From NCBI GenBank assembly GCA_020848055.1, contig JADLBB010000185.1, positions 1 through 56,901 of the forward strand: DNA of 56,901 nt, given 5' to 3'. The position numbers were made by a program, and so were the translations under genes. The notes under the pieces were generated by a model. That model ran no database searches. It worked only from the letters and a program-made list of their open reading frames with translations, and was not told the DNA's origin. Positions within the stretch are counted from its first letter, which is position 1, and every line of letters begins with the position of its first letter. The stretch is from Chloroflexota bacterium. Its GTDB lineage: Bacteria; Chloroflexota; Limnocylindria; QHBO01. This document shows positions 1 to 56,901 of this stretch, in pieces.

Positions 1-127
1 CTACACGGGCGTTCGGTCGGAGATAACAATTACATATCAGGATCAGTACGCATTTGGGTCCTTGAAACTTAGCAGGAACGTGCGTGCAATGATCTTGAAA
101 TCGAGGAGCAACGACCAATTTTCAATA
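1..127. repeat. Terminal identity, copy 1 (identical to 56775-56901)
   Basis: Read base by base: ctacacgggcgttcgg...caattttcaata occurs at both ends. The repeat begins exactly at base 1 and ends exactly at the last base. Confidence 0.95.
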
Positions 128-129
128 GA

Positions 130-157
130 GGGTTGCTCCCGGCAGCAGCCCTTTTTT
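130..157 (+). terminator. Rho-independent terminator downstream of int (across the circular junction)
   Basis: 8-bp stem gggttgct/agcagccc with a 6-nt loop, followed by TTTTTT. Confidence 0.7.
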
Positions 158-257
158 CGGCTGGTTGAGATGACAGGGAGGGCGGTACCACGAGGTACGG
201 CTCCAGTTCCCCCGCCCGCTTCGCCGCTGCGCAACTCAAGCTCTCACGGAGCATAAC

Positions 258-665
258 ATGACCCAGGACGCCCTACCCCGCGAGCAGACAGCCAGCACTC
301 CGGCGGTGCCACCGAGACCGGTCCGTCGGGTCCCTGCGCGCCGACTCGATGTTCTGCATTTCATTGCCAGCTTTATCGACTCCAATGGCTACCCGCCGAC
401 CATCCGTGAAATCGGCACGGGCTGCACGATTCTATCGACCAGCGTCGTCAATTACCACCTGGACAAGCTGGTCGCCGGCGGCTCGGTCGAGCGCGACGAC
501 TTCACGTCGCGCGGGCTGCGCGTCACCGACCTCGGGTGGGCGCAGCTCGGAATCGCCGTGCCCGGCGCAGAGTGCGGATGCCTCGTGTCGGCGGTTCGTG
601 CCGCAGTCGAGGCCGGCGAGATCCTGCCGGCCGGCGTCTTGGCTGCATACCGGGCGGTGGCCTGA
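258..665 (+). CDS. LexA-type winged-helix DNA-binding protein lacking the S24 peptidase domain (repressor-like)
   Basis: LDVLHFIASFIDSNGYPPTIREIG...STSVVNYHLDKLVAGGSVER...RGLRV matches the LexA N-terminal DNA-binding domain pattern. Only about 45 aa follow it, which is too short for the Ser/Lys autocleavage domain. GGAG lies 7 nt upstream of the ATG. Confidence 0.75.
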   Translation: MTQDALPREQTASTPAVPPRPVRRVPARRLDVLHFIASFIDSNGYPPTIREIGTGCTILSTSVVNYHLDKLVAGGSVERDDFTSRGLRVTDLGWAQLGIAVPGAECGCLVSAVRAAVEAGEILPAGVLAAYRAVA

Positions 666-946
666 TGGCCCGCCCGTTCCCGGTCTACCCGCCTCAGCTG
701 GCGTTCCTCGGCGTGATCGACAGGACGAGCCTGCTGCGCCGCGCGTGGTCGGACCAGGAGCTGCCGCCTGTGTACTTCGGCGTCGGCACGATCGACGACG
801 CGCTCAGCGAGGCCGACGCCGTCGGCGTGACCGCGGTGTGGTTCCGCGGGCGCGTGTGGACGCATGACGGCGGCAACGGATGGTCGACGGCGATGAGGGC
901 GGTGGAGCGATCAGTGCCGACGCGCCAGATGGCACTGGGGGTCTGA
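665..946 (+). CDS. Hypothetical protein, translationally coupled to the LexA-like gene
   Basis: The ATG overlaps the upstream TGA (TGATG). 93-aa ORF with normal composition. Confidence 0.55.
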   Translation: MARPFPVYPPQLAFLGVIDRTSLLRRAWSDQELPPVYFGVGTIDDALSEADAVGVTAVWFRGRVWTHDGGNGWSTAMRAVERSVPTRQMALGV

Positions 947-957
947 GGTGTACACGA

Positions 958-1029
958 TGCGCGGTGGAGCAGCGGTAGCTCGGGGGTCTCATACGCCCCA
1001 GGTCGCCGGTTCGAGTCCGGCCCGCGCAA
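958..1029 (+). tRNA. tRNA-Met (anticodon CAT); an Ile2/lysidine identity cannot be excluded
   Basis: Hand-folded cloverleaf. Acceptor tgcgcgg/ccgcgca, D arm gagc..gctc, anticodon stem ggggt/gcccc with loop ctCATac, T arm gccgg-ttcgagt-ccggc, discriminator A. No CCA is encoded. Confidence 0.85.
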
Positions 1030-1199
1030 CTACGTCGATTCTCGGTCTGGCCGAGAAGCCCCGCTGCGGTACGAGCCGCGACCTGGTAGTCGTGTTGGGA
1101 AGGCGGCGAGCCCCGGGCAGCGCTCGGAGGTCCAGCCGGTGGCACGAGGGCCGACCGCAGGGTCCGGACCAGCGCGCCGTCTTCCCGCACGGCGAGTTA

Positions 1200-1799
1200 T
1201 CAGCGCCTGGGAGCACGGTATCCGGCAGCCACAGCGTCCTCCGGCGTTGCGAAGCACTCCTCGGGCTGAGTGCGCTCGTAGTTCGGCGACGAGTAGTCGT
1301 GATAGATCCAGCCGTTGCTCCCGCGGTTGCCCTTCACTGGAAACTCCGCTGGGCATGCCGACCCTTGGGGCGCGCCGCTGCGCCTGGCGGGTGGTGGAGC
1401 CTGCGCAGGTTGCTCGACCGGTGGTGCTATCAGTGGCTGGATCGCCGCCGGCGGTGCCTCCGTGGGTAGCACCGGCACCGCGGTCGGCGGCACCGGCGCT
1501 TCCGTCGCCGGCTCTCTCGTCTCCGTCGGCGGTCGCGGCGTCCGCGTTGGCCCCGTGGTGCGCGTCGGCGCCGGCGTCCTCGAAGGCCGCGCCGTGTTCG
1601 TGGGTCGCGGCGTGGGCGTCGGTGCGTCAGGGAGGACCGTCGTCGCGACCGCGCCGCAGAACCAGCAGGCGAAGCACGGGATCAGCAGCGCGATCGCGAT
1701 CCCGCCGCGGCCGGCCTTCCAGAGGGCGAGGTACTTCGCCCAGGCGCCGACGGCGAACTGGCGGACGCGGACGATGGGCGGCTCGTTGACGGGCGTCAC
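1200..1799 (-). CDS. Membrane-anchored protein with a Pro/Thr-rich linker and a small C-terminal Cys-bounded domain (sunset-domain-like)
   Basis: N-terminal TM segment (GGIAIALLIPCFACWFCGAV), a long P/T/A linker, and the C-terminal motif CP..FPVKGNRGSNGWIYH..SPNYERT..ECF.TPEDAVAAGYR. GTG start with GAGGAG 7 nt upstream. Confidence 0.7.
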   Translation of the reverse strand: MTPVNEPPIVRVRQFAVGAWAKYLALWKAGRGGIAIALLIPCFACWFCGAVATTVLPDAPTPTPRPTNTARPSRTPAPTRTTGPTRTPRPPTETREPATEAPVPPTAVPVLPTEAPPAAIQPLIAPPVEQPAQAPPPARRSGAPQGSACPAEFPVKGNRGSNGWIYHDYSSPNYERTQPEECFATPEDAVAAGYRAPRR

Positions 1800-1851
1800 G
1801 GTGGGGCTCCTCGATGTGCGGTTGGTGCGGCGAGGTGGGCTAGGGGTCGGG

Positions 1852-2778
1852 TTACTTCGTGCATACGACCAGCGAAGCGGCGTCTATGTGCCACCACGTG
1901 CTCTGGAAGAAGTCGTTCTGTGCGGAAAAGTACAAGACGATCTCTTGCCATCCAGCGCGAAACTGCGCGGTCACGTCGAACGCTCGTGCGCGCCAGTCTC
2001 GGGGTCCCTCCTTGTTCCAGAGCAACTCGAGGTTGTGTCGACAATCCGAGCACCTGAGCACGTCGGGGTCCTGGACGTTGACGATGAGTGCGTCGGTCCG
2101 CTCCAGTTCGCCGACGGATCTGCCACGCAGCTGGTAGCGAACAGTTGCAGATACCAGCCGACCGGGAGGCGGGGGCACGATCCTATTGCTCTGGACGCGA
2201 GAGTACGAATCGTCGTCAGGCGGCCACATTTCCAGGAATCGGCTCCCCTCGAAGGGGGTGTCACCGGACCGGCCTGTTGTATCTGCTATGCCCTGGCCAC
2301 TTACATCCCAGAAGGCGAGGCCGTCCTCGAACCCTCCGTTGCGGATTTGCTCAGCACAGATTGGAGTGGGAGTGACGGCCGGGGTGGACGTGCTTGTTGC
2401 GGTCGCCATGTGAGTCGCGGTGGGCGTGCGCGTGGTGGTGGCCGTATGTGTGGCCGTGGATGTGAGGGCGATGAGGGTGGCCGCGACGGAGGTCTGAATG
2501 CGATCGGGCGTGTCGGTCGGCGTCGGAGCGCCGGCAGTGAGGGTGGCCGCCACAATCGTTCCCACGACGTCGGATGTGCCGGTTGCGGTCGGCGGGGGCG
2601 TCGCTGTAGGCGTGCGCGTGATCATCGCGGTGGGCACGTCGCGATAGGCGATCGCTCCGCGGGACAGGCTCGGCAAGTAGATTTTCGATTGCGTGTCGCC
2701 GGGCTGCTGCGCCGACACCCGAGTGCTGATGAATACGGCGGCTATGACGATGGCAACGACCCAACCTATGCTGCGCAT
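1852..2778 (-). CDS. Secreted protein: signal peptide, Thr/Pro linker and a C-terminal jelly-roll/CBM-like domain
   Basis: Start chosen at MRSIGWVVAIVIAAVFISTRVSAQQ (signal-peptide-like, GAGGA upstream). T/P/A-rich linker. The C-terminus reads ICAEQIRNGGFEDGLAFWDV, typical of CBM4/9-like galactose-binding folds. The longer 440-aa ORF was rejected. Confidence 0.65.
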   Translation of the reverse strand: MRSIGWVVAIVIAAVFISTRVSAQQPGDTQSKIYLPSLSRGAIAYRDVPTAMITRTPTATPPPTATGTSDVVGTIVAATLTAGAPTPTDTPDRIQTSVAATLIALTSTATHTATTTRTPTATHMATATSTSTPAVTPTPICAEQIRNGGFEDGLAFWDVSGQGIADTTGRSGDTPFEGSRFLEMWPPDDDSYSRVQSNRIVPPPPGRLVSATVRYQLRGRSVGELERTDALIVNVQDPDVLRCSDCRHNLELLWNKEGPRDWRARAFDVTAQFRAGWQEIVLYFSAQNDFFQSTWWHIDAASLVVCTK

Positions 2779-2905
2779 GATGGCATCCTCATTGTTCATC
2801 GACGGATCGCGGCAGATTGCCAGAGGACGACGGACCATGCAAGTGACCGAGGCAGCACCCTTGGTAATCGGTGGCAACCTCCACCCATTCGGTACAATCC
2901 CCGTC

Positions 2906-3184
2906 ATGTCCGAACGGAAACCCGACCACCGGGGCGTGACCGCCCAGCGCGCGATCCTCGCCGAGCTGCGCCGACGCGAGCGTGCCGAGCCGCCTTTGCA
3001 GGCTCCGTCACTGCGCGAACTCGCGGCGGCCATCGGTCTGACATACATGCCGACTCGGCGCCATGTAATCAAACTTGCCAGCGATGGCCTCGTCGCATGG
3101 CTGCCCGTTCCTCGCGGGAGATCGTCGGTTCTCTCTCTGACGATAGCCGGGCGCACAGCGGCCGACTTGTCCACAGGGGCTTGA
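2906..3184 (+). CDS. Winged-helix transcriptional regulator (MarR/LexA-like wHTH)
   Basis: AQRAILAELRRRERAEPPLQAPSLRELAAAIGLTYMPTRRHVIKLASDGLVAW. Divergent from the 1852-2778 operon. The start is uncertain (an alternative ATG lies at 2837). TACAAT lies 8 nt upstream of the 2906 ATG, so the transcript may be leaderless. Confidence 0.6.
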   Translation: MSERKPDHRGVTAQRAILAELRRRERAEPPLQAPSLRELAAAIGLTYMPTRRHVIKLASDGLVAWLPVPRGRSSVLSLTIAGRTAADLSTGA

Positions 3185-3209
3185 CGTCTGATTTAGTCTA
3201 TGGTACGCT
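3181..3209 (+). promoter_or_regulatory. Sigma70-type promoter for the rightward early operon
   Basis: TTGACG-N17-TACGCT, located upstream of the first early gene (3292). Confidence 0.5.
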
Positions 3210-3291
3210 CTGTCCCGTAACAACCGAAACGGCCCCGCGCGGTGGTGGAACACCGACACGGGGCCTGACGCCACAGGAGGTACTATCTCCC

Positions 3292-3516
3292 ATGAGCGCT
3301 ACCGCGCATTCTACCCGACGCGCGCGTGCTGGCACGCGCACACATGGCCGGCCCCGTCCGGCCGCCCCGCCCCCCATCTCAGCCGAGGCCCTCGGCGAGA
3401 TGACCGACGCCGACCTGCGCTGCATCCAGCGCTACGGCGAGACCACCGCGGTGCGCTACGCCGCGACGCTGGTCCTCATCGGCCGCGCGACGACGAACCT
3501 GGCGGTGCTCTCGTGA
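3292..3516 (+). CDS. Hypothetical early protein (74 aa)
   Basis: AGGAGG lies 11 nt upstream of the ATG. This is the tail of an otherwise spurious 733-aa ORF. Its stop overlaps the next start (GTGA). Confidence 0.6.
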   Translation: MSATAHSTRRARAGTRTHGRPRPAAPPPISAEALGEMTDADLRCIQRYGETTAVRYAATLVLIGRATTNLAVLS

Positions 3517-4046
3517 CCGCCTACGCCCCCGTCGCCTTCCTGCCGGCCCTGCCACCGCCCGCCCCGACGACCGAGGACCGCGCCCGCGAGGTCGCCGCAC
3601 AAGTCTCCGCAGACATCCGTGCGGCGCGCATCGAGCGACTGAACCCGACCCGGGTGAAGCGCGCCACCCTGCGCCGGATCAGCTTCGACGCGTGGTACAA
3701 AGGCCTGCGCGCCCATGCCAACGCCCACGACGCCCTGAGCGGAGCGCGCGCGCGCTGGTCGGCAACGGAGATCGAGCGCGGCGCGAACGGGACGTACCAC
3801 CCGCAGGTCCAAGGCGCTGCCCGGCTGCTCGTTTCCCTCGGTCGCGGCCACCTCGTCTACGAAGGCTACGACGACGTGATGACGGGCGGTCTGGCGATCA
3901 GCTACTGGACCGACCCCGACGACCGCAATCAGGTCACGACGGCCAGCGAGCGCCACGTGCTCCACACGCTGGGCGAACGCGCTGCGAAGCGGGCGCTAAA
4001 AGCGCTTGCGATCGGCCTCGAGCACGTGGGCGAGGTGGCGCGATGA
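3513..4046 (+). CDS. Hypothetical early protein
   Basis: GTG start overlapping the upstream stop. 177-aa ORF with protein-like composition. Confidence 0.6.
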   Translation: MTAYAPVAFLPALPPPAPTTEDRAREVAAQVSADIRAARIERLNPTRVKRATLRRISFDAWYKGLRAHANAHDALSGARARWSATEIERGANGTYHPQVQGAARLLVSLGRGHLVYEGYDDVMTGGLAISYWTDPDDRNQVTTASERHVLHTLGERAAKRALKALAIGLEHVGEVAR

Positions 4047-4411
4047 CGCGCCGCATCGTGGACCACGAGACCACGCTCATCCCGCTGATGATGGCCGTCG
4101 CCGACGCGCCGGACTGGATGGCGCGCATGTGGATCTTCGCGCACGCGCCGTCTCGCCGTGCCAACGTCGAGTTCGGTCGCAACTCCTGCTGCGACGCCGA
4201 AGAGGTGGCGACCGAGTTTGCCACGGACGTGGCCACCTTGCGCGCTGGCGGCGCCCTTCATGTGTGCCAGGACTGCGGAGTGCCGATCGCCCCAGCATGG
4301 TTCACCACGCCGACGCACGCATCCACGAGCACCGTCTGCGCCGAGTGCTGGACCAAGTACCCGGCGCCCGTCCACGTGCGCTTCGAGCGCAGCGAGACGT
4401 GGGGGACCTGA
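4043..4411 (+). CDS. Hypothetical Cys-rich (zinc-ribbon-like) protein
   Basis: ATGA overlap with the upstream gene. Contains CQDC...CAEC cysteine pairs. Confidence 0.55.
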   Translation: MTRRIVDHETTLIPLMMAVADAPDWMARMWIFAHAPSRRANVEFGRNSCCDAEEVATEFATDVATLRAGGALHVCQDCGVPIAPAWFTTPTHASTSTVCAECWTKYPAPVHVRFERSETWGT

Positions 4412-4713
4412 TGGCCATCCACGATGTGATCGAAGCCCTTCTCGTCGGCGCACGCGACGCGCTCGACGATGACTTGCGCCCTACAGAGCCCGGACCAGTC
4501 AAGGTCGTCACGCTCGCGCCGCAGGACGCCGACGTGCTGCTGCGCATCATCGAAGCGACGTGGGAAGCGCTGTGCGCAGGCCATGTCACAGGCGCATCGT
4601 GCGATCAGCTGGACCGCGCATTCGAGGATCTCGCAGCGGCCGCTTCCGGCCCGGTCACCCAGTGCAAGCAGGACACTCTCCCCACGACCGCACCCTTGGC
4701 GGTGGTTCGATGA
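4411..4713 (+). CDS. Hypothetical early protein
   Basis: TGATG coupling with the upstream gene. 100 aa, acidic. Confidence 0.55.
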   Translation: MAIHDVIEALLVGARDALDDDLRPTEPGPVKVVTLAPQDADVLLRIIEATWEALCAGHVTGASCDQLDRAFEDLAAAASGPVTQCKQDTLPTTAPLAVVR

Positions 4714-5000
4714 GCGCGCTCGCACCCACGCTGATCGACCGCACAGCGATGCTCCTTGCCGCCGATGGCGCAGCTGAGGCCTCGCGCCTCCTGCGTGTCG
4801 CAGCCGAAGGCACGTCGCAGCCGGCCGCGCCGAACAGCGCCCTCACGGTGGTGCTCGCGGGCGTGGTCCTGGAGCACTGCCCCGTCACGGCCGAGACCGC
4901 GCTCCGAGCCGGTCAGGCCCTCGCCGCAGCTGCTGCCCGCCGCCTGGCCACGATGCCAACAGCCACCAGCCAGGAGGACACCGATGCCGCAGGCGCGTGA
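4710..5000 (+). CDS. Hypothetical early protein
   Basis: ATGA coupling with the upstream gene. 96 aa, Ala-rich. Confidence 0.5.
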   Translation: MSALAPTLIDRTAMLLAADGAAEASRLLRVAAEGTSQPAAPNSALTVVLAGVVLEHCPVTAETALRAGQALAAAAARRLATMPTATSQEDTDAAGA

Positions 5001-5331
5001 CATCGACTCGACCGAGGAACTCGGCCGGCTTCGGCGCCATCGAGAGATGGTCCTCACCGACGTCAGCCGGGCGCTCGCAGAGACGGCCGAAGCGATCGGC
5101 ATCCTGCGCATGGTGAACAACGACGTCGACCGTATGTACGGCTTGGCCGGACTCAGCCCGAGCGAGCCGGACGCGTTCAAGGCCAGGGCGGGCGAGCTCC
5201 TCGACCAGGTGATCGTCTGGCTCCGCCGGGACCACCACGACGAGCTCGACGCGAGCGCAGAACGGCAGCGCCAGATCGACACCCTGGCCAGGGTCGCACA
5301 GCTCCTGGCCATCCCGACGGGCGAGGCATGA
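4984..5331 (+). CDS. Hypothetical early protein
   Basis: AGGAGG lies 6 nt upstream of the ATG at 4984. 115 aa. Confidence 0.6.
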   Translation: MPQARDIDSTEELGRLRRHREMVLTDVSRALAETAEAIGILRMVNNDVDRMYGLAGLSPSEPDAFKARAGELLDQVIVWLRRDHHDELDASAERQRQIDTLARVAQLLAIPTGEA

Positions 5332-5332
5332 G

Positions 5333-5527
5333 ATGGACGTGACGTCGCCCATGCCAGCGCCCGCAGTGCGTCTCGCAGACGCCGCCCCTCTGCTGCGATC
5401 GGTCTTCGAGTGGCTCGAGGCCCAGCGCGATGAGGCAGACCGGGCAGACCGATCCCATTGGCAAGACCAGATCCACAACCTCGGCGGGGCGATGGCGATC
5501 CTTCGCCTGCCGATCACGGAGGAATGA
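5333..5527 (+). CDS. Hypothetical early protein (64 aa)
   Basis: ORF with a GAGG upstream. Its stop overlaps the next ATG (ATGA). Confidence 0.5.
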   Translation: MDVTSPMPAPAVRLADAAPLLRSVFEWLEAQRDEADRADRSHWQDQIHNLGGAMAILRLPITEE

Positions 5528-6639
5528 CCATGACCATGTTCAAGAAGGCCGAGCGGACGCAGGCCAAGGCACGTGTCGCGCTCATCGGACCCAGTGGCAG
5601 CGGCAAGACCTACACGGCGCTGCGCGTCGCCGCCGGACTCGGGACGCGTATCGCGGTGATCGACACCGAACACGGCTCGGCGAGCAAGTACGCCGGTGTG
5701 CCCGGCCTGCCCGAGTTCGACGTGCTGGAACTCTCGCGCCACCACCCGGACGAGTACATCCAAGCCATCCGCGCAGCGGAGGCCGAGGGCTACGACGTGC
5801 TCATCATCGACAGTCTCAGCCACGCATGGAACGGCCGCGACGGCGCCCTGGAGCTTGTCGACCGCGAGGCGAAGGGCAACCGCGACAACAGCTTCGTCGC
5901 CTGGGCAAAGGTCACGCCGCTGCACACCCGACTGATCGACGCGATCACGGGCGCTCAGGTCCACCTGGTGGCGACGATGCGGGCCAAGACGGAGTACGCC
6001 CTCACCAGGGACGAGAAGAGCGGGAAGATGCGACCGGAGAAGGTCGGCGTCGGGCCGGTCCAGCGCGATGGGATGGAGTACGAGTTCGACTTCGTCGTCG
6101 AGCTGGATGCGACGCACACCGCTCGCATCACCAAGACGCGCTGCGCCTCGCTCGACGGGTGGGTCGAGGAATGCGCTGGCGAGGCGTTCGGCGAGCGCAT
6201 CGCCACTTGGTTGGCTGATGGTGTGCCGGTCCAGCCGACGTCCGGCAAGTGGAGCGCGCTCATCGTCAAGGCCACCGCACCACGCTCTGCGCTGCAGACG
6301 ATGCTGGCGATCTGGCGCGGCGAGCCGAACACACTCATCCGCGCTGCAGCGCTCCTCGAATGCGCCGGCCAGTTCTTGGTGGTCACCACCCGAGCTGCCG
6401 AGATCGCGAACGCGATCGACTGGGCGGAGCAGTCCGAAGACATGCGCGTCGGCACCGAGGTTCTCGCCCTCTGGCGGCGCGCGCTCGACGAGCGGATGGT
6501 GGCGGAGGAGGCAGCGGCGGCATCGGAGCCCGATCTGGCCGAAGCCGCCGGCGACAGCCCGGAGACGTGGCCGTGGGGCGGCGCTGACGAGTCGGACGAG
6601 CTCGAGGCCGAGCGCATGGAGATGGCGGACGCCGAGTAG
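5524..6639 (+). CDS. Sak4-like AAA_24 (RecA-fold) ATPase, recombination/annealing accessory protein
   Basis: Walker A motif IGPSGSGKT and Walker B motif VLIIDSLSH. The overall pattern (VIDTEHG...NSF..W..VT..H..L...I......HLV.T.R.K) is typical of phage AAA_24/Sak4 proteins. An extra acidic C-terminal region of about 160 aa follows. Confidence 0.75.
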   Translation: MTMTMFKKAERTQAKARVALIGPSGSGKTYTALRVAAGLGTRIAVIDTEHGSASKYAGVPGLPEFDVLELSRHHPDEYIQAIRAAEAEGYDVLIIDSLSHAWNGRDGALELVDREAKGNRDNSFVAWAKVTPLHTRLIDAITGAQVHLVATMRAKTEYALTRDEKSGKMRPEKVGVGPVQRDGMEYEFDFVVELDATHTARITKTRCASLDGWVEECAGEAFGERIATWLADGVPVQPTSGKWSALIVKATAPRSALQTMLAIWRGEPNTLIRAAALLECAGQFLVVTTRAAEIANAIDWAEQSEDMRVGTEVLALWRRALDERMVAEEAAAASEPDLAEAAGDSPETWPWGGADESDELEAERMEMADAE

Positions 6640-6655
6640 GCGCACGACACCGCGA

Positions 6656-6695
6656 GGGTGAGTCGGCGATGCCAAGTTCGAACGCCGGCTCACCC
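6656..6695 (+). terminator. Hairpin terminator after the ATPase gene
   Basis: 13-bp stem gggtgagtcggcg/cgccggctcaccc (one G:U pair) with a 14-nt loop. No U-tract follows. Confidence 0.45.
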
Positions 6696-6712
6696 TACCG
6701 GAATGGAGGGCA

Positions 6713-7210
6713 ATGACGATGGAAGCAGATCAGTTCTACGCCGCCTCGCTCGAGGTGGCCCGTGAGCAGACCGCCGAGCTGCGCCGGATCCGGGTGGCGA
6801 TCGAGCAACTGAGCGCCGCGGCGGACGAGACGTGGGCGCAGGGCAACCGAACGGCGCCGGCTCAGCTCGCCCTCGCAGCAGCCGAGGCCACCAACGGCTC
6901 GAAGCCGTCGAGCAACGGCCACAAGCCGGCAGCGACGCCGCAGCCGCGCACGGACCCCTTCGGCCACGAGCTGCCCCGCGGCGTCTCGTGGGACGCGAGC
7001 GGCGAGGTCTGGCAGGTGGACGTCACGCTGCCTGGACGACCGCGCCGCCGCGTGCGCGTGCCAGCCGGTCGATTCGTCGGCCATCCCGCCCTCGGCCTTG
7101 CCGAAGCGTGCCGCGTGCGCGCTGTGCTGCAGGGCATCGACACGAAGGTCCACCTGGCCGCCATGCATCCGGACACCGCGAGGGACGTCGCATCGGCGAC
7201 AGCTCCCTAA
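6713..7210 (+). CDS. AP2-like DNA-binding domain protein
   Basis: LPRGVSWDASGEVWQVDVTLPGR..RRVRVPAGRF...LAEACRVRA resembles the AP2/ERF-type beta-sheet DNA-binding domain seen in phage proteins. GGAGGG upstream of the start. Confidence 0.5.
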   Translation: MTMEADQFYAASLEVAREQTAELRRIRVAIEQLSAAADETWAQGNRTAPAQLALAAAEATNGSKPSSNGHKPAATPQPRTDPFGHELPRGVSWDASGEVWQVDVTLPGRPRRRVRVPAGRFVGHPALGLAEACRVRAVLQGIDTKVHLAAMHPDTARDVASATAP

Positions 7211-7217
7211 ACAAATC

Positions 7218-7265
7218 AGGCGCCCGGGTCGGCCGATGCTTGGCGGCTGACCGGCCCGGGCGCCT
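7218..7265 (+). terminator. Strong GC hairpin after the AP2-like gene
   Basis: aggcgcccggg...cccgggcgcct outer stem plus an inner tcggccg/cggctga stem. Confidence 0.45.
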
Positions 7266-7295
7266 CCTGCAGAACTCCTTTGGAGGAGGTCCTAC

Positions 7296-7556
7296 GTGGA
7301 CAAGCCTACCACGCCCCCGGGCGCACCCCCAGCGGTGCCCCGTCGGAGCATCGACCGCATCCTGGTCGACGCGTACGCGGACCACCCTGGTCGCGTGATC
7401 GAGCTCGCGCTCGAGCCACACCTGGGCCACACGCCCACGGTGCGCATGTTCGGCGGCACGCTCGCGGATCCCGACGTGCGGCTCGTCGTGAACGAGTGGG
7501 CGGCGATGATCGCGAACTGCGTGCCGAAGGGGCCACGGCGCGAGGTGCGATCGTGA
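7296..7556 (+). CDS. Hypothetical protein (86 aa)
   Basis: GTG start preceded by GGAGGAGG. GTGA coupling with the next gene. Confidence 0.55.
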   Translation: MDKPTTPPGAPPAVPRRSIDRILVDAYADHPGRVIELALEPHLGHTPTVRMFGGTLADPDVRLVVNEWAAMIANCVPKGPRREVRS

Positions 7557-8701
7557 GCCTGCGCGCGTTGACGGCGGTGTGGGAGACGAGCACGTTCGAT
7601 GGTGGCACCCTCCTCGTCCTCCTCGCCCTGGCCGACTACGCCGACGAGCACGGCTGGTCCTATCCGTCGATCGCCACCCTGTCTCGGAAGGCTCGCCTCA
7701 GCGAGCGTGCGACGCAGTACTGCCTGCGCGACCTGGCCGCTCGCGGTGAGGTAGTCGTGGAGGAGCGGACTGGCCCGAAGGGCTGCAACCGCTACCGAGT
7801 GACCTGTCTCGACGGGGGTGCAAATTCTGCACCCCGCAGGAATTGCACCGGTGCAATCGACGACACAGGGGGTGCAAACGGCAGCGCCGGGGGGTGCAGT
7901 TCGGCGCACGAGGGGGTGCAGCCCACTGCACCCAAACCTCCAAGGAACCACCAACAAGAACCTCCAAAGGAGCCGCCAGCAGCCGCATGCAACGCGCCCG
8001 AGCACGAGCGGCCGGCGGCGGCGCTGTCGCAACCCGGGCTCGCCGATGCACAGTCGTCCGCCGCGGGCGAGACCAACGTCGTCGACGCCATGCTCGACGC
8101 CTTCCTCGCGGCGATGCAGACCGACCTCGCGGCGCTGCGCGAGAAGGTCGCCCTCGATGTCGTGCGGCATGCCGGCCGCGCCGTCGAGCTGGGCCACCAC
8201 GCCGACGACGTCGACCCGGCCGTCCGAGCGTGGCGCCGCAACCTGGAGAGCGGCGCTCGGCGGCATGCGGTGCGACCGCCGCGATCTGGCCAGGTCCTCG
8301 ACGCGCTCGTGAAGTGGGCAGCAACTGCACCGCCCGTTCCGCTGCTGCACCCGACCGACATCATCGCGCCGGCCATCGACCTCGGCCTGCTCTGGAAGCA
8401 GCCCGACCCGACGCCGCCCACGGCCGCCGAGCAGCTTTGGTCCAGGGTCTTGGCGGACCTCCGGATCCAGATGACGACCGCGACCTACAACGCGTGGCTC
8501 CGGGACACGCGCGCGCTATCGCTCGACGGCGACCTGGTCGTCGAGGTCCCGACTCCCGCGCATCGCGACTGGCTCACAAACCGCCTCGGCGTAGCGCTGC
8601 GCTCCACGGTCGAACGCGTAGCCGGCGCTGAGGTCGCTGGGATGCGATTGGTGGTGGCTGGCGCGGTCGAGGCCGCTCTCGAAGCACCGGTGCCCGCATG
8701 A
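7553..8701 (+). CDS. Replication organiser/initiator-like protein: N-terminal wHTH and C-terminal DnaA-N-terminal-like domain
   Basis: The N-terminus (LLVLLALADYADEHGWSYPSIATLSRKARLSERATQYCLRDLAARGEV) is a typical phage replication wHTH. The C-terminus (LWSRVLADLRIQMTTATYNAWLRDTRALSLDGDLVVEVPTPAHRDWLTNRL) matches the DnaA domain I pattern. Confidence 0.6.
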   Translation: MSLRALTAVWETSTFDGGTLLVLLALADYADEHGWSYPSIATLSRKARLSERATQYCLRDLAARGEVVVEERTGPKGCNRYRVTCLDGGANSAPRRNCTGAIDDTGGANGSAGGCSSAHEGVQPTAPKPPRNHQQEPPKEPPAAACNAPEHERPAAALSQPGLADAQSSAAGETNVVDAMLDAFLAAMQTDLAALREKVALDVVRHAGRAVELGHHADDVDPAVRAWRRNLESGARRHAVRPPRSGQVLDALVKWAATAPPVPLLHPTDIIAPAIDLGLLWKQPDPTPPTAAEQLWSRVLADLRIQMTTATYNAWLRDTRALSLDGDLVVEVPTPAHRDWLTNRLGVALRSTVERVAGAEVAGMRLVVAGAVEAALEAPVPA

Positions 8702-8844
8702 GCGCGCTCGCTGCAGTCCTCTGCCTTCTCGTGACCGCAGCGGCGCTTATGCGCGTCCGGCGACCGCGCCGCGGCGCCTATCGCTTCATCGTCGCGCTCC
8801 GTCCGCTTGTGCCGCTCCCCACCGCCCAGGACAACCGCCCATGA
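8698..8844 (+). CDS. Small single-pass membrane protein (48 aa)
   Basis: Not in the ORF track because it is under 60 aa. I translated it by hand as MSALAAVLCLLVTAAALMRVRRPRR... It has ATGA overlaps at both ends, which suggests translational coupling. Confidence 0.4.
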   Translation: MSALAAVLCLLVTAAALMRVRRPRRGAYRFIVALRPLVPLPTAQDNRP

Positions 8845-9509
8845 GCCGTCGCCTGCCCGTGCTCATCTGCCTCCTGCTCGTGCTCGCCGCGAGCATGACC
8901 CACGTCGCCGCCGGCTTCGGCTCGCTGGAGCAGGGCACGCGCGGCGCCGCCGTCGGCTGGCTCGCCGCCTCCGGGATCGACGCCGGGATCGCCGTGCTCA
9001 TGTGGCGGCTGATGGCCGGCAACGCCGCCGGTCGGCGCTGGGCGGTCGCGGGCATTGTGCTCATGAGCGCCGTGAGCGCCTATGCCAACCTCGATCACGC
9101 GCTCGGCGTGGCCGCGGCCGAGCAGCTGGCGAGCACTGTGCTCACCGCTTGGCACGGCTCGCCGTGGTGGCAGGTTGCCCGCGTGCTCGTGCTCAGCGTG
9201 ACGCTGCCCGCGCTCACCATCGTGCTCGCCGCCGTTGCCCACAGCGACGCCATGCCCACCGCGCCCACGCCAGTGCTCGCACCTGCTCGACGTGCCCGCG
9301 CTGCTCGCGGCGCCAACGCGAACGCCCAGCCGCTCACCGTCGTGCCCGACGAGCGGCTGTCGCTCGCCGTCGCCCACTACGTTGCCCACCCGCTCGCGAG
9401 CGACCTGGCCATCGCCGATGCCACCGACATCCCGCGGAGCACCGTGGGCAGGTGGCGTCGAGCCGGGCTGCTCGACGCGCCCACCAAGCAGGAGGCCTCC
9501 AATGCGTGA
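8841..9509 (+). CDS. Polytopic membrane protein with C-terminal HTH (DUF2637-like)
   Basis: About 4 TM segments (LPVLICLLLVLAA, WLAASGIDAGIAVLMW, AVAGIVLMSAVSAY, VLVLSVTLPALTIVLAAV) and a C-terminal ASDLAIADATDIPRSTVGRWRRAG helix-turn-helix. Confidence 0.55.
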   Translation: MSRRLPVLICLLLVLAASMTHVAAGFGSLEQGTRGAAVGWLAASGIDAGIAVLMWRLMAGNAAGRRWAVAGIVLMSAVSAYANLDHALGVAAAEQLASTVLTAWHGSPWWQVARVLVLSVTLPALTIVLAAVAHSDAMPTAPTPVLAPARRARAARGANANAQPLTVVPDERLSLAVAHYVAHPLASDLAIADATDIPRSTVGRWRRAGLLDAPTKQEASNA

Positions 9510-10473
9510 CGCTCGCAGCTACCTCGACGCCGCCACCGGTGATGATCAGCCGGGCGTCACCGTCGCCCTCACGGAACTTGGCGAGGCAGTCGCGGCGCTC
9601 GGCCGCCTGCTTGGCCGCGCGCTCCGCCATGCCGGATTGGTGCTCATCGCCCTCGCGTGGATCCACCGCCGCGACCTGACGATGGTCGCCCTCGGTGCGC
9701 TCGCTGCCAGCCTGCTCACGTGGGCGACCGCACCGGCGTGGTACGGGCAGGCCGGCCCGGTGGGATCCGCACCGCGTGGCGTGGTGTTCGCCGAAGCGGC
9801 GCCACCAAGCGAGGCGACGCCGACCCGCGAGCACGTGGTCGACGTCGAAACCACGACCACCGTGCCCGCGGCGACCGAGCCACCGGAACCGCCGGTCGAG
9901 GCCATCGTCTGGCCCGCGTGGATGCCGGACACCGTGATGCGCTGGGCCAGCCTTGCCGAGGCCTCCGGACGACAGCACGGCGTCGACCCCGTCCTCGTCG
10001 CGATCGTCGTGCTGGTGGAGTCGGGTGGCAGCCCGACGGCGCGCAGCCACGTCGGCGCCACCGGTCTCATGCAGGTCATGCCGGCCACGGCCGGCGACAT
10101 CGCGAGCCAACGCGGGATGGGGCCGATCGATCCAGCGACGCTGAGCGACCCGACCGTCTGCGTCGACTTCGGCGCGTGGTACCTGTCGAAGCAGCTGCAG
10201 GCCTTCGGCGCGCTGGACGACCCGGACTGGCAGACGAGCGTCGAGCGCGCGGCCGCGGCGTACAACGGCGGGCCCGGCACGGCGGGCAAGTGGCTGCGCG
10301 GCAGTGCACTGCCCAACGAAACCGCGGCCTATGTTCGGTGGGTCGGCGGCATGTGGCGGGAGCGGCGCGATCCGACGTCGCCGACGCTCGATGCTTGGCG
10401 CGCCGCGGGTGGGCAGGTCCTCCTCGATCGAGCGGACGCGGCGCGCGTCGTGCCGCAGGGCGAGGCGTGGTGA
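9502..10473 (+). CDS. Membrane-anchored lytic transglycosylase (SLT domain)
   Basis: LVAIVVLVESGGSPTARSHVGATGLMQVMPATA carries the catalytic Glu and the GLMQ motif, followed by AYNGGPG. TM segments lie near the N-terminus. Confidence 0.8.
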   Translation: MRDARSYLDAATGDDQPGVTVALTELGEAVAALGRLLGRALRHAGLVLIALAWIHRRDLTMVALGALAASLLTWATAPAWYGQAGPVGSAPRGVVFAEAAPPSEATPTREHVVDVETTTTVPAATEPPEPPVEAIVWPAWMPDTVMRWASLAEASGRQHGVDPVLVAIVVLVESGGSPTARSHVGATGLMQVMPATAGDIASQRGMGPIDPATLSDPTVCVDFGAWYLSKQLQAFGALDDPDWQTSVERAAAAYNGGPGTAGKWLRGSALPNETAAYVRWVGGMWRERRDPTSPTLDAWRAAGGQVLLDRADAARVVPQGEAW

Positions 10474-10754
10474 TGACGCCGTTCGCGCTCGCCGCCGCTG
10501 CGCTGGCCACCTACCGCCTCGCCCGCCTCGTCGCCGTCGAGGACGGACCAGCCCTCGTCCTACATCGCTTCCGAACCTGGCACCGCTGGCCGGCCTGGAT
10601 GCTGGATCTGCTCTCGTGCCCGCTGTGCCTGTCGGTGTGGATCGCGCCTGCCGTCGTCCTTCTGACCATCACCCGACCCGGCCTCTTCGTCGTGTGCGCG
10701 CTGGCCGCATCCGGCGGCGCCACCGCCCTCTACCTCCAGGAGCGTGGATCGTGA
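10473..10754 (+). CDS. DUF1360-like small membrane protein
   Basis: TGATG coupling with the upstream gene. YRLARLVAVEDGP....LSCPLCLSVWIA pattern plus hydrophobic helices. Confidence 0.5.
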   Translation: MTPFALAAAALATYRLARLVAVEDGPALVLHRFRTWHRWPAWMLDLLSCPLCLSVWIAPAVVLLTITRPGLFVVCALAASGGATALYLQERGS

Positions 10755-11131
10755 TCATCGTCCAAGCCATGCTGCGCGAGATGGACGGCACCGTCGCCTA
10801 TCGCATCGAGCGCTTCCTCAGCGAGACACCCATCACCCCGGCCGAGCTCCAGGTGAGCGATGCCGTTCGGCAGGCGGCCGCGGCATGCGTCGCGGAGCTG
10901 TGCGGGCCGCCGGGCACCTCCGACGCTGCAACCTCGCCGGACGCGGCGCCCGCCGCGAGCACCGCGGCGCCGACGTCGTCGCCGACATCGGACGCCGCCG
11001 CCCAGCTCTCGTCGATCGCGCACCTCGTCGACCGCTACGACCCGAGCGACGTGCGCCGCGGCGAACCGCTCGCGGCGCGCCTCGAGCGCGTCCTCGCCTT
11101 TCACCTCGCCGACGACGGCGACACCGAGTAG
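10751..11131 (+). CDS. Hypothetical protein
   Basis: GTGA coupling with the upstream gene. 126 aa. An alternative ATG lies at 10769. Confidence 0.5.
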   Translation: MIIVQAMLREMDGTVAYRIERFLSETPITPAELQVSDAVRQAAAACVAELCGPPGTSDAATSPDAAPAASTAAPTSSPTSDAAAQLSSIAHLVDRYDPSDVRRGEPLAARLERVLAFHLADDGDTE

Positions 11132-11140
11132 GAGCACCGC

Positions 11141-11773
11141 GTGAACGAGCCACAGCCAGCCCCACGCCTTGACCTCGAAGCCCTCGCCCGTGAGATGCGC
11201 GCCGCGTTCGATGGCCAGGCCATCGACATCGTCGACGCCCTGGGCGATCTGCGCGACGCCTGCGGGCAGACCCGCTCGATGGAGATCGTCTGCATCATCT
11301 GGGAGGCAGCGCAGCGCTCCTTCCTCGACGCCGTCGCCGACGCGATGGAGGACAGCGAACCGGATCCGGACGAGGTCTTCGCGTTCGCCGCGCAGCTTCG
11401 GCCGAAGATGCCGATCTCCCGCGACAAGGAAGGGATGATGTCGCTGGAGATCGGGTTCGTCGTCGGCTCCAGCCGCGACCGCGCCGCCGAGCGCTTCGCC
11501 GAACCGCTGCGCCTGGGCCTGTCTGGCCCGCTGTACTGCCGCGTCGTCGTCCAGCCGATCATCAATCAGCCACGCCTCCCGGTGGCGCCGCCCGCCGAGG
11601 CTGCCCCGCCGGACGCGGCGACCGACGTCGACGACCAGCTCACGCTCGACGACGCCGCGAGCGAGTCCGGGATCAGCCTCGTGGAGATCTCGGCTCCCGG
11701 CCACGATCCCGTGCGGATGACGGGACGACAGTTCGATCGCGTGGTCGAGACGATCACGGGAGGAGCGGCGTGA
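11141..11773 (+). CDS. Hypothetical protein (210 aa)
   Basis: ORF with protein-like composition. Its stop overlaps the next GTG. Confidence 0.55.
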   Translation: MNEPQPAPRLDLEALAREMRAAFDGQAIDIVDALGDLRDACGQTRSMEIVCIIWEAAQRSFLDAVADAMEDSEPDPDEVFAFAAQLRPKMPISRDKEGMMSLEIGFVVGSSRDRAAERFAEPLRLGLSGPLYCRVVVQPIINQPRLPVAPPAEAAPPDAATDVDDQLTLDDAASESGISLVEISAPGHDPVRMTGRQFDRVVETITGGAA

Positions 11774-13083
11774 ACGACCAGCCCGTCCACCTCCGCCGGC
11801 TCGACGACCTCAAGATCTGGAGCCAGAACTACAACCGCGGCGACGTGCCCGCCATACGCGCGTCGATCTCCGAATTCGGCATGAACGGCGCCCTGCGCGT
11901 GTGGGAGGACGGCATCGTCATTGCCGGCAACCACGCGCTCCTTGGCCTGCGCGCAATGCGTGACGCCGGCGAATTGCCGCCGACCCACGTCGTCCTCGAC
12001 GCCGACGGCGCCTGGCTGGTCCCGTGCATCGACGTCACCCACCTCGACCGCCGGCGCGCCGAAGCATTCGCCATCGCCGACAATCGCACCGCGGCGCTGG
12101 CGACGCAGGACGACGTCGCGCTCGCGGCGCTGCTGCGCGTCATCGCCGAGGAGGCGCCGGACGCGTTCGAGGCCACCGGCTATGACGACGGCGATCTGAA
12201 CCGCCTGCTGTCCATCCTGCACGCCGGCGAGGAATCCGACGTCGACGCCGAGCCGCGCTTCGACAAAGCCGACGAGCTGCAGGAGAAGTGGAAGGTCGAG
12301 CCCGGTCAGCTGTGGCTGCTCGGCGACCACCGGCTGCTGTGCGGCGACAGCACGAAGCCAGAGGACGTGGCGCGCGTGATGGACGGCCAGCGTGCCCGCC
12401 TGTTCGCCACCGACCCGCCGTACCTCGTGGACTACGACGGCACGAACCATCCGACAAGATGGAACGCTCCCGCCAAGGAGCGCGCCGTCAAGAATAAGGA
12501 GTGGGGCGACGACTACAAGGACTGGGATCGCAGCGACCAGGGCGACGGCCTGTACCGCGGCTTCTACGCCGCCGCCGTCGAGCACGCGATCCTCCCCGAC
12601 GCCGCGTGGTACTGCTGGCACGCTTCGCGGCGCCAGGCCATGCTCGAGGCCATCTGGACGGAGTTCGGCGCGTTCGCGCACCAGCAGATCATCTGGGCGA
12701 AGGATCGCGGCGTCCTCGGTCGCACGTGGTACCGCTTCGCCCACGAGCCGTGCTTCTTCGGCTGGGTGAAGGGCAACAAGCCGCCGCGCGTCGCCGAGGA
12801 TTACCCGACGACCGTCTGGAACTTCCCCACGTCGCGCGTGGGCGAGGACACGGGGCACCCGACGTCCAAGCCCGTCCAGCTCTTCGAGATCCCGATGCTG
12901 CAGCACGCGGCGCCCGGAGAGGTCTGCTACGAGCCGTTCAGCGGATCCGGCAGCCAGATCATCGCGGGCGAGCGCACGGGGAGGCGCGTGTACGCCATCG
13001 AGATCGCGCCGCCGTTCGTCTCCGTCGCCCTCGAGCGCTACCTCGAGGCCACGGGGGTCACGCCCACCCTGGCGGCTGCGTGA
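11770..13083 (+). CDS. ParB-like nuclease domain fused to a beta-class N6A/N4C DNA methyltransferase (orphan)
   Basis: N-terminal ParB/Srx-like region (IAGNHALLGL), the LLCGDS motif, catalytic DPPY (FATDPPY) and a C-terminal SAM motif (YEPFSGSGSQ). No cognate endonuclease is adjacent. Confidence 0.85.
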   Translation: MNDQPVHLRRLDDLKIWSQNYNRGDVPAIRASISEFGMNGALRVWEDGIVIAGNHALLGLRAMRDAGELPPTHVVLDADGAWLVPCIDVTHLDRRRAEAFAIADNRTAALATQDDVALAALLRVIAEEAPDAFEATGYDDGDLNRLLSILHAGEESDVDAEPRFDKADELQEKWKVEPGQLWLLGDHRLLCGDSTKPEDVARVMDGQRARLFATDPPYLVDYDGTNHPTRWNAPAKERAVKNKEWGDDYKDWDRSDQGDGLYRGFYAAAVEHAILPDAAWYCWHASRRQAMLEAIWTEFGAFAHQQIIWAKDRGVLGRTWYRFAHEPCFFGWVKGNKPPRVAEDYPTTVWNFPTSRVGEDTGHPTSKPVQLFEIPMLQHAAPGEVCYEPFSGSGSQIIAGERTGRRVYAIEIAPPFVSVALERYLEATGVTPTLAAA

Positions 13084-13110
13084 CCTCCTCGATCCACCAG
13101 GGGACGACGT

Positions 13111-13139
13111 GGGGGCGGGCTGTCGTCGAGCCCGCCCCC
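13111..13139. terminator. Bidirectional hairpin between convergent genes
   Basis: 11-bp perfect stem gggggcgggct/agcccgccccc with a 7-nt loop. It sits between the methylase stop (13083) and the reverse-strand gene stop (13146). Confidence 0.55.
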
Positions 13140-13145
13140 CGCCTC

Positions 13146-13394
13146 CTATGCCGCTCGGCGCTTGCCCTTGGGCGCCCAGATCTCGGCTGCCCGCTCGAAC
13201 CCCACCCATTGGCCGCTCTCGCCAACACCTCGGTGCGATACAAATCGGCGGGCCACCTCGTTCAGGTCGATCTCGCCCGTCGCGGCTTGAATCAGCAGGG
13301 CTGTCGACATCAGCTGCATGCATCCCAGCGATTCGAGATCCGCGACATCGACATCGGCTTCGTAGCGGTCCAGCATTTCCTGCGTCTTGCTCAT
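13146..13394 (-). CDS. Small hypothetical protein (82 aa) driven by the inverted copy of the repeated promoter
   Basis: AAGGAG lies 6 nt upstream of the ATG at 13394. The protein begins MSKTQEMLDRYEADVDVADLE. The longer 128-aa ORF was rejected. Confidence 0.6.
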   Translation of the reverse strand: MSKTQEMLDRYEADVDVADLESLGCMQLMSTALLIQAATGEIDLNEVARRFVSHRGVGESGQWVGFERAAEIWAPKGKRRAA

Positions 13395-13440
13395 GTTCGT
13401 GCTCCTTGGTGGTGCGCGTCGCGCGCGTTCGTTGTGAACC

Positions 13441-13468
13441 ATATTACTCGGTGTGCGGGCGATATCAA
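13441..13468 (-). promoter_or_regulatory. Repeated phage promoter, copy A (reverse orientation)
   Basis: The reverse complement reads TTGATA-N16-TAATAT. The flanks match the consensus ccTTGCTATCG...ACCGAGCAATATGrAC of copies B-D. Confidence 0.65.
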
Positions 13469-13551
13469 GGGGTGTGCGCGACAAGTTACCCACTTCGTGA
13501 TAGTAATGTTGACGCGCTGTCGGCGTTATCAATCACTTAACATTTACCCAC

Positions 13552-13579
13552 TTGCTATCGTGCCCACACCGAGCAATAT
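13552..13579 (+). promoter_or_regulatory. Repeated phage promoter, copy B
   Basis: TTGCTA-N16-CAATAT within cttgctatcgtgcccacaccgagcaatatgaac. Confidence 0.65.
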
Positions 13580-13626
13580 GAACATCACAACGACCGACGT
13601 TGAATTGCACCCAAGGAGCACGAACG

Positions 13627-13998
13627 ATGACCACGACGCTAATGACAGAGACGCGCGAGATGCAGCTGGACTTCAGGATTCACGACGAGCGGGGCGACAC
13701 GGTTGCCAGCGCCGCAACGCAACTTCGCCTGCCGCGGCTGCTGGTGGACCACTTGCACCCGGAACGCTGGACGGCGGTGCTACGCGCTGCAATCGAAGCC
13801 GGCGCGAGCAACGCCGACTTCAACGACTCCCTTCAGATCAGCCTGGTCTTCACGCTGAGGGTCCCTGGTGGCCACGAGATCGGAGAGGGACACACCCTGA
13901 TCGAGCTGCCCTGGCTGCTCGCGACCTACATCCGGACCGACGCCTGGGGCGAACTTCTCACGAAGGTGATCGAGGACCAGCTGCTCCTGCCAGGGTAG
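13627..13998 (+). CDS. Small hypothetical protein (123 aa), cassette 1
   Basis: AAGGAG lies 8 nt upstream of the ATG. A 14-bp hairpin follows the gene. Confidence 0.65.
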   Translation: MTTTLMTETREMQLDFRIHDERGDTVASAATQLRLPRLLVDHLHPERWTAVLRAAIEAGASNADFNDSLQISLVFTLRVPGGHEIGEGHTLIELPWLLATYIRTDAWGELLTKVIEDQLLLPG

Positions 13999-14013
13999 GA
14001 AGCGACGGCCCAG

Positions 14014-14047
14014 CGGCGGGCGAGGATGAAGTGATCCTCGCCCGCCG
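14014..14047 (+). terminator. Hairpin terminator of cassette 1
   Basis: Perfect 14-bp stem cggcgggcgaggat/atcctcgcccgccg with a 6-nt loop. Confidence 0.55.
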
Positions 14048-14088
14048 ATGGCCGCCAAGCCCTTATCAATCTCTTATCAATTCAGGCC

Positions 14089-14116
14089 TTGCTATCGTCC
14101 CAAAACCGAGCAATAT
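14089..14116 (+). promoter_or_regulatory. Repeated phage promoter, copy C
   Basis: TTGCTA-N16-CAATAT within ccttgctatcgtcccaaaaccgagcaatatggac. Confidence 0.65.
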
Positions 14117-14163
14117 GGACACCAACGAAAGCGCACCGCGCGCGACACGAATGGAGGACGAGA

Positions 14164-14433
14164 ATGCAGACCTTGACCAGCGAGCGATGGCAGGAAGTGT
14201 TCGAGGGGGTGCAGATGGAGATGATCCTGATCGAGGAGAGCCTCGGCCGACTCCGGAAGCTGGTGGACGGAACCGGATACGAGAAGGAAGCCGATGCGAT
14301 CCTCTGGCATCTGGATGCCCTGACCACCACGGACCCGACGCGATTGGAGGCACAACCCGGATTGTGGTCAATCATCGAAGCGATCGGCGGACCGACAGCC
14401 GCATGGATGGCAGAGGCGAACGCGGACGAGTAG
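14164..14433 (+). CDS. Small acidic protein (89 aa), cassette 2; paralog of the cassette 3 protein
   Basis: GGAGG lies 7 nt upstream of the ATG. LTSERWQEV...ESLGRLRKLVDGTGYEKEADA aligns with LPTETWERI...EAIAKIEDALHGTGLARYADA from cassette 3. Confidence 0.65.
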   Translation: MQTLTSERWQEVFEGVQMEMILIEESLGRLRKLVDGTGYEKEADAILWHLDALTTTDPTRLEAQPGLWSIIEAIGGPTAAWMAEANADE

Positions 14434-14447
14434 CAGCCACCGAACCA

Positions 14448-14483
14448 ACCCGCAGGGCGCGACCAATGTGGCGCCCTGCGGGT
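14448..14483 (+). terminator. Hairpin terminator of cassette 2
   Basis: 13-bp stem acccgcagggcgc/gcgccctgcgggt with a 10-nt loop. It is near-identical to the hairpin at 14937. Confidence 0.55.
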
Positions 14484-14564
14484 CGTTCCGGTGGCGAAGA
14501 TCGCGCCCGCCCCCCAGGAAAACGACCGCTCCAAATACGTACCATATGTGGTGACGTACAGGCC

Positions 14565-14592
14565 TTGCTATCGTTCGTAAACCGAGCAATAT
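14565..14592 (+). promoter_or_regulatory. Repeated phage promoter, copy D
   Basis: TTGCTA-N16-CAATAT within ccttgctatcgttcgtaaaccgagcaatatgaac. Confidence 0.65.
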
Positions 14593-14639
14593 GAACGTCA
14601 CGACGCGCACGCGGTGCGCAGCACAAAGGAGCTAGGAAA

Positions 14640-14918
14640 GTGAACCTACCGACGGAGACCTGGGAGCGGATCGCCCTTCTTGAGGAGGCCGCGGACATGG
14701 TTTCGGAGGCCATCGCCAAGATTGAAGATGCGCTGCACGGAACGGGCCTCGCGAGATACGCCGACGCCTACCAGCTCGCCCAGCTCAAGATCCTCGCCTA
14801 CCCGAGTCACGGCTACCTCACACGCGACAAGGGGATCCACCATCTGATCGAGGACCTCAAGCAGGACGAGCGCGAGCAGCGCGAGGAGGAAGTGGACGAG
14901 GAGTACGAACCAGCCTGA
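14640..14918 (+). CDS. Small acidic protein (92 aa), cassette 3; paralog of the cassette 2 protein
   Basis: GTG start with AAGGAG 8 nt upstream. Very acidic C-terminus (DEREQREEEVDEEYEPA). Confidence 0.65.
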   Translation: MNLPTETWERIALLEEAADMVSEAIAKIEDALHGTGLARYADAYQLAQLKILAYPSHGYLTRDKGIHHLIEDLKQDEREQREEEVDEEYEPA

Positions 14919-14936
14919 TCCAGACCTACCGAATCA

Positions 14937-14972
14937 ACCAGCAGGGCGCGACACACGTGGCGCCCTGCTGGT
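14937..14972 (+). terminator. Hairpin terminator of cassette 3
   Basis: 13-bp stem accagcagggcgc/gcgccctgctggt with a 10-nt loop. Confidence 0.55.
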
Positions 14973-15006
14973 CGCTCCGGTGGGCGGCGACCGACGTTGC
15001 GATTGG

Positions 15007-15041
15007 ACACCCCATGCAATCCGGAACACCCCATGCAATCC
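15007..15041 (+). repeat. Tandem 16-bp direct repeat (acaccccatgcaatcc x2, 19-bp register) spanning the terS start
   Basis: Read directly at 15007-15022 and 15026-15041. Confidence 0.8.
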
Positions 15042-15701
15042 CCCGAAGTACGACGGCGGTGCGGCGCGAAGACGCGGGCCGGCAAGCCCTGCAACGCGTG
15101 GGCCGTGTCGGGCCGCGAGCGCTGCCGCATGCACGGCGGCGCGTCGCCGCGTGGCCTGGCCCACCCGTCGACGACGCACGGCGCGTACTCGCGCGCCCTG
15201 CCACAGCGGATCGTCGCCGACTTCGAGGCGGCGCGCACCGACCCGGAGCTCCTCGAACTCCGCAACCAGATCGGCCTGATCGACGCGCGGATCCTCGACG
15301 TCCTGCGGCGTGTGGACACGGGGGAGAGCGGCGCCCGGTGGCGAGAGCTGAACGCGGCGTGGCGCGCGTACCGCGACGCGGTGAAGGCCAAGGACCCGGA
15401 CGCGATGGGGACGGCGCTGGGCAGCGTTGGCCAGGCGATCGACGCGGGCGAGGGCGACTGGCGGGCGTGGCGCGAGGTGGGTTCGCTCGTCGAGCAGCGG
15501 CGTCGGCTGGTCGAGACCGAGCGGCGTCGGCTGGTCGATCTGCGGCAGGTGATTACCAGCGAACAGGTGCTGCTACTCAGCCACGCTTTGCTGAAGGTGG
15601 TGCTTGAGCATGTTCGCGACCAGGGCACCCGCGAGGCCATCGCGGTCGGGTTCCGCGGCATCCTCGACCGCCCTGGAGATGGCGGTCCAAGCGATCGCTG
15701 A
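15033..15701 (+). CDS. terS: Terminase small subunit (zinc-ribbon type), assigned by position
   Basis: It lies immediately upstream of terL and overlaps it. The N-terminal RCGAKTRAGKPCNAWAVSGRERCRMHGG Cys4-type motif is followed by a helical/coiled region. No clear SD, so the start is uncertain (an alternative TTG lies at 14997). Confidence 0.55.
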   Translation: MQSPEVRRRCGAKTRAGKPCNAWAVSGRERCRMHGGASPRGLAHPSTTHGAYSRALPQRIVADFEAARTDPELLELRNQIGLIDARILDVLRRVDTGESGARWRELNAAWRAYRDAVKAKDPDAMGTALGSVGQAIDAGEGDWRAWREVGSLVEQRRRLVETERRRLVDLRQVITSEQVLLLSHALLKVVLEHVRDQGTREAIAVGFRGILDRPGDGGPSDR

Positions 15702-17229
15702 CGGCCTGCTCGGGCGCAGCACGGCGTTCGAACGACCCGCCGTCGTCCCACACGACGGGCCGCAGCACGCGTTCGTCGACAGCGACGCCGACATCGTCGT
15801 GTACGGCGGCGGCGCCGGCGGTGGCAAGACGTGGGGCCTGTTGATGGCGCCGCTGTTCCGCGGCGACGTCGACGTGCCTCGCTTCGGCGCCGTGGTGTTC
15901 CGCCGCACGTACCCGGACATCTTCGCGACCGGAAGCCTCTGGGACGAGGCGCAGATGCACTTCCCGGACCACGGCGCCGTGTTCCGGCAGACACCGCTGC
16001 CGGAGGCGCGCTTCCCGTCCGGCGCGACGATCCGCTTCAGCCACATGGAGCGCGAGGCCGACCGGCTGAACTGGAAGGGCTCGCAGATCCCGTACATCGC
16101 GTTCGACCAGCTGGAGGAGTTCACCGAGGGCCAGTTCTTCTACCTGATGAGCCGCAACCGCTCGACGGCGGGCGTTCGCCCTTACATGCGCGCCACCGTG
16201 AATCCCGACCCCGACAGCTGGGTGAAGCGCCTGCTCGCGCCGTGGGTGGACGAAGAGCACCCTGAGTACCCGTTCCCGCCGGGCGAACTGCGCTGGCTGA
16301 CGCGCGACGAGATCACCGACGACATCGTGTGGGTCGACGCCGCGTGGCGCGATGCCGACGGGCAGCCGGCGCGATCGATCACGTACATCCCGGCGACGAT
16401 CTACGACAACCCGACGCTGCTCACGAACAACCCGGAGTACCTGGCGGCGCTGCGCACGATGCCGCGCGTCGACCGCGCGCGGCTGCTCGACAGCGACTGG
16501 TCCATCCGCGAGGCGGCCGGCTTCATCGACGAGACGTGGTTCGAGATCGTCGACGAGGCGCCGGCCGGCCTCGAGCTCGTCGGCCGGTCCTGGGACATCG
16601 CCGGCACGCAGCAAGGCAAGGGTCGCGGCAAGGGCCGGGATCCGGACTGGACGGCCGGTCCGTTCATCGGCTTCAAGGACGGCGTCTGGTACATCGCCGA
16701 CCTGCACACGACGCGCGGCACGGCCAAGAGCGTCGACGATCTGATGGACCAGGTCGCCGCGCTCGACGGGCCGCTCGTGCCGATCCTCCTGCAGCAGGAC
16801 CCGGGCGAGGCAGGCAAGCGCGCCGTGGCGGCCCACAAGAAGCGCCTCGCCGGCCACGCGGTGCGGTCACGGCCTCCGACCGGCGACAAGGTCCAGCGCG
16901 CCCGCATCCTCGCATCGGCGGCCGAGGCCGGCAACGTGAAGCTGGTGCGCTACTGGCCGGCGCGGCCGGTCGACGACGACGAGCGCCGCGAGTTGCTGGC
17001 CCGCGCGATGGAGTGGATCCGCGCGTTCCTCGCCGAGGTGCGCGGCTTCCCCGACGGCGCGCACGACGACCGGATCGACGCAGTGTCGTGGGGGATGCTG
17101 ATGCTCTCCTTCCCCGACGAGAAGAAGGCCAAGCACAAGCCGATGCCGAAGGGCTTCACGCCCGACCGCTGGTTCAAAGCCGCCGGAAGCGACTGGCTGC
17201 GCGGCGCACCCAAGGGAGGACGATCATGA
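15679..17229 (+). CDS. terL: Terminase large subunit
   Basis: Walker A-like motif VVYGGGAGGGKTWG, a size of about 516 aa, a C-terminal nuclease-like region with acidic motifs (AHDDRIDA), and position upstream of the portal gene. The start is uncertain (alternative at 15604). Confidence 0.8.
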   Translation: MAVQAIADGLLGRSTAFERPAVVPHDGPQHAFVDSDADIVVYGGGAGGGKTWGLLMAPLFRGDVDVPRFGAVVFRRTYPDIFATGSLWDEAQMHFPDHGAVFRQTPLPEARFPSGATIRFSHMEREADRLNWKGSQIPYIAFDQLEEFTEGQFFYLMSRNRSTAGVRPYMRATVNPDPDSWVKRLLAPWVDEEHPEYPFPPGELRWLTRDEITDDIVWVDAAWRDADGQPARSITYIPATIYDNPTLLTNNPEYLAALRTMPRVDRARLLDSDWSIREAAGFIDETWFEIVDEAPAGLELVGRSWDIAGTQQGKGRGKGRDPDWTAGPFIGFKDGVWYIADLHTTRGTAKSVDDLMDQVAALDGPLVPILLQQDPGEAGKRAVAAHKKRLAGHAVRSRPPTGDKVQRARILASAAEAGNVKLVRYWPARPVDDDERRELLARAMEWIRAFLAEVRGFPDGAHDDRIDAVSWGMLMLSFPDEKKAKHKPMPKGFTPDRWFKAAGSDWLRGAPKGGRS

Positions 17230-17522
17230 CGTTCGAGGCGTACGATGCGTCGCAGCCGATCCGCGAGCTGCACCGGCTGCCGTTCTGGCCCGCGCTGGTC
17301 CTCGTGGCCAACGCCGAAGATGCGGCGGCGATGCTGGCGTTGGTGGCGTACGTGCAGCGGTGGCGGCCGTCGTTGGAGGCGCCGCAGGTCGAGGTGTGCC
17401 GCGTGGCGGGGGTGTGCAGGGCGGGGCGTCCGCGGGCGTTCAGGACGGTGGGGGAGGTGCCGGGGGGGTGGCTGGGCAGCAGCGCGCTGGCGACGTTGGC
17501 CGTGGGCGAGGTGGAGCGATGA
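17226..17522 (+). CDS. Hypothetical protein (98 aa)
   Basis: ATGA coupling to terL. The second half is encoded by a very G-rich tract, so coding status is uncertain. Confidence 0.4.
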   Translation: MTFEAYDASQPIRELHRLPFWPALVLVANAEDAAAMLALVAYVQRWRPSLEAPQVEVCRVAGVCRAGRPRAFRTVGEVPGGWLGSSALATLAVGEVER

Positions 17523-17791
17523 CGGCGGCGAACGGGGCGGGGCAGGCGCCGCGGCAGGGGGAGCCGGCGATGTCGCCGCGGACGCGGGTGGCGATCCTCA
17601 CGGTGCGGCGGGCGTTGATCATGATGGTGAACGCGCTTGGGGAGTTGGTGGGCCAGCCGGCAGTTCGCGTCGAGCTACTACGCCGGCCAACGCGTCGCCT
17701 TCCTAACGACGATCGGGCGACGAGTCAATCAGAATGCCAAGAGTCTAGCCCGGACCGGAGATCACTCCATGAACGCGAGGATAGCTTTTAG
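17519..17791 (+). CDS. Hypothetical protein (90 aa)
   Basis: ATGA coupling with the upstream gene. Its 3' end overlaps the convergent membrane gene by 30 nt. Confidence 0.35.
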   Translation: MTAANGAGQAPRQGEPAMSPRTRVAILTVRRALIMMVNALGELVGQPAVRVELLRRPTRRLPNDDRATSQSECQESSPDRRSLHEREDSF

Positions 17792-18352
17792 TAGCGCCAA
17801 GATCGCGGTCAGAAGGGAAACCATCCCCACGAGAATTCGCGCGAACACCTCCCAGCCACCTGGACGATTCTGGACGACAGCTTCGGCTTGCTCCTCGGGA
17901 TCGGGTGCTGGGGGGTCGCCCGATGGTGGTCGCTTCCACGCAAGGTAAGGCAGGCTACCGATCGCGAACGTGCCTCCAAGTGCGGCGAGAAGCAGCACTG
18001 CCAAACGAACAGCAGGCCGGAACAGTGCGATCTGGTCGGAGTATTCAGCCCAGGCAAGTATTCCTGACGGAAGGAGGAGCGCAAGGCCGACCCCGATGTA
18101 CGAGAGTCCTTCGTTCTTCAAGCTGCGTTCGAGTTCGATGAACGTGCCGACGAAGCTGAAGAACAAGACGACAGCCGTTAGTCCGTAAAGGATGTAGCTC
18201 CACGGGGCACCGAATCCGACATAGGGCGGTGCCGCAATTAGCAGGAGTCCAATCCAAAGCAGGATCCCCGCTACGGCGAACCCCCACGCAGGTGGTGTCT
18301 CTTTGCTGGTAGTGCCTTGAGGCTGCTCTGCGGGCCGCTCATCTTCGGGCAT
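17762..18352 (-). CDS. Polytopic membrane protein, reverse-strand moron between terL and portal
   Basis: Visibly lower GC than its surroundings. Four or more TM helices (WGFAVAGILLWIGLLLIAA, YILYGLTAVVLFFSFVGTFI, YIGVGLALLLPSGILAW, LAVLLLAALGGTFAIGSL, ILVGMVSLLTAILALL). AAAGGAAAG lies upstream of the ATG at 18352 (an alternative start lies at 18418). Confidence 0.7.
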   Translation of the reverse strand: MPEDERPAEQPQGTTSKETPPAWGFAVAGILLWIGLLLIAAPPYVGFGAPWSYILYGLTAVVLFFSFVGTFIELERSLKNEGLSYIGVGLALLLPSGILAWAEYSDQIALFRPAVRLAVLLLAALGGTFAIGSLPYLAWKRPPSGDPPAPDPEEQAEAVVQNRPGGWEVFARILVGMVSLLTAILALLKAILAFME

Positions 18353-18411
18353 CGTCTTTCCTTTCGTGAGCAGCAATGCATACGTCGATGTCGCGGCATG
18401 AGTTTCGGGGG

Positions 18412-18440
18412 TTGACATCGTGCGGCCAGTTCCTTATACT
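18412..18440 (+). promoter_or_regulatory. Near-consensus sigma70 promoter facing the portal/late genes
   Basis: TTGACA-N17-TATACT, read directly. Confidence 0.6.
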
Positions 18441-18446
18441 CGTTAC

Positions 18447-18583
18447 ACCGGTCACGCCTGGTGTCGTCCTTGGCCCAGTCCGTGACCCTCATACAGGGCC
18501 GCACCGGCATACGCCGGCCCCGCCCGCCTCGAAGTAAGGCCGCACCCCCTGGTCCCGCCCGAAACTGGGCGGGCTTTGTCTTT
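18447..18583 (+). ncRNA. Candidate short structured leader/sRNA of about 135 nt (promoter to intrinsic terminator)
   Basis: It lies between the TTGACA/TATACT promoter and a canonical terminator. Internal stems include ggtcacg/cgtgacc and ccggc-atac-gccgg. No ORF with an SD is present. Confidence 0.35.
18554..18583 (+). terminator. Canonical intrinsic terminator just upstream of the portal gene
   Basis: cccgccc-gaaact-gggcggg followed by cTTTgTcTTT. Confidence 0.6.
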
Positions 18584-18594
18584 AACCAGGCGGT

Positions 18595-21381
18595 GTGATG
18601 GCTTCGAACCCCAACGGCGGTCAGCTCACGCTGGCCCAACTGCAGAGGCTCCGAGCACGGCGCGACCGCGGCGAGATCACCGCCAAGGCCTACGCGCGTG
18701 CCGTCGCCGCTGCCCAGGCCGGCCGCCTCGAGCCCGTCGCGTACGAGACCGCACCGCGCGTCGCCGTACCACAAGGCATGACGCAGGGAACGGCACGCGG
18801 CGTCACGCCTCGTTATGCCCGCGCAGACGACGCCGACCCACAGCCACTCACACGCGCCCTCCTCGCCCCCGGCCGCCAGTCCGTCGTCCTCGCCGCCAAG
18901 GGCGCCACCACCACCGACACGACCGTTCCGCGCCCGGACTACCTCAAGCCAGGCGCGCAGAAGAGCCTGCGTCGCATCGCCGACGTCAACCCGGACGCGT
19001 CACTCGCCCTGTCCCACATCCGCCGTCTGGCCATGACGGACCACCGCGTGCGCGTGCTGGCCGTCGGACCGGACGGGCCGCTGGAGGAAGAGCACGAGGA
19101 GGGGATGCGCGAGATCGCGCAGTTCCTCGCGCGGTGCTTCCGGACGTTCGAAGGCGGCGGTGTCACGGCGATGATGAGCGTCGGCCTGGACAGTGCGGCC
19201 ACCGGCGGCGCCGTCGCCGTCGAGCTCGATGTGGCGCCGAGCCGCGCCGACGTGCGCGACATCTGGATGGTGGATCCCGGCATCGTCGAGATGGAGCGCG
19301 TGCGGGAGGGCGAGACCGAAACGATCATCCCCGTCCTGACGGACGGCATGGGTGGCAAGGGTAAGCCGTTCAACCTCAACCAGTTCGCGTACATCGGCCT
19401 GGACACGAACACGAAGCAGCCGCACGGCAAGCCGTGGTTCGCGCCGGCCCTGGACACGACGCTGCCGCAGCACGAGATGCGCAACACCCTCCAGGCGGTC
19501 GTGAAGAACCAGGGGTTCGGACGGCTGGCAGCGAAGGTCAGCTGGGACCGCATCGCCGAGCTGATGCCGGACACGGTCGCCTCTGGCAACGAGGCGGCCG
19601 CGTTCATCGAGCAGGTGATGGACGGCGTGCGCCGCTCGCTGGAGCGGCTCGAGGCGGACGATACGGTCATCCATCCGGACTTCGTCGCCCTCGACTACTA
19701 CGGCGCGAACCACAGCGGTAACAGCTTCCGGCCCAAGGACCTGTCGGACATTTACGACACGGACCAGGGCGCCGCGGTGAAGACGCCGCTCGCGCTGCTC
19801 GGCCGCTCGACCGGCAACGCGCTGTCCAGCAACGCCGACATCCACTGGGTCGTGTACGCCCTGTCCGTCGAGGCGCTGCGCGACCTGGTCAACCGCGCCA
19901 TCCAGTGGGCGCTGTCGCAGGTCCTGCGGATCAAGGGAATCCCCGCCGTCGTGGTTATCGAGTGGGATCCCATCCGCAAGGAGGACCGCGTCGCCGAGGC
20001 GAACGCCAGCAAGGCGGAGCACGAGGCCGTGCTCGCCATGTGGGACCGCGGACTGATCGACGATGAGACGGCGCGCGAGCGGCTCGGCTACCCGGAGCCG
20101 CAGGGGGCGAACACTCGCCCGGCTCCAGCGGCTGCCAACGCCGCAACGCCGCCCGCTCGCGGCGATGCCGAGGACGCCGACGCCGACCCGGCCGCCCGCT
20201 TCACCGGCCTCGTGAAATGTACCAAGTGCGGCGGCACGTCGTGGCGCCGGACCACGAAGCACCGGCAGCAGTGCCTCGGCTGCGGCGCGTACCAGTCCAA
20301 GCCGCCGCAGGACAAGGGCGACGACGCGGAGCGCGCTCCGCTCGACCCGTGGGCTGGCGTCTGGCGGTTCGCCGGCACGCTCCCCGCCGCCGACACCGAC
20401 GCGTTCCTCAGCGCCTACGTCGACGCCGTCGGCGAGGCGAACCACGTCTCGCTGTGCGGCTGCCAGGCGTGCCGAGCCGAGCGCGAGCCGGTGCGCGGGC
20501 CGGCGTTCCAGCCGAAGAACACGACGCCCGTCAGCGCGGTCGAACTCGCCCAGGAGTTCACGCACATCGACGACGGTGACGTGCGCGCTGCGGTCGAGGC
20601 TTGGCGAGCGTGGGCGCGGCGAGCGGCGCCGCGGTACGTGCGGCTGCTGGACGCGGTGCTCGCCGAGGACGAGGACGACGAGGACCGCGTCGACCGCGCG
20701 CCGGCAACGAGCGCGCCGGACTACGAGTGGGACCTCGTCACGCAGCGGTTCCGCGACCAGAGCAACGGCCGGTTCGTCGGCGAGGCCGTCGTCAACAACC
20801 TTCTCGAACGGCGGATCCGGGACGTCGAGCGGGACATCGACCGGCTCACCACGCGCCTGCTCGACAACCGCATGAACCCGGCCGAGTTCGGCCGCGGCAT
20901 GGCGTCGCTCCTGCGCGACGCGCACCTCGCCGCGCGCGAGCTGGCCGTGGGCGGCGCCGAGCGGATGACGGCTCGGCACAACGGCTCGGTTGGCGGCTAC
21001 ATGCGCTACGACACGGACCACCTCGCCGGGTTCGTGAACGCGATCGCGCGCGGCGACCTGTCGCCCGAGCAGATCCGCGCGCGCGGCCGGCTGTACGCCG
21101 GCGCCAACCTGCGGCGCGAGTTCGACCGTGGGCGCGCGTGGGCGCACGAGGAAGCTGGCTACACCGAGGAGCGCCGAGTCCTGCGGCAGGGCGCCGCGCA
21201 CTGCAAGGGCTGCGCGGATGAGGCGGCGCGCAGCTGGATGGCCATCGGCACCGGCACGCCGATCGGCGGGCACGAGTGCGGGCCGAACGACATGTGCGGG
21301 CGCGAGTACCGCTTCGACAAGAACCGCCGCTACCCGCCGCGACGCATCGACGCGCCGCGCGCGGTGCCGGCCCACGCGTAG
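18595..21381 (+). CDS. Portal protein fused to a MuF/SPP1-gp7-like head morphogenesis domain (928 aa)
   Basis: The N-terminal region of about 500 aa is portal-like by position and size. A central zinc ribbon reads KCTKCGG...CLGCG. The C-terminus (MRYDTDHLAGFVNAI...RLYAGANLRREFDRGRAWAHEEAGYTEERRVL...HCKGCADEA..W..IG...PIGGHECGPNDMCGREY) matches the minor-head-protein (Phage_Mu_F) pattern. The start is GTG at 18595 or ATG at 18598. Confidence 0.7.
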   Translation: MMASNPNGGQLTLAQLQRLRARRDRGEITAKAYARAVAAAQAGRLEPVAYETAPRVAVPQGMTQGTARGVTPRYARADDADPQPLTRALLAPGRQSVVLAAKGATTTDTTVPRPDYLKPGAQKSLRRIADVNPDASLALSHIRRLAMTDHRVRVLAVGPDGPLEEEHEEGMREIAQFLARCFRTFEGGGVTAMMSVGLDSAATGGAVAVELDVAPSRADVRDIWMVDPGIVEMERVREGETETIIPVLTDGMGGKGKPFNLNQFAYIGLDTNTKQPHGKPWFAPALDTTLPQHEMRNTLQAVVKNQGFGRLAAKVSWDRIAELMPDTVASGNEAAAFIEQVMDGVRRSLERLEADDTVIHPDFVALDYYGANHSGNSFRPKDLSDIYDTDQGAAVKTPLALLGRSTGNALSSNADIHWVVYALSVEALRDLVNRAIQWALSQVLRIKGIPAVVVIEWDPIRKEDRVAEANASKAEHEAVLAMWDRGLIDDETARERLGYPEPQGANTRPAPAAANAATPPARGDAEDADADPAARFTGLVKCTKCGGTSWRRTTKHRQQCLGCGAYQSKPPQDKGDDAERAPLDPWAGVWRFAGTLPAADTDAFLSAYVDAVGEANHVSLCGCQACRAEREPVRGPAFQPKNTTPVSAVELAQEFTHIDDGDVRAAVEAWRAWARRAAPRYVRLLDAVLAEDEDDEDRVDRAPATSAPDYEWDLVTQRFRDQSNGRFVGEAVVNNLLERRIRDVERDIDRLTTRLLDNRMNPAEFGRGMASLLRDAHLAARELAVGGAERMTARHNGSVGGYMRYDTDHLAGFVNAIARGDLSPEQIRARGRLYAGANLRREFDRGRAWAHEEAGYTEERRVLRQGAAHCKGCADEAARSWMAIGTGTPIGGHECGPNDMCGREYRFDKNRRYPPRRIDAPRAVPAHA

Positions 21382-21390
21382 GAGGCGCTC

Positions 21391-21756
21391 GTGAGGGACC
21401 GACCCGTGATCGAAGTCCACAGCGGCGACATCGCCCTTCTCACCTTCGAGGTGGTCGACGAGGACGGCGACGCCGTCAACCTGTCCACCGCCACGGACAT
21501 CGACGTGCAGCTCTTCGCCATCGGCGTTGGCGGTGTGCCAACCGGCGCGGCCGTGCTTGCCGAGAACCTCGCCGGCGACGTCGACCTGGTCGGCGGCGGG
21601 ACGGCCGGCAAGTGCTCGCTGGCCCTCGCCGCAGTCGACACCGCCGCGCTGGCCGGCGACTACTGGATCGAGGTGCGCGTCGAGGACGCCGCCGGCCTCT
21701 TCCGAACGGCCACGCCGTGCACGCTGCGGGTGCTGGGGGACCTGATCACCTCATGA
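21391..21756 (+). CDS. Small beta-rich (Ig-like?) virion-associated protein, paralog A
   Basis: GTG start. Shares DGDAVNLS...LVGGGTAG...DTAALAGDYWIEVRVE with the next gene. Confidence 0.55.
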   Translation: MRDRPVIEVHSGDIALLTFEVVDEDGDAVNLSTATDIDVQLFAIGVGGVPTGAAVLAENLAGDVDLVGGGTAGKCSLALAAVDTAALAGDYWIEVRVEDAAGLFRTATPCTLRVLGDLITS

Positions 21757-22142
21757 CGACCCGAGTCACCGTCTACCACCTGACCAAGTCCATCACCGTT
21801 CGGGAGGGCCGCGCCAACCGGATCGTCGTCAAGGCGCGCCAAGCCAACGACCTCGTGCTGCGCTTCACGGTCATCGACGCCGACGGCGACGCCGTGGACA
21901 TCAGCGGCTACACGACGCGCGCGTTCGGCGTGTACCCGCTGGAGAGCGGCACCGCCACGTTCAGCAAGACGCCCTCGCTCGTCGGCGGCGGCACCGGCGG
22001 GCAGATGGACGTAACGATCACCGACACCGACCTGGCCGCCCTTGCGGGCGACTACCGTCTCGAGCTGCAGGTGGAAGGTACGGGCTTCAAGCAGACGCTC
22101 GTGACCGGCCTCCTCAAGCTCGACGCGACGTTCGTGAGCTAG
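21753..22142 (+). CDS. Small beta-rich (Ig-like?) virion-associated protein, paralog B
   Basis: ATGA coupling with the upstream gene. DGDAVDIS...LVGGGTGG...DLAALAGDYRLELQVE parallels the upstream gene. Confidence 0.55.
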   Translation: MTTRVTVYHLTKSITVREGRANRIVVKARQANDLVLRFTVIDADGDAVDISGYTTRAFGVYPLESGTATFSKTPSLVGGGTGGQMDVTITDTDLAALAGDYRLELQVEGTGFKQTLVTGLLKLDATFVS

Positions 22143-22145
22143 GCG

Positions 22146-23606
22146 ATGAGCGAGGAGATGCTCGACGTCTTCACGACCGGCGACATCGTCGTCGATCGCG
22201 CCGACGGCGTCGCACCGGGAACGCCGGCCGTCGAGGACCTGCGGGCGATCAACGCGCGCGTCGCGGTGGCGCCGCTGTCGGCCGAGCAGGTGTTCGTATT
22301 CCGCGTCGAGATGTCGAACACGGAGCTGGACACGTACGGCACGTGGTTCGACGTCTCATCGCTTCGGAACTTCGCCCGCGACTGCAGCGCGCCGCGTGGC
22401 GTGCCGCTGTTCCGCAACCACGCCACCAGCCCGTGGTTCGGCATGCAGGATCCGCACGGCCGCTTCTTCTCGGCGCTCGTCGAGGAGGTGACCACGCAGC
22501 GCGACCCGTCCAAGGACAAGACACCGTTCGCCCGTGACCTCTTCAACCGGGCGAAGGGCCAGAGCCTGCGCGTCGTCGAGTCCGCCTTCCTCGTGCGCGA
22601 CGCCGCGCCCAACGGCTATCCGAACGCCGAGATCATCCTCGGCCTCGTCAGCGGCACCGCTGGCGCCGCGTCCATCGGGGCGACGATCGATCCCGTCCGC
22701 GCGCCCGGCGCCGACCTCATCGACGACATCACGGGCCTGTCGGTCATGTCGCCCGAGTGCCCGTACTTCCCGATGGCCAAGTACGAGGTCGACGGGAAGC
22801 TGGTGCGCGCCACCGCCCACTTCACCGCGGCGCGCCAGCGCGAGGGCAGCCTCGTGCCAATCGGCGCCAACCCGCGCGCGATGGCCCAGCGCAGCGGCTT
22901 CGAGACCGCGATGCTGAACCGCGCCTCGGAGCTGGTCAACGCCAACCGCCTCGACCCCCGCGAGGCCACGTGGCTGGAGAGCGTCTACGGCGGCCACATC
23001 TTGCCGCCGCGTCACCACAGCATCCCCGCCCCCGCGCCGCGCACCGAGGCGGCGACCACGCATGAGGAGCAGCCGATGGCCGATCCCGCCCCCACGGGCG
23101 GCACGCAGCCGCCCGCCTCGTCCACCCCGAACCTCGACACGTTCGACCAGCTGCGCACCGAGCTCGACGAGGCGCGCAGCACCATCGCCACCCTGGAGCA
23201 GCGCGCGATCCAGGGTGAGCAGCGGGCGAGCGGCCTCGAGCGCTCGATCACCGACGCCGTCGGCCTCGAGGACGGCGAGGAGCCGGCGGAGGCGATCGCG
23301 CGCGCGGCCGGCCTCATCACGTTCGGCCGCGCGTACCGCGGCGACCTCGAGGAGCAGATGGTGCGCGCGTACGTCCGGGCACACGGCCTGGCGGACGGCT
23401 TCGACCGCGCGCGCATCGTCGGCCGCGCCGCGCACTGGTCGCCGGACCAGGTGAAGGAGGAGATCGCCTCGCTCCAGCGCCTGGCCGCCAGCCAGTTCAA
23501 GCCCGGTACGACGGCGCCGCGCGAAGTCGATCGCCGCGGCGGCGACGCGCCGGCCGAGCAGCCCAAGCGGCCGACGACCGGCAGCCCGTCGCTCTACCGC
23601 AGCTAG
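22146..23606 (+). CDS. Prohead protease (S78/HK97-like) fused to a coiled-coil scaffold region
   Basis: The VPLFRNH..S motif and surrounding region resemble HK97-family prohead proteases. The C-terminal third is a helical, charged scaffold-like region (LDTFDQLRTELDEARSTIATLEQRAIQGEQR). It lies between the portal and capsid genes. Confidence 0.55.
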   Translation: MSEEMLDVFTTGDIVVDRADGVAPGTPAVEDLRAINARVAVAPLSAEQVFVFRVEMSNTELDTYGTWFDVSSLRNFARDCSAPRGVPLFRNHATSPWFGMQDPHGRFFSALVEEVTTQRDPSKDKTPFARDLFNRAKGQSLRVVESAFLVRDAAPNGYPNAEIILGLVSGTAGAASIGATIDPVRAPGADLIDDITGLSVMSPECPYFPMAKYEVDGKLVRATAHFTAARQREGSLVPIGANPRAMAQRSGFETAMLNRASELVNANRLDPREATWLESVYGGHILPPRHHSIPAPAPRTEAATTHEEQPMADPAPTGGTQPPASSTPNLDTFDQLRTELDEARSTIATLEQRAIQGEQRASGLERSITDAVGLEDGEEPAEAIARAAGLITFGRAYRGDLEEQMVRAYVRAHGLADGFDRARIVGRAAHWSPDQVKEEIASLQRLAASQFKPGTTAPREVDRRGGDAPAEQPKRPTTGSPSLYRS

Positions 23607-23654
23607 TCCGCCCCGATCCCTCCCGCCTGAACACGCACCGCCAAGGAGAAGCGC

Positions 23655-24080
23655 ATGGCCGAGAACCGCAACGTGGAGTACGACGGCATCGGCGCCGAGT
23701 ACGCCCCCTTCGAGATCGACGGCGTGACGATCACGCACGACGACGACGAGACCGGCGGCAGCGCCCAGGTGGGCCTGGCCGTCACGATGACCGACGACAA
23801 GGAGGTGGGCCTCACCGAGGACGCCGACCCCGTGAAGGGGATCCTGGTTTCGGTCGAAGGCGACGGCCGCTGCCTGGTCCAGACCGGTGGCTACATGGAG
23901 CTGCCGAAGGGGGACGGCGCCACCTACACCCTCGGCGGCCAGCTGGTCGGCGACCTCGGCGCGGCCAGCGCCAAGGGCTACGTTCGGGGTGTGAACTCCG
24001 CCGTGGCCGCCGAGCTCGCCGTGGCGCGCGGCGAGGTGATCGACGAGAGCGACGCCGACGTCGTCGGCGCGATCCTCTGA
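23655..24080 (+). CDS. Putative head decoration/DUF2190-like protein
   Basis: AAGGAG upstream. 141 aa, Gly/Val-rich and probably beta-rich, immediately upstream of the capsid gene. Confidence 0.4.
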   Translation: MAENRNVEYDGIGAEYAPFEIDGVTITHDDDETGGSAQVGLAVTMTDDKEVGLTEDADPVKGILVSVEGDGRCLVQTGGYMELPKGDGATYTLGGQLVGDLGAASAKGYVRGVNSAVAAELAVARGEVIDESDADVVGAIL

Positions 24081-24130
24081 CACGCGCCCGCCGCGATCCT
24101 CCCACCTGATCCACCCAAGGAGCACCACCC

Positions 24131-25525
24131 ATGCCGACGGCCATCAAGAACGTCCCGACCGTGTCCGAGCTGGTCGACCAGATCGAGCGGGAGGACGGCG
24201 TCGCCATCCCGATCGAGGTCGCCCAGCGCATCTGGGACAGCGCCAGCACCCGCCGCGAGTTCGCCGGCTCGACCGGCACCTCCGAGCGGACCGACGCGCT
24301 GATCAACCGCATCGACGTCGACTTCGTCACCGAGGCGATCGAGCGCCAGGAGAGCCTGTCCGAGGCGCTGGAGCGCGAGGACCCCACCGAGACCGAGCGC
24401 GACATGTCGCTGGGCGTGGACGCATTCCAGCGCGTCATGCGCGGCCTGAACATCCGCACGGCCTCCAGCCGCAACGCCGGCGTGCGCGCCCACACGATGG
24501 GCGATCTCGACGTCGCGGGCCCGCGCATCGCCGGCGACGTGAACGTCGGACGCTGCATGGTGCCCGAACTCCTGCGCCGCGCCTACATCGAGGGGCAGCG
24601 TTTCGGCACGCAGCGGTTCAGCATCGACCGCTTCTACGCCAGCTCAGCGCCGCTGTCCGAGGTGCTTGAGCCGAAGTTCATGCTCCAGCTGATGACGACC
24701 TTCAAGTTCCGCCAGCCGATCCTCAACCTCCTGGTCGCGATCGAGACGGGCGTCGAGGCCGGCGTCTTCAAGTACGTCTTCATCGACGAGCAGGCGGACG
24801 CGGAGCGGATGGCGCGCGTGCCGCTCGGCGCCGATCTGCCGACGTCCAAGCTCACCGTCTCGGACCGCGAGGGCCGGGTCTACCAGTACGGTCGCGCCAT
24901 CGAGGCGCAGGACGCGGCGCTGCGGCGCATGACGATCGACATGGTCCGCTTCCAGACGGCGCGCCTCGGCCAGCGGAACGCGCTGGACAAGGAAGAGGTC
25001 GCCGTCGACACGGCTATCAACGGCGACTCGAACGCCGGCACCGCGGCCACCGAGACCGACATCACGACGGTCGGCGGCATCGTCGACCGCGTGACGAGCA
25101 CGCCGCTGTTCAACTTCCTCGGCCTGTTCGAGGAGAGCGGCGCCTACACGCCGACGATCTGCCTCGCGCGGCGCACGACCAAGACCAAGATCCGCAGCGC
25201 GGTGCTGGACGACGGAGCCGCCTCACCGGCTCCGACCGAGGCGGCGCCCGTCTTCATGGGCGACATGCGCCTGTGGCCGAACGGCGGCGAGGGCCCCGAG
25301 GAGCGCGACCACCCGCCGATCTACGCCCGCTCCTACACGCCGGCCGACAAGGGCGTCTACATCGACGCCAGCCAGGCGATTGGTCTGGCGTTCGAGGTGG
25401 GCGCCAACAAGACCGAAACCGACCGCTACATCAAGCGGCTGGTCAACGTGGTGGCCATCAGCGAGGTCGTCGGCTTCTGGGTCGTCGACTCGCGCGCCAC
25501 GCGGATCTTCGACATCACCAACTGA
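24131..25525 (+). CDS. Major capsid protein (assigned by position)
   Basis: AAGGAG upstream. 464 aa, following the protease/scaffold and decoration genes. No motif check was possible by eye. Confidence 0.6.
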   Translation: MPTAIKNVPTVSELVDQIEREDGVAIPIEVAQRIWDSASTRREFAGSTGTSERTDALINRIDVDFVTEAIERQESLSEALEREDPTETERDMSLGVDAFQRVMRGLNIRTASSRNAGVRAHTMGDLDVAGPRIAGDVNVGRCMVPELLRRAYIEGQRFGTQRFSIDRFYASSAPLSEVLEPKFMLQLMTTFKFRQPILNLLVAIETGVEAGVFKYVFIDEQADAERMARVPLGADLPTSKLTVSDREGRVYQYGRAIEAQDAALRRMTIDMVRFQTARLGQRNALDKEEVAVDTAINGDSNAGTAATETDITTVGGIVDRVTSTPLFNFLGLFEESGAYTPTICLARRTTKTKIRSAVLDDGAASPAPTEAAPVFMGDMRLWPNGGEGPEERDHPPIYARSYTPADKGVYIDASQAIGLAFEVGANKTETDRYIKRLVNVVAISEVVGFWVVDSRATRIFDITN

Positions 25526-25586
25526 TCGACCGTCGCATCCGACTGGGCGCCCGTCGCCCGCTCGAATCTCTCAATCGGAGGTCCCC

Positions 25587-26012
25587 ATGGCTTTGCAGAC
25601 GATCACGGTCCACGCGCCGCGCAAGAAGGCGCTGGACCCCGACAACCCGGGCAACCGGGTGGTGCTCTTCGAGCGCGACAAGCGCCACCCCGGCGGCGAG
25701 GTGTTCATCGCCGAGGGCGACACGGTGAAGGCCTACCCCACCAAGGAAATCAAGGTGCGGCTCGGGAGTTCGCTTGTGGAACTCCGCGACGGCCAAGTGC
25801 CATCGCGCGACGAGATCGATCCCGAGTCGCTCGGCTCGCTCGGCCTGTCGGGTTCGGTCACGCGCGCGCTCGGCGCGGCCAACATCGACAGCGTGTCCGA
25901 CCTGCTCGAGGCGTGGACGGACGGCCGCGTCACGAACATCAAGGGCATCGCCGAGCACAGCCTCGAGGCGATCAAGACCGCGCTGGCCAAGCGCGACCTG
26001 ATCGACGCGTAG
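25587..26012 (+). CDS. Protein with a C-terminal RpoA-alphaCTD-like helix-hairpin-helix domain
   Basis: LGLSGSVTRALGAANIDSVSDLLEAW....VTNIKGIAEHSLEAIKTALAKRDL follows the L.LS.R..N.L....I..V.DL......L..I.N.G.KSL.EI pattern of the RNA polymerase alpha C-terminal domain. GGAGG upstream. Confidence 0.5.
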   Translation: MALQTITVHAPRKKALDPDNPGNRVVLFERDKRHPGGEVFIAEGDTVKAYPTKEIKVRLGSSLVELRDGQVPSRDEIDPESLGSLGLSGSVTRALGAANIDSVSDLLEAWTDGRVTNIKGIAEHSLEAIKTALAKRDLIDA

Positions 26013-26018
26013 GCAGCC

Positions 26019-26573
26019 ATGCCGCTCTACCTCACGGACGCCGACTACCCGGCCATCCGCCGCATGCTCGGCCTCGCCGGCGACGACACCGTGTCGCTGC
26101 CGGACGAGGTCATCGAGGACCGGCCGCACCTGGCGCGCGTCGAGCGCGAGGTGACGCCGATCCTCGAAGCGTGTGCGATCGAGATGGACTCGGGCGAGCC
26201 GGCGTACGTCGCGGAGACGGCGGAGTGGGTGCTCGAAGCGCTGCAGTACCTCACCGCCGGTCGCCTTGCTGCGCTGATGAAGCAGGCGGCGACCGGCGAA
26301 GAGATCAGTAGCGAGTCGGTCGGGCCGGTGCGGGTCAGCTACCGCACCGGCGCCGACTGGCAAGCGCAGGCGCAGTCGCTCCTGAAGCAGGGCGTGCAGG
26401 CGCTGGCCAAGGTCTGTTCGGGGGCCGGTGACTTGGGCGCGCGCGGCTTCCCGGGTGACGTGATCGTGCTCGCCGGCCCGACGCGGCGCGTGCGCTCGTC
26501 GACGGCCGGGCAGCGGTCGCTCGCGTCGATGCTCGACGAGCTGCGACCGAACCTGCTCGGGGGGCGACCCTGA
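26019..26573 (+). CDS. Head-tail connector/adaptor (assigned by position)
   Basis: 184 aa, first gene after the capsid block. TGATG coupling to the next gene. Confidence 0.4.
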   Translation: MPLYLTDADYPAIRRMLGLAGDDTVSLPDEVIEDRPHLARVEREVTPILEACAIEMDSGEPAYVAETAEWVLEALQYLTAGRLAALMKQAATGEEISSESVGPVRVSYRTGADWQAQAQSLLKQGVQALAKVCSGAGDLGARGFPGDVIVLAGPTRRVRSSTAGQRSLASMLDELRPNLLGGRP

Positions 26574-26956
26574 TGCCGAGCGGCACGCCGGCCCAGGTCC
26601 TCGCGCGGTACTTCAACGCGACGCTCACGCTGCGGCGCAAGACGGCCGGCGCGTGGGCGGAGGTGCCGGGCACGGTGCGGGCGTTCGTGGACTTCTCGCC
26701 GTCGGGCGTGCTGCGTGTCGCGGCCGCTGCCGGTGCGGTGGGCGGGAGCCTGGGCGGCGGCGGCATCGCCGCGGAGTCGTCCGGCATCGCCGTCTACGTC
26801 GAGCCGGCCGAGGATCTGCGCGTCGGCGACATGTTCGCCCACGAGGGCAGCACGTACCGCGTCGATTGGGTCGGGCCGACAGGCAGCGGACCGAGCGGCG
26901 CCGTGCTTCGGACGTGCTTCGCGCGGGCGCAGAAGGCGCCGGGAGCGACGCCGTGA
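26573..26956 (+). CDS. Head closure protein (assigned by position)
   Basis: 127 aa. A C-terminal VGDMFAHEGSTYRVDWV-like motif is common in SPP1 gp16-type proteins. Confidence 0.4.
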   Translation: MPSGTPAQVLARYFNATLTLRRKTAGAWAEVPGTVRAFVDFSPSGVLRVAAAAGAVGGSLGGGGIAAESSGIAVYVEPAEDLRVGDMFAHEGSTYRVDWVGPTGSGPSGAVLRTCFARAQKAPGATP

Positions 26957-27417
26957 TCAAGCCGACGCTGAAGTGGAAGCGACGCACCGAGATCCGCACC
27001 CTCAAGAGCGGGGCGAGCGTTGAAGGCCCGACGGCGTCGATCGCGCTGCTCGAAGGGCTGCGCGACGAGGTCATCCCCGGCGGCGCGCTCTCGGGCTGCC
27101 ACCGTGCGGCGGCTGCGGGCGAGCAGTACATGAAGGCGAACGCGCCGTGGACCGATCGCACCGGCACCGCGCGCCGCGGGCTGTACGGGGCGGCGGCGCA
27201 GTCGGGCGACCAATTCGCCGTGGTGTTCAGCTACGGGCCTGACATCGACTACGGCTTCTGGTTGGAGAACCGGTTCAACGGTCGGTTCGCGATCGTGCTG
27301 CCGACACAGGAGGTGTTCAGCAACTGGCTGCCGCGGTTCGTTGCCGAGGACATCACGCTGGAGCTGCGAGGCCAAGGGTCCAAGTTCCGGCACCGCGAGA
27401 CGGGGCGGTTCGCGTGA
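26953..27417 (+). CDS. HK97 gp10-like tail completion/neck protein (assigned by position)
   Basis: GTGA coupling with the upstream gene. The MKANAPWTDRTGTARRGL motif resembles the gp10 family. Confidence 0.45.
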   Translation: MIKPTLKWKRRTEIRTLKSGASVEGPTASIALLEGLRDEVIPGGALSGCHRAAAAGEQYMKANAPWTDRTGTARRGLYGAAAQSGDQFAVVFSYGPDIDYGFWLENRFNGRFAIVLPTQEVFSNWLPRFVAEDITLELRGQGSKFRHRETGRFA

Positions 27418-27662
27418 CGGCGCTCGGTGGCAACCTCGCCGGATCGCTCGCCTACGCACGCCGGTGCGCCGCGCGCGCCATCGCGCACCTCGGCCATGCG
27501 CGCGCGGAGCTGGGCGAGTCCGACGCCAATGTGCAGCGGATCGAGCGCGCGCTCGACGAGCTCGGCAACGCCGAAGGCGCGCTGAACGAGTGGCTCGGCT
27601 TTATGGAGGGCGAGACCGCCGCTCATGACGAGGAGGACGCCAGTGGCCGCAAACGTCGCTGA
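27414..27662 (+). CDS. Hypothetical protein (82 aa)
   Basis: GTGA coupling with the upstream gene. Helical and acidic. Confidence 0.4.
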   Translation: MTALGGNLAGSLAYARRCAARAIAHLGHARAELGESDANVQRIERALDELGNAEGALNEWLGFMEGETAAHDEEDASGRKRR

Positions 27663-28134
27663 CGACCTTCGAACGCGGCTCATGGCCGACGGGGCGCTCG
27701 CCGCGCTGCTCACGGGCGGCGTGCTCGTCGACGAGGAGGGCGAGTGGCCGCTGCATCCCGAGCGGCCGGGCGCGCCGTACGAGGACGCGTCGGGCATGGC
27801 GAAGCTGATGCCCTGCGCGGTGCTCACGGAGTCGTCCCTGGTGCCGGTCGCTCCGACCGACTCAGGGCAGCGGATCGTCTTCCGGATCGGCTACTACGCG
27901 CCGGACGACTACGGCGTGCTGCGACGCGCGGCGGAGCGGACGCGTTACGTACTGGATCCGGACGGCAACGGCGAGCAGCACGGGCCGCTGGACGACGGGC
28001 GGTACTACATCGTGCGGTTCCTGGACGCGCCGGTCCGCGCATCCAAGGACGACCAGGTGATCAGCGCGGACGCCGAGGGCGGCGTCTGCTACGAAGCGGC
28101 GCGCTACCAGGTCGATATCGACTGGCCCGAGTAG
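27643..28134 (+). CDS. Tail terminator/DUF3168-like protein (assigned by position)
   Basis: AGGAGG lies 6 nt upstream of the GTG at 27643 (an alternative ATG lies at 27625). It sits upstream of the tail tube gene. Confidence 0.45.
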   Translation: MAANVADDLRTRLMADGALAALLTGGVLVDEEGEWPLHPERPGAPYEDASGMAKLMPCAVLTESSLVPVAPTDSGQRIVFRIGYYAPDDYGVLRRAAERTRYVLDPDGNGEQHGPLDDGRYYIVRFLDAPVRASKDDQVISADAEGGVCYEAARYQVDIDWPE

Positions 28135-28203
28135 GAGCGCGCGGTGGCGTGTGGATGTGGATCGAAGGCGTCGAGGACGCCCTTACCAAACGGAGTGACG
28201 ATC

Positions 28204-28668
28204 GTGGCCAAGACCATCGACAAGAACACCGTCCTCGTGCGCATCACGGCCGGCGCCGGCGGCACCGGAAGCGTGCGCACCAACGTGTGGCTGGGCGACA
28301 AGCTCGGGCTCGGGCTCAGCCAGGGCTACCTGCTCACCGGAGCCGGCACGCGCATGAGCCGAGCCGACGCGGTGGCGCTGCTGGTCGCGGCGCGTAATGG
28401 CCACCCGAACCTGAGCGGCCGCGCGTTCGCCGCCGACGAGGACCTCGCGGCCGCGGTCGACGCTGCGGTGAAGGCGGCGGAGGCGGCGAAGGAGAAGGCA
28501 GCGGCGGCGACCAATGAGGACGGAGCCCAGGCCGGCGCCGAGAGCGACACGGCCCAGCCGGTCGAGGGCGAGGCGACGACCCAACCCGCCGAGACCACCG
28601 AACCAGCCGAGACGGTCGCACCCGCCGCGGCCGAGAGCGCCACTCCCCGGGCGCGCCACCAGCGCTAG
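28204..28668 (+). CDS. Hypothetical structural protein with an Ala/Glu/Thr/Pro-rich tail
   Basis: ORF 28144-28668. GGAG lies 8 nt upstream of the GTG at 28204, but the start is uncertain. Confidence 0.45.
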   Translation: MAKTIDKNTVLVRITAGAGGTGSVRTNVWLGDKLGLGLSQGYLLTGAGTRMSRADAVALLVAARNGHPNLSGRAFAADEDLAAAVDAAVKAAEAAKEKAAAATNEDGAQAGAESDTAQPVEGEATTQPAETTEPAETVAPAAAESATPRARHQR

Positions 28669-28733
28669 GCCACCCGCCTGGCCACGCACCGACCGATCGG
28701 CAACCGACCCCCAGGTAGGAGAGGAGCACCCCC

Positions 28734-29321
28734 ATGACCGTCAAGGTAGTCCACTTCAGCGCGAAGCGCGCCTACGCCTTCGAGATCACGGACGACACCG
28801 TAGGCGCGCCGGTCTACGCGGCTGGCCAGCGGCTGAACTGCGTCCGCAAGGTCGGCTTCGAACGCAACGTGGCAGAGGCCATGTTGGAGGGCGACGGCGG
28901 CGTGTGCGACGCGACGCGCGAGAACAAGTCCATCAACTTCGAGCTGGACTTCGGCGGCGTCGAGCTCGACCTCATCGCCCTCATCCAGGGCGCGACGCTC
29001 AATGAGATCGCCGGCCCGCCGGCCGAGTCGCACCTCATCGTCGGGACCGAGGACGTCGAGATCGCGTTCGGCGTGATCACGAAGATCCTCGGCCGCCGCG
29101 GCGGCTCGGCGCACATCGCGCTGTTCAACTGCCGCGAGCAGGGCGGCGGCTACAACGCGGCCGAGCTCGACAACTACGGCAAGACGATGTTCAAGGGCAT
29201 CGGCCTGGCGAGCCCGTACAACGAGAAGGCGCTGTACGCGGTCTGGCACTCGGGCCTGAACGTCGACGTCGACGCCACGTGGGCCGACAACGTGGTGACC
29301 AACCTCACCGGCTCCTACTGA
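28734..29321 (+). CDS. Major tail (tube) protein
   Basis: Strong SD (AGGAGAGGAG). 195 aa. It lies directly upstream of the chaperone pair and the tape measure gene, and a strong hairpin follows it. Confidence 0.65.
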   Translation: MTVKVVHFSAKRAYAFEITDDTVGAPVYAAGQRLNCVRKVGFERNVAEAMLEGDGGVCDATRENKSINFELDFGGVELDLIALIQGATLNEIAGPPAESHLIVGTEDVEIAFGVITKILGRRGGSAHIALFNCREQGGGYNAAELDNYGKTMFKGIGLASPYNEKALYAVWHSGLNVDVDATWADNVVTNLTGSY

Positions 29322-29348
29322 TCCAACTTCCTCGCCGGAGCCCCCCGT

Positions 29349-29388
29349 AGCCGAGGGGGCGGTGGCATACGCTGCCGCCCCCTCGGCT
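29349..29388 (+). terminator. Hairpin after the tail tube gene (probable attenuating terminator)
   Basis: Perfect 14-bp stem agccgagggggcgg/ccgccccctcggct with a 12-nt loop. Confidence 0.5.
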
Positions 29389-29405
29389 AACCCTCGGAGA
29401 TCCAC

Positions 29406-30149
29406 ATGCCGACCGCCAAGCCATCCCAGTCCACACGTGCACGCCGCGGCCGTGCCGAGAAGCAGCAAGCAGCCGCGGCGCTGTCCAAGTACGCATCGCG
29501 CGCCAGCTTGCGCGGCTCCCAGGGCCCGCCGGTCCTGGAGGTCGAGTGCTACCGCGCCGACCGCGTGTTCCTGGTGCGGCGGCTGAACCTGATGCAGCTC
29601 GTCAACTCGGGCGTGTTCCCGCGCCCAATCACGGCCGAGGTGCGCCGGATCATCCTGCAGGGCGTGGTCTTCGCGATGCAGGACAACCGGCAGTGGAGCG
29701 ACTACGTGACGGCGTGCATGCGGCTCGCCGTCGAGGCGGTCATCGTCCCGCCACCCGAGCTCGAGGCGGGCGACGTTGCGGTCGACGAGATCACGAGCGA
29801 CCTGTGCCGTCCGCTGTTCGTGGAAGCAGGCACGACGCCCGACGCCGACCAGTACGCGCTCGTGGTGTGGGACGACTACAAGCGCGTGCAGGAGGAGGCG
29901 ATCAAGCTGCGGCGGCTGGCGCGATCGGGCAAGGCGGACGACGAGGACCGCGAGGCGCTCGCCGAGAAGGAGCGCTACCTCGAGGACTCGATGGCGCTGC
30001 ACTTCGACGACCTGGCGGCGATCGCGGGCGCGCTGACGCTCCGCGGTCCCGGGGCGGTGGGCCGATTTCGCGACCAACCGGGTGCTGCTGTGGGACCTGT
30101 GGCAGACGACGAAGGCGTCGCCGCGATGGTCGCCGGGGGAGCTGCTTGA
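29406..30149 (+). CDS. Tail assembly chaperone (G-like)
   Basis: It lies between the tail tube and tape measure genes. Its 3' end overlaps an ORF in another frame, which is the classic G/GT arrangement. Confidence 0.6.
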   Translation: MPTAKPSQSTRARRGRAEKQQAAAALSKYASRASLRGSQGPPVLEVECYRADRVFLVRRLNLMQLVNSGVFPRPITAEVRRIILQGVVFAMQDNRQWSDYVTACMRLAVEAVIVPPPELEAGDVAVDEITSDLCRPLFVEAGTTPDADQYALVVWDDYKRVQEEAIKLRRLARSGKADDEDREALAEKERYLEDSMALHFDDLAAIAGALTLRGPGAVGRFRDQPGAAVGPVADDEGVAAMVAGGAA

Positions 30150-30588
30150 GGACGACCTGCGCGCGGAGTTCGGGGGCGACTGGTCGCTGTGGGCTTCGGA
30201 CATCGACCAAGCCGTCCACGAGTTCGGCGCGTTCGTCGAGGGGAAGATCGACGAGCGGATCCACGATTACCTGCAGGAGATCCAGGACGGCAACGCGCGG
30301 CGCGCCCGGATGGCATCCAAGAGCAACACCTCGGCGTCGTTCGAGCGGCCATCCAAGGAGCACCTGCGGCGGCTCTACGACGAGGCCGTCATGTACTGGG
30401 TGCATTCGATCGTGCGCGAGTACACGGCCGTGCCGGGTGAGAAGGGGCTGTTCGACGTCAGCTGGGCCTACCAACAGAAGGCCGCGACGTTCGATCCGGC
30501 GATCGATTTCGATTGGGACGTGGGCGACATCGAGGTCGTCTACTTGGACGAGGCACCTCCAGGGATGATGAATGTCGACGACGATTGA
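30082..30588 (+). CDS. Tail assembly chaperone T-like segment (probably expressed as a frameshift extension of 29406-30149)
   Basis: This frame is open from 30037. It overlaps the upstream ORF by at least 68 nt and has no SD. Its 3' end overlaps the tape measure start. Confidence 0.5.
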   Translation: MLLWDLWQTTKASPRWSPGELLEDDLRAEFGGDWSLWASDIDQAVHEFGAFVEGKIDERIHDYLQEIQDGNARRARMASKSNTSASFERPSKEHLRRLYDEAVMYWVHSIVREYTAVPGEKGLFDVSWAYQQKAATFDPAIDFDWDVGDIEVVYLDEAPPGMMNVDDD

Positions 30589-33500
30589 ATCGCTCGTCGG
30601 GCAGCTCGGGTACGACTACGACAAGAGCGGCCTGAACGCGGCGATCGGCGACCAGCGCGAGTTCCTGAAGGCCACGACGGACGTGGGAGCAGGGATGGCC
30701 AGCACCACCCAGCAGGGCGGTGCGATGGGTGGCGTGCTGGGCGGCATCGGCAAGCACAAGGCCGGCATGCTCGCCGTCGCCGGCGGTGCGGCGGCGCTTG
30801 GTCTCGGAATCATCTCGGCGACGGGCAGCGCCCGCAACTACGAATCGGCGCTGGCTTCGATCGACACCCTCGGTCCCCAGGTCGCGGCGCATCACGCCGA
30901 GTTCAAGGACCAGATCCTCGACGTGTCGACAGCGATGGGACAGGACCTCGTCGGGTCGACGAACGCCGTCTACGACGCGCTCTCTTCGGGGGTGCCTCCC
31001 GACAACGTTATCGACTTCATGTCGACGGCCTCGAAAGCGGCCGTTGCCGGTGCGACCGACACGGGCACCTCGGTGCGCGCGCTCACGGCCACCCTCAACG
31101 CCTGGAAGCTGAACGCCGCAGAGGCGGGCAACGTCAGCGACGTCTTCTTTACCGGCGTCAACGTCGGCGTGTTCCGCTTCGAGGACCTGGCCAACAGCAT
31201 CGGCCAGGTCGCACCGCTCGCGGCCTCGCTCGGCGTCACGTACCAGGAGGTCACGGCGGCGACGGCGACGCTCACGAAGAGCGGTCTGACGGCGTCGCAG
31301 GCGATCACCCAGCAGCGCGCTTCCATGGTCTCGCTCATCACGCCCAATCGCGAGATGTCGGGCGTCCTAAAGCAGCTGGCCCTCGACAACGAGGACGTCG
31401 CCCGGACGGCCGAGGAGCAAGGCATCTCGATCGGCGAAGCCGCGCTGCGCACGCTCGGCTACCAGGGCGCGATGGTGGCGGTGCGGGACTCGGCGAAGAA
31501 CGCCGACGTCGAGCTGGCCAAGGCGGCAGGGTCGGTCGAGTCGCTCGGCGCGTTCCTGGGCCTGTCCGGCGAAAACGCGGTCGGCGCTGCGGCTGACCTC
31601 GACCTCATGAGCTCAAGCGCTGGAGCGAGCCAGGCGGCGTTCGACACGATGGCCGAGACGACCGACGCCAAGATGGCCAAGTTCCGCGCAGCTTGGGAGG
31701 CGGCCAAGGTATCGGTGGGCGACCTCTTCCTGCCCGTCCTGGCCAGCCTGGCTGAAGCCGCGGTCCCGGTGATGAACTTCCTGGCCGACGGCGCACGAAT
31801 GCTGCAGCCGCTCGCGGCCGGCTTCGACTCCCTACCGGGACCGATCAAGATGGTCGGCGCGGCGCTCGCAGCCATGACCGCCGGCGGCGTAGGCCTCGCG
31901 GGTGGCGCGATTGCGTTGGCACCGTGGATGAAGCACCTCAAGGAGTTCGCACCGCTGGCTGATGCGGCGAAGGGCCGAGTCGGCGGCCTGATCTCGACGC
32001 TGATGGATCTGGGCGGATCGGTGGCCGGCGAGAGCGGGCTGCAGGTCGTCCTCGGCCAGCTCCCGAAGCTTGGCTCGCTCTCGACGGTCGCGAAGGGCGG
32101 GATCGCCAGCCTGACCGGCTCGCTGTCGCCGCTGCAGTCCGTCCTGGGCATGGCCTCTGGCGGCCTGACCGCCCTTGGTACCGCGGCGAAGGGCGCGATC
32201 GTTGCAGCTGGTCCGATCGGCGTCGTCCTCGGCGCCGTCGCGCTCGCTGGATACGCGGCGTACAAGGGCGTCAGCTCGGCCAACGCGGCGCTCGACGAGC
32301 AGTTCGCAGCTGCGCAGAAGGCCGGCGGCGGGTTCCAGGCGTACCTCGGCGGCGCCCAGCGGGCGCGCGATGAGTCCGGGCTGCTTGGCAAGGCAGGCTT
32401 CCTTCTCAAGGACGTGTGGCACGGCCTGACCGATGCCTGGCACAGGGGGCTGGCGGCGCTGCAGCCGGTAGGCGAATGGTTCTCGTCGATCAGCGACAAG
32501 GCAGCCGGCCTCATCCAATCGGTCACCGGGATCTCGGGCGGACTGATGGGACTGGGCAGCTCGCTTCTCAAGATGATCCCCGGCGTCGGTGCAATCTCGA
32601 TGCTGGGCGGTGCCCTGACCGACCAGAACGGCGCCGTGCGCGACGCCACCGTGGCGTGGTTGGAGATGGAGAAGGGGATCGACCCTGCGATCCTCAAGAC
32701 CAGTGAGTTCGCCACAGCCCAGGCCCAGCTGGGCGCGAAGCTCGACGACGGGTCGTTGTCGCAGGAGGAGTACTCGCAGCGGCTTCTGGGCGTCGCGCGC
32801 GAGCTGGGAGGAGTCGAGGCTGCAGGCGGCGCTGCCGCGCGCGAGATCGCTTCGACCGGCGAGGCGTTGGCGATGGCGTCCGCGGGCGCCGAGCAGGCGG
32901 TCGGCGGCTTCCAGCAGTACAGCGATGCGCTGATCGGCATGGTCGGCGGCGCCGCCATCGGGTTCGATCCGAACGCAGAGCGCGACGAGGACCAGCTGGA
33001 GAAGCTCGACAAGGAGAACCAGCAGCAGCGCGAAGCCCAGGCCCAGCACTTCGGCTCGATGATGCAGTCGCGTCGCGAGTTCAACGCCCAGCACACGGCG
33101 CTCCTGGCCGAGGGCAAGACCGCCGAGGTGGCGACGCTGGCCGAGCAGTACGCATCCGAGCAGTCGATGCAGGTCGAGCACCTGGCGCAGCTGGCGATCA
33201 ACCACGTCAATTCCATGCTCCAGATGAACAACATCAGCGAGCAGCAAGCGCAACTGATCTATGGCTCGATCGCCTCGGCCTTCCCTGGCGCCGACATCTT
33301 CGACGGCAGCACCGCCGCGATGATGGAGTTCAGCACTGTCATGGGCCAGGCGCTGGCCGGCAACGAGGAGGCGGCGCTGCGGCTGGGTGGCGTCATCGCG
33401 TCGACGCCTGACCGGCTGACCGAGGGTCAGGAGGCCGTCGACTCGTACGCGTCGCTGTCCATCCAACGCTACGAAGAGGCGAAGGCCGCGGCCGAGGCGC

Positions 33501-36500
33501 ACGCCACTGGGATCTCCGATGCCGGCGCCATCGTCTCGACCGGCGTGACATCGGCTGCCGATGCGACCGGCGCCGCGACCGCCCTCATGGTCGAGTCGTA
33601 CGCCTCCAGCCAGTCCGCCGCCGGCAACCACGCCGCCGTGACCGAGGCCGATGCTGCCCGCGTGCGCGGTGCACTGACCACGACCGCCGACGTGGGCGAT
33701 TCCTCGTCCGGCCGCATGGAGCAGGCCTACGAGCGGAGCGGCGTGGCGGCGACCCAGCACGCGGAGTCGACCTCGGCCGCTGGGGCTGATGCGGCGGGCA
33801 GCGTCGAGACGATGGCGGGCGGCATCGGCACGAGCCTGCAGTCGGCCGGCACGGAGTTCAAGAAGGCCGGCCAGACGGCATCGGGTGCAGGCACGCAGAT
33901 CCGCGGTGCGTTCGGCGGACTCGGCCAGCAGATCGAGGGCGACGCGCGGCGAGGGACCACGGCGCTGGGCGAGCTGGGGACGAAGCAGCAGGAGGTCGTC
34001 CAGCAGAGCCGCAACCTCGGAGCGGCCAGCCAGGCGGGCTTCGGCGCCGGGGCAGGCGCGGCGCAGCAGGCGGCGCGCGGGATCGCCTCGTCGGCCGACG
34101 ACATCGGCGGAGCGCTGGTCGAGGCGGGCGAAGGCTCCGTACGGCTGGGCGACGAGCTGGCCGAACTGCCCGACCGCGTGGAGATCGAGATCGAGGTCCT
34201 CGGGATGGCGCAGATCTTCACGGACCTGCGCCGGCTGAACGGCACGATCAACGACATCCGTGCGAACGCGCGTCGGCCGTTCCCGATTGGCACAGGCGAT
34301 TCCGGCGACAACCGAGGCGGCGGCGGTGGGGGTGGCGCACCGCCGCGTGGCGGTGGCCCGCAGTCCGTTCTTCCTCCGTCGAGTACTTTCTCGGCGCCAC
34401 CAACGTGGATGGACGACCTGCGCGACATGGCAGACGTCGGCGTCTCAGTCAACGCCTCGCTGAACGACGAGTCCGGCGGCGCGCTGCTATCGGCCACCGG
34501 CGGCGATCTGCTCTACAAGCGCTACCTGGACGCCCTCGCCGCCGCCGACTACGACGTGACGGTGCATGCCGACCTCGACGAGACCGACATCCTCGGCCAG
34601 ATCGACGCTGCGATGCAGGCGGCCGCCGGTCTGCTCGACATCCTGGAGGAGCAGCACAGGGTGTTCTTGCGCGGCAACGAGGCCGAACAGGGCAGCCTGG
34701 CATGGCTCATCCAGAACTGGCGCTCGTCTGGGTTTGGCGAGGTCGATTTCGCCGAGGTCATGCGCCAGCTGAACGTGCCGGCGGCGACGCTCGACGAGTT
34801 CATCCAGCACTTCGAGGGTCTGGATCCCGAGGCCCAGGGCGAGCTCTGGAAGCGCTTCTACGACGACCTGCGCCGGATGGAGAAGGACCGCCACGAGCAG
34901 CGCATGACGGCGCTGAAGGACGAGCAGGACGGTACCAAGAAGGGCTACGACGACCAGATCGAGGGCATCCGCGACGCGCGCGAAGCGGCGCAGAAGGCCG
35001 GCGTCGAGAACCTGGACGCGTTCGAATTGCAGATCGAGGCGCTGGAAAAGCAGCGCGACACGGCCATCGAAGGGATCGAGGCGCGGCGCCGGGCCGAAGA
35101 GGAGCGCAACGACGCCGTCGAGCGCGCGCTCGAAGAGCAGGACCGGCTGATCAAGCGTCAGCAGGAGGACTACGAGGACGGGCTGAAGCGCGCGGCCGCG
35201 CTCGAAAAGGAACGCGAGGAGCTGCGCAAGGCCTACCACAAGGCGCTGCAGGACGAGCAGAAGGAGAACGAGGAGATCGAGAAGGAGGCGCATGACCTCA
35301 CCCTCGAGATGCTCGCCGACCTGAAGCAGGCCCAGGAGGAGCAGCACGACGCGCGCCTCGAGCTCCTGGACGAGGAGAAGCGCCGCGAGGACGAGATGCA
35401 CAAGGCGCGGCTTGCCCAGCTCGACGACGAGCTCCGCCGCGAGCGCGCGCATCTCGACGGCCTCGAAGATCAGATGGCCGAACTGAAGATCGAGATGGCC
35501 GAGCTGAAGCTGGACACCGGTCCGCTCGAGGCGGCCAAGTCGCTACTCGACCAGATCAAGGAGGTCATCGGCGATCTGGACGATGCGCGCCGCAACCGCG
35601 CCGGTCAGGTCCAGCTCGACGACGGTGCGCGCGCCGCGCTCGAGGCGGCGCTTGCCACCGGCCGGCTGAGCGAGGCCGGTGCGCGCCGTGCACAGCGGGT
35701 GCTCGGCGGCGCGGCGCTCGGTGCCGCCCAGATGCGCGCGCTTCTCGAAGAGGCGGCTGGCCTGCTGACCGGCAACGTGAAGCAGGAGGAGACCGTCCTC
35801 GACGCGAAGCAGCGCGAACTGGACATGCTGCAGATCCAGATCGACAAGGAGAAGCTGCGTTTCGACCGCGCGGCGGATGCGATCAAGGACCAGCAGGACG
35901 CCGAGAAGGCGCGCCACGACGCCCGCATGGACGCGATCGCCGACCAGGTCGACGCCGAGAAGCGGGCCTGGGATGCGTTCGTCGATCGGCTGGACGCGGC
36001 CAAGCGCGCCGAGGATGAGCGGCACGATGCCAAGATGCGCCAGATCGAGGCCGAGTTCCGGGCGCGCCTCATTGCCGAGGGGCTGATCGAGGAGGCCGGC
36101 CGGGATCCGGAGGCGGCGCTGGAACGCGCGCGGCAGATCGCGGAGGAGATCTTCGGCCGGCTCAGCCAGCTCGTGAACGGCGGCGGCGCTGCGGTGACGC
36201 CGCCGCCCACGCTCGTGCCGCCCGGCCCTCCTGGCGGACCGGCGCCGATCCTGCCGCCGGGCGGGCCGGGCCTACCGCCTGGCCCGTCGCCCTACAGCGA
36301 CGGCACCGGCGACGACGGGCTGACGCCGTTCGGGCGTTTCGCCACGGCCATGCAGTCGTACCAGCAGGGGCAGTTGGCCTCGGCCATTCCGGTCATCATC
36401 GCGGGCGTCGAGCAGGCGGCGAGCAGCAACGCGCTCCTGGGCGGCGTGAACTTCACGTACAACCAGTACGCGCCCAACCAGGTCTTCGACGCCACCGACG

Positions 36501-36559
36501 CGCCGGCAGAATGGATCGACGCGCTGTACGGAGTCGTCGGCCTGAGGAGCGCGCCCTGA
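30572..36559 (+). CDS. Tape measure protein (1995 aa)
   Basis: Largest ORF in the window. Gly/Ala-rich hydrophobic central segments, then a long charged coiled coil in the C-terminal third. Position is canonical. Confidence 0.9.
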   Translation: MSTTIESLVGQLGYDYDKSGLNAAIGDQREFLKATTDVGAGMASTTQQGGAMGGVLGGIGKHKAGMLAVAGGAAALGLGIISATGSARNYESALASIDTLGPQVAAHHAEFKDQILDVSTAMGQDLVGSTNAVYDALSSGVPPDNVIDFMSTASKAAVAGATDTGTSVRALTATLNAWKLNAAEAGNVSDVFFTGVNVGVFRFEDLANSIGQVAPLAASLGVTYQEVTAATATLTKSGLTASQAITQQRASMVSLITPNREMSGVLKQLALDNEDVARTAEEQGISIGEAALRTLGYQGAMVAVRDSAKNADVELAKAAGSVESLGAFLGLSGENAVGAAADLDLMSSSAGASQAAFDTMAETTDAKMAKFRAAWEAAKVSVGDLFLPVLASLAEAAVPVMNFLADGARMLQPLAAGFDSLPGPIKMVGAALAAMTAGGVGLAGGAIALAPWMKHLKEFAPLADAAKGRVGGLISTLMDLGGSVAGESGLQVVLGQLPKLGSLSTVAKGGIASLTGSLSPLQSVLGMASGGLTALGTAAKGAIVAAGPIGVVLGAVALAGYAAYKGVSSANAALDEQFAAAQKAGGGFQAYLGGAQRARDESGLLGKAGFLLKDVWHGLTDAWHRGLAALQPVGEWFSSISDKAAGLIQSVTGISGGLMGLGSSLLKMIPGVGAISMLGGALTDQNGAVRDATVAWLEMEKGIDPAILKTSEFATAQAQLGAKLDDGSLSQEEYSQRLLGVARELGGVEAAGGAAAREIASTGEALAMASAGAEQAVGGFQQYSDALIGMVGGAAIGFDPNAERDEDQLEKLDKENQQQREAQAQHFGSMMQSRREFNAQHTALLAEGKTAEVATLAEQYASEQSMQVEHLAQLAINHVNSMLQMNNISEQQAQLIYGSIASAFPGADIFDGSTAAMMEFSTVMGQALAGNEEAALRLGGVIASTPDRLTEGQEAVDSYASLSIQRYEEAKAAAEAHATGISDAGAIVSTGVTSAADATGAATALMVESYASSQSAAGNHAAVTEADAARVRGALTTTADVGDSSSGRMEQAYERSGVAATQHAESTSAAGADAAGSVETMAGGIGTSLQSAGTEFKKAGQTASGAGTQIRGAFGGLGQQIEGDARRGTTALGELGTKQQEVVQQSRNLGAASQAGFGAGAGAAQQAARGIASSADDIGGALVEAGEGSVRLGDELAELPDRVEIEIEVLGMAQIFTDLRRLNGTINDIRANARRPFPIGTGDSGDNRGGGGGGGAPPRGGGPQSVLPPSSTFSAPPTWMDDLRDMADVGVSVNASLNDESGGALLSATGGDLLYKRYLDALAAADYDVTVHADLDETDILGQIDAAMQAAAGLLDILEEQHRVFLRGNEAEQGSLAWLIQNWRSSGFGEVDFAEVMRQLNVPAATLDEFIQHFEGLDPEAQGELWKRFYDDLRRMEKDRHEQRMTALKDEQDGTKKGYDDQIEGIRDAREAAQKAGVENLDAFELQIEALEKQRDTAIEGIEARRRAEEERNDAVERALEEQDRLIKRQQEDYEDGLKRAAALEKEREELRKAYHKALQDEQKENEEIEKEAHDLTLEMLADLKQAQEEQHDARLELLDEEKRREDEMHKARLAQLDDELRRERAHLDGLEDQMAELKIEMAELKLDTGPLEAAKSLLDQIKEVIGDLDDARRNRAGQVQLDDGARAALEAALATGRLSEAGARRAQRVLGGAALGAAQMRALLEEAAGLLTGNVKQEETVLDAKQRELDMLQIQIDKEKLRFDRAADAIKDQQDAEKARHDARMDAIADQVDAEKRAWDAFVDRLDAAKRAEDERHDAKMRQIEAEFRARLIAEGLIEEAGRDPEAALERARQIAEEIFGRLSQLVNGGGAAVTPPPTLVPPGPPGGPAPILPPGGPGLPPGPSPYSDGTGDDGLTPFGRFATAMQSYQQGQLASAIPVIIAGVEQAASSNALLGGVNFTYNQYAPNQVFDATDAPAEWIDALYGVVGLRSAP

Positions 36560-38640
36560 TGAGCCGCTCGCACGCGCTGACCCTCACGGTCCTGGCCACC
36601 GGCCGGCAGTTCGACCTGAACCCCGCCGACGGGGCGTACACGACCGTCCTGCCGCTCGACGCCTGGCGGATGGCCACGGCGCAGCAGTCGCCGCAGACCA
36701 TCGAGCGGTCCGGCGGCGCTGCCATCTTCACCGGCTCGACGCTGGCCGCGCGCACGTTCATCGCGCAGCACCGCATCAGCGCTGGCGGCAAGGGCGTGCG
36801 GGCGAACCGCAACCGGCTGGCCGCGCTCTACGACCACCGCCACGGCGAGGCCGAGGTGACGTTCACGGACGCGGCCGAACCCGGCATCACGTTCGTCGTT
36901 CGCGTGAAGCTCGTGCAGATGCTGCCGCATGCATCGGGCCAGACGAGCCGGGTGGCGCAGGCGCAGTGGCTGCTGCTCTCGACGTTCCGCTACGAGTCGG
37001 AGGACCAGGAGACCGCGCCGACCGCGCTGTCGTCGTCGCCGTCGTCGATCGAGGTGACGAACAAGGGCAACGTCGACAGCGACCGCCTGGCGATCACGGT
37101 CACGCCGACCGTCCAGAAGGCGGACACGGATGGCCAGCGGTTCCTGATGTACGTCGACCCGTTCATCCGGCAGCCGCGCGCCGGAAAGGTGGCCCTCGAG
37201 CTGACGGGCGACCTCGGCTGGAACCACGCCGCCGAGGTCACGGCGGGCCGAAGCCAGGACACCGGCGCCGACGTGCGTGTGCTCGACGACAGCGTCGAGG
37301 TACCGCGATGGTTCGGCGACGGCACGGCCGCGGCGAACCAGTCGGCGACGCGGGTGTGGATCGCCGATGAGGTTGGCGCAGGACGCGAGTGGCGACACCG
37401 CGGCTCGGCGACGATCGGCGCGGCCGACACCGAGTGGCAGGGCGACCGCGGGCTGACGAACATCCCTCCTCTGCCTGCGCTCGCCGGGTTCTACGACGAG
37501 GTCGGCGGTCACGAGAAGGTGTGGGTGACCGCGTACAGCGAGGCTTCGGGGGTCATGACGATCGAGCGCGGGGTGCGCGGCTCGGCGGCGGCCAGCCACG
37601 CCGCCGGCACATCGCTGTGGTGGATGCCCAAGCAGATCGTCATCCTCTACGGCGACCTCGAGTGCGACGCCCCGTTCTACGACGACAGCTTCAAGCCGAT
37701 CCCCGCCGAGGACGAGGGCAGCTCGAACGAGGAGTGGGTGTTTGCGGTCTACCTCGAGACGGCGGTCGCGAGCAACCTGCAGACCCGTCTGCCGCGCGTC
37801 GGTTCGTGGGTGCCGGCGCGGCATCCCTTCCCCGACTGGACCGACCGCGACGAGCTGTTCCGCACGTGGATCCCGTGGACGGGCGGACTGGGCGTCGACG
37901 CGTCGCCGGCAACGAAGCTGGCCATCGGCTACCGGCACACTGTGACGATGGGCGGCCACCCGCTCGTCGACCGCTGGGAGCAATTGTTCACGGTGGCGGT
38001 CAGCGAACTACGGTACGCTCAGGGCACGCTGCCACTGGAGCACCCCGGTCCACCGAACGAGGGCAAGCTCGTCGTACTCGGCACGTGCTCCGACGGCACC
38101 GAGATCGTGATCGACGTCCACAACTCCACGACGACGAGCGAGACGCACGCGTCCACGCCGTCGCTCGTGTACATCGCGTTCGCCATCAAGCCCTGGGATC
38201 CGAACGACCTCGACGACAACACGTCGGGTGCCGAGTCGAGCGTGCCCCAGGAGCCCGACGACGACGACGGGTTCGAGATCGTCAACGTCGAGCTGGAGTT
38301 CGATGCCGACGAGCGGTTGTTCGTCGAGCCCTCGGCGCGCATCGCCGCCTACCAGCTGGGCACGGCCGAGCACCCGGCGACGATCGAGGACGAGCAGGGC
38401 AACGTGCTGTCCATCAACGGCGTCGCGCTGGCGATCGGCGCGACGCTGGAGATCGACGTGATCGCCGGCACCGCGCTCGTCGACGGCCGCGTCGGCGTTG
38501 CGCACCGCATCACCGGCCTGCGCGACATCACGGTGCCGGCGGATCCCGAAGACGTACCGCACACCTCCGAGCTGACCTTCACCGAGGCCGGCATCGGCGA
38601 GGTCGAGATCGGCGCCGTCTGGCGCTCGGCGTGGTTGTAG
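36559..38640 (+). CDS. Distal tail/baseplate protein (assigned by position)
   Basis: TGATG coupling to the tape measure gene. 693 aa. Confidence 0.5.
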   Translation: MSRSHALTLTVLATGRQFDLNPADGAYTTVLPLDAWRMATAQQSPQTIERSGGAAIFTGSTLAARTFIAQHRISAGGKGVRANRNRLAALYDHRHGEAEVTFTDAAEPGITFVVRVKLVQMLPHASGQTSRVAQAQWLLLSTFRYESEDQETAPTALSSSPSSIEVTNKGNVDSDRLAITVTPTVQKADTDGQRFLMYVDPFIRQPRAGKVALELTGDLGWNHAAEVTAGRSQDTGADVRVLDDSVEVPRWFGDGTAAANQSATRVWIADEVGAGREWRHRGSATIGAADTEWQGDRGLTNIPPLPALAGFYDEVGGHEKVWVTAYSEASGVMTIERGVRGSAAASHAAGTSLWWMPKQIVILYGDLECDAPFYDDSFKPIPAEDEGSSNEEWVFAVYLETAVASNLQTRLPRVGSWVPARHPFPDWTDRDELFRTWIPWTGGLGVDASPATKLAIGYRHTVTMGGHPLVDRWEQLFTVAVSELRYAQGTLPLEHPGPPNEGKLVVLGTCSDGTEIVIDVHNSTTTSETHASTPSLVYIAFAIKPWDPNDLDDNTSGAESSVPQEPDDDDGFEIVNVELEFDADERLFVEPSARIAAYQLGTAEHPATIEDEQGNVLSINGVALAIGATLEIDVIAGTALVDGRVGVAHRITGLRDITVPADPEDVPHTSELTFTEAGIGEVEIGAVWRSAWL

Positions 38641-38643
38641 GCG

Positions 38644-39051
38644 ATGGCAGTCCCAGCGCGGTGGCGCACGCTTGCAGGGCAGATCGACGCGGCAGTGGAG
38701 TCGCGGCTGACCGACCTTGCCACTCGGCAGACTGCTTACGCCCAGACGCGCAGCGGCCGACTGTGGCAGGGCGTGCGCTGGCCGGAGCCTGCGGACGGCG
38801 CCGACGGCGACCGGGACGCCGCGCGCAAGCCGACGGACCAGAACGAGGACTGGACGGCGTTCGGCCTGTCGCTGCCCGCGCGCCTGCCGATGGCGCTCTC
38901 CGTGGACGTGTTCCTGGCGCCGGCGCCCGTGGGCTGGGGCTGGACGATCACGGCGTACGTGCGGCTGGACGGCGCGCTGTGGGCGCGCACGTGGGCGAGC
39001 GGAAGCGACCCGCTTGGGCGGGCGCACGGCTGGCAGAGGGATGACGGCTGA
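38644..39051 (+). CDS. Hypothetical tail-tip protein
   Basis: 135-aa ORF within the tail module, coupled to the next gene (TGATG). Confidence 0.45.
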   Translation: MAVPARWRTLAGQIDAAVESRLTDLATRQTAYAQTRSGRLWQGVRWPEPADGADGDRDAARKPTDQNEDWTAFGLSLPARLPMALSVDVFLAPAPVGWGWTITAYVRLDGALWARTWASGSDPLGRAHGWQRDDG

Positions 39052-39788
39052 TGGCGACGAACCCAGGACGAACAAACCTGGTCGCCTGGTGGGCGATGGA
39101 CGAGGCGTCCGGCAGCCGGGCGGACTCGCACACCGGCGGCCTGACCCTGACCGACAACAACACGGTCGCGGCCGCGGCGGGCAAGCACGGAAACGGCGCC
39201 GACTTCGAATCGGCGAACAGCGAGTCGCTCTCCCGCAACGACGGATCCGAGTTCGACATGTTGACGGGCGACTGGACCCTGGCCGGATGGATCAAGTTGG
39301 AGAGCGCGCCGGCCTCCAACTTCTCGATCTTCTCGAAGTACCTGACCACCGGTGAACAGCGCGCGATCCTGTTCAACAAGAACACGAGCAACGTGCTAAC
39401 CTTCACCACCTACAGCCTGGGAACCGCCACGCCGGTGGACACGCTCGCATCGACGTTCGGCGCCTTGTCAGCTGGAGTGTGGTACTTCGTCGCGATTTAC
39501 CACGATGCGACGAACGACATCAAGGGGATCCGCGTCAACGCGACCCTCGACACGGTGGGCTACGCGGCCGGCGTATTCGACAGCACTTTCCTGTTCCTCT
39601 TCGGTCGCACCGGCGGCAGCACGAACTACTTCGACGGCGTCATGGACGAGATGTGCCTGTGGAACAAGGTGCTCTCGGCGGACGAGCTCGACTGGCTCTA
39701 CAACGGCGGCACCGGCCGCACCTATGCGGAGACGCTAGCGAGCGGCACACCGATCAAGGTGCAGCTCGGCCTCGGGATGATGGGGTAG
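39051..39788 (+). CDS. LamG/concanavalin-A-like lectin domain protein
   Basis: LVAWWAMDEASG...GDWTLAGWIKL...WYFVAIYHD...FDGVMDEMCLWNKVLSADELDWLYN is the characteristic Laminin_G_3 signature. Confidence 0.8.
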   Translation: MATNPGRTNLVAWWAMDEASGSRADSHTGGLTLTDNNTVAAAAGKHGNGADFESANSESLSRNDGSEFDMLTGDWTLAGWIKLESAPASNFSIFSKYLTTGEQRAILFNKNTSNVLTFTTYSLGTATPVDTLASTFGALSAGVWYFVAIYHDATNDIKGIRVNATLDTVGYAAGVFDSTFLFLFGRTGGSTNYFDGVMDEMCLWNKVLSADELDWLYNGGTGRTYAETLASGTPIKVQLGLGMMG

Positions 39789-39791
39789 ACG

Positions 39792-40871
39792 ATGACCGTA
39801 CAGATGCTGGCCAATGTCACCGACCGAAGCGTCACGCTGCGGATGATCGACTCCGGGGACGGCACCCCCGAGACGGGGGTCACATCTGCCACCGGCGGCG
39901 TTGCCGCGTGGTACCGCCGCGGTGTGGCCGGCGCCAAGACTGCGATCAGTCTGGGCGACCACACGAACCTCACCGACGCGCACAGCGACGGCAAGCTGAA
40001 GCACATCGGCGACGGCTGGTATCGGCTGGACCTACCGGACGCGGCGATCGCCTCGGGCGTCGAGACCGTGTTCGTCGGCTGGGGCGCGACGGGGATGATT
40101 GGCTCGGGCGAGACGATCCAGCTGATCGGCAACGACCCGGCGGAATTGCTGCTCACGTTCAACACATTCGACGCGGTGGTGGGCACGCCAGCCAACACCG
40201 TCTCGGACGACATCGCCGAGGTCCTGGCGGCCGTCGTGGTTGTCGAAACCAAGGTCGATGGCGTGCAGACCGACACGAACGATATCCAGGCGCGCGTGCC
40301 CGCAGCCCTGATCGGTGGCCGGATGGACAGCAGCCTGGCAGCCGCCGGGCTGGAGGCCGACGCCGTGGCCGAGATCCAGTCGGGTCTGGCGACGTCGGCC
40401 GCGGTCGCCGGCGTGCAAGCTGACACCGATGCACTGCAGACCGCCGTGGCCGTTCTCGAAGCCAAGGTCGACAGCGTCCAGACCGACACGAACGACATCC
40501 AGACCCGGATGCCCGCAGCCCTCGTCGGAGGTCGCATGGACGCATCCACTGGGGCGATGGCCGACAACGTCCTCACCGCGGCGGCAGTGGCTGCCGGGGC
40601 ACTCGACGAGGACGCTGTGACCACCGGCCTCGGCAACCGCCTCGCCGACCATACGCTGCGCCGCTCGTGGGCGTCGGCGGCGGCATCGGCATACGGCGAC
40701 GCGAAGAGCTTCCGGTCCCTCCTCGGCGCGGTGGCCAAGCTGGTGAACCGGTTCAAGTTCCTCCTCGGCGTGGCCACGATCTATGAGGCGGACGACACCA
40801 CCGTGCTCGGCACTCAGAACGGGACGACCGACCCGGCGGCCGAGCTGCTCGTGGAGCTCGACACCGTATGA
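39792..40871 (+). CDS. Tail fibre protein with an internal tandem repeat
   Basis: Repeats E[TA]KVD[GS]VQTDTNDIQ[AT]R[VM]PAAL[IV]GGRMD[SA]S. Position in the tail-tip module. Confidence 0.65.
   Translation: MTVQMLANVTDRSVTLRMIDSGDGTPETGVTSATGGVAAWYRRGVAGAKTAISLGDHTNLTDAHSDGKLKHIGDGWYRLDLPDAAIASGVETVFVGWGATGMIGSGETIQLIGNDPAELLLTFNTFDAVVGTPANTVSDDIAEVLAAVVVVETKVDGVQTDTNDIQARVPAALIGGRMDSSLAAAGLEADAVAEIQSGLATSAAVAGVQADTDALQTAVAVLEAKVDSVQTDTNDIQTRMPAALVGGRMDASTGAMADNVLTAAAVAAGALDEDAVTTGLGNRLADHTLRRSWASAAASAYGDAKSFRSLLGAVAKLVNRFKFLLGVATIYEADDTTVLGTQNGTTDPAAELLVELDTV
40245..40541 (+). repeat. Two diverged 84-bp direct repeats inside the tail fibre gene (40245-40328 and 40458-40541)
   Basis: Aligned by eye. 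The substitutions are of mixed types. Confidence 0.8.
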
Positions 40872-42070
40872 GCGGCCTGTCGGGTCTCCTCGCGCTGCAG
40901 GGCGTGTGGCTGGCGTCTACGCCGGCCGCGGCGCCGGCTACGCCAACCACGCCGTCCGTTGGACGTGACGTCGTCGTGCGGATCTACGACGGCGAGAGCG
41001 GCGCCTTCCTGGCCTCGTGGACGGCACTGACATCGCTGAGCGTGACGTACGGCGTGCACGGGCCGGAGACGGCCACGGTCGGGATGCCGCGCGAGCTGGA
41101 CGGCGTGCTCAACCCCGCGCTGCACTACCGCCGCCTGATGCCCGGGTTCCGCGGCGTGTTCGTCGAGGTCGACGCGCGAGCGCTCGGCATCGAGGAGGTG
41201 TGGCTCGGGCGCGCGACGAACGCGCCCGTCGGCAGCACGCAGCCCGAGGTGCAGGTGTCGTGCCAGGGCCCGAACCGGATCCTGGAGCGCGAGTCGGTGC
41301 CCGTCGAGTCCGAGTTCATGGCAACGGCCGGCACAGCGATCCTGCACCTGCTCGCCGATCACCCGACGCCGCTTCGCATGTCGCCTGACACGTTCGAGGA
41401 AGGGCCGGTGGTCATGGTCTCGCTCGGCGGCGCGTCGCTGTGGGAAGCGATCACGACGATCGAGGACATGTCGCTCGGCCGGCTGTACTTCGTCGGCGTG
41501 CCCGGCCGCGTCCAGTGGCGCACGTCGTACCGCAGCCAGATCGTCCCGACGCCAGTCGAGCGCGGGCGCGTGGTGCTCGATGATGGCTACAACGCCGAGT
41601 GGGACATCGACAACGACCTCGACCCGGGCACCGACCAGCTGGTGCTCGTGGGCCAGTCGTTCGCCGATGGGCAGGACAACAACGCGGTGCGCGCGTTCGC
41701 ACCGGGCGGACTCGTGATGGGGCGGCGGGCGGCGCTCACGGCAACGGTGCAGTCGGCCGTGGCGGCGACGGTGTCGGGGCAGGGCGAGACGGCGGTGCGG
41801 CCGGATCTGGCGGCGCTGCCGACGCTGGTCAGCCAAGTGGACGCGGAGTTGCGCGCTGGGTTGTACCCGCCCGTGGTGGCGTCGGTGCGGGTGCTGGACG
41901 AGGGACTGTGGAGCAAGCTGCGCGTGGGGATGATCGTCGAGACGCGGTTCCGGAAGGATCCGCTCGGGCTATTCACGCACGCCCTGGCCGAGGTGCAGCA
42001 GATCACGTGGGGCCTGAAGCCGCAGCGTACGTGCGACCTGGGCGTCGAGCTCTGGGCGCTGGCGGAATAG
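40868..42070 (+). CDS. Tail/baseplate protein (assigned by position)
   Basis: ATGA coupling with the upstream gene. 400 aa. Confidence 0.45.
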   Translation: MSGLSGLLALQGVWLASTPAAAPATPTTPSVGRDVVVRIYDGESGAFLASWTALTSLSVTYGVHGPETATVGMPRELDGVLNPALHYRRLMPGFRGVFVEVDARALGIEEVWLGRATNAPVGSTQPEVQVSCQGPNRILERESVPVESEFMATAGTAILHLLADHPTPLRMSPDTFEEGPVVMVSLGGASLWEAITTIEDMSLGRLYFVGVPGRVQWRTSYRSQIVPTPVERGRVVLDDGYNAEWDIDNDLDPGTDQLVLVGQSFADGQDNNAVRAFAPGGLVMGRRAALTATVQSAVAATVSGQGETAVRPDLAALPTLVSQVDAELRAGLYPPVVASVRVLDEGLWSKLRVGMIVETRFRKDPLGLFTHALAEVQQITWGLKPQRTCDLGVELWALAE

Positions 42071-42080
42071 GGAGGCACCG

Positions 42081-42554
42081 ATGTTGATGGCGACCGATCG
42101 ACGTGTGGGCGCGACCGCCGACTGGATGCGGCGCAAGGTAGGCAAGAGCCCGGTGCCGGCCATCCGTTCGACGACGCGCCGCGTCTCGCGCCTCGAGCGG
42201 ACGGTCGGGATGCAGCTGAAGGTGCCACGCGGCTTATGGATGCAGGGCGCGACCGGGCCGGTGATCATCCCTTTCGACGCGCGCGGGCTGATCCAGGTCT
42301 GGTCGCCGCAGGAGACGATCGACCTGGCGAAGACACCGTGGGCGCGCAAGCACGCGCTGGGCCTCGACATCGACACGGGCCTGATTCCGGAGGGATGCGC
42401 TTGCTGCCCTGAGGACATGAACTACGAGGTGTTGATCATCGGTGCGCCGAGCGTCACTGGTGAATGGCTGTTCAACGAGGAGACCTGCACGCGAGTGCTG
42501 GTCCTGACGTTCGAGTGCGATCCCTGTGTCGGTGGACCCGGAGGAGGAGTCTGA
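42081..42554 (+). CDS. Hypothetical tail-associated protein
   Basis: GGGAGG upstream of the ATG. 157 aa, Cys-rich toward the C-terminus. Confidence 0.45.
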   Translation: MLMATDRRVGATADWMRRKVGKSPVPAIRSTTRRVSRLERTVGMQLKVPRGLWMQGATGPVIIPFDARGLIQVWSPQETIDLAKTPWARKHALGLDIDTGLIPEGCACCPEDMNYEVLIIGAPSVTGEWLFNEETCTRVLVLTFECDPCVGGPGGGV

Positions 42555-43198
42555 TGCGATACGTTCCCGCCTATCTGCTCGCTCTCGCTGCCCTAGCCCT
42601 CGTCGGTTCGGCCGCACGACTGCCGCGTCCGTCGACGGCGGAAGCGCGGTCGGCGGCGCGCGTGCACGCCCAAGTGACGGCAACGCTGCCGGTCTCGCCG
42701 ACGGCGCCCAGTACACCCACGCAGCTTGTGATGACTCCGGGGACTACACCCGACGTCACGGCAACAGTCACCGCGACATTGACGATCACCCCCACTTCAA
42801 CGATCACGCCGACCCTCGGCGCCGAGTGGGGCGTCGACGCGCTCTGCAGGTGCCACGTCCCGCCGCTCGACCCGGGCAGCTCGGAGTGCGAACGACTCAA
42901 GCTGGAATACATCCGCGACGTGATCCGCGCGTGGGGCAGCCAGACGGCAGCTGCTCGCGGCACGGACACGCCGACGCCGACCGCGTCGGACTCACCCACC
43001 GGTACGCCGACGTCGACCGCGAGCCCGTCGTCGACGCCGGCGCCGACGCTCGAACCGACGCCGACGACTGTGCCATCCCCCACGCCCACGCCGGCCGCCA
43101 CGCAGACGCCGCACGTGGTCGTCGTCACCGCGACGCCGCCGCCGATCGTGCGCCGCGCGTGGCTGCCCTTCGCCTACCTCCGCCGAACACAGCGATAA
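42554..43198 (+). CDS. Secreted Thr/Pro-rich protein
   Basis: GGAGGAGG upstream. Signal-peptide-like N-terminus (YLLALAALALVGSAA). Two T/P-rich tracts flank a small Cys-containing core. Confidence 0.55.
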   Translation: MRYVPAYLLALAALALVGSAARLPRPSTAEARSAARVHAQVTATLPVSPTAPSTPTQLVMTPGTTPDVTATVTATLTITPTSTITPTLGAEWGVDALCRCHVPPLDPGSSECERLKLEYIRDVIRAWGSQTAAARGTDTPTPTASDSPTGTPTSTASPSSTPAPTLEPTPTTVPSPTPTPAATQTPHVVVVTATPPPIVRRAWLPFAYLRRTQR

Positions 43199-43214
43199 CC
43201 CAGGGGCAGTCCAA

Positions 43215-43562
43215 ATGCAGTGGGATCAGATCATCGGTTGGACGGTTGCGATCCTGGGCGCTGGAGGGGTCGGAGCGTTCATCAAGCAGTGGTACGACTC
43301 GCAGAACGCGGTCGACGGCGCGGCGCTGGATCGAACCATCAGGGCGCTCGACGAGACCCGCGAGGAGGTCACGCGCCTGGCCGGACGGACCCTCACGCTC
43401 GAGGCTCAGTATCGGGCGCTGTGGGATGAGCACGTCCTCCTGCAGCGCGCGCACGCCGACCTCATGCGGGACCACGCCGCCGAGCGTGCCAGGTGGCTAA
43501 TGCGAGAGCGGGAGCTCGAGGCTCGCGTTGCCGAACTCGAACGGGCGGCGGCAGCGGGGTGA
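43215..43562 (+). CDS. Membrane-anchored coiled-coil protein (holin/lysis-accessory candidate)
   Basis: N-terminal TM segment (IIGWTVAILGAGGVGAFI) followed by a long charged helix. It is the first gene of the lysis block. Confidence 0.45.
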   Translation: MQWDQIIGWTVAILGAGGVGAFIKQWYDSQNAVDGAALDRTIRALDETREEVTRLAGRTLTLEAQYRALWDEHVLLQRAHADLMRDHAAERARWLMRERELEARVAELERAAAAG

Positions 43563-43626
43563 GGGCCACAACCGACATCGCCCTGGCTGTACGGGCGGTG
43601 AAGCAGTACTTCTCAGGGAGGGCGAA

Positions 43627-44955
43627 ATGACCGATCAACGTGATGCCCGAGGTATGCACATCAGCAACGGCCCACAGTGGCACGTCGAGGACTGCCTGCG
43701 CGCCGCCGGCGACGACGGTGCCGTGACGATCCTCCACCACCTGATGCGCGACGACCCCCTCACCCAACAGCACAGCGACATCGAGAACGGGCGCTGGTAC
43801 TCCAAGCTGCGGTTCGGGCATCCGCCGCAAGGAATCCCACCGGCGCCGAACCGGCTGATCCACGTCCGCATGTACCAGCCGAACTGGAAGTCCCTCGACC
43901 CGGTGGCATGGGCGAAGCACAGCGTCGAGATGCTGTCGGCTATCGACAGCGGCGGCCGGGTCCACAACCTGTGGAACGACCCGCTGGTATGCGTGTCGCC
44001 GGCGAACGAGCAGAACCTGCACTACGAACGCGGCGATAACAACGAGGCGAACCAGCACCTCTACCAGACGGTCGAGGCCTACCGCGAGATCGCGGCCTGG
44101 AACGCGGCCTGGGCCGACGAGGTAAACCGCCTCCTGCCCAATCGCAAAGCGCTCTTGTGCTGGCCCGCGCTGGCGTTCGGCCACGAGCCGCCCGGCTTCC
44201 AGCCCGACGGCGAGTACACCATCCCCGAGATCCGCGCCGCGATCGCGCGCTTCGAGATCATGGCCACGCACCCGTACGCGCTGCTGCACACGGCGGGCGC
44301 GAAGTCCGCTCCCGGCGGGGCCGAGGCCTACTTTTACATGCTGCGCGACTTCCGGCTGGCGGGCTTCGACAACCCGCGGGACCCGGGCGGCGTGCTGGCG
44401 CAGTTCCCCGACAAGCCGCTGCTCATCACCGAGTGCGGCACGTTCACCCACACCGCCGTAGCCCGGACGGCCGAGACGCTGGCGGCCATGAAGGCGACGC
44501 TTGCGAAGGCAGCCGCATCGGGCCGCGTGCTGGGCATCACGTGGTTCATCTGGCACAGCGACCAGGCGCACCCGACGAACGTCATCTGGCCGAACGAGGG
44601 GCTTCGCAACGCGCTCGCCAACCTGCCGCCCTACCGCACCGCAGCCGCGGTGCCGATCGCGCGCGTTTCCGGCGCGGCGCCGCTGCCTTCGCCTGTTCCG
44701 CCGACGGCACCCTCGCCCGCCCCGCCGACGTCGCCCGGTCCTACGACCCTCACCTTCGTCGTCGAGGCGCGGATCCAGGTCCTGCCAGGCGAGAAGAGCT
44801 GGTACGCCGTCGCACGCCGCGCTCTCGGCCATCCGAACGCGACAGCCAAGCACGTGGCCGCGCTGCAGGCGGCGAACCCCGTCGAGGCCGCGGGCGGGCT
44901 GAGGGTCGGCCAGTGGCTGCGCTCGCCCTGGCACAAGGTCGAGAGGAGCGGCTGA
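43627..44955 (+). CDS. Clan GH-A-like TIM-barrel glycoside hydrolase with a C-terminal LysM-like domain (lysin/depolymerase)
   Basis: PANEQN (acid/base NE) and LLITECG (nucleophile E) spaced as in (beta/alpha)8 clan A hydrolases. A Pro-rich linker precedes VLPGEKSWYAVARRALG...LQAANPV..GGLRVGQWLRSP. GGGAGGG upstream of the ATG at 43627. Confidence 0.55.
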   Translation: MTDQRDARGMHISNGPQWHVEDCLRAAGDDGAVTILHHLMRDDPLTQQHSDIENGRWYSKLRFGHPPQGIPPAPNRLIHVRMYQPNWKSLDPVAWAKHSVEMLSAIDSGGRVHNLWNDPLVCVSPANEQNLHYERGDNNEANQHLYQTVEAYREIAAWNAAWADEVNRLLPNRKALLCWPALAFGHEPPGFQPDGEYTIPEIRAAIARFEIMATHPYALLHTAGAKSAPGGAEAYFYMLRDFRLAGFDNPRDPGGVLAQFPDKPLLITECGTFTHTAVARTAETLAAMKATLAKAAASGRVLGITWFIWHSDQAHPTNVIWPNEGLRNALANLPPYRTAAAVPIARVSGAAPLPSPVPPTAPSPAPPTSPGPTTLTFVVEARIQVLPGEKSWYAVARRALGHPNATAKHVAALQAANPVEAAGGLRVGQWLRSPWHKVERSG

Positions 44956-45695
44956 TGGGCTGCCGTCCCTACACGACGACCGTCAAGCCGGGCGACGGCT
45001 GGTACCGCATCGCATCTCGGTTCCGCATCACCGCTGCCGAGCTCACGGCCGCCAACGGCGCGACGCTGCGCACAGTCCTGCACCCGGGCATGGAGCTCGT
45101 GGTGCCCGGGCGCTGCGCCGAGGTGCCGCCGGCGGCGCCGGGTCCGATCGACACGAAGCCCTCGTTCATCTGGGTCACGTCGACCGACGACGATACCGAG
45201 GAGCGGTGGTACCTGCGAAATCGCCGCACGATCTTCATCGTCGTGCACGACCCCGTAGCCGGCTCGCCGGACGGGCTGCTCCGCTACCTGAAGCGCAACG
45301 ACCGCCAGGTCAGCTACGACGACGTGCTCGTCCCTGGCTCGCCGCCAAAGGCGCACGTGCTCGTGCCGTCGGCCGACTGGTGGGTGGGGCACGCCGGCGG
45401 CGGCACCGCGACCGACGTGCGCACCGGGATCGTGTTCGGCAAGGCCGCGGGCGGCAACCTGAACCACGTCTCGTGGGGCGTGTGCATCTACAAGCACGCT
45501 GAAGATGGCGGCCCGTTCAGCGAGCCGCTGTACACGGCGGCCGTGGCGCTCGTCGCGGCGCGTGCGCGTCAGTTCGACGTCGACCCCCAGAACATCCTCG
45601 CCCACCGTGAGGTGGACCCAACGCGGCGCTCGGATCCGCGAGGCGTGAACATCGCCCGCTTCCGTGCGCACGTGATCGAGGCGATGAACCTGTAG
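44955..45695 (+). CDS. LysM + N-acetylmuramoyl-L-alanine amidase (Amidase_2/PGRP) endolysin
   Basis: N-terminal LysM (YTTTVKPGDGWYRIASRFRITAAELTAANG...LHPGMELVVP). The amidase part contains IVVHD..., WVGHAG, and ILAHREVDPTRRSDP. Confidence 0.8.
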   Translation: MGCRPYTTTVKPGDGWYRIASRFRITAAELTAANGATLRTVLHPGMELVVPGRCAEVPPAAPGPIDTKPSFIWVTSTDDDTEERWYLRNRRTIFIVVHDPVAGSPDGLLRYLKRNDRQVSYDDVLVPGSPPKAHVLVPSADWWVGHAGGGTATDVRTGIVFGKAAGGNLNHVSWGVCIYKHAEDGGPFSEPLYTAAVALVAARARQFDVDPQNILAHREVDPTRRSDPRGVNIARFRAHVIEAMNL

Positions 45696-45783
45696 TCCGT
45701 GACCATCGGCGCCGTCGTGGCACCGTGGCGATATCCCGCCGGCGACGGCCGCGCGGGCTGAACCCCTCGAGGAGGATCCGAAC

Positions 45784-46314
45784 ATGCACCTCTCCATCCG
45801 CCCGCGCCGCTTCTGGCGCCCGCTCCTGGCTCTGGCCTTCGTGGTCGGGGTCGCCTTCGTCCTCCGTTCCACGGCCCACGCCGCGGCGCTGCTGCAGGCG
45901 GTCGAACCCGACCCCGGCCTCGTGGAGGTGACCGACCTCGTGAGTTCGCTCATGAAGGTCGTCGCCGTCGCCCTCTCGATCGTCGGGATCACCGGCGGCA
46001 TCAAGGGGCTCGTCGGGGGGATCCCGGATCTGAACGTCGGGAAGAACCCGGACGGCTCGCCGCGGTTCGTCCTGAAGGGTGGGCTGATCCTGTCGTGGGT
46101 CGTCGGGTTCCCGGTGACGCTCGTCGCCCTCTCGCAGGGCTGGGGACCGGACCTGTCCTCGTACCCGTCGGGTGAGGCGGCGATCGCGGGTCTCTGGGCG
46201 TTCTACTCGTCCGTTTCGAACATCGTCCGCAACGCGATCGTCGGTGCCGGCGGCGGCGGGACGGACACCGTGATCCGCGAGCTCGCACGGCGCGGGCTGC
46301 TGTCGCGGGCGTAG
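45784..46314 (+). CDS. Polytopic membrane protein (holin candidate)
   Basis: GAGGAGG upstream. Three to four TM helices. It is the last gene of the lysis block and a hairpin follows it. Confidence 0.5.
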   Translation: MHLSIRPRRFWRPLLALAFVVGVAFVLRSTAHAAALLQAVEPDPGLVEVTDLVSSLMKVVAVALSIVGITGGIKGLVGGIPDLNVGKNPDGSPRFVLKGGLILSWVVGFPVTLVALSQGWGPDLSSYPSGEAAIAGLWAFYSSVSNIVRNAIVGAGGGGTDTVIRELARRGLLSRA

Positions 46315-46357
46315 GAGGGTCTGCGGGAGAAGGTCTGTAAGGCAAAGAGTGCGATCC

Positions 46358-46395
46358 GCGAGCCCTCACCCCCAACATCGGAGGTGGGGGCTCGC
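46358..46395 (+). terminator. Hairpin terminator ending the late/lysis operon
   Basis: 13-bp stem gcgagccctcacc/ggtgggggctcgc (one G:U pair) with a 12-nt loop. Confidence 0.5.
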
Positions 46396-46493
46396 TCTAT
46401 CACGGGGCCTCAAACAAGGGGCCTTGACCAGGCCGCCTGCATGGCCGTAATCTTCGCGCCTCGCCTGACCAGTTGCCTCCCGGAGCAAAATTA

Positions 46494-48452
46494 GTGAACG
46501 ACCCCATCGCGACCTCCTGGGCACACAAGCCCTCTCTCGGGCAGCTGACATTGCCAACCTATTCTGAACGATTCCTTGAGTCCTATGCCGGCAAGATTGT
46601 CACGTCACCGCTCGTGGCCCTGGTGGAATTGGTTGCCAATTCCTGGGATGCGGGCGCCGTTCTTGTTGACCTGACCTGGCCAGATGAAGGTCAGTCGACA
46701 TTTCGACTTTCCGACAATGGTGTCGGTATGAAACATGATGATGTGTGGGGCCGATGGCTCAATCTAAGCTACAACCGACAGAAGGCACAAGGCGAGAATG
46801 TCGTCTTTCCTCCAACAACGGAGCGCACGCATCGGAAAGCATTTGGGCGGAACGGCAAGGGAAGACTCGCGCTATTCGCGTACTGTGACCAATACGTTTT
46901 GACGACTTGGCGTGATGGTCTATTCAATTCGTATCGGGTTGCCCTCACCTCTGGCGGAACGGTGCCCTATAGCGTCGATCACATTGAGACTGGTGACAGA
47001 GACGGATCTGGCACAATGTTCGAAGGGACTCTTGTGAGAAACCATCTGTCACCTACGATGATGGCCCGCGAACTTGCGATGAGATTCATCATCGATCCAA
47101 AGTTTATGATTCAGGTAAACGGACGCAAGATTGACGCTGGCGACCAAGGCATTCCTACTACCGCGCATCCTTTTACGTCTGGTCCTTTCGACTTCGAGAT
47201 AAAGCTCTACGCCGGCTCCAAAAGCGGCCGCCTAAGTGGGTATCACGGGGTAGCATGGTGGGTGAACAGTCGACTGGTCGGCACGCCGTCTTGGAATCGC
47301 CTTGCAAAGGGTCGTCCATACTTGGACGCGCGCACGACATTCGCGAAGCGGCACACAATTATTGTGGAGGCAGACGGACTTGCCAATCATGTTCTCGACG
47401 ACTGGTCTGGATTTGACGAAGACGAAGTTACAACGAAGGCAATCGACGACGTAGAGGGATACGTTGCCGCGATCTGCCAATCGCTGGTAGCCGACCTTCA
47501 TCGCGAACAGAAGACGGATGTCCTTCGCGCCAATGCGGTCGAAATGCGCGCTCTCCCTCCAGGTTCGCGCCACGCAGTAGGCGAGCTGATTTCTGAAATG
47601 CAACGAAGGGTTCCCACGATCGACGAGGATGTCCTAAGTGCAACGGTGGCCGCTGCCTCCAACATCCTGAACGCGAGGTCCGGTCACGCACTACTCCGGC
47701 AACTGGCCGATCTGTCGCTTGATGATCTAGATGGACTGCATCGCCTTCTGGCGAACTGGACGGTTCAGGAAATCCGCATCATTGTTGACGAACTGCAGCG
47801 GCGACTGGATCTCGTCAAGAAGCTAGAAGAGGTGACCTCTCGATCCAGCGACGAACTCCACGAGGTCCAACCACTATTTGACACAGGATTGTGGATCTTT
47901 GGCCCTGAGTACGATGGCATTTCATTCATGTCCAATCGCGCCCTGGCCACTGTGATCAAGAAGTACTTCGCAAAGCAGATAGATGTAAGCCTCATTGAGG
48001 ATCCGGCATCGAGGCCAGACATTGTGGTCACGAGCGACATGTCACTTCGCGTGTTTGCGCGGGATCATTACGACGACACGTTTAATGTTAGCGGGTTTGA
48101 AACAGTGCTTCTACTTGAATTGAAGCGTGGAGGACATACAGTGAATGACAACAACGTGTTCCAGGCGATGAAGTACGCGGCCGAATTGCGTCGAACGAAT
48201 GCTGTACAAGCAGACACGAAAATCGTTTGCATGATATTGGGCAGCAAGATTGCTTGGGGCGTGGGTGAAATGCGGAAGCCGGAGCAGAACATCAGATGTC
48301 TTCCGCGCGACTTTCAGACGGTCCTTCGTCAGGCGCACGCACGGACGTTCAATATTCTTCGACAAATTGAGGACGCCAATGGAGGCGCTATTTACGACAG
48401 CGAAGTCGAGGCCGCGATCATGCAGGCTCCAATTCCCTTCGAAGAGATATAG
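46494..48452 (+). CDS. GHKL (Bergerat-fold, MORC/HATPase_c_3-like) ATPase fused to a C-terminal PD-(D/E)xK nuclease of Shedu/DUF4263 type
   Basis: N box ELVANSWDAGA, G1 box SDNGVGM, G2-like GRNGKGRLA, and GSGTMFEG. The C-terminus carries LFDTGLWIFGPEY, RPDIVV (Asp), LLLELKRG (Glu-x-Lys) and QAMKY (QxxxY). GC is much lower than the phage backbone. GGAG lies 8 nt upstream of the GTG at 46494 (an alternative TTG lies at 46473). Confidence 0.7.
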   Translation: MNDPIATSWAHKPSLGQLTLPTYSERFLESYAGKIVTSPLVALVELVANSWDAGAVLVDLTWPDEGQSTFRLSDNGVGMKHDDVWGRWLNLSYNRQKAQGENVVFPPTTERTHRKAFGRNGKGRLALFAYCDQYVLTTWRDGLFNSYRVALTSGGTVPYSVDHIETGDRDGSGTMFEGTLVRNHLSPTMMARELAMRFIIDPKFMIQVNGRKIDAGDQGIPTTAHPFTSGPFDFEIKLYAGSKSGRLSGYHGVAWWVNSRLVGTPSWNRLAKGRPYLDARTTFAKRHTIIVEADGLANHVLDDWSGFDEDEVTTKAIDDVEGYVAAICQSLVADLHREQKTDVLRANAVEMRALPPGSRHAVGELISEMQRRVPTIDEDVLSATVAAASNILNARSGHALLRQLADLSLDDLDGLHRLLANWTVQEIRIIVDELQRRLDLVKKLEEVTSRSSDELHEVQPLFDTGLWIFGPEYDGISFMSNRALATVIKKYFAKQIDVSLIEDPASRPDIVVTSDMSLRVFARDHYDDTFNVSGFETVLLLELKRGGHTVNDNNVFQAMKYAAELRRTNAVQADTKIVCMILGSKIAWGVGEMRKPEQNIRCLPRDFQTVLRQAHARTFNILRQIEDANGGAIYDSEVEAAIMQAPIPFEEI

Positions 48453-48505
48453 CAGGCTGCAACGTGTAGTCCCCAAGATTCGTCCGTCTGCCGGTTGCTT
48501 GCCAC

Positions 48506-48521
48506 CCGAACGCCCGTTCTA
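48506..48521. promoter_or_regulatory. LexA (Cheo-type) box upstream of the 84-aa gene
   Basis: ccGAAC-GCCC-GTTCta. The 14-mer GAACGCCCGTTCTA is identical to the one at 55694-55707. It lies between TTGCCA (48499) and TACTAT (48520). Confidence 0.55.
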
Positions 48522-48535
48522 CTATCCTCTCCCGC

Positions 48536-48790
48536 ATGCGCTCGTACGACCCGCCCCTCCCCATCCGCGCCCGCGTCGCAGTCGACGGCGCGCCCCACTC
48601 GTTCGTCCTGGACGGCGTGACCTACGTCGTCGAGACGATCGAGGAGGTCCGCGCGCCGTGCCTCGACTGGTGGACGGCGACGCCGGCGCACCGGACGTAC
48701 TACCTCGTCACGACGAACCGCGGGATGGTCGCCGAGCTCGTGCGGGACGAGGTGGCGGGGACGTGGGGGGTGGCGCGACGGTTGGATTGA
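48536..48790 (+). CDS. Small protein (84 aa), DUF6504-like by recollection
   Basis: ORF with high GC, unlike its neighbours. PHSFVLDGVTYVVETIEE....WW.......YYLVTTNRGMVAELVRDEVAGTWGVARRLD. No SD, and the -10-like TACTAT lies 10 nt upstream of the ATG, so the mRNA may be leaderless. Confidence 0.5.
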   Translation: MRSYDPPLPIRARVAVDGAPHSFVLDGVTYVVETIEEVRAPCLDWWTATPAHRTYYLVTTNRGMVAELVRDEVAGTWGVARRLD

Positions 48791-49080
48791 CCGCGTGGGC
48801 GAACCGTCACGGCGACTGTTGCGCCGTTGTGTACTCGATGGACCGCAGCCAGATCGTCAGGTGCCAATTGCACAGCCATTGGCTGGTACTGTCAGGCTGA
48901 GGCACTCAGTCGTCAGAAGTACTCGGCTCTGTGCCCGGTCCGACACGGCCGACACTTCCCACTGTCGGAGCATGCACTCGCGTTCTTCCGACCACTCGCA
49001 CCTGTCCGACCAGCTCGGGGGCGTACGAGATCTCACCCGCAACGTGCGTCGCCGATGACCGCAAGCGATAGGGGCCGTCG

Positions 49081-50268
49081 CTAAGGCTCACCGCTAGGTC
49101 CGTCTGTGGCCCCGTGGTCAGCTCCATCTGCACCTCGGCCTCCTCCCGCGATCAGCTGATCTGTCGATCGCCAACAGGCGCTCTTCTGGACACTCGTGAC
49201 GCGCAGCTCGGATGAGGGGAGTCGCTGCGCGTTGATCACTCCGCGCATCTCGAACCGACTCGCCCAACGGGCGCTCTCCATCAAGGCGAGCACGAGAGTG
49301 TAGTCAACCGGCGGCACCATGACAACTTCCAGTTTCTGAAGCACGTTCTGCAGAACCTGCTGTTGGACCTCAGGCGGCAATCCGGCCGGGATGTTCACCT
49401 GAGGAGCCGGGCCGAACAGCGCTGCTGCCGCTCCGGATGACGCCAGTTCTGAGGTCGGGTTGAACGGTTCGCGCGTATTTAGCTCGGCTTCGATGTCCTG
49501 CCACACTGCGGAAATCAGCCCCTCAAGGTCAGGCTCCGGCCTAATCACCTTCAACCCCATCTGTTCGGCCTCGGTTCGGCTCAAAGGGTACCCGTGTGCC
49601 TGGAATGTCTTGTTGAGCGCCTCCGCTATGTTGCGAGCCTGCTGAGCTTCAGCGTCGGACGCCATGTGCATACGGAGTAGCTTCTCTCCCATGCTGAGAG
49701 ATAGCTGCGTGCTGCGCGCCGCAACACCGATAGGGACGGCACCAACCTCTGAGCAGAGGAGCTCGAACACTCGTACAAGCTGGCCCTGATCAGTCAGGCC
49801 AACTGTGTTACGCGCAAAGTCGAGGAACGCGGCAGCATCTTCTGAACCGAACGCAGTCTGGGTGGCTGGCCCCTCGTCGCCTGACCGGCGTACAGAGGTT
49901 ATCTGGGGATCGATCGGCCCCAGGTTCCCGTAACGGTGCATGACAATCTCGTCTGCCCCGAGCGCGATGAGCGTGGCTGCACTGAAAGCCGCTTGAGGAA
50001 CCAGAACCGCGAAATGGTCCACCCTCTCGCGAATGTGGGACACCATGCGCCATGCCACAAGCGGATCGCCGCCGTTGCTCGCCAGTAGCAGGTCGAGGCA
50101 TGTTGCATCGGCCGGCAGTGCATCCAGCTGGCGGAGGAGCTCGCCGATCGCATCTGAGCTGATCTTGGCAGTTGCACCGGGCCGCGTGCCTGTGACGTAC
50201 GCGACCAATGGCCTTCCACGTATCTGCTCAATGTTGGAGTACAAGGCCATACGGCGTTCGATTCCCAT
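49081..50268 (-). CDS. SDH-family ClpP/crotonase-fold serine protease (S49/SppA-like)
   Basis: LDLLLASNGGDPLVAWRMVSHIRERVDHFAVLVPQAAFSAATLIALGADEIVMHRYGNLGPIDPQ matches the serine dehydrogenase proteinase family pattern. GGAGGG lies 10 nt upstream of the ATG at 50268 (the ORF extends to 50322). Confidence 0.7.
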   Translation of the reverse strand: MGIERRMALYSNIEQIRGRPLVAYVTGTRPGATAKISSDAIGELLRQLDALPADATCLDLLLASNGGDPLVAWRMVSHIRERVDHFAVLVPQAAFSAATLIALGADEIVMHRYGNLGPIDPQITSVRRSGDEGPATQTAFGSEDAAAFLDFARNTVGLTDQGQLVRVFELLCSEVGAVPIGVAARSTQLSLSMGEKLLRMHMASDAEAQQARNIAEALNKTFQAHGYPLSRTEAEQMGLKVIRPEPDLEGLISAVWQDIEAELNTREPFNPTSELASSGAAAALFGPAPQVNIPAGLPPEVQQQVLQNVLQKLEVVMVPPVDYTLVLALMESARWASRFEMRGVINAQRLPSSELRVTSVQKSACWRSTDQLIAGGGRGADGADHGATDGPSGEP

Positions 50269-50487
50269 GGTGTTGTTACCCTCCGCGAGGTTCTGCGGTG
50301 CATCGACAAGTGCGAATAGCATGATGCGCCACCATGCGATTCAAATCCAACGGCAGCGGAACCTGGCAGCGCAGCGACTGGAGGGTCCTGAGAAACGCTC
50401 CCGTAGTACGCTCTCCGATCCCAGCCGCCTTGCCCCCAGCCTCCGCCCCAGGTATAACCCCGCGCCACCCTGGAGGCCCGCCCCCAC

Positions 50488-53304
50488 ATGACCCCCCAAC
50501 AATTCGTCGCCACCTGGAAGAACGTCACCCAGACCGAGCGCGCCACGTCGCAGACGCACTTCAACCATCTCTGCCAGCTGCTCGGCGTCGACGACCCGGT
50601 CACCGGTGACCCGACCGGCCAGACGTACGCATTCGAGCCGGGCGTCCGCAAGTCGAGCGGTGGCCAGGGATGGGCGGACGTCTGGAAGCGTGGGCACTTC
50701 GGGTGGGAGTACAAGGGGCCAGGGCGCGACCTCGAGGCGGCGTACCGCCAGCTGCTCAACTACAAGGACGCCCTCGAGAACCCGCCGCTGCTGATCGTCA
50801 GCGACATCCAGACGATCATCGTCCGCTCCAACTTCACGAACAGCGTCCAGCGCACTCGCGTGTTCACCGTCGAGGGGATGCTGGACCCGGCCGAACGCGA
50901 CGCGCTGCGTGCCATCTGGACAAACCCCGAGGCGTTCAGGAGCCGACGGACCACCGAGGCCGTCACACGGGAGGCGGCGACGCAGTTCGCCAAACTCGCC
51001 GACCATCTGCGCGCCAAGGATGTGGCGCCGGACGCGGCCGCCCACTACCTGATCCGGCTGCTGTTCTGCCTCTTCGCCGAAGACATCGGGCTGCTGCCGA
51101 AGAGCCTGTTCACGACGCTGGTGCACAGCGGTCATCGCCAGCCGGAGCGCTTCAACAACCAGCTCCGCACACTCTTCGCGGCGATGAGCACCGGTGGCTA
51201 CTTCGGCGCCGATGACATCCTCCACATCAACGGCCGGCTGTTCGACAGTGCTGCCGTGATCGACCTGGACAGCGACGCCCTGTGGATCCTGAAGGGGGTC
51301 TGCGACCTGGACTGGTCGGCGATCGAACCCGCGATCCTCGGCACGCTGTTCACGCGCTCGCTTGACCCGGCGATGCGCGCCCAGCTCGGCGCGCAGTACA
51401 CGAGCCGTGACGACATCCTGCTCGTCGTCGAGCCGGTGCTCATGGCGCCGCTGCGTCGTCGATGGGCGGAGGTGAAGGCGCAGGCCGAGGCGATCGCGGC
51501 CGAGCGCGACACTGCGCCGGCGGGGAGCGCGCGGACGAAGAAGGATAACCAGCTGCGCGCCGTCCTCGTCGCCTTCGCGCAGGAGCTCGCCCGCATCCGC
51601 GTCCTCGACCCCGCCTGCGGCAGCGGCAACTTCCTCTACGTCGCCCTCCTGTTGCTGCTCGACCTCTGGAAGGAGGTCTCGACCGCCGCTGCGGACTTCG
51701 GGCTGTCACTGCTCATGCCGACCGATGACCAAGCTCCGTCGCCAGCGCAGCTGCACGGCATCGAGATCAACGAGTACGCCCACGAGCTGGCGCAGGTGAC
51801 GATCTGGATCGGCTACATCCAGTGGATGCGCGACAACGGGTTCGGGCGGCCGGGCGAGCCGGTGCTCAAGCCGATCGACACGATCGAGCATCGGGACGCA
51901 ATCCTGGCGTTCGACGCGGAGGGGAGGCCGGTTGAGCCGGAGTGGCCGGCGGTGGATGTGGTCGTCGGGAATCCGCCCTTCCTGGGCACGAAGCTGATGC
52001 GTGCAGGTCTCGGTGATGCCATTGTCGATCGCCTCTTCGAACTGTACGACGGCAAGGTGGCGCGGGAGTCCGACCTCGTCGTCTATTGGTTCCACCGTGC
52101 TCAGCAACTCGTGGCCAGCGGCCGACTCAAGCGCGTGGGTCTGCTTGCCACGAACTCCATCCGAGGAGGCGCGAATCGTCGCGTCATCGAGGACATCAAG
52201 CGAAGTGGCGACATCTTCATGGCATGGAGTGACCGCCCTTGGATTCTGGACGGCGCCGCCGTAAGGGTGTCAATGGTCGGGTTCGACGACGGCTCGGAGC
52301 ACGACCGCAACCTCGACGGCATGTCCGTCTCCGAGATCCACTCCGACTTGACGAGCGGCGGCGCAGATCTGACTCAGGCAGTACGGCTGGTCGAGAACGT
52401 CGGGCTCGCGTTCATGGGCGACACGAAGGGCGGCGCGTTCGACGTCAATGATGTGACTGCGACGGCGATGCTGGCCGCCAAGGGCAACCCAAATGGTCGA
52501 CCAAACAGCGACGTCGTGCGGCCCTGGGTGAACGGCATGGACCTGACGCGTCGACCGCGGGGGATGTGGATCATCGACTTCGGCATCGATTCCACGCAGG
52601 ACTCTGCATCGGGCTACGAGCGGCCGTTCGAACACGTCGTGTCACACGTGAAGAAAGACCGTGACCGCAATCGTCGCGACGCCTATCGCCTGCGCTGGTG
52701 GCTTCACATGGAGCCTCGTCCAGCGATGCGCCAGGCTCTGGCATTACTACCGCGCTTCATCTGCACGCCTCGGGTGTCAAGCCATCGGGTGTTTGTCTGG
52801 CTGTCCCCACCGACACTCCCAGACAGCGCCACAATAGCCATCGCGCGCGACGATGACTACTTCCTTGGCGTCCTCCACTCCCGCGCCCACGAGCTGTGGT
52901 CGCTCCGCATGGGCACGTGGCTGGGCGTCGGCAATGATCCGCGCTACACGCCGACGACCACGTTCGAGTCGTTCCCCTTCCCCTGGCCCCCCGGCCACGA
53001 GCCGGCCGACGACCACCGCGTCCTCACAATCGCCACCGCCGCCCGCGAGCTCGTCGAGCAGCGCGACCGCTGGCTCAACCCCGATGAAGCCACCGAGGCT
53101 GAGCTGAAGAAGCGGACGCTCACCAACCTGTACAACCAGCGGCCGACGTGGCTTGACCTCGCACACCGGAGGCTAAATGAGGCGGTGCTGGACGCGTTCG
53201 GGTGGCCTCGGGACTTAGGGGACGAGGAGCTGCTGGAGCAACTCTTGGCGCTGAATCTTGATCGGGCGAGTCGATCTGCAGCGACGGACAGGGTCACCAA
53301 GTGA
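50488..53304 (+). CDS. MmeI-family type IIL (IIG) restriction-modification enzyme: N-terminal D-X9-E-X-K nuclease, gamma-class N6A methyltransferase and TRD
   Basis: GWADVWKRGHFGWEYKG gives D64-X9-E74-X-K76. Motif I is VLDPACGSGNFL and motif IV is VVGNPPF. The 938-aa size and domain order match the MmeI family. GGAGG upstream. Confidence 0.75.
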   Translation: MTPQQFVATWKNVTQTERATSQTHFNHLCQLLGVDDPVTGDPTGQTYAFEPGVRKSSGGQGWADVWKRGHFGWEYKGPGRDLEAAYRQLLNYKDALENPPLLIVSDIQTIIVRSNFTNSVQRTRVFTVEGMLDPAERDALRAIWTNPEAFRSRRTTEAVTREAATQFAKLADHLRAKDVAPDAAAHYLIRLLFCLFAEDIGLLPKSLFTTLVHSGHRQPERFNNQLRTLFAAMSTGGYFGADDILHINGRLFDSAAVIDLDSDALWILKGVCDLDWSAIEPAILGTLFTRSLDPAMRAQLGAQYTSRDDILLVVEPVLMAPLRRRWAEVKAQAEAIAAERDTAPAGSARTKKDNQLRAVLVAFAQELARIRVLDPACGSGNFLYVALLLLLDLWKEVSTAAADFGLSLLMPTDDQAPSPAQLHGIEINEYAHELAQVTIWIGYIQWMRDNGFGRPGEPVLKPIDTIEHRDAILAFDAEGRPVEPEWPAVDVVVGNPPFLGTKLMRAGLGDAIVDRLFELYDGKVARESDLVVYWFHRAQQLVASGRLKRVGLLATNSIRGGANRRVIEDIKRSGDIFMAWSDRPWILDGAAVRVSMVGFDDGSEHDRNLDGMSVSEIHSDLTSGGADLTQAVRLVENVGLAFMGDTKGGAFDVNDVTATAMLAAKGNPNGRPNSDVVRPWVNGMDLTRRPRGMWIIDFGIDSTQDSASGYERPFEHVVSHVKKDRDRNRRDAYRLRWWLHMEPRPAMRQALALLPRFICTPRVSSHRVFVWLSPPTLPDSATIAIARDDDYFLGVLHSRAHELWSLRMGTWLGVGNDPRYTPTTTFESFPFPWPPGHEPADDHRVLTIATAARELVEQRDRWLNPDEATEAELKKRTLTNLYNQRPTWLDLAHRRLNEAVLDAFGWPRDLGDEELLEQLLALNLDRASRSAATDRVTK

Positions 53305-53384
53305 CGCATGCGAGCGCGCCATTCGCATTCGGCCGACTGGCATGAGCAGCCACGAGTCGAACTGTATGCCGAGAGGAGAAGGCT

Positions 53385-54194
53385 GTGTCCAGGAAACGGC
53401 GTGACGACACTCAATCTGCAGCAGACGCACTCGAAGCCGCCGCAAAGGCGATGCAGGGAATGCAGTCCATAGCGGTGTCCGGAACGATGTCGCCGCCGCC
53501 CGCCACCGGCCGCGTCACGGCCATGTCCCCTCGGCACTCAACCGATCGCGAGGGCACGGCATCGACAAATCCCGACATGACCATCGACCGCGCCTTTGCT
53601 CAGTTCGAGGGCTGGCACCTTGGCATCGCCACGAAGTGCCTCGACATTCCACACGGGGCGTTCGGCGCGCTGTGCATCGCCTTCAGCTACTTCGAGACAG
53701 TCTGGCAGCTCACCAGAGGAGAGTCGAGCAAGGGGAGGAGTTCCGAGGCGTTTCGTGAGGGGCTCCTCCTGGTCTTCCCGGCACTCGATGCATGCTCCGA
53801 GTCCGATCTCAAATCGCTCAGCGAGGCGCTCTATGGCGGCTTCCGGAACTCGTTCTTCCACAACATGATCGTCGGTCATAGCGTCGCGATCGCGGTCTAT
53901 CCCTGGCTCCTCCTCATGCTCAGGGACGGTACTCCCGTTTTGGCGCTGTCGAACGATGGCGCCATGTTCGGCACAAGCGAGCTGCCAGATGAGTATGGTG
54001 TCGACGCTCGACGCTATGCGGGCACGCAAGGCGACTTCATCTGCCTGAATCCCCACACATTCATCCCGGCGCTGGTCAGTCACCTAGGCCAGTTCCGGAC
54101 AGAGATCGAGACCGGTACGGACGATGGCAAGGATCGCTTTCTCCGTGGCTACTGGGGGCTGCTGGGCGCTCGCCCGGAGGGTCAGCCCAATTAG
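53385..54194 (+). CDS. Hypothetical protein with an Rx4H (HEPN-like) motif
   Basis: AGGAG lies 8 nt upstream of the GTG at 53385. The predicted helical protein contains GGFRNSFFHN (R154-x4-H159). An alternative ATG lies at 53577. Confidence 0.45.
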   Translation: MSRKRRDDTQSAADALEAAAKAMQGMQSIAVSGTMSPPPATGRVTAMSPRHSTDREGTASTNPDMTIDRAFAQFEGWHLGIATKCLDIPHGAFGALCIAFSYFETVWQLTRGESSKGRSSEAFREGLLLVFPALDACSESDLKSLSEALYGGFRNSFFHNMIVGHSVAIAVYPWLLLMLRDGTPVLALSNDGAMFGTSELPDEYGVDARRYAGTQGDFICLNPHTFIPALVSHLGQFRTEIETGTDDGKDRFLRGYWGLLGARPEGQPN

Positions 54195-54570
54195 CAACTG
54201 GCCAGCGGCGCGTCGACGCGCACGTCTTGTCCCCGCGTTATCCCCATCTCATCCACACCCAGCCCACCCCCGTGCAACCCAACCCCCCGTCCTGCGTATA
54301 GCCCCCACCAAGCGCGACAAGGCGACCGCGGGATTGCGCCCCACGGCCGCCCATAGCGGGTTGAGGTAACCCGCCGTAACAGAGTATACGCGCCGTGCAT
54401 TGGAGGTGATGCACCGTGGAAGACCCCCCACCAGAACCCAGCGCCGCCCGCGCGCGCCACCAGCCGCCACGCGCCCTCAGGCGCTCCTGGCCGCGGCGTA
54501 GCACCGGCACGCAAGGCGGTCGCCGGCGGCGCTGAGTCCGACCCCCAACGACAACTTAACGCCTGGGCCC

Positions 54571-54613
54571 TTGCCACCCCTGGCCGTGTCCGTACAATAG
54601 AACACCCGTTCTA
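54571..54613 (+). promoter_or_regulatory. Strong promoter overlapped by a perfect palindromic LexA-type box
   Basis: TTGCCA-N16-TACAAT. TAGAAC-ACCC-GTTCTA (54598-54613) starts at the last base of the -10 element. Confidence 0.65.
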
Positions 54614-54640
54614 ATTGTGCTTGCGCGAAGGGATTCGGCA

Positions 54641-54916
54641 ATGGCTCTCGGCACCGGCTCTGGAACTGTCCCCCACGGCGACGCTCCGGTGCGGCTCTTC
54701 ATCACCTGCGATGTCGGCCGCCAGCGCTTCAGCTTCCGGTCGTTCATCGGACCCTTCGGCGTCGACGAGGAGTCGACGTTGATCGAGCAGAGCGGCGTGG
54801 ACGACATCCACACTGAGGCGGTCCTCGCTGCAGCGTCGGAGTTCGCTCACGACCTCCGGACTACGATCGAGGCCATCCTTCGGCGCGATGCAGTGGAGGC
54901 GAACCAGGACCGGTGA
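54641..54916 (+). CDS. Small protein (91 aa) under the boxed promoter; antirepressor candidate
   Basis: AAGGGA upstream of the ATG at 54641 (the ORF opens at GTG 54617). No recognisable domain. Confidence 0.5.
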   Translation: MALGTGSGTVPHGDAPVRLFITCDVGRQRFSFRSFIGPFGVDEESTLIEQSGVDDIHTEAVLAAASEFAHDLRTTIEAILRRDAVEANQDR

Positions 54917-54962
54917 CAGCTCACGGGATGGCGGATTGCCGCCTTCCCCTGTCCACAGTGCG

Positions 54963-55006
54963 TGATATACTGGCGCAGGTGTTCTATAGAACGCTTGCAC
55001 TAGTTC
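54963..55006 (+). promoter_or_regulatory. Extended -10 promoter with GTTCTA/TAGAAC half-sites in a non-canonical arrangement
   Basis: TGaTATACT (54963-54971). GTTCTATAGAAC (54981-54992) is followed by GAAC-N10-GTTC. Confidence 0.4.
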
Positions 55007-55033
55007 CGCGCTGTGTCACCGTGGGAGCCCTGG

Positions 55034-55657
55034 ATGAACAAGCGAATCCCGCCGGCACCGGCCGGCATGGCGCGCGACGAGTGGATCGCTCTCGAAACCG
55101 CGTCGCTCCTTGAGGCCTTCGGCGACGCCGACTTCGACGAGGCCCTCTGCCGCCGACTTGCCGCCCTCGAGCTCGACATCGACGTCGACACCGACGACGG
55201 CGGCCTATCGCCCGAAGAGCGCTTCAACGCCGAGATCCTCATGCACGAGGGCCTCGACAACGCCTGGGCCCGCCAGGTCGCACAGGCGCTCACGCGAGTT
55301 GACCTCGGCAAGCTGCTCATCGGCAGCCGCATCGCCGCCCAGGCGCTCGGCACGAACCGCAACACCATCCGCACGAACATGGTCGAGGACCGCCTCCCGG
55401 CCCGCATCGTCCACGTGGCTGAGGGTCGCCAGGAGGTCATCGCCTTCTCGACCGGCCGCGTCCTCTTCACGCGCGAGTGGCAGCGGCGCTACCCCCGCAC
55501 CGGCGGTCCCGTGAGCGGCTTCCCGCCGCGCGCGCCGTACAACGCGTCCCGCCGCCGGGTCGTGCGGACGGGCGTCCTCGACCGCGGCACCCTGGCTGAG
55601 ATGGACCGCGCCGGGGCGGCGCCAGCCAGTCCACGAGAGGACGGCACCGGCGCTTGA
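55034..55657 (+). CDS. Excisionase/RDF-like HTH protein (HTH_17/MerR-like)
   Basis: GGGAG lies 6 nt upstream of the ATG. LIGSRIAAQALGTNRNTIRTNMVEDRLPARIVHVAEGRQ fits the Xis-type HTH pattern. It lies directly upstream of int. Confidence 0.5.
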   Translation: MNKRIPPAPAGMARDEWIALETASLLEAFGDADFDEALCRRLAALELDIDVDTDDGGLSPEERFNAEILMHEGLDNAWARQVAQALTRVDLGKLLIGSRIAAQALGTNRNTIRTNMVEDRLPARIVHVAEGRQEVIAFSTGRVLFTREWQRRYPRTGGPVSGFPPRAPYNASRRRVVRTGVLDRGTLAEMDRAGAAPASPREDGTGA

Positions 55658-55707
55658 CGTGACCCGCGTAACGACTAGAATGGACGTTCTAGAGAACGCC
55701 CGTTCTA
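55654..55707 (+). promoter_or_regulatory. int promoter with two tandem LexA-type boxes
   Basis: TTGACG-N16-TAGAAT. Box 1 is TAGAAT-GGAC-GTTCTA (55676-55691, which includes the -10). Box 2 is GAGAAC-GCCC-GTTCTA (55692-55707). GGAGG and the ATG follow. Confidence 0.65.
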
Positions 55708-55720
55708 ATTTGGAGGTTGT

Positions 55721-56773
55721 ATGAACGCGCCGTCGCCTGACTCCACCGTCGCCGCCTACCTCGACTGGTGGGCCTCCACGCACGTCGCGCGCCTGCGCAC
55801 GAACACCCGCGAGAACTACCTGAAGGGCGTCGAACTCTACCGGCCGGAGCTGGGCAGCGTCCTCATGCGTGACCTCGGGCCGCAGCACCTGCAGCGGATT
55901 GTCGACGCCCAGGTCGAGGAAGCGCACTACTGCCCGAACACGATCCGGTTGTTCTTCGGCGTGATCCGCTCCGCCCTGCGCCGCGCGGCCGTCGAACACC
56001 GCCTGCTGGAGTACAACCCCGCACCGATGGTCCGGCTGCCATCACGCAACCCGGTCCGGTCCAAGGCCTTCGGCCGCGACGACGCCGTGGCGTTCATCAA
56101 CGAGGCCCTCGCTCCCGACGGCACGGGCGGGCGCCACTACCACGGCGTCATGCTGACGACGGCCATCAAGACCGGCATGCGCTTCGGCGAGCTGCGCGGC
56201 CTGCGGATCGACAACCTCGAGCTGCGCGACGCGCCGACCGGCAGCCTTGGAGGGATCGTCCGGATCTGTGAGCAGATCGCGTCCAACGTCTCGCGGGCCG
56301 AGTGGAGCGAGCCCAAGACCGTGGCCAGCCACCGCGAGATCCCGGTCTCGCCCGACCTCGCCGGCATCCTGCGGCGCCACCTCGAGCGGCTGGCCATCCA
56401 GCGGCGACGGGTCGGGACTCGGAAGTGGCAGGACAACCAGCTGGTGTTCCCGGCGCTCCGCGGCGGCCTGGTCATGAGCAAGGACCTGGCTTGGGCCAGA
56501 CGCACGATCGCCCTCTCGGCCGGCCTCTCACGGATCCCCACGATGCACTGTCTGCGTCATACCTATGCCACCCAATTGGCTAATGGACGCATCCGCCCTG
56601 AGGCTTTGCAGGAGGTCGTCGGGCACGCCGACATTCGGACCACGATGAACGTCTACTACGACGCGACCGAGGAGACGCTCGAAGAGGTCGCGGCCGCCGT
56701 GGCGGATTGGTCGCGTGAGGGGCTTGACAACAGACCACGCGCCGGATACAATGGACTTCGCCCGAACGGATGA
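55721..56773 (+). CDS. int: Tyrosine integrase
   Basis: N-terminal SAM-like core-binding domain. Catalytic residues are present in order: R (TGMRFGELRGL), K, HCLRH (H-x-x-R), GHADIRTT (H) and NVYYD (Y). Confidence 0.9.
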   Translation: MNAPSPDSTVAAYLDWWASTHVARLRTNTRENYLKGVELYRPELGSVLMRDLGPQHLQRIVDAQVEEAHYCPNTIRLFFGVIRSALRRAAVEHRLLEYNPAPMVRLPSRNPVRSKAFGRDDAVAFINEALAPDGTGGRHYHGVMLTTAIKTGMRFGELRGLRIDNLELRDAPTGSLGGIVRICEQIASNVSRAEWSEPKTVASHREIPVSPDLAGILRRHLERLAIQRRRVGTRKWQDNQLVFPALRGGLVMSKDLAWARRTIALSAGLSRIPTMHCLRHTYATQLANGRIRPEALQEVVGHADIRTTMNVYYDATEETLEEVAAAVADWSREGLDNRPRAGYNGLRPNG

Positions 56774-56774
56774 T

Positions 56775-56901
56775 CTACACGGGCGTTCGGTCGGAGATAA
56801 CAATTACATATCAGGATCAGTACGCATTTGGGTCCTTGAAACTTAGCAGGAACGTGCGTGCAATGATCTTGAAATCGAGGAGCAACGACCAATTTTCAAT
56901 A
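56775..56901. repeat. Terminal identity, copy 2 (identical to 1-127)
   Basis: Same 127-mer as 1-127. It lies immediately downstream of the int stop codon (56773). Confidence 0.95.

What the first reader, a model, noticed from the sequence alone, without database searches (positions are those of the whole stretch)
258..665. Phage-encoded LexA DNA-binding domain without the autocleavage domain: a non-cleavable LexA mimic?
The protein matches the LexA N-terminal wHTH closely but stops about 45 aa after it. It therefore cannot undergo RecA-stimulated self-cleavage. It is encoded next to attP and int in a genome whose switch promoters carry LexA-type boxes. Two models follow. In the first it is the prophage repressor and uses the LexA operator code, which would then need an antirepressor for induction. 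In the second it competes with host LexA and rewires the SOS regulon of the lysogen.
Basis: partly seen in the sequence, partly recalled or inferred. Interest (0 to 1): 0.65.

Follow-up and report, generated by a model that had tools for sequence, protein, structure and literature searches.

The report
Phage LexA-head protein lacking protease domain
A temperate phage of sludge Chloroflexota encodes a small protein with the DNA-reading head of the host's SOS repressor LexA but no self-cutting domain; it probably sits on the same DNA boxes as LexA yet ignores the DNA-damage signal. Proteins of this kind are already known in phages.

Summary
ORF 258-665 is a real, selected 135-aa gene: a LexA-type winged HTH (residues 27-90) followed by a 45-aa helical tail. 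No S24 domain exists in any frame, and three independent assemblies share the same stop.

The window is a circular 56.8-kb temperate phage, probably of Anaerolineales from activated sludge. The tyrosine integrase lies directly upstream, and the likely attP crossover is at window ~39-43.

The five E. coli LexA base-contact positions are identical to those of Chloroflexota LexA. All 15 sampled LexA genes with that recognition helix carry a GAAC-N4-GTTC box upstream. Four such boxes overlap sigma70-like promoters here: ORF84, ORF99/ORF214 and int (two boxes). A fifth, weaker box follows a near-consensus promoter inside the int 3' end that reads across attP into this gene. A distant relative (L037) keeps the same layout.

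No boxes sit at the early promoters, so a role as maintenance repressor is poorly supported. My best reading is a RecA-insensitive LexA surrogate that feeds back on the phage's LexA-box regulon.

The architecture is not new: GIL01 gp6, PHROG families and many stand-alone LexA-head proteins in phages share it. New here are the retained host operator code, a conserved tail family and a promoter split by attP. No binding has been tested.

The parts
258..665 (+). LexA-like gene, 135 aa. Residues 1-26 form a variable Pro/Arg-rich extension, 27-90 the LexA-type wHTH, and 91-135 a conserved helical tail.
336..527 (+). Codons for the LexA-type winged HTH (residues 27-90). The recognition helix is STSVVNYHLDKL and the wing carries SRG.
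   Evidence: Pfam PF01726. Foldseek matches LexA at rmsd 0.9 A. Columns are invariant with Chloroflexota LexA.
528..662 (+). Codons for the C-terminal tail (residues 91-135), with helices 91-97, 104-118 and 125-134. It carries the family motif ..AVRxAxAAGExLPxxVVAALEAVA-COOH.
   Evidence: family; dN/dS 0.06-0.20; pLDDT ~88; no homology to the LexA CTD.
56724..56752 (+). Near-consensus sigma70-like promoter TTGACA-17-TACAAT inside the int 3' end. It reads across the int stop and attP toward the LexA-like gene.
   Evidence: 11 of 12 matches. The equivalent promoter in relative L037 is at 3033-3061.
56763..56776 (+). Weak LexA-type box CGAACGGATGATCT with one core mismatch, 10 nt after the -10 element of the promoter above.
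   Evidence: L037 has an exact box TGAACAACCGTTCC at the same spacing.
39..50 (.). Homology breakpoint, the probable attP crossover region. Relatives L001, L003 and L006 match the window only to the right of this point and carry cellular-type genes (SBP_bac_11, PAP2) to the left.
127..165 (+). Hairpin plus T-run (terminator-like) between int/attP and the LexA-like gene.
   Evidence: dG -18 to -21 kcal/mol. It is conserved in L001 and has a weaker analogue in L037.
185..198 (.). Perfect palindrome GTACCACGAGGTAC in the conserved leader. It is unique in the genome and its role is unknown.
665..946 (+). ORF2, 93 aa, whose start overlaps the LexA-like stop (TGATG). It has no family match and is absent from relatives L003-L007.
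958..1030 (+). tRNA-Met (CAT).
55721..56773 (+). Tyrosine integrase.
55654..55706 (+). int promoter TTGACG-16-TAGAAT with two adjacent LexA-type boxes: TAGAATGGACGTTCTA (55677-55690) and GAGAACGCCCGTTCTA (55693-55706).
54571..54612 (+). Promoter TTGCCA-16-TACAAT with box TAGAACACCCGTTCTA abutting the -10 and covering the predicted start site. It lies upstream of ORF99 (54617-54916) and ORF214 (55013-55657).
   Evidence: The arrangement is conserved in L037.
48499..48528 (+). Promoter TTGCCA-18-TATCCT with box CGAACGCCCGTTCT between -35 and -10, upstream of ORF84 (48536-48790, weak DUF6504 match).
1..127 (.). Direct terminal repeat, identical to 56775-56901, which marks a circular assembly of 56,774 bp.

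Best explanation
ORF 258-665 encodes a stand-alone LexA-type winged-HTH regulator. It belongs to an uncharacterised family found mainly in Chloroflexota (Anaerolineales) prophages. In this family a folded ~45-aa helical tail replaces the S24 protease/dimerisation domain of LexA.

Shown: the fold, the absence of S24, purifying selection on head and tail, and the existence of the family.

Inferred, step 1: the protein binds the host LexA box (TA)GAAC-N4-GTTC(TA). The reason is that its base-contacting positions and wing are those of Chloroflexota LexA.

Inferred, step 2: it binds as a dimer held by the tail, and RecA* cannot inactivate it.

Inferred, step 3: its targets in this phage are the five boxes that overlap or directly follow four promoters in the int-proximal arm. 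These promoters drive ORF84, ORF99 plus ORF214 (a possible excision or antirepression module), int, and the transcript that crosses attP into the LexA-like gene itself.

Proposed working. In the lysogen, host LexA keeps these promoters shut, and the LexA-like gene sits at attL, cut off from its strong promoter at attR. DNA damage removes host LexA and opens the int-arm promoters, and the prophage excises. Circularisation then re-joins the promoter to the gene. The RecA-proof LexA surrogate accumulates and re-closes the same boxes, and possibly host SOS boxes, in a cell that has no LexA. This makes it a Cro-like negative-feedback regulator that uses the LexA operator code, not the maintenance repressor.
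For: Identity and architecture.

Selection on head and tail.

Family with a conserved tail. In P0035 the tail is nearly identical while the head has diverged.

Operator code, protein side. The E. coli contact residues are S39, N41, A42, E44 and E45 (PMC3091678). They map to S60, S62, V63, N65 and Y66, which are invariant with 13 Chloroflexota LexA proteins.

Operator code, DNA side. All 15 full-length LexA genes with helix STSVVNY(H/N)L have an exact GAAC-N4-GTTC box within 300 nt upstream, often as TAGAAC..GTTCTA. The lexA promoters in L008, L009, L026 and L027 show the same.

Phage boxes. Three exact matches occur against 0.58 expected. All four strong boxes overlap predicted sigma70-like promoters.

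Gene's own control. Promoter 56724-56752 scores 11 of 12 and is followed by a near-box 10 nt after its -10. The distant relative L037 (ORF214 homologue 40% identical) keeps ORF86, ORF187, int and the LexA-like gene in order. Each of its three predicted promoters carries a box, including one in the int 3' end followed by an exact box at the same spacing. Relative L025 has two exact boxes just upstream of its LexA-like gene.

attP lies between promoter and gene.

No boxes at the early promoters at 2871 and 3181.

Host. The P0009 prophage sits in an Anaerolineales MAG, and high-GC Anaerolineales LexA has helix STSVVNYHLNKL. The source samples are wastewater and activated sludge.
Against: No binding, dimerisation or expression data exist; no RNA run holds the region.

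A terminator-like hairpin (127-165) lies between promoter 56724 and the gene and could stop that transcript.

The box after that promoter has a core mismatch (GATC instead of GTTC).

The attP position rests only on homology breakpoints in short contigs. Their left flanks differ from each other (SBP against PAP2), and no attR or attB was recovered.

The precedent, GIL01 gp6, is a truncated LexA homologue that evolved a different target site and activates transcription (PMC6182141). Conserved contact positions do not prove identical specificity.

A conserved unique palindrome GTACC-N4-GGTAC in the gene's own leader could be its real operator.

Isolated LexA heads bind DNA weakly unless dimerised, and dimerisation by the tail is only inferred.
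Confidence: 0.4

Rival explanations
1. Reader's model 1. The protein is the prophage's immunity (maintenance) repressor. It holds the lytic programme off through LexA-type operators and is inactivated by an antirepressor rather than by RecA.
For: The gene lies in its own small unit at the attL-proximal end of the prophage, a typical place for lysogeny-expressed genes. Family members carry N4-spaced palindromes in front of their own genes, as autoregulated repressors do (L025, L023, L013). No CI-like S24 repressor is detectable elsewhere in the window. The small box-controlled ORFs (ORF84, ORF99) could be antirepressors.
Against: No box lies at or near the early promoters (2871-2898, 3181-3209) or anywhere between 3 and 46 kb. 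The boxes sit on int, ORF99/ORF214 and ORF84. The gene is co-directional with the early genes, not divergent. Its strongest promoter would be severed from it by integration. Host LexA would bind the same boxes anyway.
Confidence: 0.17
2. gp6-like regulator. As in tectivirus GIL01, the truncated LexA homologue has its own target (for example the conserved GTACC-N4-GGTAC palindrome or another site). It acts as a transcription activator or timer of later genes, while host LexA alone occupies the GAAC boxes.
For: There is an experimental precedent: gp6 is a LexA DBD-only protein, 44% identical to host LexA, that binds GaCACAnnTGTGaC and activates the late promoter P3 in a phage whose promoters carry LexA boxes. 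A unique perfect palindrome at 185-198 is conserved in relatives. Relative L023 has variant boxes GTAAC-N4-GTTAC together with a changed recognition helix (STSVASYHLSKL). This suggests family members read operators of their own.
Against: All five contact positions and the wing are identical to host-phylum LexA. In gp6, by contrast, a new residue (K38) is critical for binding to its own, non-LexA site. The GTACC palindrome has no second copy in the genome. Every GAAC box here overlaps -35/-10/+1 elements, positions suited to repression.
Confidence: 0.2
3. Reader's model 2 in its strong form. The protein's main target is the host: it is expressed in the lysogen or early in infection as a dominant, uninducible LexA. 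It blunts the host SOS response, for example to block induction of rival prophages or SOS-triggered defences.
For: The protein has the same recognition residues as host LexA, and 15 of 15 host lexA genes of that helix type carry the same box. It lacks the RecA-responsive domain. In E. coli the free LexA N-terminal fragment must be degraded to avoid residual repression (own knowledge: Neher et al. 2003).
Against: The phage itself carries five such boxes in a conserved arrangement, including one in front of the gene. This points to a phage-internal circuit. There are no expression data. Permanent SOS blockade would also block this prophage's own box-controlled int and ORF99 promoters.
Confidence: 0.15
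4. The tail keeps the protein SOS-responsive. The motif AAGE(P)LP resembles the LexA Ala-Gly cleavage site, so the protein could be cut in trans by the host LexA catalytic domain with RecA*. Alternatively, the C-terminal ..AVA could act as a protease degron.
For: The tail motif EAGEILP / AAGEPLP is conserved in most family members and resembles VAAGEPL or IAAGEPIP of LexA. Intermolecular LexA cleavage is known (own knowledge: Kim and Little 1993).
Against: Profile-profile comparison aligns only the head, not the tail, with LexA. AF2 places the Ala-Gly at the end of a confidently predicted helix, not in a beta-loop. One sub-branch of the family lacks the Ala-Gly.
Confidence: 0.05

Closest known systems
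GIL01 gp6 (Bacillus thuringiensis tectivirus), a truncated LexA homologue (Fornelos et al. 2018, PMC6182141)
   Same: Both are phage-encoded and consist essentially of the LexA winged-HTH without the S24 domain. Both are clearly derived from host-type LexA (44% identity there, 50-61% here). Both sit in a temperate phage whose promoters carry host LexA boxes, including tandem boxes.
   Different: gp6 has only a 14-residue C-terminal extension that forms the wing, and no extra tail. It recognises a different palindrome (GaCACAnnTGTGaC) through K38 and activates the late promoter. The present protein keeps the host LexA contact residues and carries a conserved 45-aa helical tail. Its candidate sites overlap core promoter elements, a geometry suited to repression. 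It lies next to int and attP in an integrating siphovirus-like genome of Chloroflexota. No gp7-like LexA co-repressor was identified.
Canonical LexA (TIGR00498; PF01726 + PF00717)
   Same: Same DNA-binding fold. Its recognition helix STSVVNYHLDKL differs at one residue from that of high-GC Anaerolineales LexA (STSVVNYHLNKL). The gene is preceded by a LexA-type box, as lexA itself is.
   Different: It has no S24 catalytic or dimerisation domain and no Ser/Lys dyad. It scores 51 bits against the 111-bit equivalog cut-off. It cannot self-cleave.
Stand-alone LexA_DNA_bind proteins of phages (PHROG 3502, 24920 and 362; Mycobacterium phage Wildcat 77-aa protein; many uncultured Caudovirales and Tectiviridae entries)
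   Same: Same head-only architecture, widespread and already annotated as 'LexA repressor DNA-binding domain-containing protein'.
   Different: Most have diverged recognition helices and lack this tail. None apart from gp6 has, to my knowledge, a tested function.
LexA-controlled induction modules (coliphage 186 Tum, Gifsy/Fels antirepressors, N15 AntC) and LexA-controlled integrases (integron and CTX-type systems)
   Same: Host LexA boxes lie on phage promoters for small induction genes and for a recombinase, which couples excision and induction to SOS.
   Different: Those phages, as far as I know, do not encode a LexA-like protein of their own.
Integration-dependent immunity of mycobacteriophages (BPs, Brujita, Charlie; own knowledge: Broussard et al. 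2013)
   Same: A regulator gene lies next to int with attP in between or within, so integration changes how the regulator is made.
   Different: There attP lies inside the repressor ORF and removes a degradation tag. Here the putative crossover lies between a promoter and the intact ORF. The effect is inferred, not shown.

Membership tests
LexA repressor (TIGR00498 / PF01726+PF00717) | N-terminal LexA-type winged helix-turn-helix | tested here: met
   PF01726 at E=7.5e-14. Foldseek matches 3jso and 3k2z at rmsd 0.9-1.4 A.
LexA repressor (TIGR00498 / PF01726+PF00717) | C-terminal S24 peptidase domain with Ser/Lys dyad | tested here: not met
   No PF00717 hit. tblastn of five LexA proteins finds no CTD in any frame of the window. 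hhalign aligns the head only. The same stop codon occurs in three independent assemblies.
LexA repressor (TIGR00498 / PF01726+PF00717) | Ala-Gly cleavage site in a linker presented to the active site | tested here: inconclusive
   An Ala-Gly lies within EAGEILP of the tail and resembles AAGEPL. It is predicted at the end of a helix and is not aligned by hhalign.
LexA repressor (TIGR00498 / PF01726+PF00717) | Whole-protein score above the curated equivalog cut-off | tested here: not met
   51.1 bits against a cut-off of 110.95.
LexA repressor (TIGR00498 / PF01726+PF00717) | Binds the SOS box of its clade and autoregulates | not testable with these tools
   Indirect evidence only. Contact residues are identical to Chloroflexota LexA. 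A near-box follows the promoter that reads into the gene. Relatives L037 and L025 have exact boxes there.
gp6-type truncated LexA homologues of phages | [quoted passage not shown] | tested here: met
   The phage context includes integrase, tape measure and a DTR.
gp6-type truncated LexA homologues of phages | Recognises a site distinct from the host LexA box and activates a late promoter | not testable with these tools
   The sequence evidence leans the other way. Contact residues are retained and the candidate sites overlap -10/+1. A unique palindrome at 185-198 keeps the option open.
gp6-type truncated LexA homologues of phages | Sequence relationship to GIL01 gp6 itself | not tested
   The gp6 sequence was not compared directly. 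The BFVD hit to a Tectiviridae 'LexA DNA binding domain' protein shows 27% identity at fold level.
Lambda CI / S24-type phage repressors | HTH head plus S24 autocleavage domain | tested here: not met
   No S24 domain.
Integration-dependent immunity systems | attP inside the repressor ORF, so that integration truncates the protein | tested here: not met
   The homology breakpoint at window ~39-43 is 215 nt upstream of the start codon, and the ORF is intact in putative attL contigs L001 and L003.

The most novel reading that the evidence does not exclude
This reading proposes a circularisation-gated, RecA-proof LexA surrogate. The gene's near-consensus, LexA-box-controlled promoter is embedded in the 3' end of int, on the other side of attP. 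The protein would therefore be made only from the circular (infecting or freshly excised) genome. It would then re-close the phage's SOS-opened promoters (int, ORF99/ORF214, ORF84 and its own), and perhaps host SOS genes, in a cell whose own LexA has been destroyed. The conserved helical tail would supply dimerisation in place of the S24 domain. This would be a new way for a temperate phage to borrow the host's SOS operator code for both the 'on' and the 'off' step of induction.
Probability: 0.25. Interest if true: 0.7.

Novelty: new variant of a known kind. Interest (0 to 1): 0.45.

Why it matters
LexA-box control of prophage induction is usually described with the host repressor as the only reader of the boxes. 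This phage group appears to add a second, damage-blind reader with the same recognition residues.

If confirmed, this would show how a phage can end its own SOS-triggered excision programme, or damp the host SOS response, without depending on the return of host LexA. It would also assign a function to a sizeable uncharacterised protein family in Chloroflexota prophages, which are abundant in activated sludge.

It further gives a computational anchor for the Chloroflexota LexA box. The helix STSVVNY(H/N)L pairs with TAGAAC-N4-GTTCTA in 15 of 15 lexA genes examined.

Tried and rejected
A hidden S24 domain from a frameshift or assembly error is rejected.

ORF2 (665-946) as a split-off protease or partner is rejected. 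It has no family hit in Pfam, PHROGs, NCBIfam or PADLOC, it is absent from relatives L003-L007, and the downstream small ORFs of other relatives are not homologous to it.

The tail as a remnant of the LexA cleavage-site region or CTD has no profile support, and the tail is predicted helical.

An excisionase role for the LexA-like protein was considered because of its position next to int. It was dropped because the head is specifically LexA-type and retains the contact residues. ORF214 looks by eye like an HTH excisionase or RDF, but it matches no Pfam or PHROG family, so that label stays an inference.

Close phage relatives were sought in INPHARED, IMG/VR and GTDB genomes with the single protein; none were found.

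An exact-pattern search for the int 3' end in metagenome contigs, meant to capture attR, found nothing.

Contigs from four wastewater runs were laid on 1-1500 to look for attL junctions. Depth was too low to be informative.

No RNA runs hold the region.

The tRNA-Met was considered as attP. It is not supported, because homology with relatives breaks at ~39-43, not at the tRNA, and some relatives lack most of the tRNA.

A box regulon for GTACC-N4-GGTAC was sought; only one copy exists.

Full report
**What the window is.** The window is a circular assembly. Bases 1-127 repeat exactly at 56775-56901, giving a unit of 56,774 bp. It is about 69% GC and almost all genes lie on the + strand.

It encodes a tyrosine integrase (55721-56773), a Sak4-like ATPase, a ParB-methyltransferase and a 1995-aa tape-measure-sized ORF. 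A lower-GC island at 46-53 kb holds a BbrUII-like restriction enzyme, an SDH Clp-fold protease and a type IIG MmeI-like enzyme.

No close relative exists in INPHARED. The sequence occurs in wastewater and activated-sludge metagenomes.

**The observation.** ORF 258-665 (135 aa) matches Pfam LexA_DNA_bind at E=7.5e-14 over residues 27-86. It also matches PDB LexA sequences and the NCBIfam lexA equivalog, though only over model positions 5-70 and at 51 bits against a cut-off of 111.

AlphaFold models give the canonical three-helix, two-strand wing head at pLDDT above 90. [quoted passage not shown]

There is no S24 domain. Five full-length LexA queries hit only 351-536 in the six-frame translation of the whole window. 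The overlapping next ORF (665-946) matches no family. The same 135-aa ORF with the same stop is found in independent assemblies at 95% and 88% identity.

Nei-Gojobori estimates give these dN/dS values:
- head: 0.03-0.09
- tail: 0.06-0.20
- first 26 residues: 0.6-1.3

The head and the tail are therefore functional, and the N-terminal extension is probably disordered.

**Whose LexA head it is.** After the two near-identical proteins, the best database matches are full-length LexA proteins (213-219 aa, with S24). They are 50-61% identical over the head only, and every one that carries a source name is Chloroflexota (Anaerolineales, Anaerolineae, Ardenticatenaceae).

In the alignment, helix 2 (PPTIREIG), the recognition helix (STSVVNY.L..L) and the wing (SRG) are invariant between the phage proteins and 13 Chloroflexota LexA proteins.

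The E. coli base-contacting residues are Ser39, Asn41, Ala42, Glu44 and Glu45 (PMC3091678). Through the ungapped alignment they map to S60, S62, V63, N65 and Y66. All five lie in invariant columns.

High-GC (73-75%) Anaerolineales MAGs encode LexA with helix STSVVNYHLNKL, one residue different from the phage protein. A 154-aa stand-alone relative (P0009) lies at the edge of a syntenic prophage in an Anaerolineales MAG. The host is therefore most likely a high-GC member of the Anaerolineales or a neighbouring Chloroflexota group.

**The boxes.** The exact pattern GAAC-N4-GTTC occurs three times in the window against 0.58 expected. With flanks, four strong sites stand out: 48507, 54599, 55677 and 55693. 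Each overlaps a predicted sigma70-like promoter:
- TTGCCA-18-TATCCT in front of ORF84
- TTGCCA-16-TACAAT in front of ORF99 and ORF214
- TTGACG-16-TAGAAT, with two adjacent boxes, in front of int

I tested whether these are host-type LexA boxes. The lexA promoters of the closest homologues carry the same box between -35 and -10. In metagenome loci, 15 of 15 full-length LexA genes with helix STSVVNY(H/N)L have an exact box within 300 nt upstream, often as TAGAAC..GTTCTA like the phage boxes. By contrast, 42 of 42 with helix SPSTVHAHLA have the CGAAC..GTTCG flavour.

The link between this recognition helix and this box is therefore well supported by comparative genomics. The phage boxes are of the flavour matching its own protein and its presumed host.

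**Where the boxes are not.** The early region starts with a second small wHTH gene (2906-3184) behind a leaderless-looking promoter (2871-2898). Another promoter lies at 3181-3209. Neither carries a box, and no good box lies between 3 and 46 kb. The boxes control the int-proximal arm, not the entry into replication and morphogenesis.

**The gene's own control and attP.** The promoter scan found a near-consensus promoter, TTGACA-17-TACAAT (11 of 12), at 56724-56752. It lies inside the last codons of int and points across the int stop toward ORF 258. Ten nucleotides after its -10 lies CGAACGGATGATCT, a box with one core mismatch.

The only homologue of ORF214 (40% identity) lies on contig L037 (72% GC). 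L037 has the same gene order: a restriction-modification fragment, ORF86, ORF187, int, then a 121-aa LexA-like protein of the tail family, then small early ORFs. All three promoters predicted in L037 carry a box. One of them, TTGACG-17-TAGACT, overlaps the int stop and is followed after 10 nt by the exact box TGAACAACCGTTCC.

Other relatives show related arrangements:
- L025 has two exact boxes just upstream of its LexA-like gene.
- L023, whose recognition helix differs (STSVASYHLSKL), has GTAAC-N4-GTTAC palindromes there.
- An IMG/VR contig (L013) has int, then two TGAAC-N4-GTTCA boxes, then an operon containing a 106-aa LexA-head protein.

Box control of the LexA-like gene itself thus looks like a family trait.

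In contigs L001, L003 and L006, homology to the window begins at window ~39-43. To the left lie cellular-type genes (an SBP_bac_11 solute-binding protein in L001, a PAP2 phosphatase in L003). I read this as attL, which places the attP crossover between the promoter at 56724 and the gene. Integration would then sever the two.

A conserved hairpin plus T-run (127-165) also lies between them. It would insulate the gene from host read-through in the lysogen, and it could attenuate the phage transcript as well.

**The tail.** An exhaustive HMMER search shows that the protein belongs to a family of roughly 100-140-aa proteins. They combine this head with a conserved extreme C-terminus of the form ..AVRxAxAAGExLPxxVVAALEAVA. 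In P0035 the tail is nearly identical to the window's while the head has diverged.

With the family alignment, AlphaFold predicts helices 91-97, 104-118 and 125-134 at pLDDT of about 88. Profile-profile comparison with LexA aligns only the head. No solved or viral structure matches the tail.

I infer that the tail is a dimerisation or partner-binding module that replaces S24. Its resemblance to the LexA cleavage motif AAGEPL is noted but unsupported.

**What is known.** GIL01 gp6 is an experimentally characterised truncated LexA homologue. It consists of the DNA-binding domain only and is 44% identical to host LexA. It binds a different palindrome and activates the late promoter of a phage that is otherwise repressed by host LexA (PMC6182141).

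Stand-alone LexA heads are common in phage collections: PHROGs 3502, 24920 and 362, thirteen IMG/VR loci, and BFVD entries including Mycobacterium phage Wildcat and Tectiviridae proteins. The architecture itself is therefore not new.

Three things differ here. The protein retains the host's recognition residues. It carries the conserved tail. And a box regulon, preserved in a distant relative, includes int and the gene's own promoter across attP.

The most likely function is a RecA-insensitive, LexA-box-reading repressor acting within the phage's SOS-controlled int arm (confidence about 0.4). Maintenance repressor (0.17), gp6-like regulator with its own site (0.2) and host-directed SOS blocker (0.15) remain as live rivals.

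All statements about binding, dimerisation, timing and attP are inferences that simple in vitro tests could settle. I rate the finding a new variant of a known kind, with moderate interest.

Noticed in passing
window 1-127 and 56775-56901: An exact 127-nt direct terminal repeat shows the contig is a circular assembly of 56,774 bp, so int (55721-56773) and ORF 258 are true neighbours.
   Followed up: yes
window 674-1018; L003-L007: Relatives of the P0003 type lack ORF2 and the 5' four-fifths of tRNA-Met. The deletion or insertion junction is flanked by GGCCCGC. ORF2 and the tRNA are therefore an optional cassette.
   Followed up: partly
window 46473-53304: A lower-GC (58-66%) island holds a BbrUII/HgiDII-like restriction enzyme (HATPase_c_3), a reverse-strand SDH Clp-fold serine protease and a type IIG MmeI-like restriction-methylase. 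It is probably a prophage-borne defence island.
   Followed up: partly
window 48536-48790: An 84-aa ORF with a weak, sub-threshold DUF6504 match sits directly behind a LexA-box promoter. It could be an SOS-induced moron or an antirepressor.
   Followed up: partly
window 13526-14627 and 14439-14983: Three to four copies of a ~60-nt promoter-like repeat (CTTGCTATCGTnCCnAAACCGAGCAATATG) lie in front of small ORFs. A repeated GC-rich hairpin occurs at 14439-14494 and 14928-14983. These are possibly middle-gene promoters and terminators read by another factor.
   Followed up: no
window 2871-3184; L002 11876-12181: A second small wHTH protein (92 aa, weak HTH_24 / LexA_DNA_bind similarity) lies behind a promoter whose -10 ends 7 nt before the ATG (leaderless-looking). 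It is conserved in the Anaerolineales prophage L002 and is a candidate Cro/CI-type early regulator.
   Followed up: partly
window 185-198: The perfect palindrome GTACCACGAGGTAC lies in the leader of the LexA-like gene. It is conserved with one mismatch in L001 and L003, and it is the only good copy in the genome.
   Followed up: partly
window 43-257: The non-coding leader is 89% identical between relatives, more conserved than the first 26 codons of the gene. It includes the hairpin at 127-165 and may hold attP arm sites or a small RNA.
   Followed up: partly
window 1200-2797 (- strand): Two leftward genes encode a membrane-anchored protein with a Pro/Thr-rich linker and a secreted protein with a signal peptide and PT repeats. 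They are convergent with the LexA-like operon and look like lysogenic-conversion morons.
   Followed up: no
P0032, P0034, P0036: A 1076-aa protein ends in two tandem LexA heads plus an S24 domain. Proteins of 222-258 aa carry two tandem LexA heads without S24. These are unusual LexA-head architectures from metagenomes.
   Followed up: no
L038-L117 (metagenome loci): LexA recognition-helix type predicts the flanks of the autoregulatory box. Helix STSVVNY(H/N)L goes with (TA)GAAC-N4-GTTC(TA) in 15 of 15 loci. Helix SPSTVHAHLA goes with CGAAC-N4-GTTCG in 42 of 42 loci.
   Followed up: yes
window 984-1023; runs X1-X3: Other contigs in the same wastewater runs carry a different tRNA whose 3' 40 nt match the phage tRNA-Met with 3 mismatches. 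This is probably a host tRNA.
   Followed up: no

Follow-up and report, generated by a model that had tools for sequence, protein, structure and literature searches.

Four copies of one promoter-like motif, located in a 1.6-kb locus of a temperate phage, probably represent a single housekeeping (σ70-type) promoter class that heads compact, recombining expression units. The window, i.e. the whole stretch of 56,901 nucleotides analysed here, is the circular 56.9-kb genome of this phage, which carries an integrase gene and an open reading frame of tape-measure size (1995 amino acids), differs in layout from T4, and belongs to an uncultivated lineage from wastewater or activated sludge. The locus comprises one divergent promoter pair and tandem promoter-gene-hairpin units just before the DNA-packaging genes; this layout, first described from the sequence alone, was upheld. 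Each unit would begin with a promoter, preceded in some cases by A+T-rich DNA, and continue with a leader of roughly 40 nt, a strong Shine-Dalgarno (SD) sequence, a small gene and a very stable hairpin. Promoters P_A and P_B would fire back to back (P_A and P_C in relatives), and P_B, P_C and P_D would act in series on the strand that continues into the terminase and late genes. The proposed cargo is a set of small accessory proteins, namely A, B, and the acidic, helical paralogs C and D.

The phage lineage has no close relative among cultivated phages: BLAST searches against these gave no DNA matches, and protein matches were distant and came from unrelated hosts. A TerL-based search of GTDB genomes and IMG/VR did not detect related loci. 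Scans of viral, genome and metagenome collections with the exact motif gave no match, and a looser pattern yielded single, chance-like matches only. A search of RNA runs likewise found none containing the sequence. Metagenomic relatives served for comparison, among them L001-L013, the distant L147 and, for P_B, L148 and L149.

A repeated promoter-like motif and its surroundings

The motif TTG(C/A)TATCG-N7-ACCGAG(C/T)AATATG was found in exactly four copies in the genome, at 13440-13468 on the minus strand (P_A) and at 13552-13580 (P_B), 14089-14117 (P_C) and 14565-14593 (P_D) on the plus strand. The three plus-strand copies match exactly while the reverse copy has two mismatches. No copy is expected by chance, and the motif was matched in none of 100 dinucleotide-preserving shuffles, so that the four copies of the sequence-only reading, one of them inverted, are real. 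The motif halves TTGMTATC and CCGAGYAATAT are confined to the same four copies genome-wide, which points to a private promoter class. All copies contain the hexamers TTGCTA or TTGATA and CAATAT or TAATAT at a spacing of 16 nt. The orientation of each copy follows that of the driven gene. As claimed earlier, each precedes a small open reading frame with a strong SD sequence (AAGGAG, AAGGAG, GGAGGA and AAGGAG for genes A, B, C and D, respectively), and the -10 element ends 46-47 nt (window) or 47-49 nt (relatives) ahead of the start codon. The start codons are located at 13394 (minus strand), 13627, 14164 and 14640, the last being GTG.

A scan of related phages, which had been suggested as a check, placed the motif at the same three orthologous positions in L002-L013; the place of P_A is conserved in all relatives. 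Between the window and the L003 clade, none of 51 core sites (TTGNTA plus CCGAGNAATAT) had changed, compared with 14 of 33 spacer sites (Fisher p 2.6e-7); the core sites include the five CCGAG letters, which are equally invariant. Synonymous divergence (dS) of the driven genes between the two clades is 0.7-1.5. In P_B, L148 and L149 vary only at spacer positions 15-17. The two distinct letters of the reverse copy are both located in the hexamers (TTGCTA to TTGATA, CAATAT to TAATAT), are both shifted toward the σ70 consensus, and are stable across all relatives. In the distant relative L147 the -10 hexamers read GAACAT and CTATAT; positions A2 and T6 are thus retained in all versions found in the window, its close relatives and L147 (CAATAT, TAATAT, GAACAT, CTATAT). 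The invariant core, the free spacer and the retention of A2 and T6 in the distant relative support, at the level of sequence comparison, a σ70-type promoter at which transcription would start. Together with the fixed orientation and distance, they also agree with the promoter-like character originally assigned to the motif.

In a scan with the E. coli σ70 consensus, which may not be that of the host, the reverse copy passed with 9 of 12 positions, and the three plus-strand copies were mediocre (7 of 12). The alphaproteobacterial σ70 consensus is CTTGAC-N17-CTATAT (PMC2873474). Aligned to this consensus, which again may not be that of the host, the motif reads CTTGCT-N17-CAATAT (9 of 12 positions, equal spacing) and the reverse copy CTTGAT-N17-TAATAT, and one of the -10 hexamers of L147, CTATAT, is identical to its -10 part. 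The alphaproteobacterial consensus does not contain CCGAG, whereas CCGAG is invariant here, and the partial match would fit other bacteria too.

That the copies form an array bound by a packaging or partition protein, such as TerS or the ParB-domain methyltransferase, is very improbable. The locus does adjoin terS and the ParB-domain gene, and the repeats are tightly conserved. However, each copy is locked to the orientation of a gene and to a distance of 46-49 nt from it, fixed and variable positions are distributed as in two hexamers with a spacer, and the -10 place of L147 keeps A2 and T6 while its other letters change. A better candidate for a packaging site is a pair of tandem 19-nt units (ACACCCCATGCAATCC core; 15004-15041, plus strand), the second of which holds the start codon of terS at 15033. 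Two copies are present in relatives also; in L002 both share one different sequence.

Outside the hexamers, a C before TTG, the CCGAG upstream of the -10 element and CAACGA following it are invariant. A plain σ70 promoter has no need of these letters, and a further factor may bind there. It is possible, though less likely than not, that the four copies form a factor-dependent class in which a phage regulator (activator, repressor or alternative σ factor) reads C-TTGMTATC, CCGAG and CAACGA and switches the four units together; this would add to the promoter reading rather than replace it. In favour of this, the phage encodes a protein with a LexA DNA-binding domain at 258-665. Two conserved non-coding blocks might provide further sites. 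The first, ACTTACCCACTTCGTGATAG(T/C)AA at 13484-13508, is nearly invariant in both clades while its flanks diverge, and begins 39-40 bp upstream of the -35 element of P_A; its reverse complement begins with a solitary TTGCTATCA box (TTACTATCA in the window) that resembles the -35 half of the motif. The block is a possible regulator site. The second, ACGTACCATATGTGGTGACGTACAGGCC at 14537-14564 (plus strand), lies directly upstream of P_D, is nearly invariant across clades, and is a possible regulator site or UP-like element. The identity of CCGAG and its flanking letters in all copies of both clades, next to a free spacer, and the restriction of the motif halves to this locus also favour a dedicated factor. 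On the other side, L147 has CGAG only in its A-type copy and has lost it in the D-type copy, the reverse copy retains no dyad symmetry, relatives do not preserve the GTTC...GAAC of the P_A leader, and part of the extra identity could reflect the common origin of promoters duplicated not long ago.

Two specific operator candidates were rejected. The sequence-only reading had proposed that the motif, through its inverted repeat TTGCT...AGCAA, could double as an operator; this was abandoned because the half-sites of the reverse copy are TTGAT and TTACT, non-complementary changes which break the dyad and are stable in relatives. A LexA-box-like GTTC-N5-GAAC in the P_A leader was dropped because of its lack of conservation in relatives.

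The DNA preceding P_B contains an A+T-rich, UP-element-like stretch (TTATCAAT...; 13525-13551, plus strand). A similar stretch with two copies of TTATCAAT precedes P_C (14063-14088, plus strand), where it is part of the segment that arrives with cassette B (see below); it is 100% conserved in L001, compared with about 5% difference in the coding flanks. The upstream stretches of P_B and P_C form a direct repeat of 62 nt with 79% identity. The 5' leader of gene A (13395-13439, minus strand) shares its segment 13395-13409 in inverted form with the gene B leader (13611-13625; 15 nt, 100% complementary). Small hairpins predicted in the four 5' leaders were no better than those of shuffled sequence (z 0.0 to -1.5). 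The D leader hairpin displays a single compensatory change, which is too little to build on.

Hairpins and the entry into the late genes

Each plus-strand gene is followed by a stable hairpin, as had been noted earlier: at 14006-14054 after gene B (-43.3 kcal/mol, z -6.3; perfect 14-bp core stem at 14014-14047), at 14436-14495 after gene C (-51.0 kcal/mol, z -8.1; 25 pairs with a conserved G.G mismatch) and at 14925-14984 after gene D (-45.7 kcal/mol, z -6.0), the last ending 48 nt before the terS start codon. Near-identity of the hairpins after C and D was likewise confirmed (88% over 56 nt), and they form one family. In the alignment of this family 98% of the cells are paired, compensatory changes are present at three pairs, and nine G.U cells can pair only on the plus strand; the compensatory changes and the strand-specific G.U pairs indicate that these hairpins act as RNA. 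A fourth, GC-rich hairpin is located at 13103-13140, in the intergenic space on which the ParB-methyltransferase gene and gene A converge (minus-strand fold -36.8 kcal/mol, z -3.7). It lacks a U-tract on either strand, and relatives also have a hairpin at this place, with different loop and stem letters. An Rfam scan had a tRNA as its sole match.

None of the four hairpins of the locus is followed by a T-run, whereas a canonical terminator with a U-tract exists elsewhere in the phage genome (18554-18583), which makes termination at the cassette hairpins doubtful. In addition, the 48 nt that separate hairpin D from terS revealed no promoter, and no correctly placed -10-like hexamer was found for a leaderless terS transcript. 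The missing U-tracts and the promoter-less gap suggest that the hairpins are perhaps attenuators or stabilisers rather than full terminators. As no promoter separates hairpin D from terS, the units are perhaps not entirely autonomous from the late operon. In the preferred reading of the motif as a housekeeping promoter class, the hairpins would mark and protect the 3' ends of the transcripts, and would damp but not fully stop transcription into the next unit. We infer the effect of the hairpins on RNA polymerase, the timing of unit expression and the roles of the proteins.

The same features could also mean that tandem promoters and U-less hairpins control the late (packaging and structural) operon, with terS being reached by read-through. 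The hairpins would then be attenuators, perhaps overcome by an antitermination factor as in λ PR'-tR', and genes C and D would be part of the late transcript's leader. This is a somewhat doubtful explanation. All three plus-strand units point into terS, the position directly upstream of terS is retained in all relatives, and the promoter-less 48-nt gap and the lack of U-tracts agree with read-through; the shared core, the invariant G.G mismatch and the plus-strand-specific structure of hairpins C and D would suit a recognition element. Yet no antiterminator was recognised among the scanned proteins, gene A has the same promoter and points away from the late genes, and the hairpins are extremely stable and are placed exactly at the gene ends, as would be typical of terminators or 3' stabilisers. 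Moreover, transcription can enter the late region from elsewhere, since a further near-consensus promoter, equipped with a terminator of its own, precedes the portal gene. The likeness to the λ PR'/qut/tR' region is one of layout: in both cases a promoter or promoters lie directly upstream of packaging or late genes, with a hairpin between that has to be passed. The two differ in that neither a Q-like protein nor a pause element was identified in the present phage, in the number of promoters (three, with a translated gene between each of them and its hairpin) and in the missing U-tracts of the hairpins.

Products of the four genes

Gene A (13146-13394, minus strand) encodes a protein of 82 amino acids that matches phrog_22970 (6.7e-11) and has 39-41% identity to A-like genes of L003 and L147; its homologs in two cultivated phages, Flavobacterium phage FPSV-S2 and Leptolyngbya phage Lsp-JY19, carry only the label of hypothetical proteins. 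Gene B (13627-13998, plus strand; 123 amino acids) is an orphan for which only close variants with 93% and 81% identity were found. The products of gene C (14164-14433, plus strand; 89 amino acids) and gene D (14640-14918, plus strand; 92 amino acids) are acidic (pI 4.25 and 4.49; net charge -11 and -13) and helical; D is predicted to be a three-helix protein with an acidic tail. BLASTP aligned C and D with 27% identity over 52 amino acids (E 5e-4), hhalign gave a probability of 94.9% (E 4e-8), and hmmsearch with a profile built from D alone recovered C at 7e-5. The earlier view of C and D as acidic paralogs thus held, and by sequence they are divergent members of an unnamed family of small, acidic, helical phage proteins. 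The D family comprises about 47 clusters with a median pI of 4.3 and a median net charge of -12, and an acidic C-terminal tail is common.

All four genes are under purifying selection, with dN/dS values against close relatives of 0.07 for A, 0.37 for B, about 0.2 for C and about 0.4 for D (range 0.07-0.41). Genes B and D evolve faster than neighbouring genes. Searches of Pfam, PHROGs, PADLOC, PDB sequences and Foldseek did not assign a function to A, B, C or D; PADLOC matches were weak (best E 0.0085). Structures of C and D were predicted with pLDDT values of 86 and 93, and the best Foldseek matches had E values of 1.5 (C against PDB), 3.4 (D against PDB) and 0.56 (D against BFVD).

The sequence-only reading had suggested that structure prediction of the 89- and 92-amino-acid proteins might expose DNA mimics, and anti-defence or host-takeover functions were considered for C and D, and perhaps B. 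The strong negative charge of C and D is shared with mimics such as Ocr and ArdA, for which it is a necessary property and not a specific one. An anti-defence role could be read from the acidity of the entire family with its common acidic tail, from the small, confidently folded, helical proteins, from the fast evolution of B and D and the swapped D allele, and from the location of the genes in mobile, separately driven units. However, C and D have no sequence or fold similarity to known DNA mimic, anti-restriction or anti-CRISPR proteins, including those in PDB and BFVD, and such acidity is common among small phage proteins. The most conserved residues of the D family (A, Y, G-T, H-G-Y-L, R-D) are non-acidic, which points away from a charge pattern and toward a specific interface, and in comparison with close relatives none of the four genes reaches a dN/dS of 1. 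We therefore regard this role as unlikely. A quite unlikely combination of the above is that private promoters are read via a phage factor (CCGAG, TTGMTATC), that U-less hairpins with the G.G mismatch gate a three-promoter entry into the packaging and late operon, and that C and D either belong to this switch or constitute a new anti-defence family. If true, the promoter and hairpin gate would represent an undescribed type of late-gene switch.

Exchange of units and related systems

Cassette B is present in the lineage of the window and absent from L002 and from the L003 clade, where it appears as an indel in the alignment. In the window about 576 nt replace about 70 nt of the relatives, and the right edge of the replacement lies at most 4 nt from the -35 element of P_C. 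The D genes of the window and L002 share only 62% identity, compared with 91-95% for neighbouring genes; this allele was replaced between the conserved P_D and hairpin D. Genes C and D occur at this place in all relatives found. The earlier notion of autonomous units gains support from the indel of cassette B, which also speaks for their mobility. In L144-L146, which harbour distant members of the D family, the gene is packed among small genes and has neither promoter nor hairpin of its own, which suggests that unit autonomy is specific to the phage group of the window. As the repeated promoter and hairpin sequences offer homology for recombination, exchange at these elements would add, remove and swap the genes between them.

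The gain or loss of cassette B and the replacement of the D allele fit both morons and the cassettes known as promoter-early stem-loops (PeSLs). In T4-like phages PeSLs are mobile cassettes with a regulatory role (Arbiol et al. 2010, PMC2839356; Comeau et al. 2014, PMC4122927), and their stem-loops have been proposed to keep early transcription from spilling into late virion genes (PMC2839356; PMC4122927). Repeated σ70-like promoters and G+C-rich stem-loops are common to PeSLs and the locus described here, as are an A+T-rich stretch upstream of the -35 element, an SD sequence and start codon at the 3' edge, and small genes flanked in a variable region. In PeSLs indels and replacements end at the repeats, and the same holds here for the right edge of cassette B and the swap of D. 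PeSLs are located in hyperplastic regions of T4-like myoviruses and amount to about 50 per genome, whereas the present phage is temperate, high in G+C and siphovirus-like and has four copies in one locus. The stem-loop of a PeSL overlaps or abuts the promoter boxes; here, by contrast, the four promoters, the two-member hairpin family and two other hairpins are separate elements, the hairpins being much longer (up to 25 pairs) and located 38-70 nt upstream of the next -35 element. This comparison concerns sequence features, and the activities of promoters and terminators as well as mini-circles are putative.

A pattern of promoter, gene and hairpin that is gained or swapped between related phages is thus already known in other phages, and no current view is overturned by the cassettes. 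They offer a clean, comparatively validated case of reusable units outside the T4-like phages in which PeSLs were described, and a promoter and leader module, ready for use in a high-G+C host, together with a family of RNA hairpins for it. They also mark four small genes as accessory cargo of this phage group, including one in the unnamed acidic family of about 47 clusters, and suggest recombination at repeated control elements as a general route of gene shuffling in phages.

Morons of temperate phages are single genes with their own promoter, a 3' hairpin and a deviating G+C content (reviewed in PMC3594210). Genes C and D are not additions, being conserved here in all relatives found, and the reuse of one promoter for four units lies outside the moron concept. 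Cassette B, and B only, lies between sequences that are adjacent in related phages. The promoter of the units is supported by comparison, and their hairpins are stable and under selection, albeit free of U-tracts. As in morons, each unit consists of a single gene with a putative promoter and a 3' hairpin, and its G+C content is unlike that of its neighbours: genes A to D have 61.5-64.5% G+C, compared with about 70% for the genome and 72% for terS.

Predicted promoter motif and genomic setting

The motif TTGCTATCG-N7-ACCGAGCAATATG (up to three mismatches) matched the window at four places, P_A at 13440-13468 on the reverse strand and P_B, P_C and P_D at 13552-13580, 14089-14117 and 14565-14593 on the forward strand, and had no match in 100 shuffles. 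Either half of the motif alone occurs in the whole genome only in these four copies. Each copy faces one small gene, the start codon of which lies 46-47 nt from the end of the -10 element, with strong Shine-Dalgarno (SD) sequences in between; the promoter-gene layout proposed in the sequence-only reading was thus recovered. The genes are A (13146-13394, reverse strand, 82 aa) and, on the forward strand, B (13627-13998, 123 aa), C (14164-14433, 89 aa) and D (14640-14918, 92 aa, GTG start). Values of dN/dS between 0.07 and 0.41 against close relatives argue that all four are real genes. Genes A and B diverge, and the 15 nt preceding each of their start codons (CCAAGGAGCACGAAC, SD included; 13395-13409 and 13611-13625) are the same sequence, inverted, which indicates that the duplicated unit extends over both promoter and ribosome-binding site.

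The window (56,901 bases, G+C content about 70%) is a complete circular contig whose ends overlap by more than 100 nt. Judged by gene content it looks like a temperate siphovirus-like phage, with genes for a ParB-domain DNA methyltransferase (11770-13083), the small and large terminase subunits (terS, from 15033; terL, 15604-17229), a large ORF with portal-protein matches (start 18595), a 1995-aa ORF of tape-measure size, an integrase (55721-56773) and a tRNA-Met (958-1030). Its sequence is contained in wastewater and activated-sludge metagenomes. No DNA match was found among 50,697 cultivated phage records, and a TerL search of GTDB genomes and IMG/VR yielded no relatives. A candidate for the phage repressor is encoded at 258-665 (forward strand; 135 aa, LexA DNA-binding domain with Pfam E 7.5e-14), adjacent to tRNA-Met and, across the circle junction, also to the integrase gene. 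An accessory region of lower G+C content (46-54 kb; 54-65%) holds a gene for a fused restriction-modification enzyme of the MmeI-like type (50488-53304, forward strand), with N-terminal, helicase-spacer, methyltransferase and target-recognition domains.

Conservation of the motif in relatives

An exhaustive profile search with C and D produced about 47 clusters of small proteins that make up one family. The contigs encoding its closest members served as relatives, and a homolog of B led to two more, L148 and L149. The gene order methyltransferase, A (reverse strand), C, D, terS, terL is common to the close relative L002 and a second clade (L003-L013), while L148 and L149 carry cassette B, the unit around gene B that is described below. 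When these phages were scanned, a check put forward with the original reading, the motif was found at orthologous places in all of them.

Between the window and the L003 clade none of 51 sites had changed at the TTGNTA and CCGAGNAATAT positions, as compared with 14 of 33 sites at the 11 spacer positions (Fisher p 2.6e-7). The genes driven by these promoters have a synonymous divergence (dS) of 0.7-1.5, and protein identity of A is only 36%; the control elements therefore form conserved islands between diverged genes. The two letters that distinguish the reverse copy fall one in each hexamer, both towards the sigma-70 consensus (TTGATA, TAATAT), and are kept by all relatives. In the more distant L147, an A-like gene (41% identity) and a D-like gene still form a divergent pair, with GAACAT and CTATAT in the -10 place, where A2 and T6 are kept and other letters differ, a pattern recognizable as the signature of a -10 element. 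Comparison with relatives thus strongly supports the reading of the motif copies as promoters. Extended by the invariant C before TTG, the motif becomes CTTGCT-N17-CAATAT and agrees with the alphaproteobacterial consensus CTTGAC-N17-CTATAT (PMC2873474) at 9 of 12 positions, which may be a pointer to the host but is not proof.

Three elements outside the hexamers are just as invariant: CCGAG, adjoining the -10 element on its 5' side, the C preceding TTG, and CAACGA among the first bases of the predicted transcript. Both clades also have a conserved block (13484-13508) that starts 39-40 bp upstream of the P_A -35 element and resembles, at the beginning of its reverse complement, the -35 half of the motif; a second conserved block (14537-14564) abuts P_D. 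A plain promoter does not account for these letters and blocks, and they make it plausible that a regulator acts on a private promoter class. The suggestion that a TTGCT...AGCAA repeat in the motif doubles as operator was not supported, since both arms of the dyad are disrupted in the reverse copy. Also discarded was a GTTC-N5-GAAC element near P_A, as it is not conserved in relatives.

Hairpins and entry into terS

Genes B, C and D each end in a very stable hairpin of their own (-43 to -51 kcal/mol; z-scores -6 to -8), and a fourth lies between the converging methyltransferase gene and gene A. As the sequence-only reading had it, hairpins C and D are near-identical (88% over 56 nt); no further site has this family. 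In an alignment of ten distinct copies, taken from the window and its relatives, to a structure of 25 pairs, 98% of cells were paired, three pairs showed compensatory changes, and nine cells were G.U pairs for which the opposite strand would have A.C mismatches. Together, the pairing, the compensatory changes and the plus-strand-only G.U pairs argue for selection on the plus-strand RNA and not on a DNA palindrome. All four hairpins lack a U-tract downstream; at 18554-18583 the genome does contain a canonical hairpin that has one. Only 48 nt separate hairpin D from the terS start codon and no promoter-like site was found within them, so that the late operon probably receives transcription passing through the hairpins. 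These may attenuate or stabilise transcripts rather than terminate fully.

A 19-nt unit (core ACACCCCATGCAATCC) is repeated in tandem at 15004-15041, and the pair of copies overlaps the terS start codon at 15033, upstream of which there is no clear SD. Both copies are kept in relatives; in L002 they share an altered sequence (GATTGGAACCCCCATGCA), and the terS ATG is again located at the end of the second copy. The repeat could be a pac (packaging) site, could be bound by TerS, or could act as an operator in translation.

Cassette proteins, mobility and a second variable region

C and D shared 27% identity over 52 aa in BLASTP (E 5e-4), hhalign between the C group and the D family from which C had been removed gave 94.9% probability (E 4e-8), and a D-only profile matched C (7e-5) and no other window ORF. 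These scores identify C and D as distant paralogs, as had been proposed. Their acidity, likewise noted before, extends to the entire family (median pI 4.3, median net charge -12), in which an acidic tail is common and conservation is strongest at A, Y, G-T, H-G-Y-L and R-D. AlphaFold models of C and D were confident (pLDDT 86 and 93) and helical. Gene A is a member of phrog_22970, which has no functional annotation. Searches of Pfam, PHROGs, PADLOC and PDB by sequence, and of PDB and BFVD by fold, assigned no function to C or D, and the idea of anti-defence or DNA-mimic proteins, which we consider unlikely, is hence neither supported nor excluded.

Cassette B spans about 576 nt and is made up of an A+T-rich stretch, P_B, gene B, a hairpin and a TTATCAAT x2 stretch; L002 and the L003 clade have about 70 nt in its place. 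The right edge of the cassette lies at most 4 nt from the P_C -35 element. The only relatives of gene B found were close variants inside this phage population. In the comparison of the window with L002, identity is only 62% for gene D (dS 0.72), as against 91-95% for the flanking gene C and methyltransferase gene (dS 0.19-0.26), and P_D and hairpin D have hardly changed; this is allele replacement between conserved flanks. The G+C content of genes A-D is 61.5-64.5%, compared to about 70% for the genome.

[quoted passage not shown] The cassettes fit this concept by mobility, G+C content and layout, the terminator role of the hairpins being only putative. [quoted passage not shown] The window resembles these in its repeated promoter, its stem-loops, its A+T-rich stretches and the indel of cassette B; the differences lie in the type of phage, the few copies and a long hairpin set apart from the promoter. 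The finding as a whole is real and well built, and the best classification of the structure is as a few moron-like or PeSL-like expression cassettes located where early and late genes meet.

The region 18412-18594 holds a near-consensus sigma-70 promoter (TTGACA, 17 nt, TATACT; 11/12) and, about 110 nt past it, the canonical terminator (CCCGCCC GAAACT GGGCGGG, then CTTTGTCTTT), directly after which the portal gene starts. It had no Rfam match and resembles either a small RNA or a switch composed of promoter, leader and terminator. A reverse-strand ORF between terL and the portal gene (17762-18418, up to 218 aa) is rich in hydrophobic stretches, which suggests a multi-pass membrane protein. G+C content is lower at 18-19 kb (65%); the ORF had no PADLOC match and looks like a moron, perhaps for superinfection exclusion. 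In L011 a SocA_Panacea-domain (antitoxin-type) gene (5110-5550) lies between the terminase genes and the gene of about 912 aa in the portal position, where the window has the putative membrane-protein ORF, making this slot another variable region. In L005 (4561-7263; JGI 3300010051) the product called for terL has 900 aa and includes a LAGLIDADG_3 domain, which suggests an inserted intein or homing endonuclease.

Follow-up and report, generated by a model that had tools for sequence, protein, structure and literature searches.

The locus analysed here raises the question of whether neighbouring accessory genes in a phage genome constitute one defence system or several. The window, a stretch of 56,901 nucleotides from a Chloroflexota bacterium (GCA_020848055.1, JADLBB010000185.1:1-56901), carries five genes that an initial annotation described as a low-GC island of defence-type genes: (i) a GHKL ATPase/PD-(D/E)xK nuclease fusion (geneA), (ii) an 84-aa gene preceded by a LexA box (geneB), (iii) a divergently oriented SDH/ClpP-fold serine protease (geneC), (iv) an MmeI-family type IIL enzyme (geneD), and (v) a protein with an Rx4H motif (geneE). 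All five open reading frames (ORFs) are present where they had been placed, and the domain calls are upheld by HMM searches or motif checks. The reading of the locus as an accessory island of defence-type genes on a temperate phage is likewise supported. The cassettes are mostly of known kinds, and they do not make up a new five-gene system.

Phage Genome and Island Borders

With an exact terminal overlap of 127 nt, the window closes into a circle and represents a complete phage genome of ~56.8 kb. It encodes a portal, a major capsid protein, a tape measure protein, and an O-like replication initiator. The sequence is not that of a prophage embedded in a host chromosome; an assembly chimera was considered and dropped because the contig closes on itself and its genes are intact. 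The phage is temperate and probably infects a Chloroflexota bacterium akin to Ardenticatenales. Among 50,697 phage DNA records, none showed DNA similarity to the island or to the late region.

The island lies, as initially annotated, between the lysis and lysogeny modules. An endolysin with LysM and Amidase_2 domains (44157-45695 frame) is found just 5′ of it, and the last late-region ORF, with its stop at 46314, is directly upstream of a G+C-rich hairpin (46358..46395, + strand) that forms the left edge. The hairpin has a 13-bp stem and a folding energy of −33.7 kcal/mol for 46340-46400 (RNAfold), and it is terminator-like yet devoid of a U tract. The right-hand landmark is a tyrosine integrase (55721..56773, + strand) that matches PF00589 (E = 6.2e-18) and phrog_1 (E = 7.7e-56); a promoter-like site and a GAACGCCCGTTC box (55694-55705) lie ahead of it.

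The described fall in G+C content to a roughly balanced composition holds for geneA, which at 53.8% (z = −4.8 relative to 69.6 ± 3.3% elsewhere) is the sole strongly low-GC gene, but not for the remainder of the island (61-66%) or for geneB (72%). The GC3 also differs by gene, with values of 0.58 (geneA), 0.95 (geneB), 0.68 (geneC), 0.85 (geneD), and 0.78 (geneE); that of the phage core genes is 0.88-0.93.

The GHKL ATPase-Nuclease

geneA (46494..48452, + strand) encodes a protein of 652 aa that consists of a GHKL ATPase, a middle region, and a C-terminal RecB-like PD-(D/E)xK nuclease, and its start is that of the NCBI product (P0001). The N-terminus matches HATPase_c_3 (PF13589) with an E-value of 1.1e-13 and, together with the conserved nuclease motif, confirms the annotated fusion. 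The Bergerat motifs are intact (E45/N49/D52, D74xGxG78, G121 and G123 within GRNGKGR, and T174), and the nuclease follows the pattern RPD...ExK...QxxxY (E454, D509, E542xK544, and Q557xxxY561). These ATPase and nuclease residues are invariant in a 20-sequence alignment (A1) with the exception of E454 and E542, which are invariant in alignment A4. The middle region (residues ~230-400), where paraMORC3 proteins have an S5-fold or transducer-like domain, has no Pfam match even at E = 10.

The predicted architecture of geneA is paraMORC3- or Shedu type 1D-like, with an N-terminal GHKL domain bearing intact motifs and a C-terminal E-D-ExK nuclease. This GHKL-nuclease architecture corresponds to the paraMORC3 of Iyer, Abhiman and Aravind (2008; PMC2292703) and is classed as Shedu type 1D (PMC10441436). 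VcSduA, the type 1D Shedu protein of Vibrio cholerae WASA strains, combines a GHKL ATPase with DUF4263 and is a validated single-gene defence in which ATPase and nuclease mutants are both inactive (PMC12137116). geneA shares with it a length of ~650 aa and the succession of HATPase_c_3, middle region, and C-terminal PD-(D/E)xK domain with E-D-ExK residues. VcSduA/paraMORC3 proteins and the geneA family are also alike in being scattered over bacteria and archaea; they are often encoded as single genes, and a subset has RM neighbours.

Unlike VcSduA, geneA is borne by a Chloroflexota phage, and neither DUF4263 nor SduA was matched in it by Pfam, PADLOC, or Foldseek. Pfam detected no DUF4263 (PF14082) in the C-terminal 252 aa at E ≤ 10, PADLOC made no SduA call, and a PDB sequence/profile search returned GHKL domains only and no SduA. 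The model of the C-terminal region (pLDDT 79.5) has EndoMS as its best nuclease match, a weak one (Foldseek; probability 0.91, E = 0.098), and the same comparison with the PDB gave nothing at E ≤ 1e-3 and no SduA/Shedu match. Exact-protein look-ups with P0001 and with the geneD product gave no match. With a phage protein annotated as ParaMORC3, the profile alignment spans only the N-terminal ~200 residues. The BbrUII/HgiDII type II restriction enzyme model (NF050001) was rejected, since its score of 92 bits falls below the cut-off of 550 and the alignment covers only model positions 25-209. By analogy with VcSduA, ATP binding or hydrolysis by a dimeric GHKL clamp would gate the C-terminal nuclease, which would cut invading DNA.

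Neighbours of the GHKL-Nuclease Family

Members of the geneA family occur in 564 bacterial and archaeal species genomes, and neighbouring genes were counted around the GHKL-nuclease homologues at 80 species-level loci. The association of paraMORC-type GHKL ATPases with RM loci that was described by Iyer et al. (2008; PMC2292703), and on which the initial annotation drew, is real: a gamma-type N6A methylase gene lies within 5 kb of the homologue at 19 of the 80 loci and directly adjacent to it at 10. Methylase genes are ~20-fold enriched near the homologues relative to a roughly estimated background rate, and cooperation of geneA with an RM enzyme in trans is therefore possible.

The annotation went further in suggesting that the GHKL-nuclease and the MmeI-family enzyme could be one composite RM-type system. 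In this view, which may extend to the intervening genes, the GHKL ATPase would loop or remodel DNA for the methylase-nuclease, a role that has been proposed for MORC/paraMORC operons. Such cooperation was predicted by Iyer et al. (2008; PMC2292703), and apart from the methylases within 5 kb at 19 loci, large Eco57I/MmeI-type fusion enzymes directly adjoin the homologue on the same strand in ~10/80 loci. Helicase-GHKL-methylase operons also exist, with an SNF2 helicase, the GHKL protein, and a DrmMI-like methylase at L007, L015, and L018. The island departs from composite MORC/paraMORC-RM, Hma, or DISARM-like systems in that it has no helicase and its methylase-bearing gene is 2 kb from geneA, with three genes between them, two of which are on the opposite strand. 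The GC3 values of geneA and geneD (0.58 vs 0.85) differ as well. Across the family, 61 of the 80 loci lack such a methylase within 5 kb, only six have an MmeI-like gene within 10 kb, and de novo clustering of the neighbours revealed no universal partner. VcSduA works alone (PMC12137116), and the MmeI gene occurs alone elsewhere at ~88% nucleotide identity. A composite system is quite unlikely on this evidence, and the GHKL-nuclease is taken here as a cassette of its own.

The MmeI-Family Enzyme

geneD (50488..53304, + strand) encodes an MmeI-family type IIL/IIG RM enzyme in a single polypeptide of 938 aa. MmeI_N, MmeI_hel, MmeI_Mtase, and MmeI_TRD all match in this order; PF20464, PF20465, and PF20473 score above their cut-offs, while the TRD (PF20466) reaches 22.2 bits vs 27. 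A PADLOC run on the island, one of the checks originally proposed, calls geneD type IIG (PDLC03627, 911 bits), and this call and the four Pfam domains bear out the type IIL assignment. The translation contains a D64-x9-E74-x-K76 nuclease motif as well as the methylase motifs DPACGSGNFL (I) and GNPPF (IV).

The D-x9-E-x-K spacing is that of MmeI, which is self-sufficient as a single polypeptide. Both proteins have the four MmeI domains, D-x9-ExK, NPPF, and a TRD and are encoded without a separate methylase or specificity gene; geneD differs in being phage-encoded and in having a TRD match below the Pfam cut-off. geneD would methylate one strand of its site and cleave unmodified DNA at a distance.

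A solitary gene on the Ardenticatenales MAG contig JADYYS010000036.1 shares 87.7% nucleotide identity with geneD over 2809 bp. The homology ends at the gene borders, and the flanks are unrelated.

The SDH Protease and an Overlooked Small Partner

geneC (49081..50322) encodes an SDH-type ClpP-fold serine protease of 413 aa as annotated; the alignment points to the ATG at 50271 as the true start, which would give 396 aa. It occupies the minus strand and matches PF01972 with E = 1.5e-16 (60.7 bits vs a cut-off of 31.3), as expected of the divergent protease initially described. Further matches are NF047768 (E = 1.4e-19, below its cut-off) and phrog_11747 (E = 2.8e-39). The 523 homologues, at 46-60% identity, have invariant S114, D138, H129, H219, and H243, and the C-terminal extension is conserved. 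Some of these homologues sit amid housekeeping genes, which counts against a defence role.

The five-gene description of the island missed a sixth gene. A 73-aa ORF (48906..49127, − strand) that NCBI did not annotate shares 47 nt with the 3′ end of the protease gene, has a GC3 of 0.68, equal to the protease's, and carries 'SLSDGPYRLRSS'. At 40 of 66 dereplicated protease loci, a same-strand ORF with GP[HYF][RK] or [DQKL]PHR is found downstream of the protease, compared with 1 of 66 in the reverse-strand control. These small proteins have a conserved N-proximal GP[HYF][RK] motif (LLxSxGP[FYH]R-type) and a variable C-terminal tail, and the 73-aa ORF is the small partner conserved with the SDH protease. 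Small ORFs gave no Pfam match at E = 10. To our knowledge, the motif has not been described previously.

The pair recurs as a compact insert whose surroundings vary and include defence islands that contain TIR, MmeI, GmrSD, HEPN, and AbiE genes, and 11 protease loci were found among 2.9 million viral contigs. It resembles FS_HP_SDH_sah, a two-gene DefenseFinder system of a hypothetical protein and an SDH_sah protease that presumably originates from phage-inducible chromosomal islands: both combine an SDH-type ClpP-fold protease, identified here by PF01972, with a small protein on a mobile element. The pair has no match in PADLOC 2.0, and a literature search on SDH_sah turned up only a passing mention. 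Protease and partner may be a protease/substrate or protease/inhibitor pair that would be turned on during infection.

The protease-MmeI neighbourhood recurs once elsewhere, at L081/L082, where a TIR gene, an SDH protease, a 42-aa ORF, and an MmeI-family enzyme follow one another on one strand, with identities to the window's proteins of 51% (protease) and 41% (MmeI enzyme). This arrangement could point to the pair and geneD as a functionally linked unit, for example in protease-controlled restriction. It is, however, the only other case in 95 protease loci, ~37 of which are flanked by 3 kb or more, and the genes are co-directional there and divergent here. No protease adjoins the nearly identical MmeI gene of the Ardenticatenales MAG, and the GC3 of the protease (0.68) differs from that of the MmeI gene (0.85). 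A linked unit is accordingly very improbable, and the protease pair and geneD are treated as two cassettes.

The Rx4H Protein

geneE (53385..54194, + strand; NCBI start 53460) encodes a protein of 244-269 aa. The family comprises only two close homologues and 414 representatives at E ≤ 1e-3. W52, E79, R129, and H134 are invariant in 48 aligned sequences, so that the Rx4H motif noticed in the single sequence proves to be a family trait. The R-N-x3-H dyad (R-[NC]-x3-H in the family) lies at the end of a long helix; the protein is mainly helical, and its model is confident (pLDDT 92).

Pfam has no match to geneE at E = 10, and no Pfam family matches any of the 48 family members. Foldseek comparison of the model with the PDB and BFVD gave none at E ≤ 1e-3 (best PDB E = 0.76), a PDB sequence search gave no match, and screens of viral contigs for relatives yielded either nothing or no pattern of use. 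Two distant relatives lie in non-defence contexts, and the contigs with geneE relatives are too short or uninformative. The invariant R/H dyad (R129, H134), set in a mainly helical protein, is shared with the HEPN superfamily of Rx4-6H RNases; unlike HEPN proteins, the geneE family matches no HEPN Pfam family in its 48 members and no solved structure by Foldseek. As judged from the motif, this small protein with its invariant dyad may be a HEPN-like RNase.

A bolder proposal, possible though doubtful, covers both this protein and the protease pair. The protease and its small partner would be a widespread two-gene mobile module in which the protease recognises or cleaves the partner at the motif and thereby arms or disarms an infection response, and the Rx4H protein would represent a new fold family of small effectors.

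Probable SOS Control and the Phage's Own Cycle

geneB (48536..48790, + strand; NCBI IT341_07125) is preceded by a sigma-70-like promoter (TTGCCA-18-TATCCT; 48499..48528, + strand), and a perfect GAAC-N4-GTTC box (GAACGCCCGTTC; 48508-48519) lies between the −35 and −10 hexamers. The palindrome thus overlaps the promoter, which, at the level of sequence only, conforms to a LexA (SOS) regulon of the Cheo-box type. The window contains three such boxes vs 0.58 expected by chance; those at 48508, 54600, and 55694 are all confined to the final 8.4 kb, each at a promoter-like site. The 84-aa product has a sub-threshold match to DUF6504 (PF20114; E = 8.7e-4, 19.9 bits, cut-off 24.2), on which a literature search gave no papers. 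The possibility that geneB is spurious and an antisense 99-aa ORF real was dropped in view of the GC3 values (0.95 vs 0.66) and the promoter and box upstream of geneB. The LexA box seen initially does precede the gene, but the gene probably does not belong with the defence cargo. Because its composition is native (GC3 0.95) and it is under SOS-box control, geneB is probably an SOS-controlled phage gene, not an imported one, and would be part of the phage's own regulation.

With three LexA-type boxes and the integrase adjoining the island, the other genes might also serve the lytic or lysogenic cycle of the phage instead of host defence. The MmeI enzyme would then self-methylate the phage genome and evade host restriction, the GHKL-nuclease would degrade host DNA or process phage DNA, the protease, on SOS induction, would cleave a repressor or some other protein of phage or host, and the Rx4H protein would shut off host RNA. 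The protease is indeed distantly related to ClpP-type prohead proteases, as indicated by weak NCBIfam and PHROG matches, and these exact families have no known defence phenotype. Nevertheless, homologues of geneA and the protease pair are overwhelmingly chromosomal and scattered across phyla, and their surroundings vary and are often defence islands; a search of 2.9 million viral contigs found only 16 loci for geneA, on IMG/VR contigs, and 11 for the protease pair. The foreign composition points to cargo and not to a core function, and the MmeI enzyme retains an intact D-x9-ExK nuclease motif. A role in the phage's own cycle is unlikely for these genes.

A Probable Mosaic Island

The island is likely, if by no means certainly, a mosaic accessory ('moron') island of four cassettes, acquired separately, that most likely work independently in protecting the lysogen against other phages and mobile DNA: (i) the GHKL-nuclease, (ii) the SDH protease with its small protein, (iii) the MmeI-family enzyme, and (iv) the Rx4H protein, with geneB between the first two. 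Separate origins are supported by the variation of the GC3 between genes and the recurrence of the MmeI gene alone. The gene-by-gene differences in composition and this solitary recurrence at 87.7% DNA identity also speak against the five genes being one system. The gene content, motifs, composition, neighbourhood counts, and separate recurrence of the MmeI gene are observations, and the defence phenotype and mechanism of each cassette are what we infer; two components are poorly understood, and the locus is otherwise an ordinary phage defence island.

Prophages and satellites are known for defence hotspots, such as those of P2 and P4 and the prophage-mediated defence of mycobacteriophages. 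The island resembles them in holding variable, compositionally foreign cassettes at a fixed accessory position near an integrase and differs in its host phylum, Chloroflexota, and its cassette set. A complete temperate phage of the little-studied Chloroflexota is hereby seen to carry a defence island of the enterobacterial and mycobacterial prophage kind. The case also cautions that physical proximity inside a defence island is poor evidence for a composite system. Two leads emerge, namely the protease/small-protein pair, which has a clear sequence signature and is overlooked by current annotation, and the Rx4H protein family, whose fold is predicted with confidence and for which no relative is known. 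The composition and the shared cassette show that such islands are put together one gene at a time out of the host gene pool.

Genomic context

Bases 1-127 of the contig are identical to 56775-56901, and this exact terminal direct repeat of 127 nt therefore identifies a complete, circularly closed phage genome of ~56.8 kb (about 56,774 bp). NCBI files the contig within a Chloroflexota MAG; this phage genome is closed and free, not integrated in host DNA as a prophage, and no related phage was found at the DNA level among a 50,697-record phage collection. Its phage functions include an O-like replication initiator (7280-8701), portal (18595-21381), major capsid protein (24131-25525), and a 1995-aa tape measure protein (30572-36559). 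The initial annotation placed the accessory island between the lysis and lysogeny modules, and this placement holds, with an endolysin (LysM and Amidase_2; frame 44157-45695) upstream and a tyrosine integrase (55721-56773) downstream.

Several other features mark this genome. The portal ORF is unusually long (928 aa), and the match of its C-terminal ~200 residues to a separate family, phrog_24776 (unknown function), suggests a fusion. In the early region, units repeat every ~480-540 bp across ~13526-14983, each with a conserved “CTTGCTATCG...CCGAGCAATATG” element (three copies: 13526-13587, 14063-14151, and 14559-14627). Together with two G+C-rich hairpin-forming repeats (14439-14494 and 14928-14983), they resemble small units of promoter, gene, and terminator arrayed in tandem, and GC is also low here (57.8% at 13251), as in few other places outside the island. 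A 733-aa ORF without a PHROG match (1315-3516) contains an 18-nt periodic, imperfect, G/T-rich “GTGGxCGTG”-like repeat at 2368-2631. A single tRNA-Met (CAT) gene (958-1030), which on the circular map lies ~1 kb beyond the integrase, could be phage-encoded or attachment-site-related.

Composition of the island

A G+C-rich hairpin with a 13-bp stem (46358-46395) follows the final late-region ORF, whose stop is at 46314. Outside the island, GC is 69.6 ± 3.3% in 500-nt windows and core genes have a GC3 of 0.88-0.93. The roughly balanced GC first ascribed to the whole island is confined to the GHKL-nuclease gene (GC 53.8%, z = -4.8; GC3 0.58), while the other genes span 61.5-72.2%; the island is therefore compositionally heterogeneous. 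The values are 72.2% (GC3 0.95) for the 84-aa gene, 61.5% (0.68) for the SDH protease, 64.9% for the small ORF after it, whose GC3 equals that of the protease, 66.1% (0.85) for the MmeI gene, and 62.6% (0.78) for the Rx4H gene. These at least four composition classes point to separate acquisitions, and the 84-aa gene appears to be the phage's own.

The 84-aa gene and its upstream box

The 84-aa gene (48536-48790), which has only a sub-threshold DUF6504 match, lies downstream of a promoter-like site whose two hexamers flank a perfect GAACGCCCGTTC. Perfect GAAC-N4-GTTC boxes occur at 48508-48519, 54600-54611, and 55694-55705 (three observed versus 0.58 expected by chance per genome) and have the common extended form GAAC[GA]CCCGTTCTA[AC]T. 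All three coincide with sigma-70-like promoters, before the 84-aa gene, a 99-aa ORF (54617-54916), and the integrase, respectively; a one-mismatch copy is present at 55678-55689. This arrangement suggests that SOS/LexA, or a phage repressor of the same site, may control the lysogeny switch and the integrase. Because of its native composition and LexA-type box, the 84-aa gene more likely belongs to SOS-linked regulation of the phage, for example as an antirepressor-like factor.

The GHKL-nuclease

The GHKL-nuclease (46494-48452) carries a HATPase_c_3 GHKL domain (E = 1.1e-13) and belongs to a well-conserved family of ~650-aa proteins with members in 564 bacterial and archaeal species-representative genomes. 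The family alignment conserves the Bergerat ATP-binding motifs and, toward the C-terminus, E454, RPD509, E542-x-K544, and Q557-xxx-Y561, a RecB-type PD-(D/E)xK signature. The structure predicted for the last 253 residues (pLDDT 79.5) has no PDB match at E ≤ 1e-3; its best nuclease match, a weak one, is EndoMS/NucS (probability 0.91, E 0.098). Hits to type II restriction enzymes in NCBIfam and PADLOC are confined to the GHKL portion and score far under the cut-offs.

VcSduA, which has the same GHKL plus PD-(D/E)xK architecture, protects alone and depends on both its ATPase and nuclease residues (PMC12137116); Gu et al. class this architecture as Shedu type 1D (PMC10441436). The phage protein is filed by its predicted architecture as paraMORC3-type. 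Shedu membership is not regarded as demonstrated for it, since searches with Pfam, PADLOC, and Foldseek detected no DUF4263 domain. On the VcSduA analogy, its RecB-like nuclease would be licensed on foreign DNA by a dimeric clamp gated by ATP. A 652-aa ParaMORC3-annotated protein adjoins a Dcm methylase at a portal-proximal accessory position in the P2-like coliphage Escherichia phage PhiR44_1 (L195, 3923-6971), and its alignment to the GHKL-nuclease is confined to the GHKL region.

The MmeI-family enzyme

The MmeI gene (50488-53304) encodes MmeI_N, MmeI_hel, MmeI_Mtase, and MmeI_TRD in order (the TRD under the cut-off), scores 911 bits against the PADLOC type IIG model, and holds D64-x9-E74-x-K76, DPACGSGNFL, and NPPF. 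Its product is, as judged from these motifs, an intact single-polypeptide type IIL enzyme and is filed as an MmeI-family member. MmeI-type enzymes methylate one strand of their site and cut unmodified DNA ~20 bp away, and this protein would act in the same manner.

A near-identical gene occurs in an Ardenticatenales MAG (JADYYS010000036.1; L196, 9967-12768), which matches 50454-53255 of the phage at 87.7% nucleotide and 90% amino acid identity. The shared homology spans 34 nt before the start to 50 nt before the stop. The MAG gene is solitary, chromosomal, and beside an IS1595 transposase, with neighbours unrelated to those in the phage. This suggests recent exchange with Ardenticatenales-like Chloroflexota, and hence a host among them.

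The SDH protease and its small partner

Full-length relatives of the SDH-type ClpP-fold protease (PF01972; 49081-50322, minus strand) number in the hundreds at 46-60% identity, with invariant Ser, Asp, and His residues. Its homologues are nearly always followed by a same-strand small ORF of 45-130 aa (95 loci), with a gap of about -100 to +90 nt. These ORFs are too diverged for recognition by BLAST, but a short motif recurs in most of them: GP[HYF][RK], often inside LLxSxGP[FY]R, or DGPHRLL. Among 66 dereplicated protease loci with enough downstream sequence, 40 have a motif-bearing ORF downstream, versus 1/66 when the opposite strand of those regions is read. In the phage, the partner (48906-49127, minus strand), which is missing from the NCBI annotation and was overlooked initially, has ...VSLSDGPYRLRSSATH... 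in its translation and shares 47 nt with the 3' end of the protease gene.

The protease and small ORF behave as a compact mobile cassette whose surroundings vary: TIR and MmeI genes (L081/L082), an island with GmrSD, HEPN, AbiE, and NERD genes, an adjoining IS element and integrase, or housekeeping genes among which the pair is inserted. It may correspond to FS_HP_SDH_sah, a two-gene system listed by DefenseFinder. Speculatively, the protease would contact or cleave the small protein at the conserved motif, and cleavage or release during infection would trigger a response.

The Rx4H protein

The Rx4H protein (53385-54194) has only two close relatives, and profile searches extend its family to 414 representatives, mostly of ~190 aa, with invariant W52, E79, R129, and H134. 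None of 48 family members has a Pfam match, and the very confident model (pLDDT 92, pTM 0.88) has no significant match in PDB or BFVD; it is therefore the Rx4H dyad that suggests the protein may be a HEPN-like RNase.

One system or several cassettes

The initial annotation proposed that the GHKL-nuclease and MmeI enzyme could form one composite system. This is not borne out: the MmeI gene recurs solitary at 87.7% DNA identity, the two genes differ greatly in composition, and three genes, two on the other strand, separate them. Across the neighbourhoods of 80 species-level GHKL-nuclease loci there is no universal partner gene. Pfam annotation of 138 same-strand neighbours returned Eco57I/MmeI-type methylase fusions (11), HsdM-type methylases (8), SNF2/ResIII helicases (9), integrases and resolvases, BREX parts, AAA_15/21 ATPases, Schlafen/AlbA domains, and many unrelated genes. 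With a locally built profile, a gamma-type N6A methylase lies within 5 kb in 19/80 loci and is directly adjacent in 10/80; an MmeI-like protein lies within 10 kb in six.

The methylase enrichment is real and fits the account of Iyer et al. 2008, who also describe the nuclease-bearing paraMORC3 family as often standalone (PMC2292703). The suggested link between GHKL ATPases and restriction-modification loci thus stands at the family level (19/80) but does not make the phage pair a unit. GHKL-nuclease homologues between or beside an SNF2 helicase and a DrmMI-like methylase (L007, 6789-16221; L018, 12092-19345; L015) form a DISARM/Hma-like arrangement that may be a genuine composite variant of the family.

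Elsewhere, the protease-MmeI neighbourhood recurs in one element only (L081, 5433-10862; L082, 897-6326), which encodes a TIR-domain protein, SDH protease, 42-aa ORF, and MmeI-family enzyme on one strand; an Mrr-like nuclease lies nearby. Among the remaining ~37 protease loci that are informative, none shows this adjacency, and no protease accompanies the near-identical MmeI gene in the Ardenticatenales MAG. Each cassette probably acts alone.

Phage-borne defence islands near integrases are familiar, and both MmeI-type enzymes and GHKL-nuclease (paraMORC3/Shedu 1D) proteins belong to known kinds. The protease pair and the Rx4H protein are the least understood parts of the island, and two sub-findings are worth an experiment.
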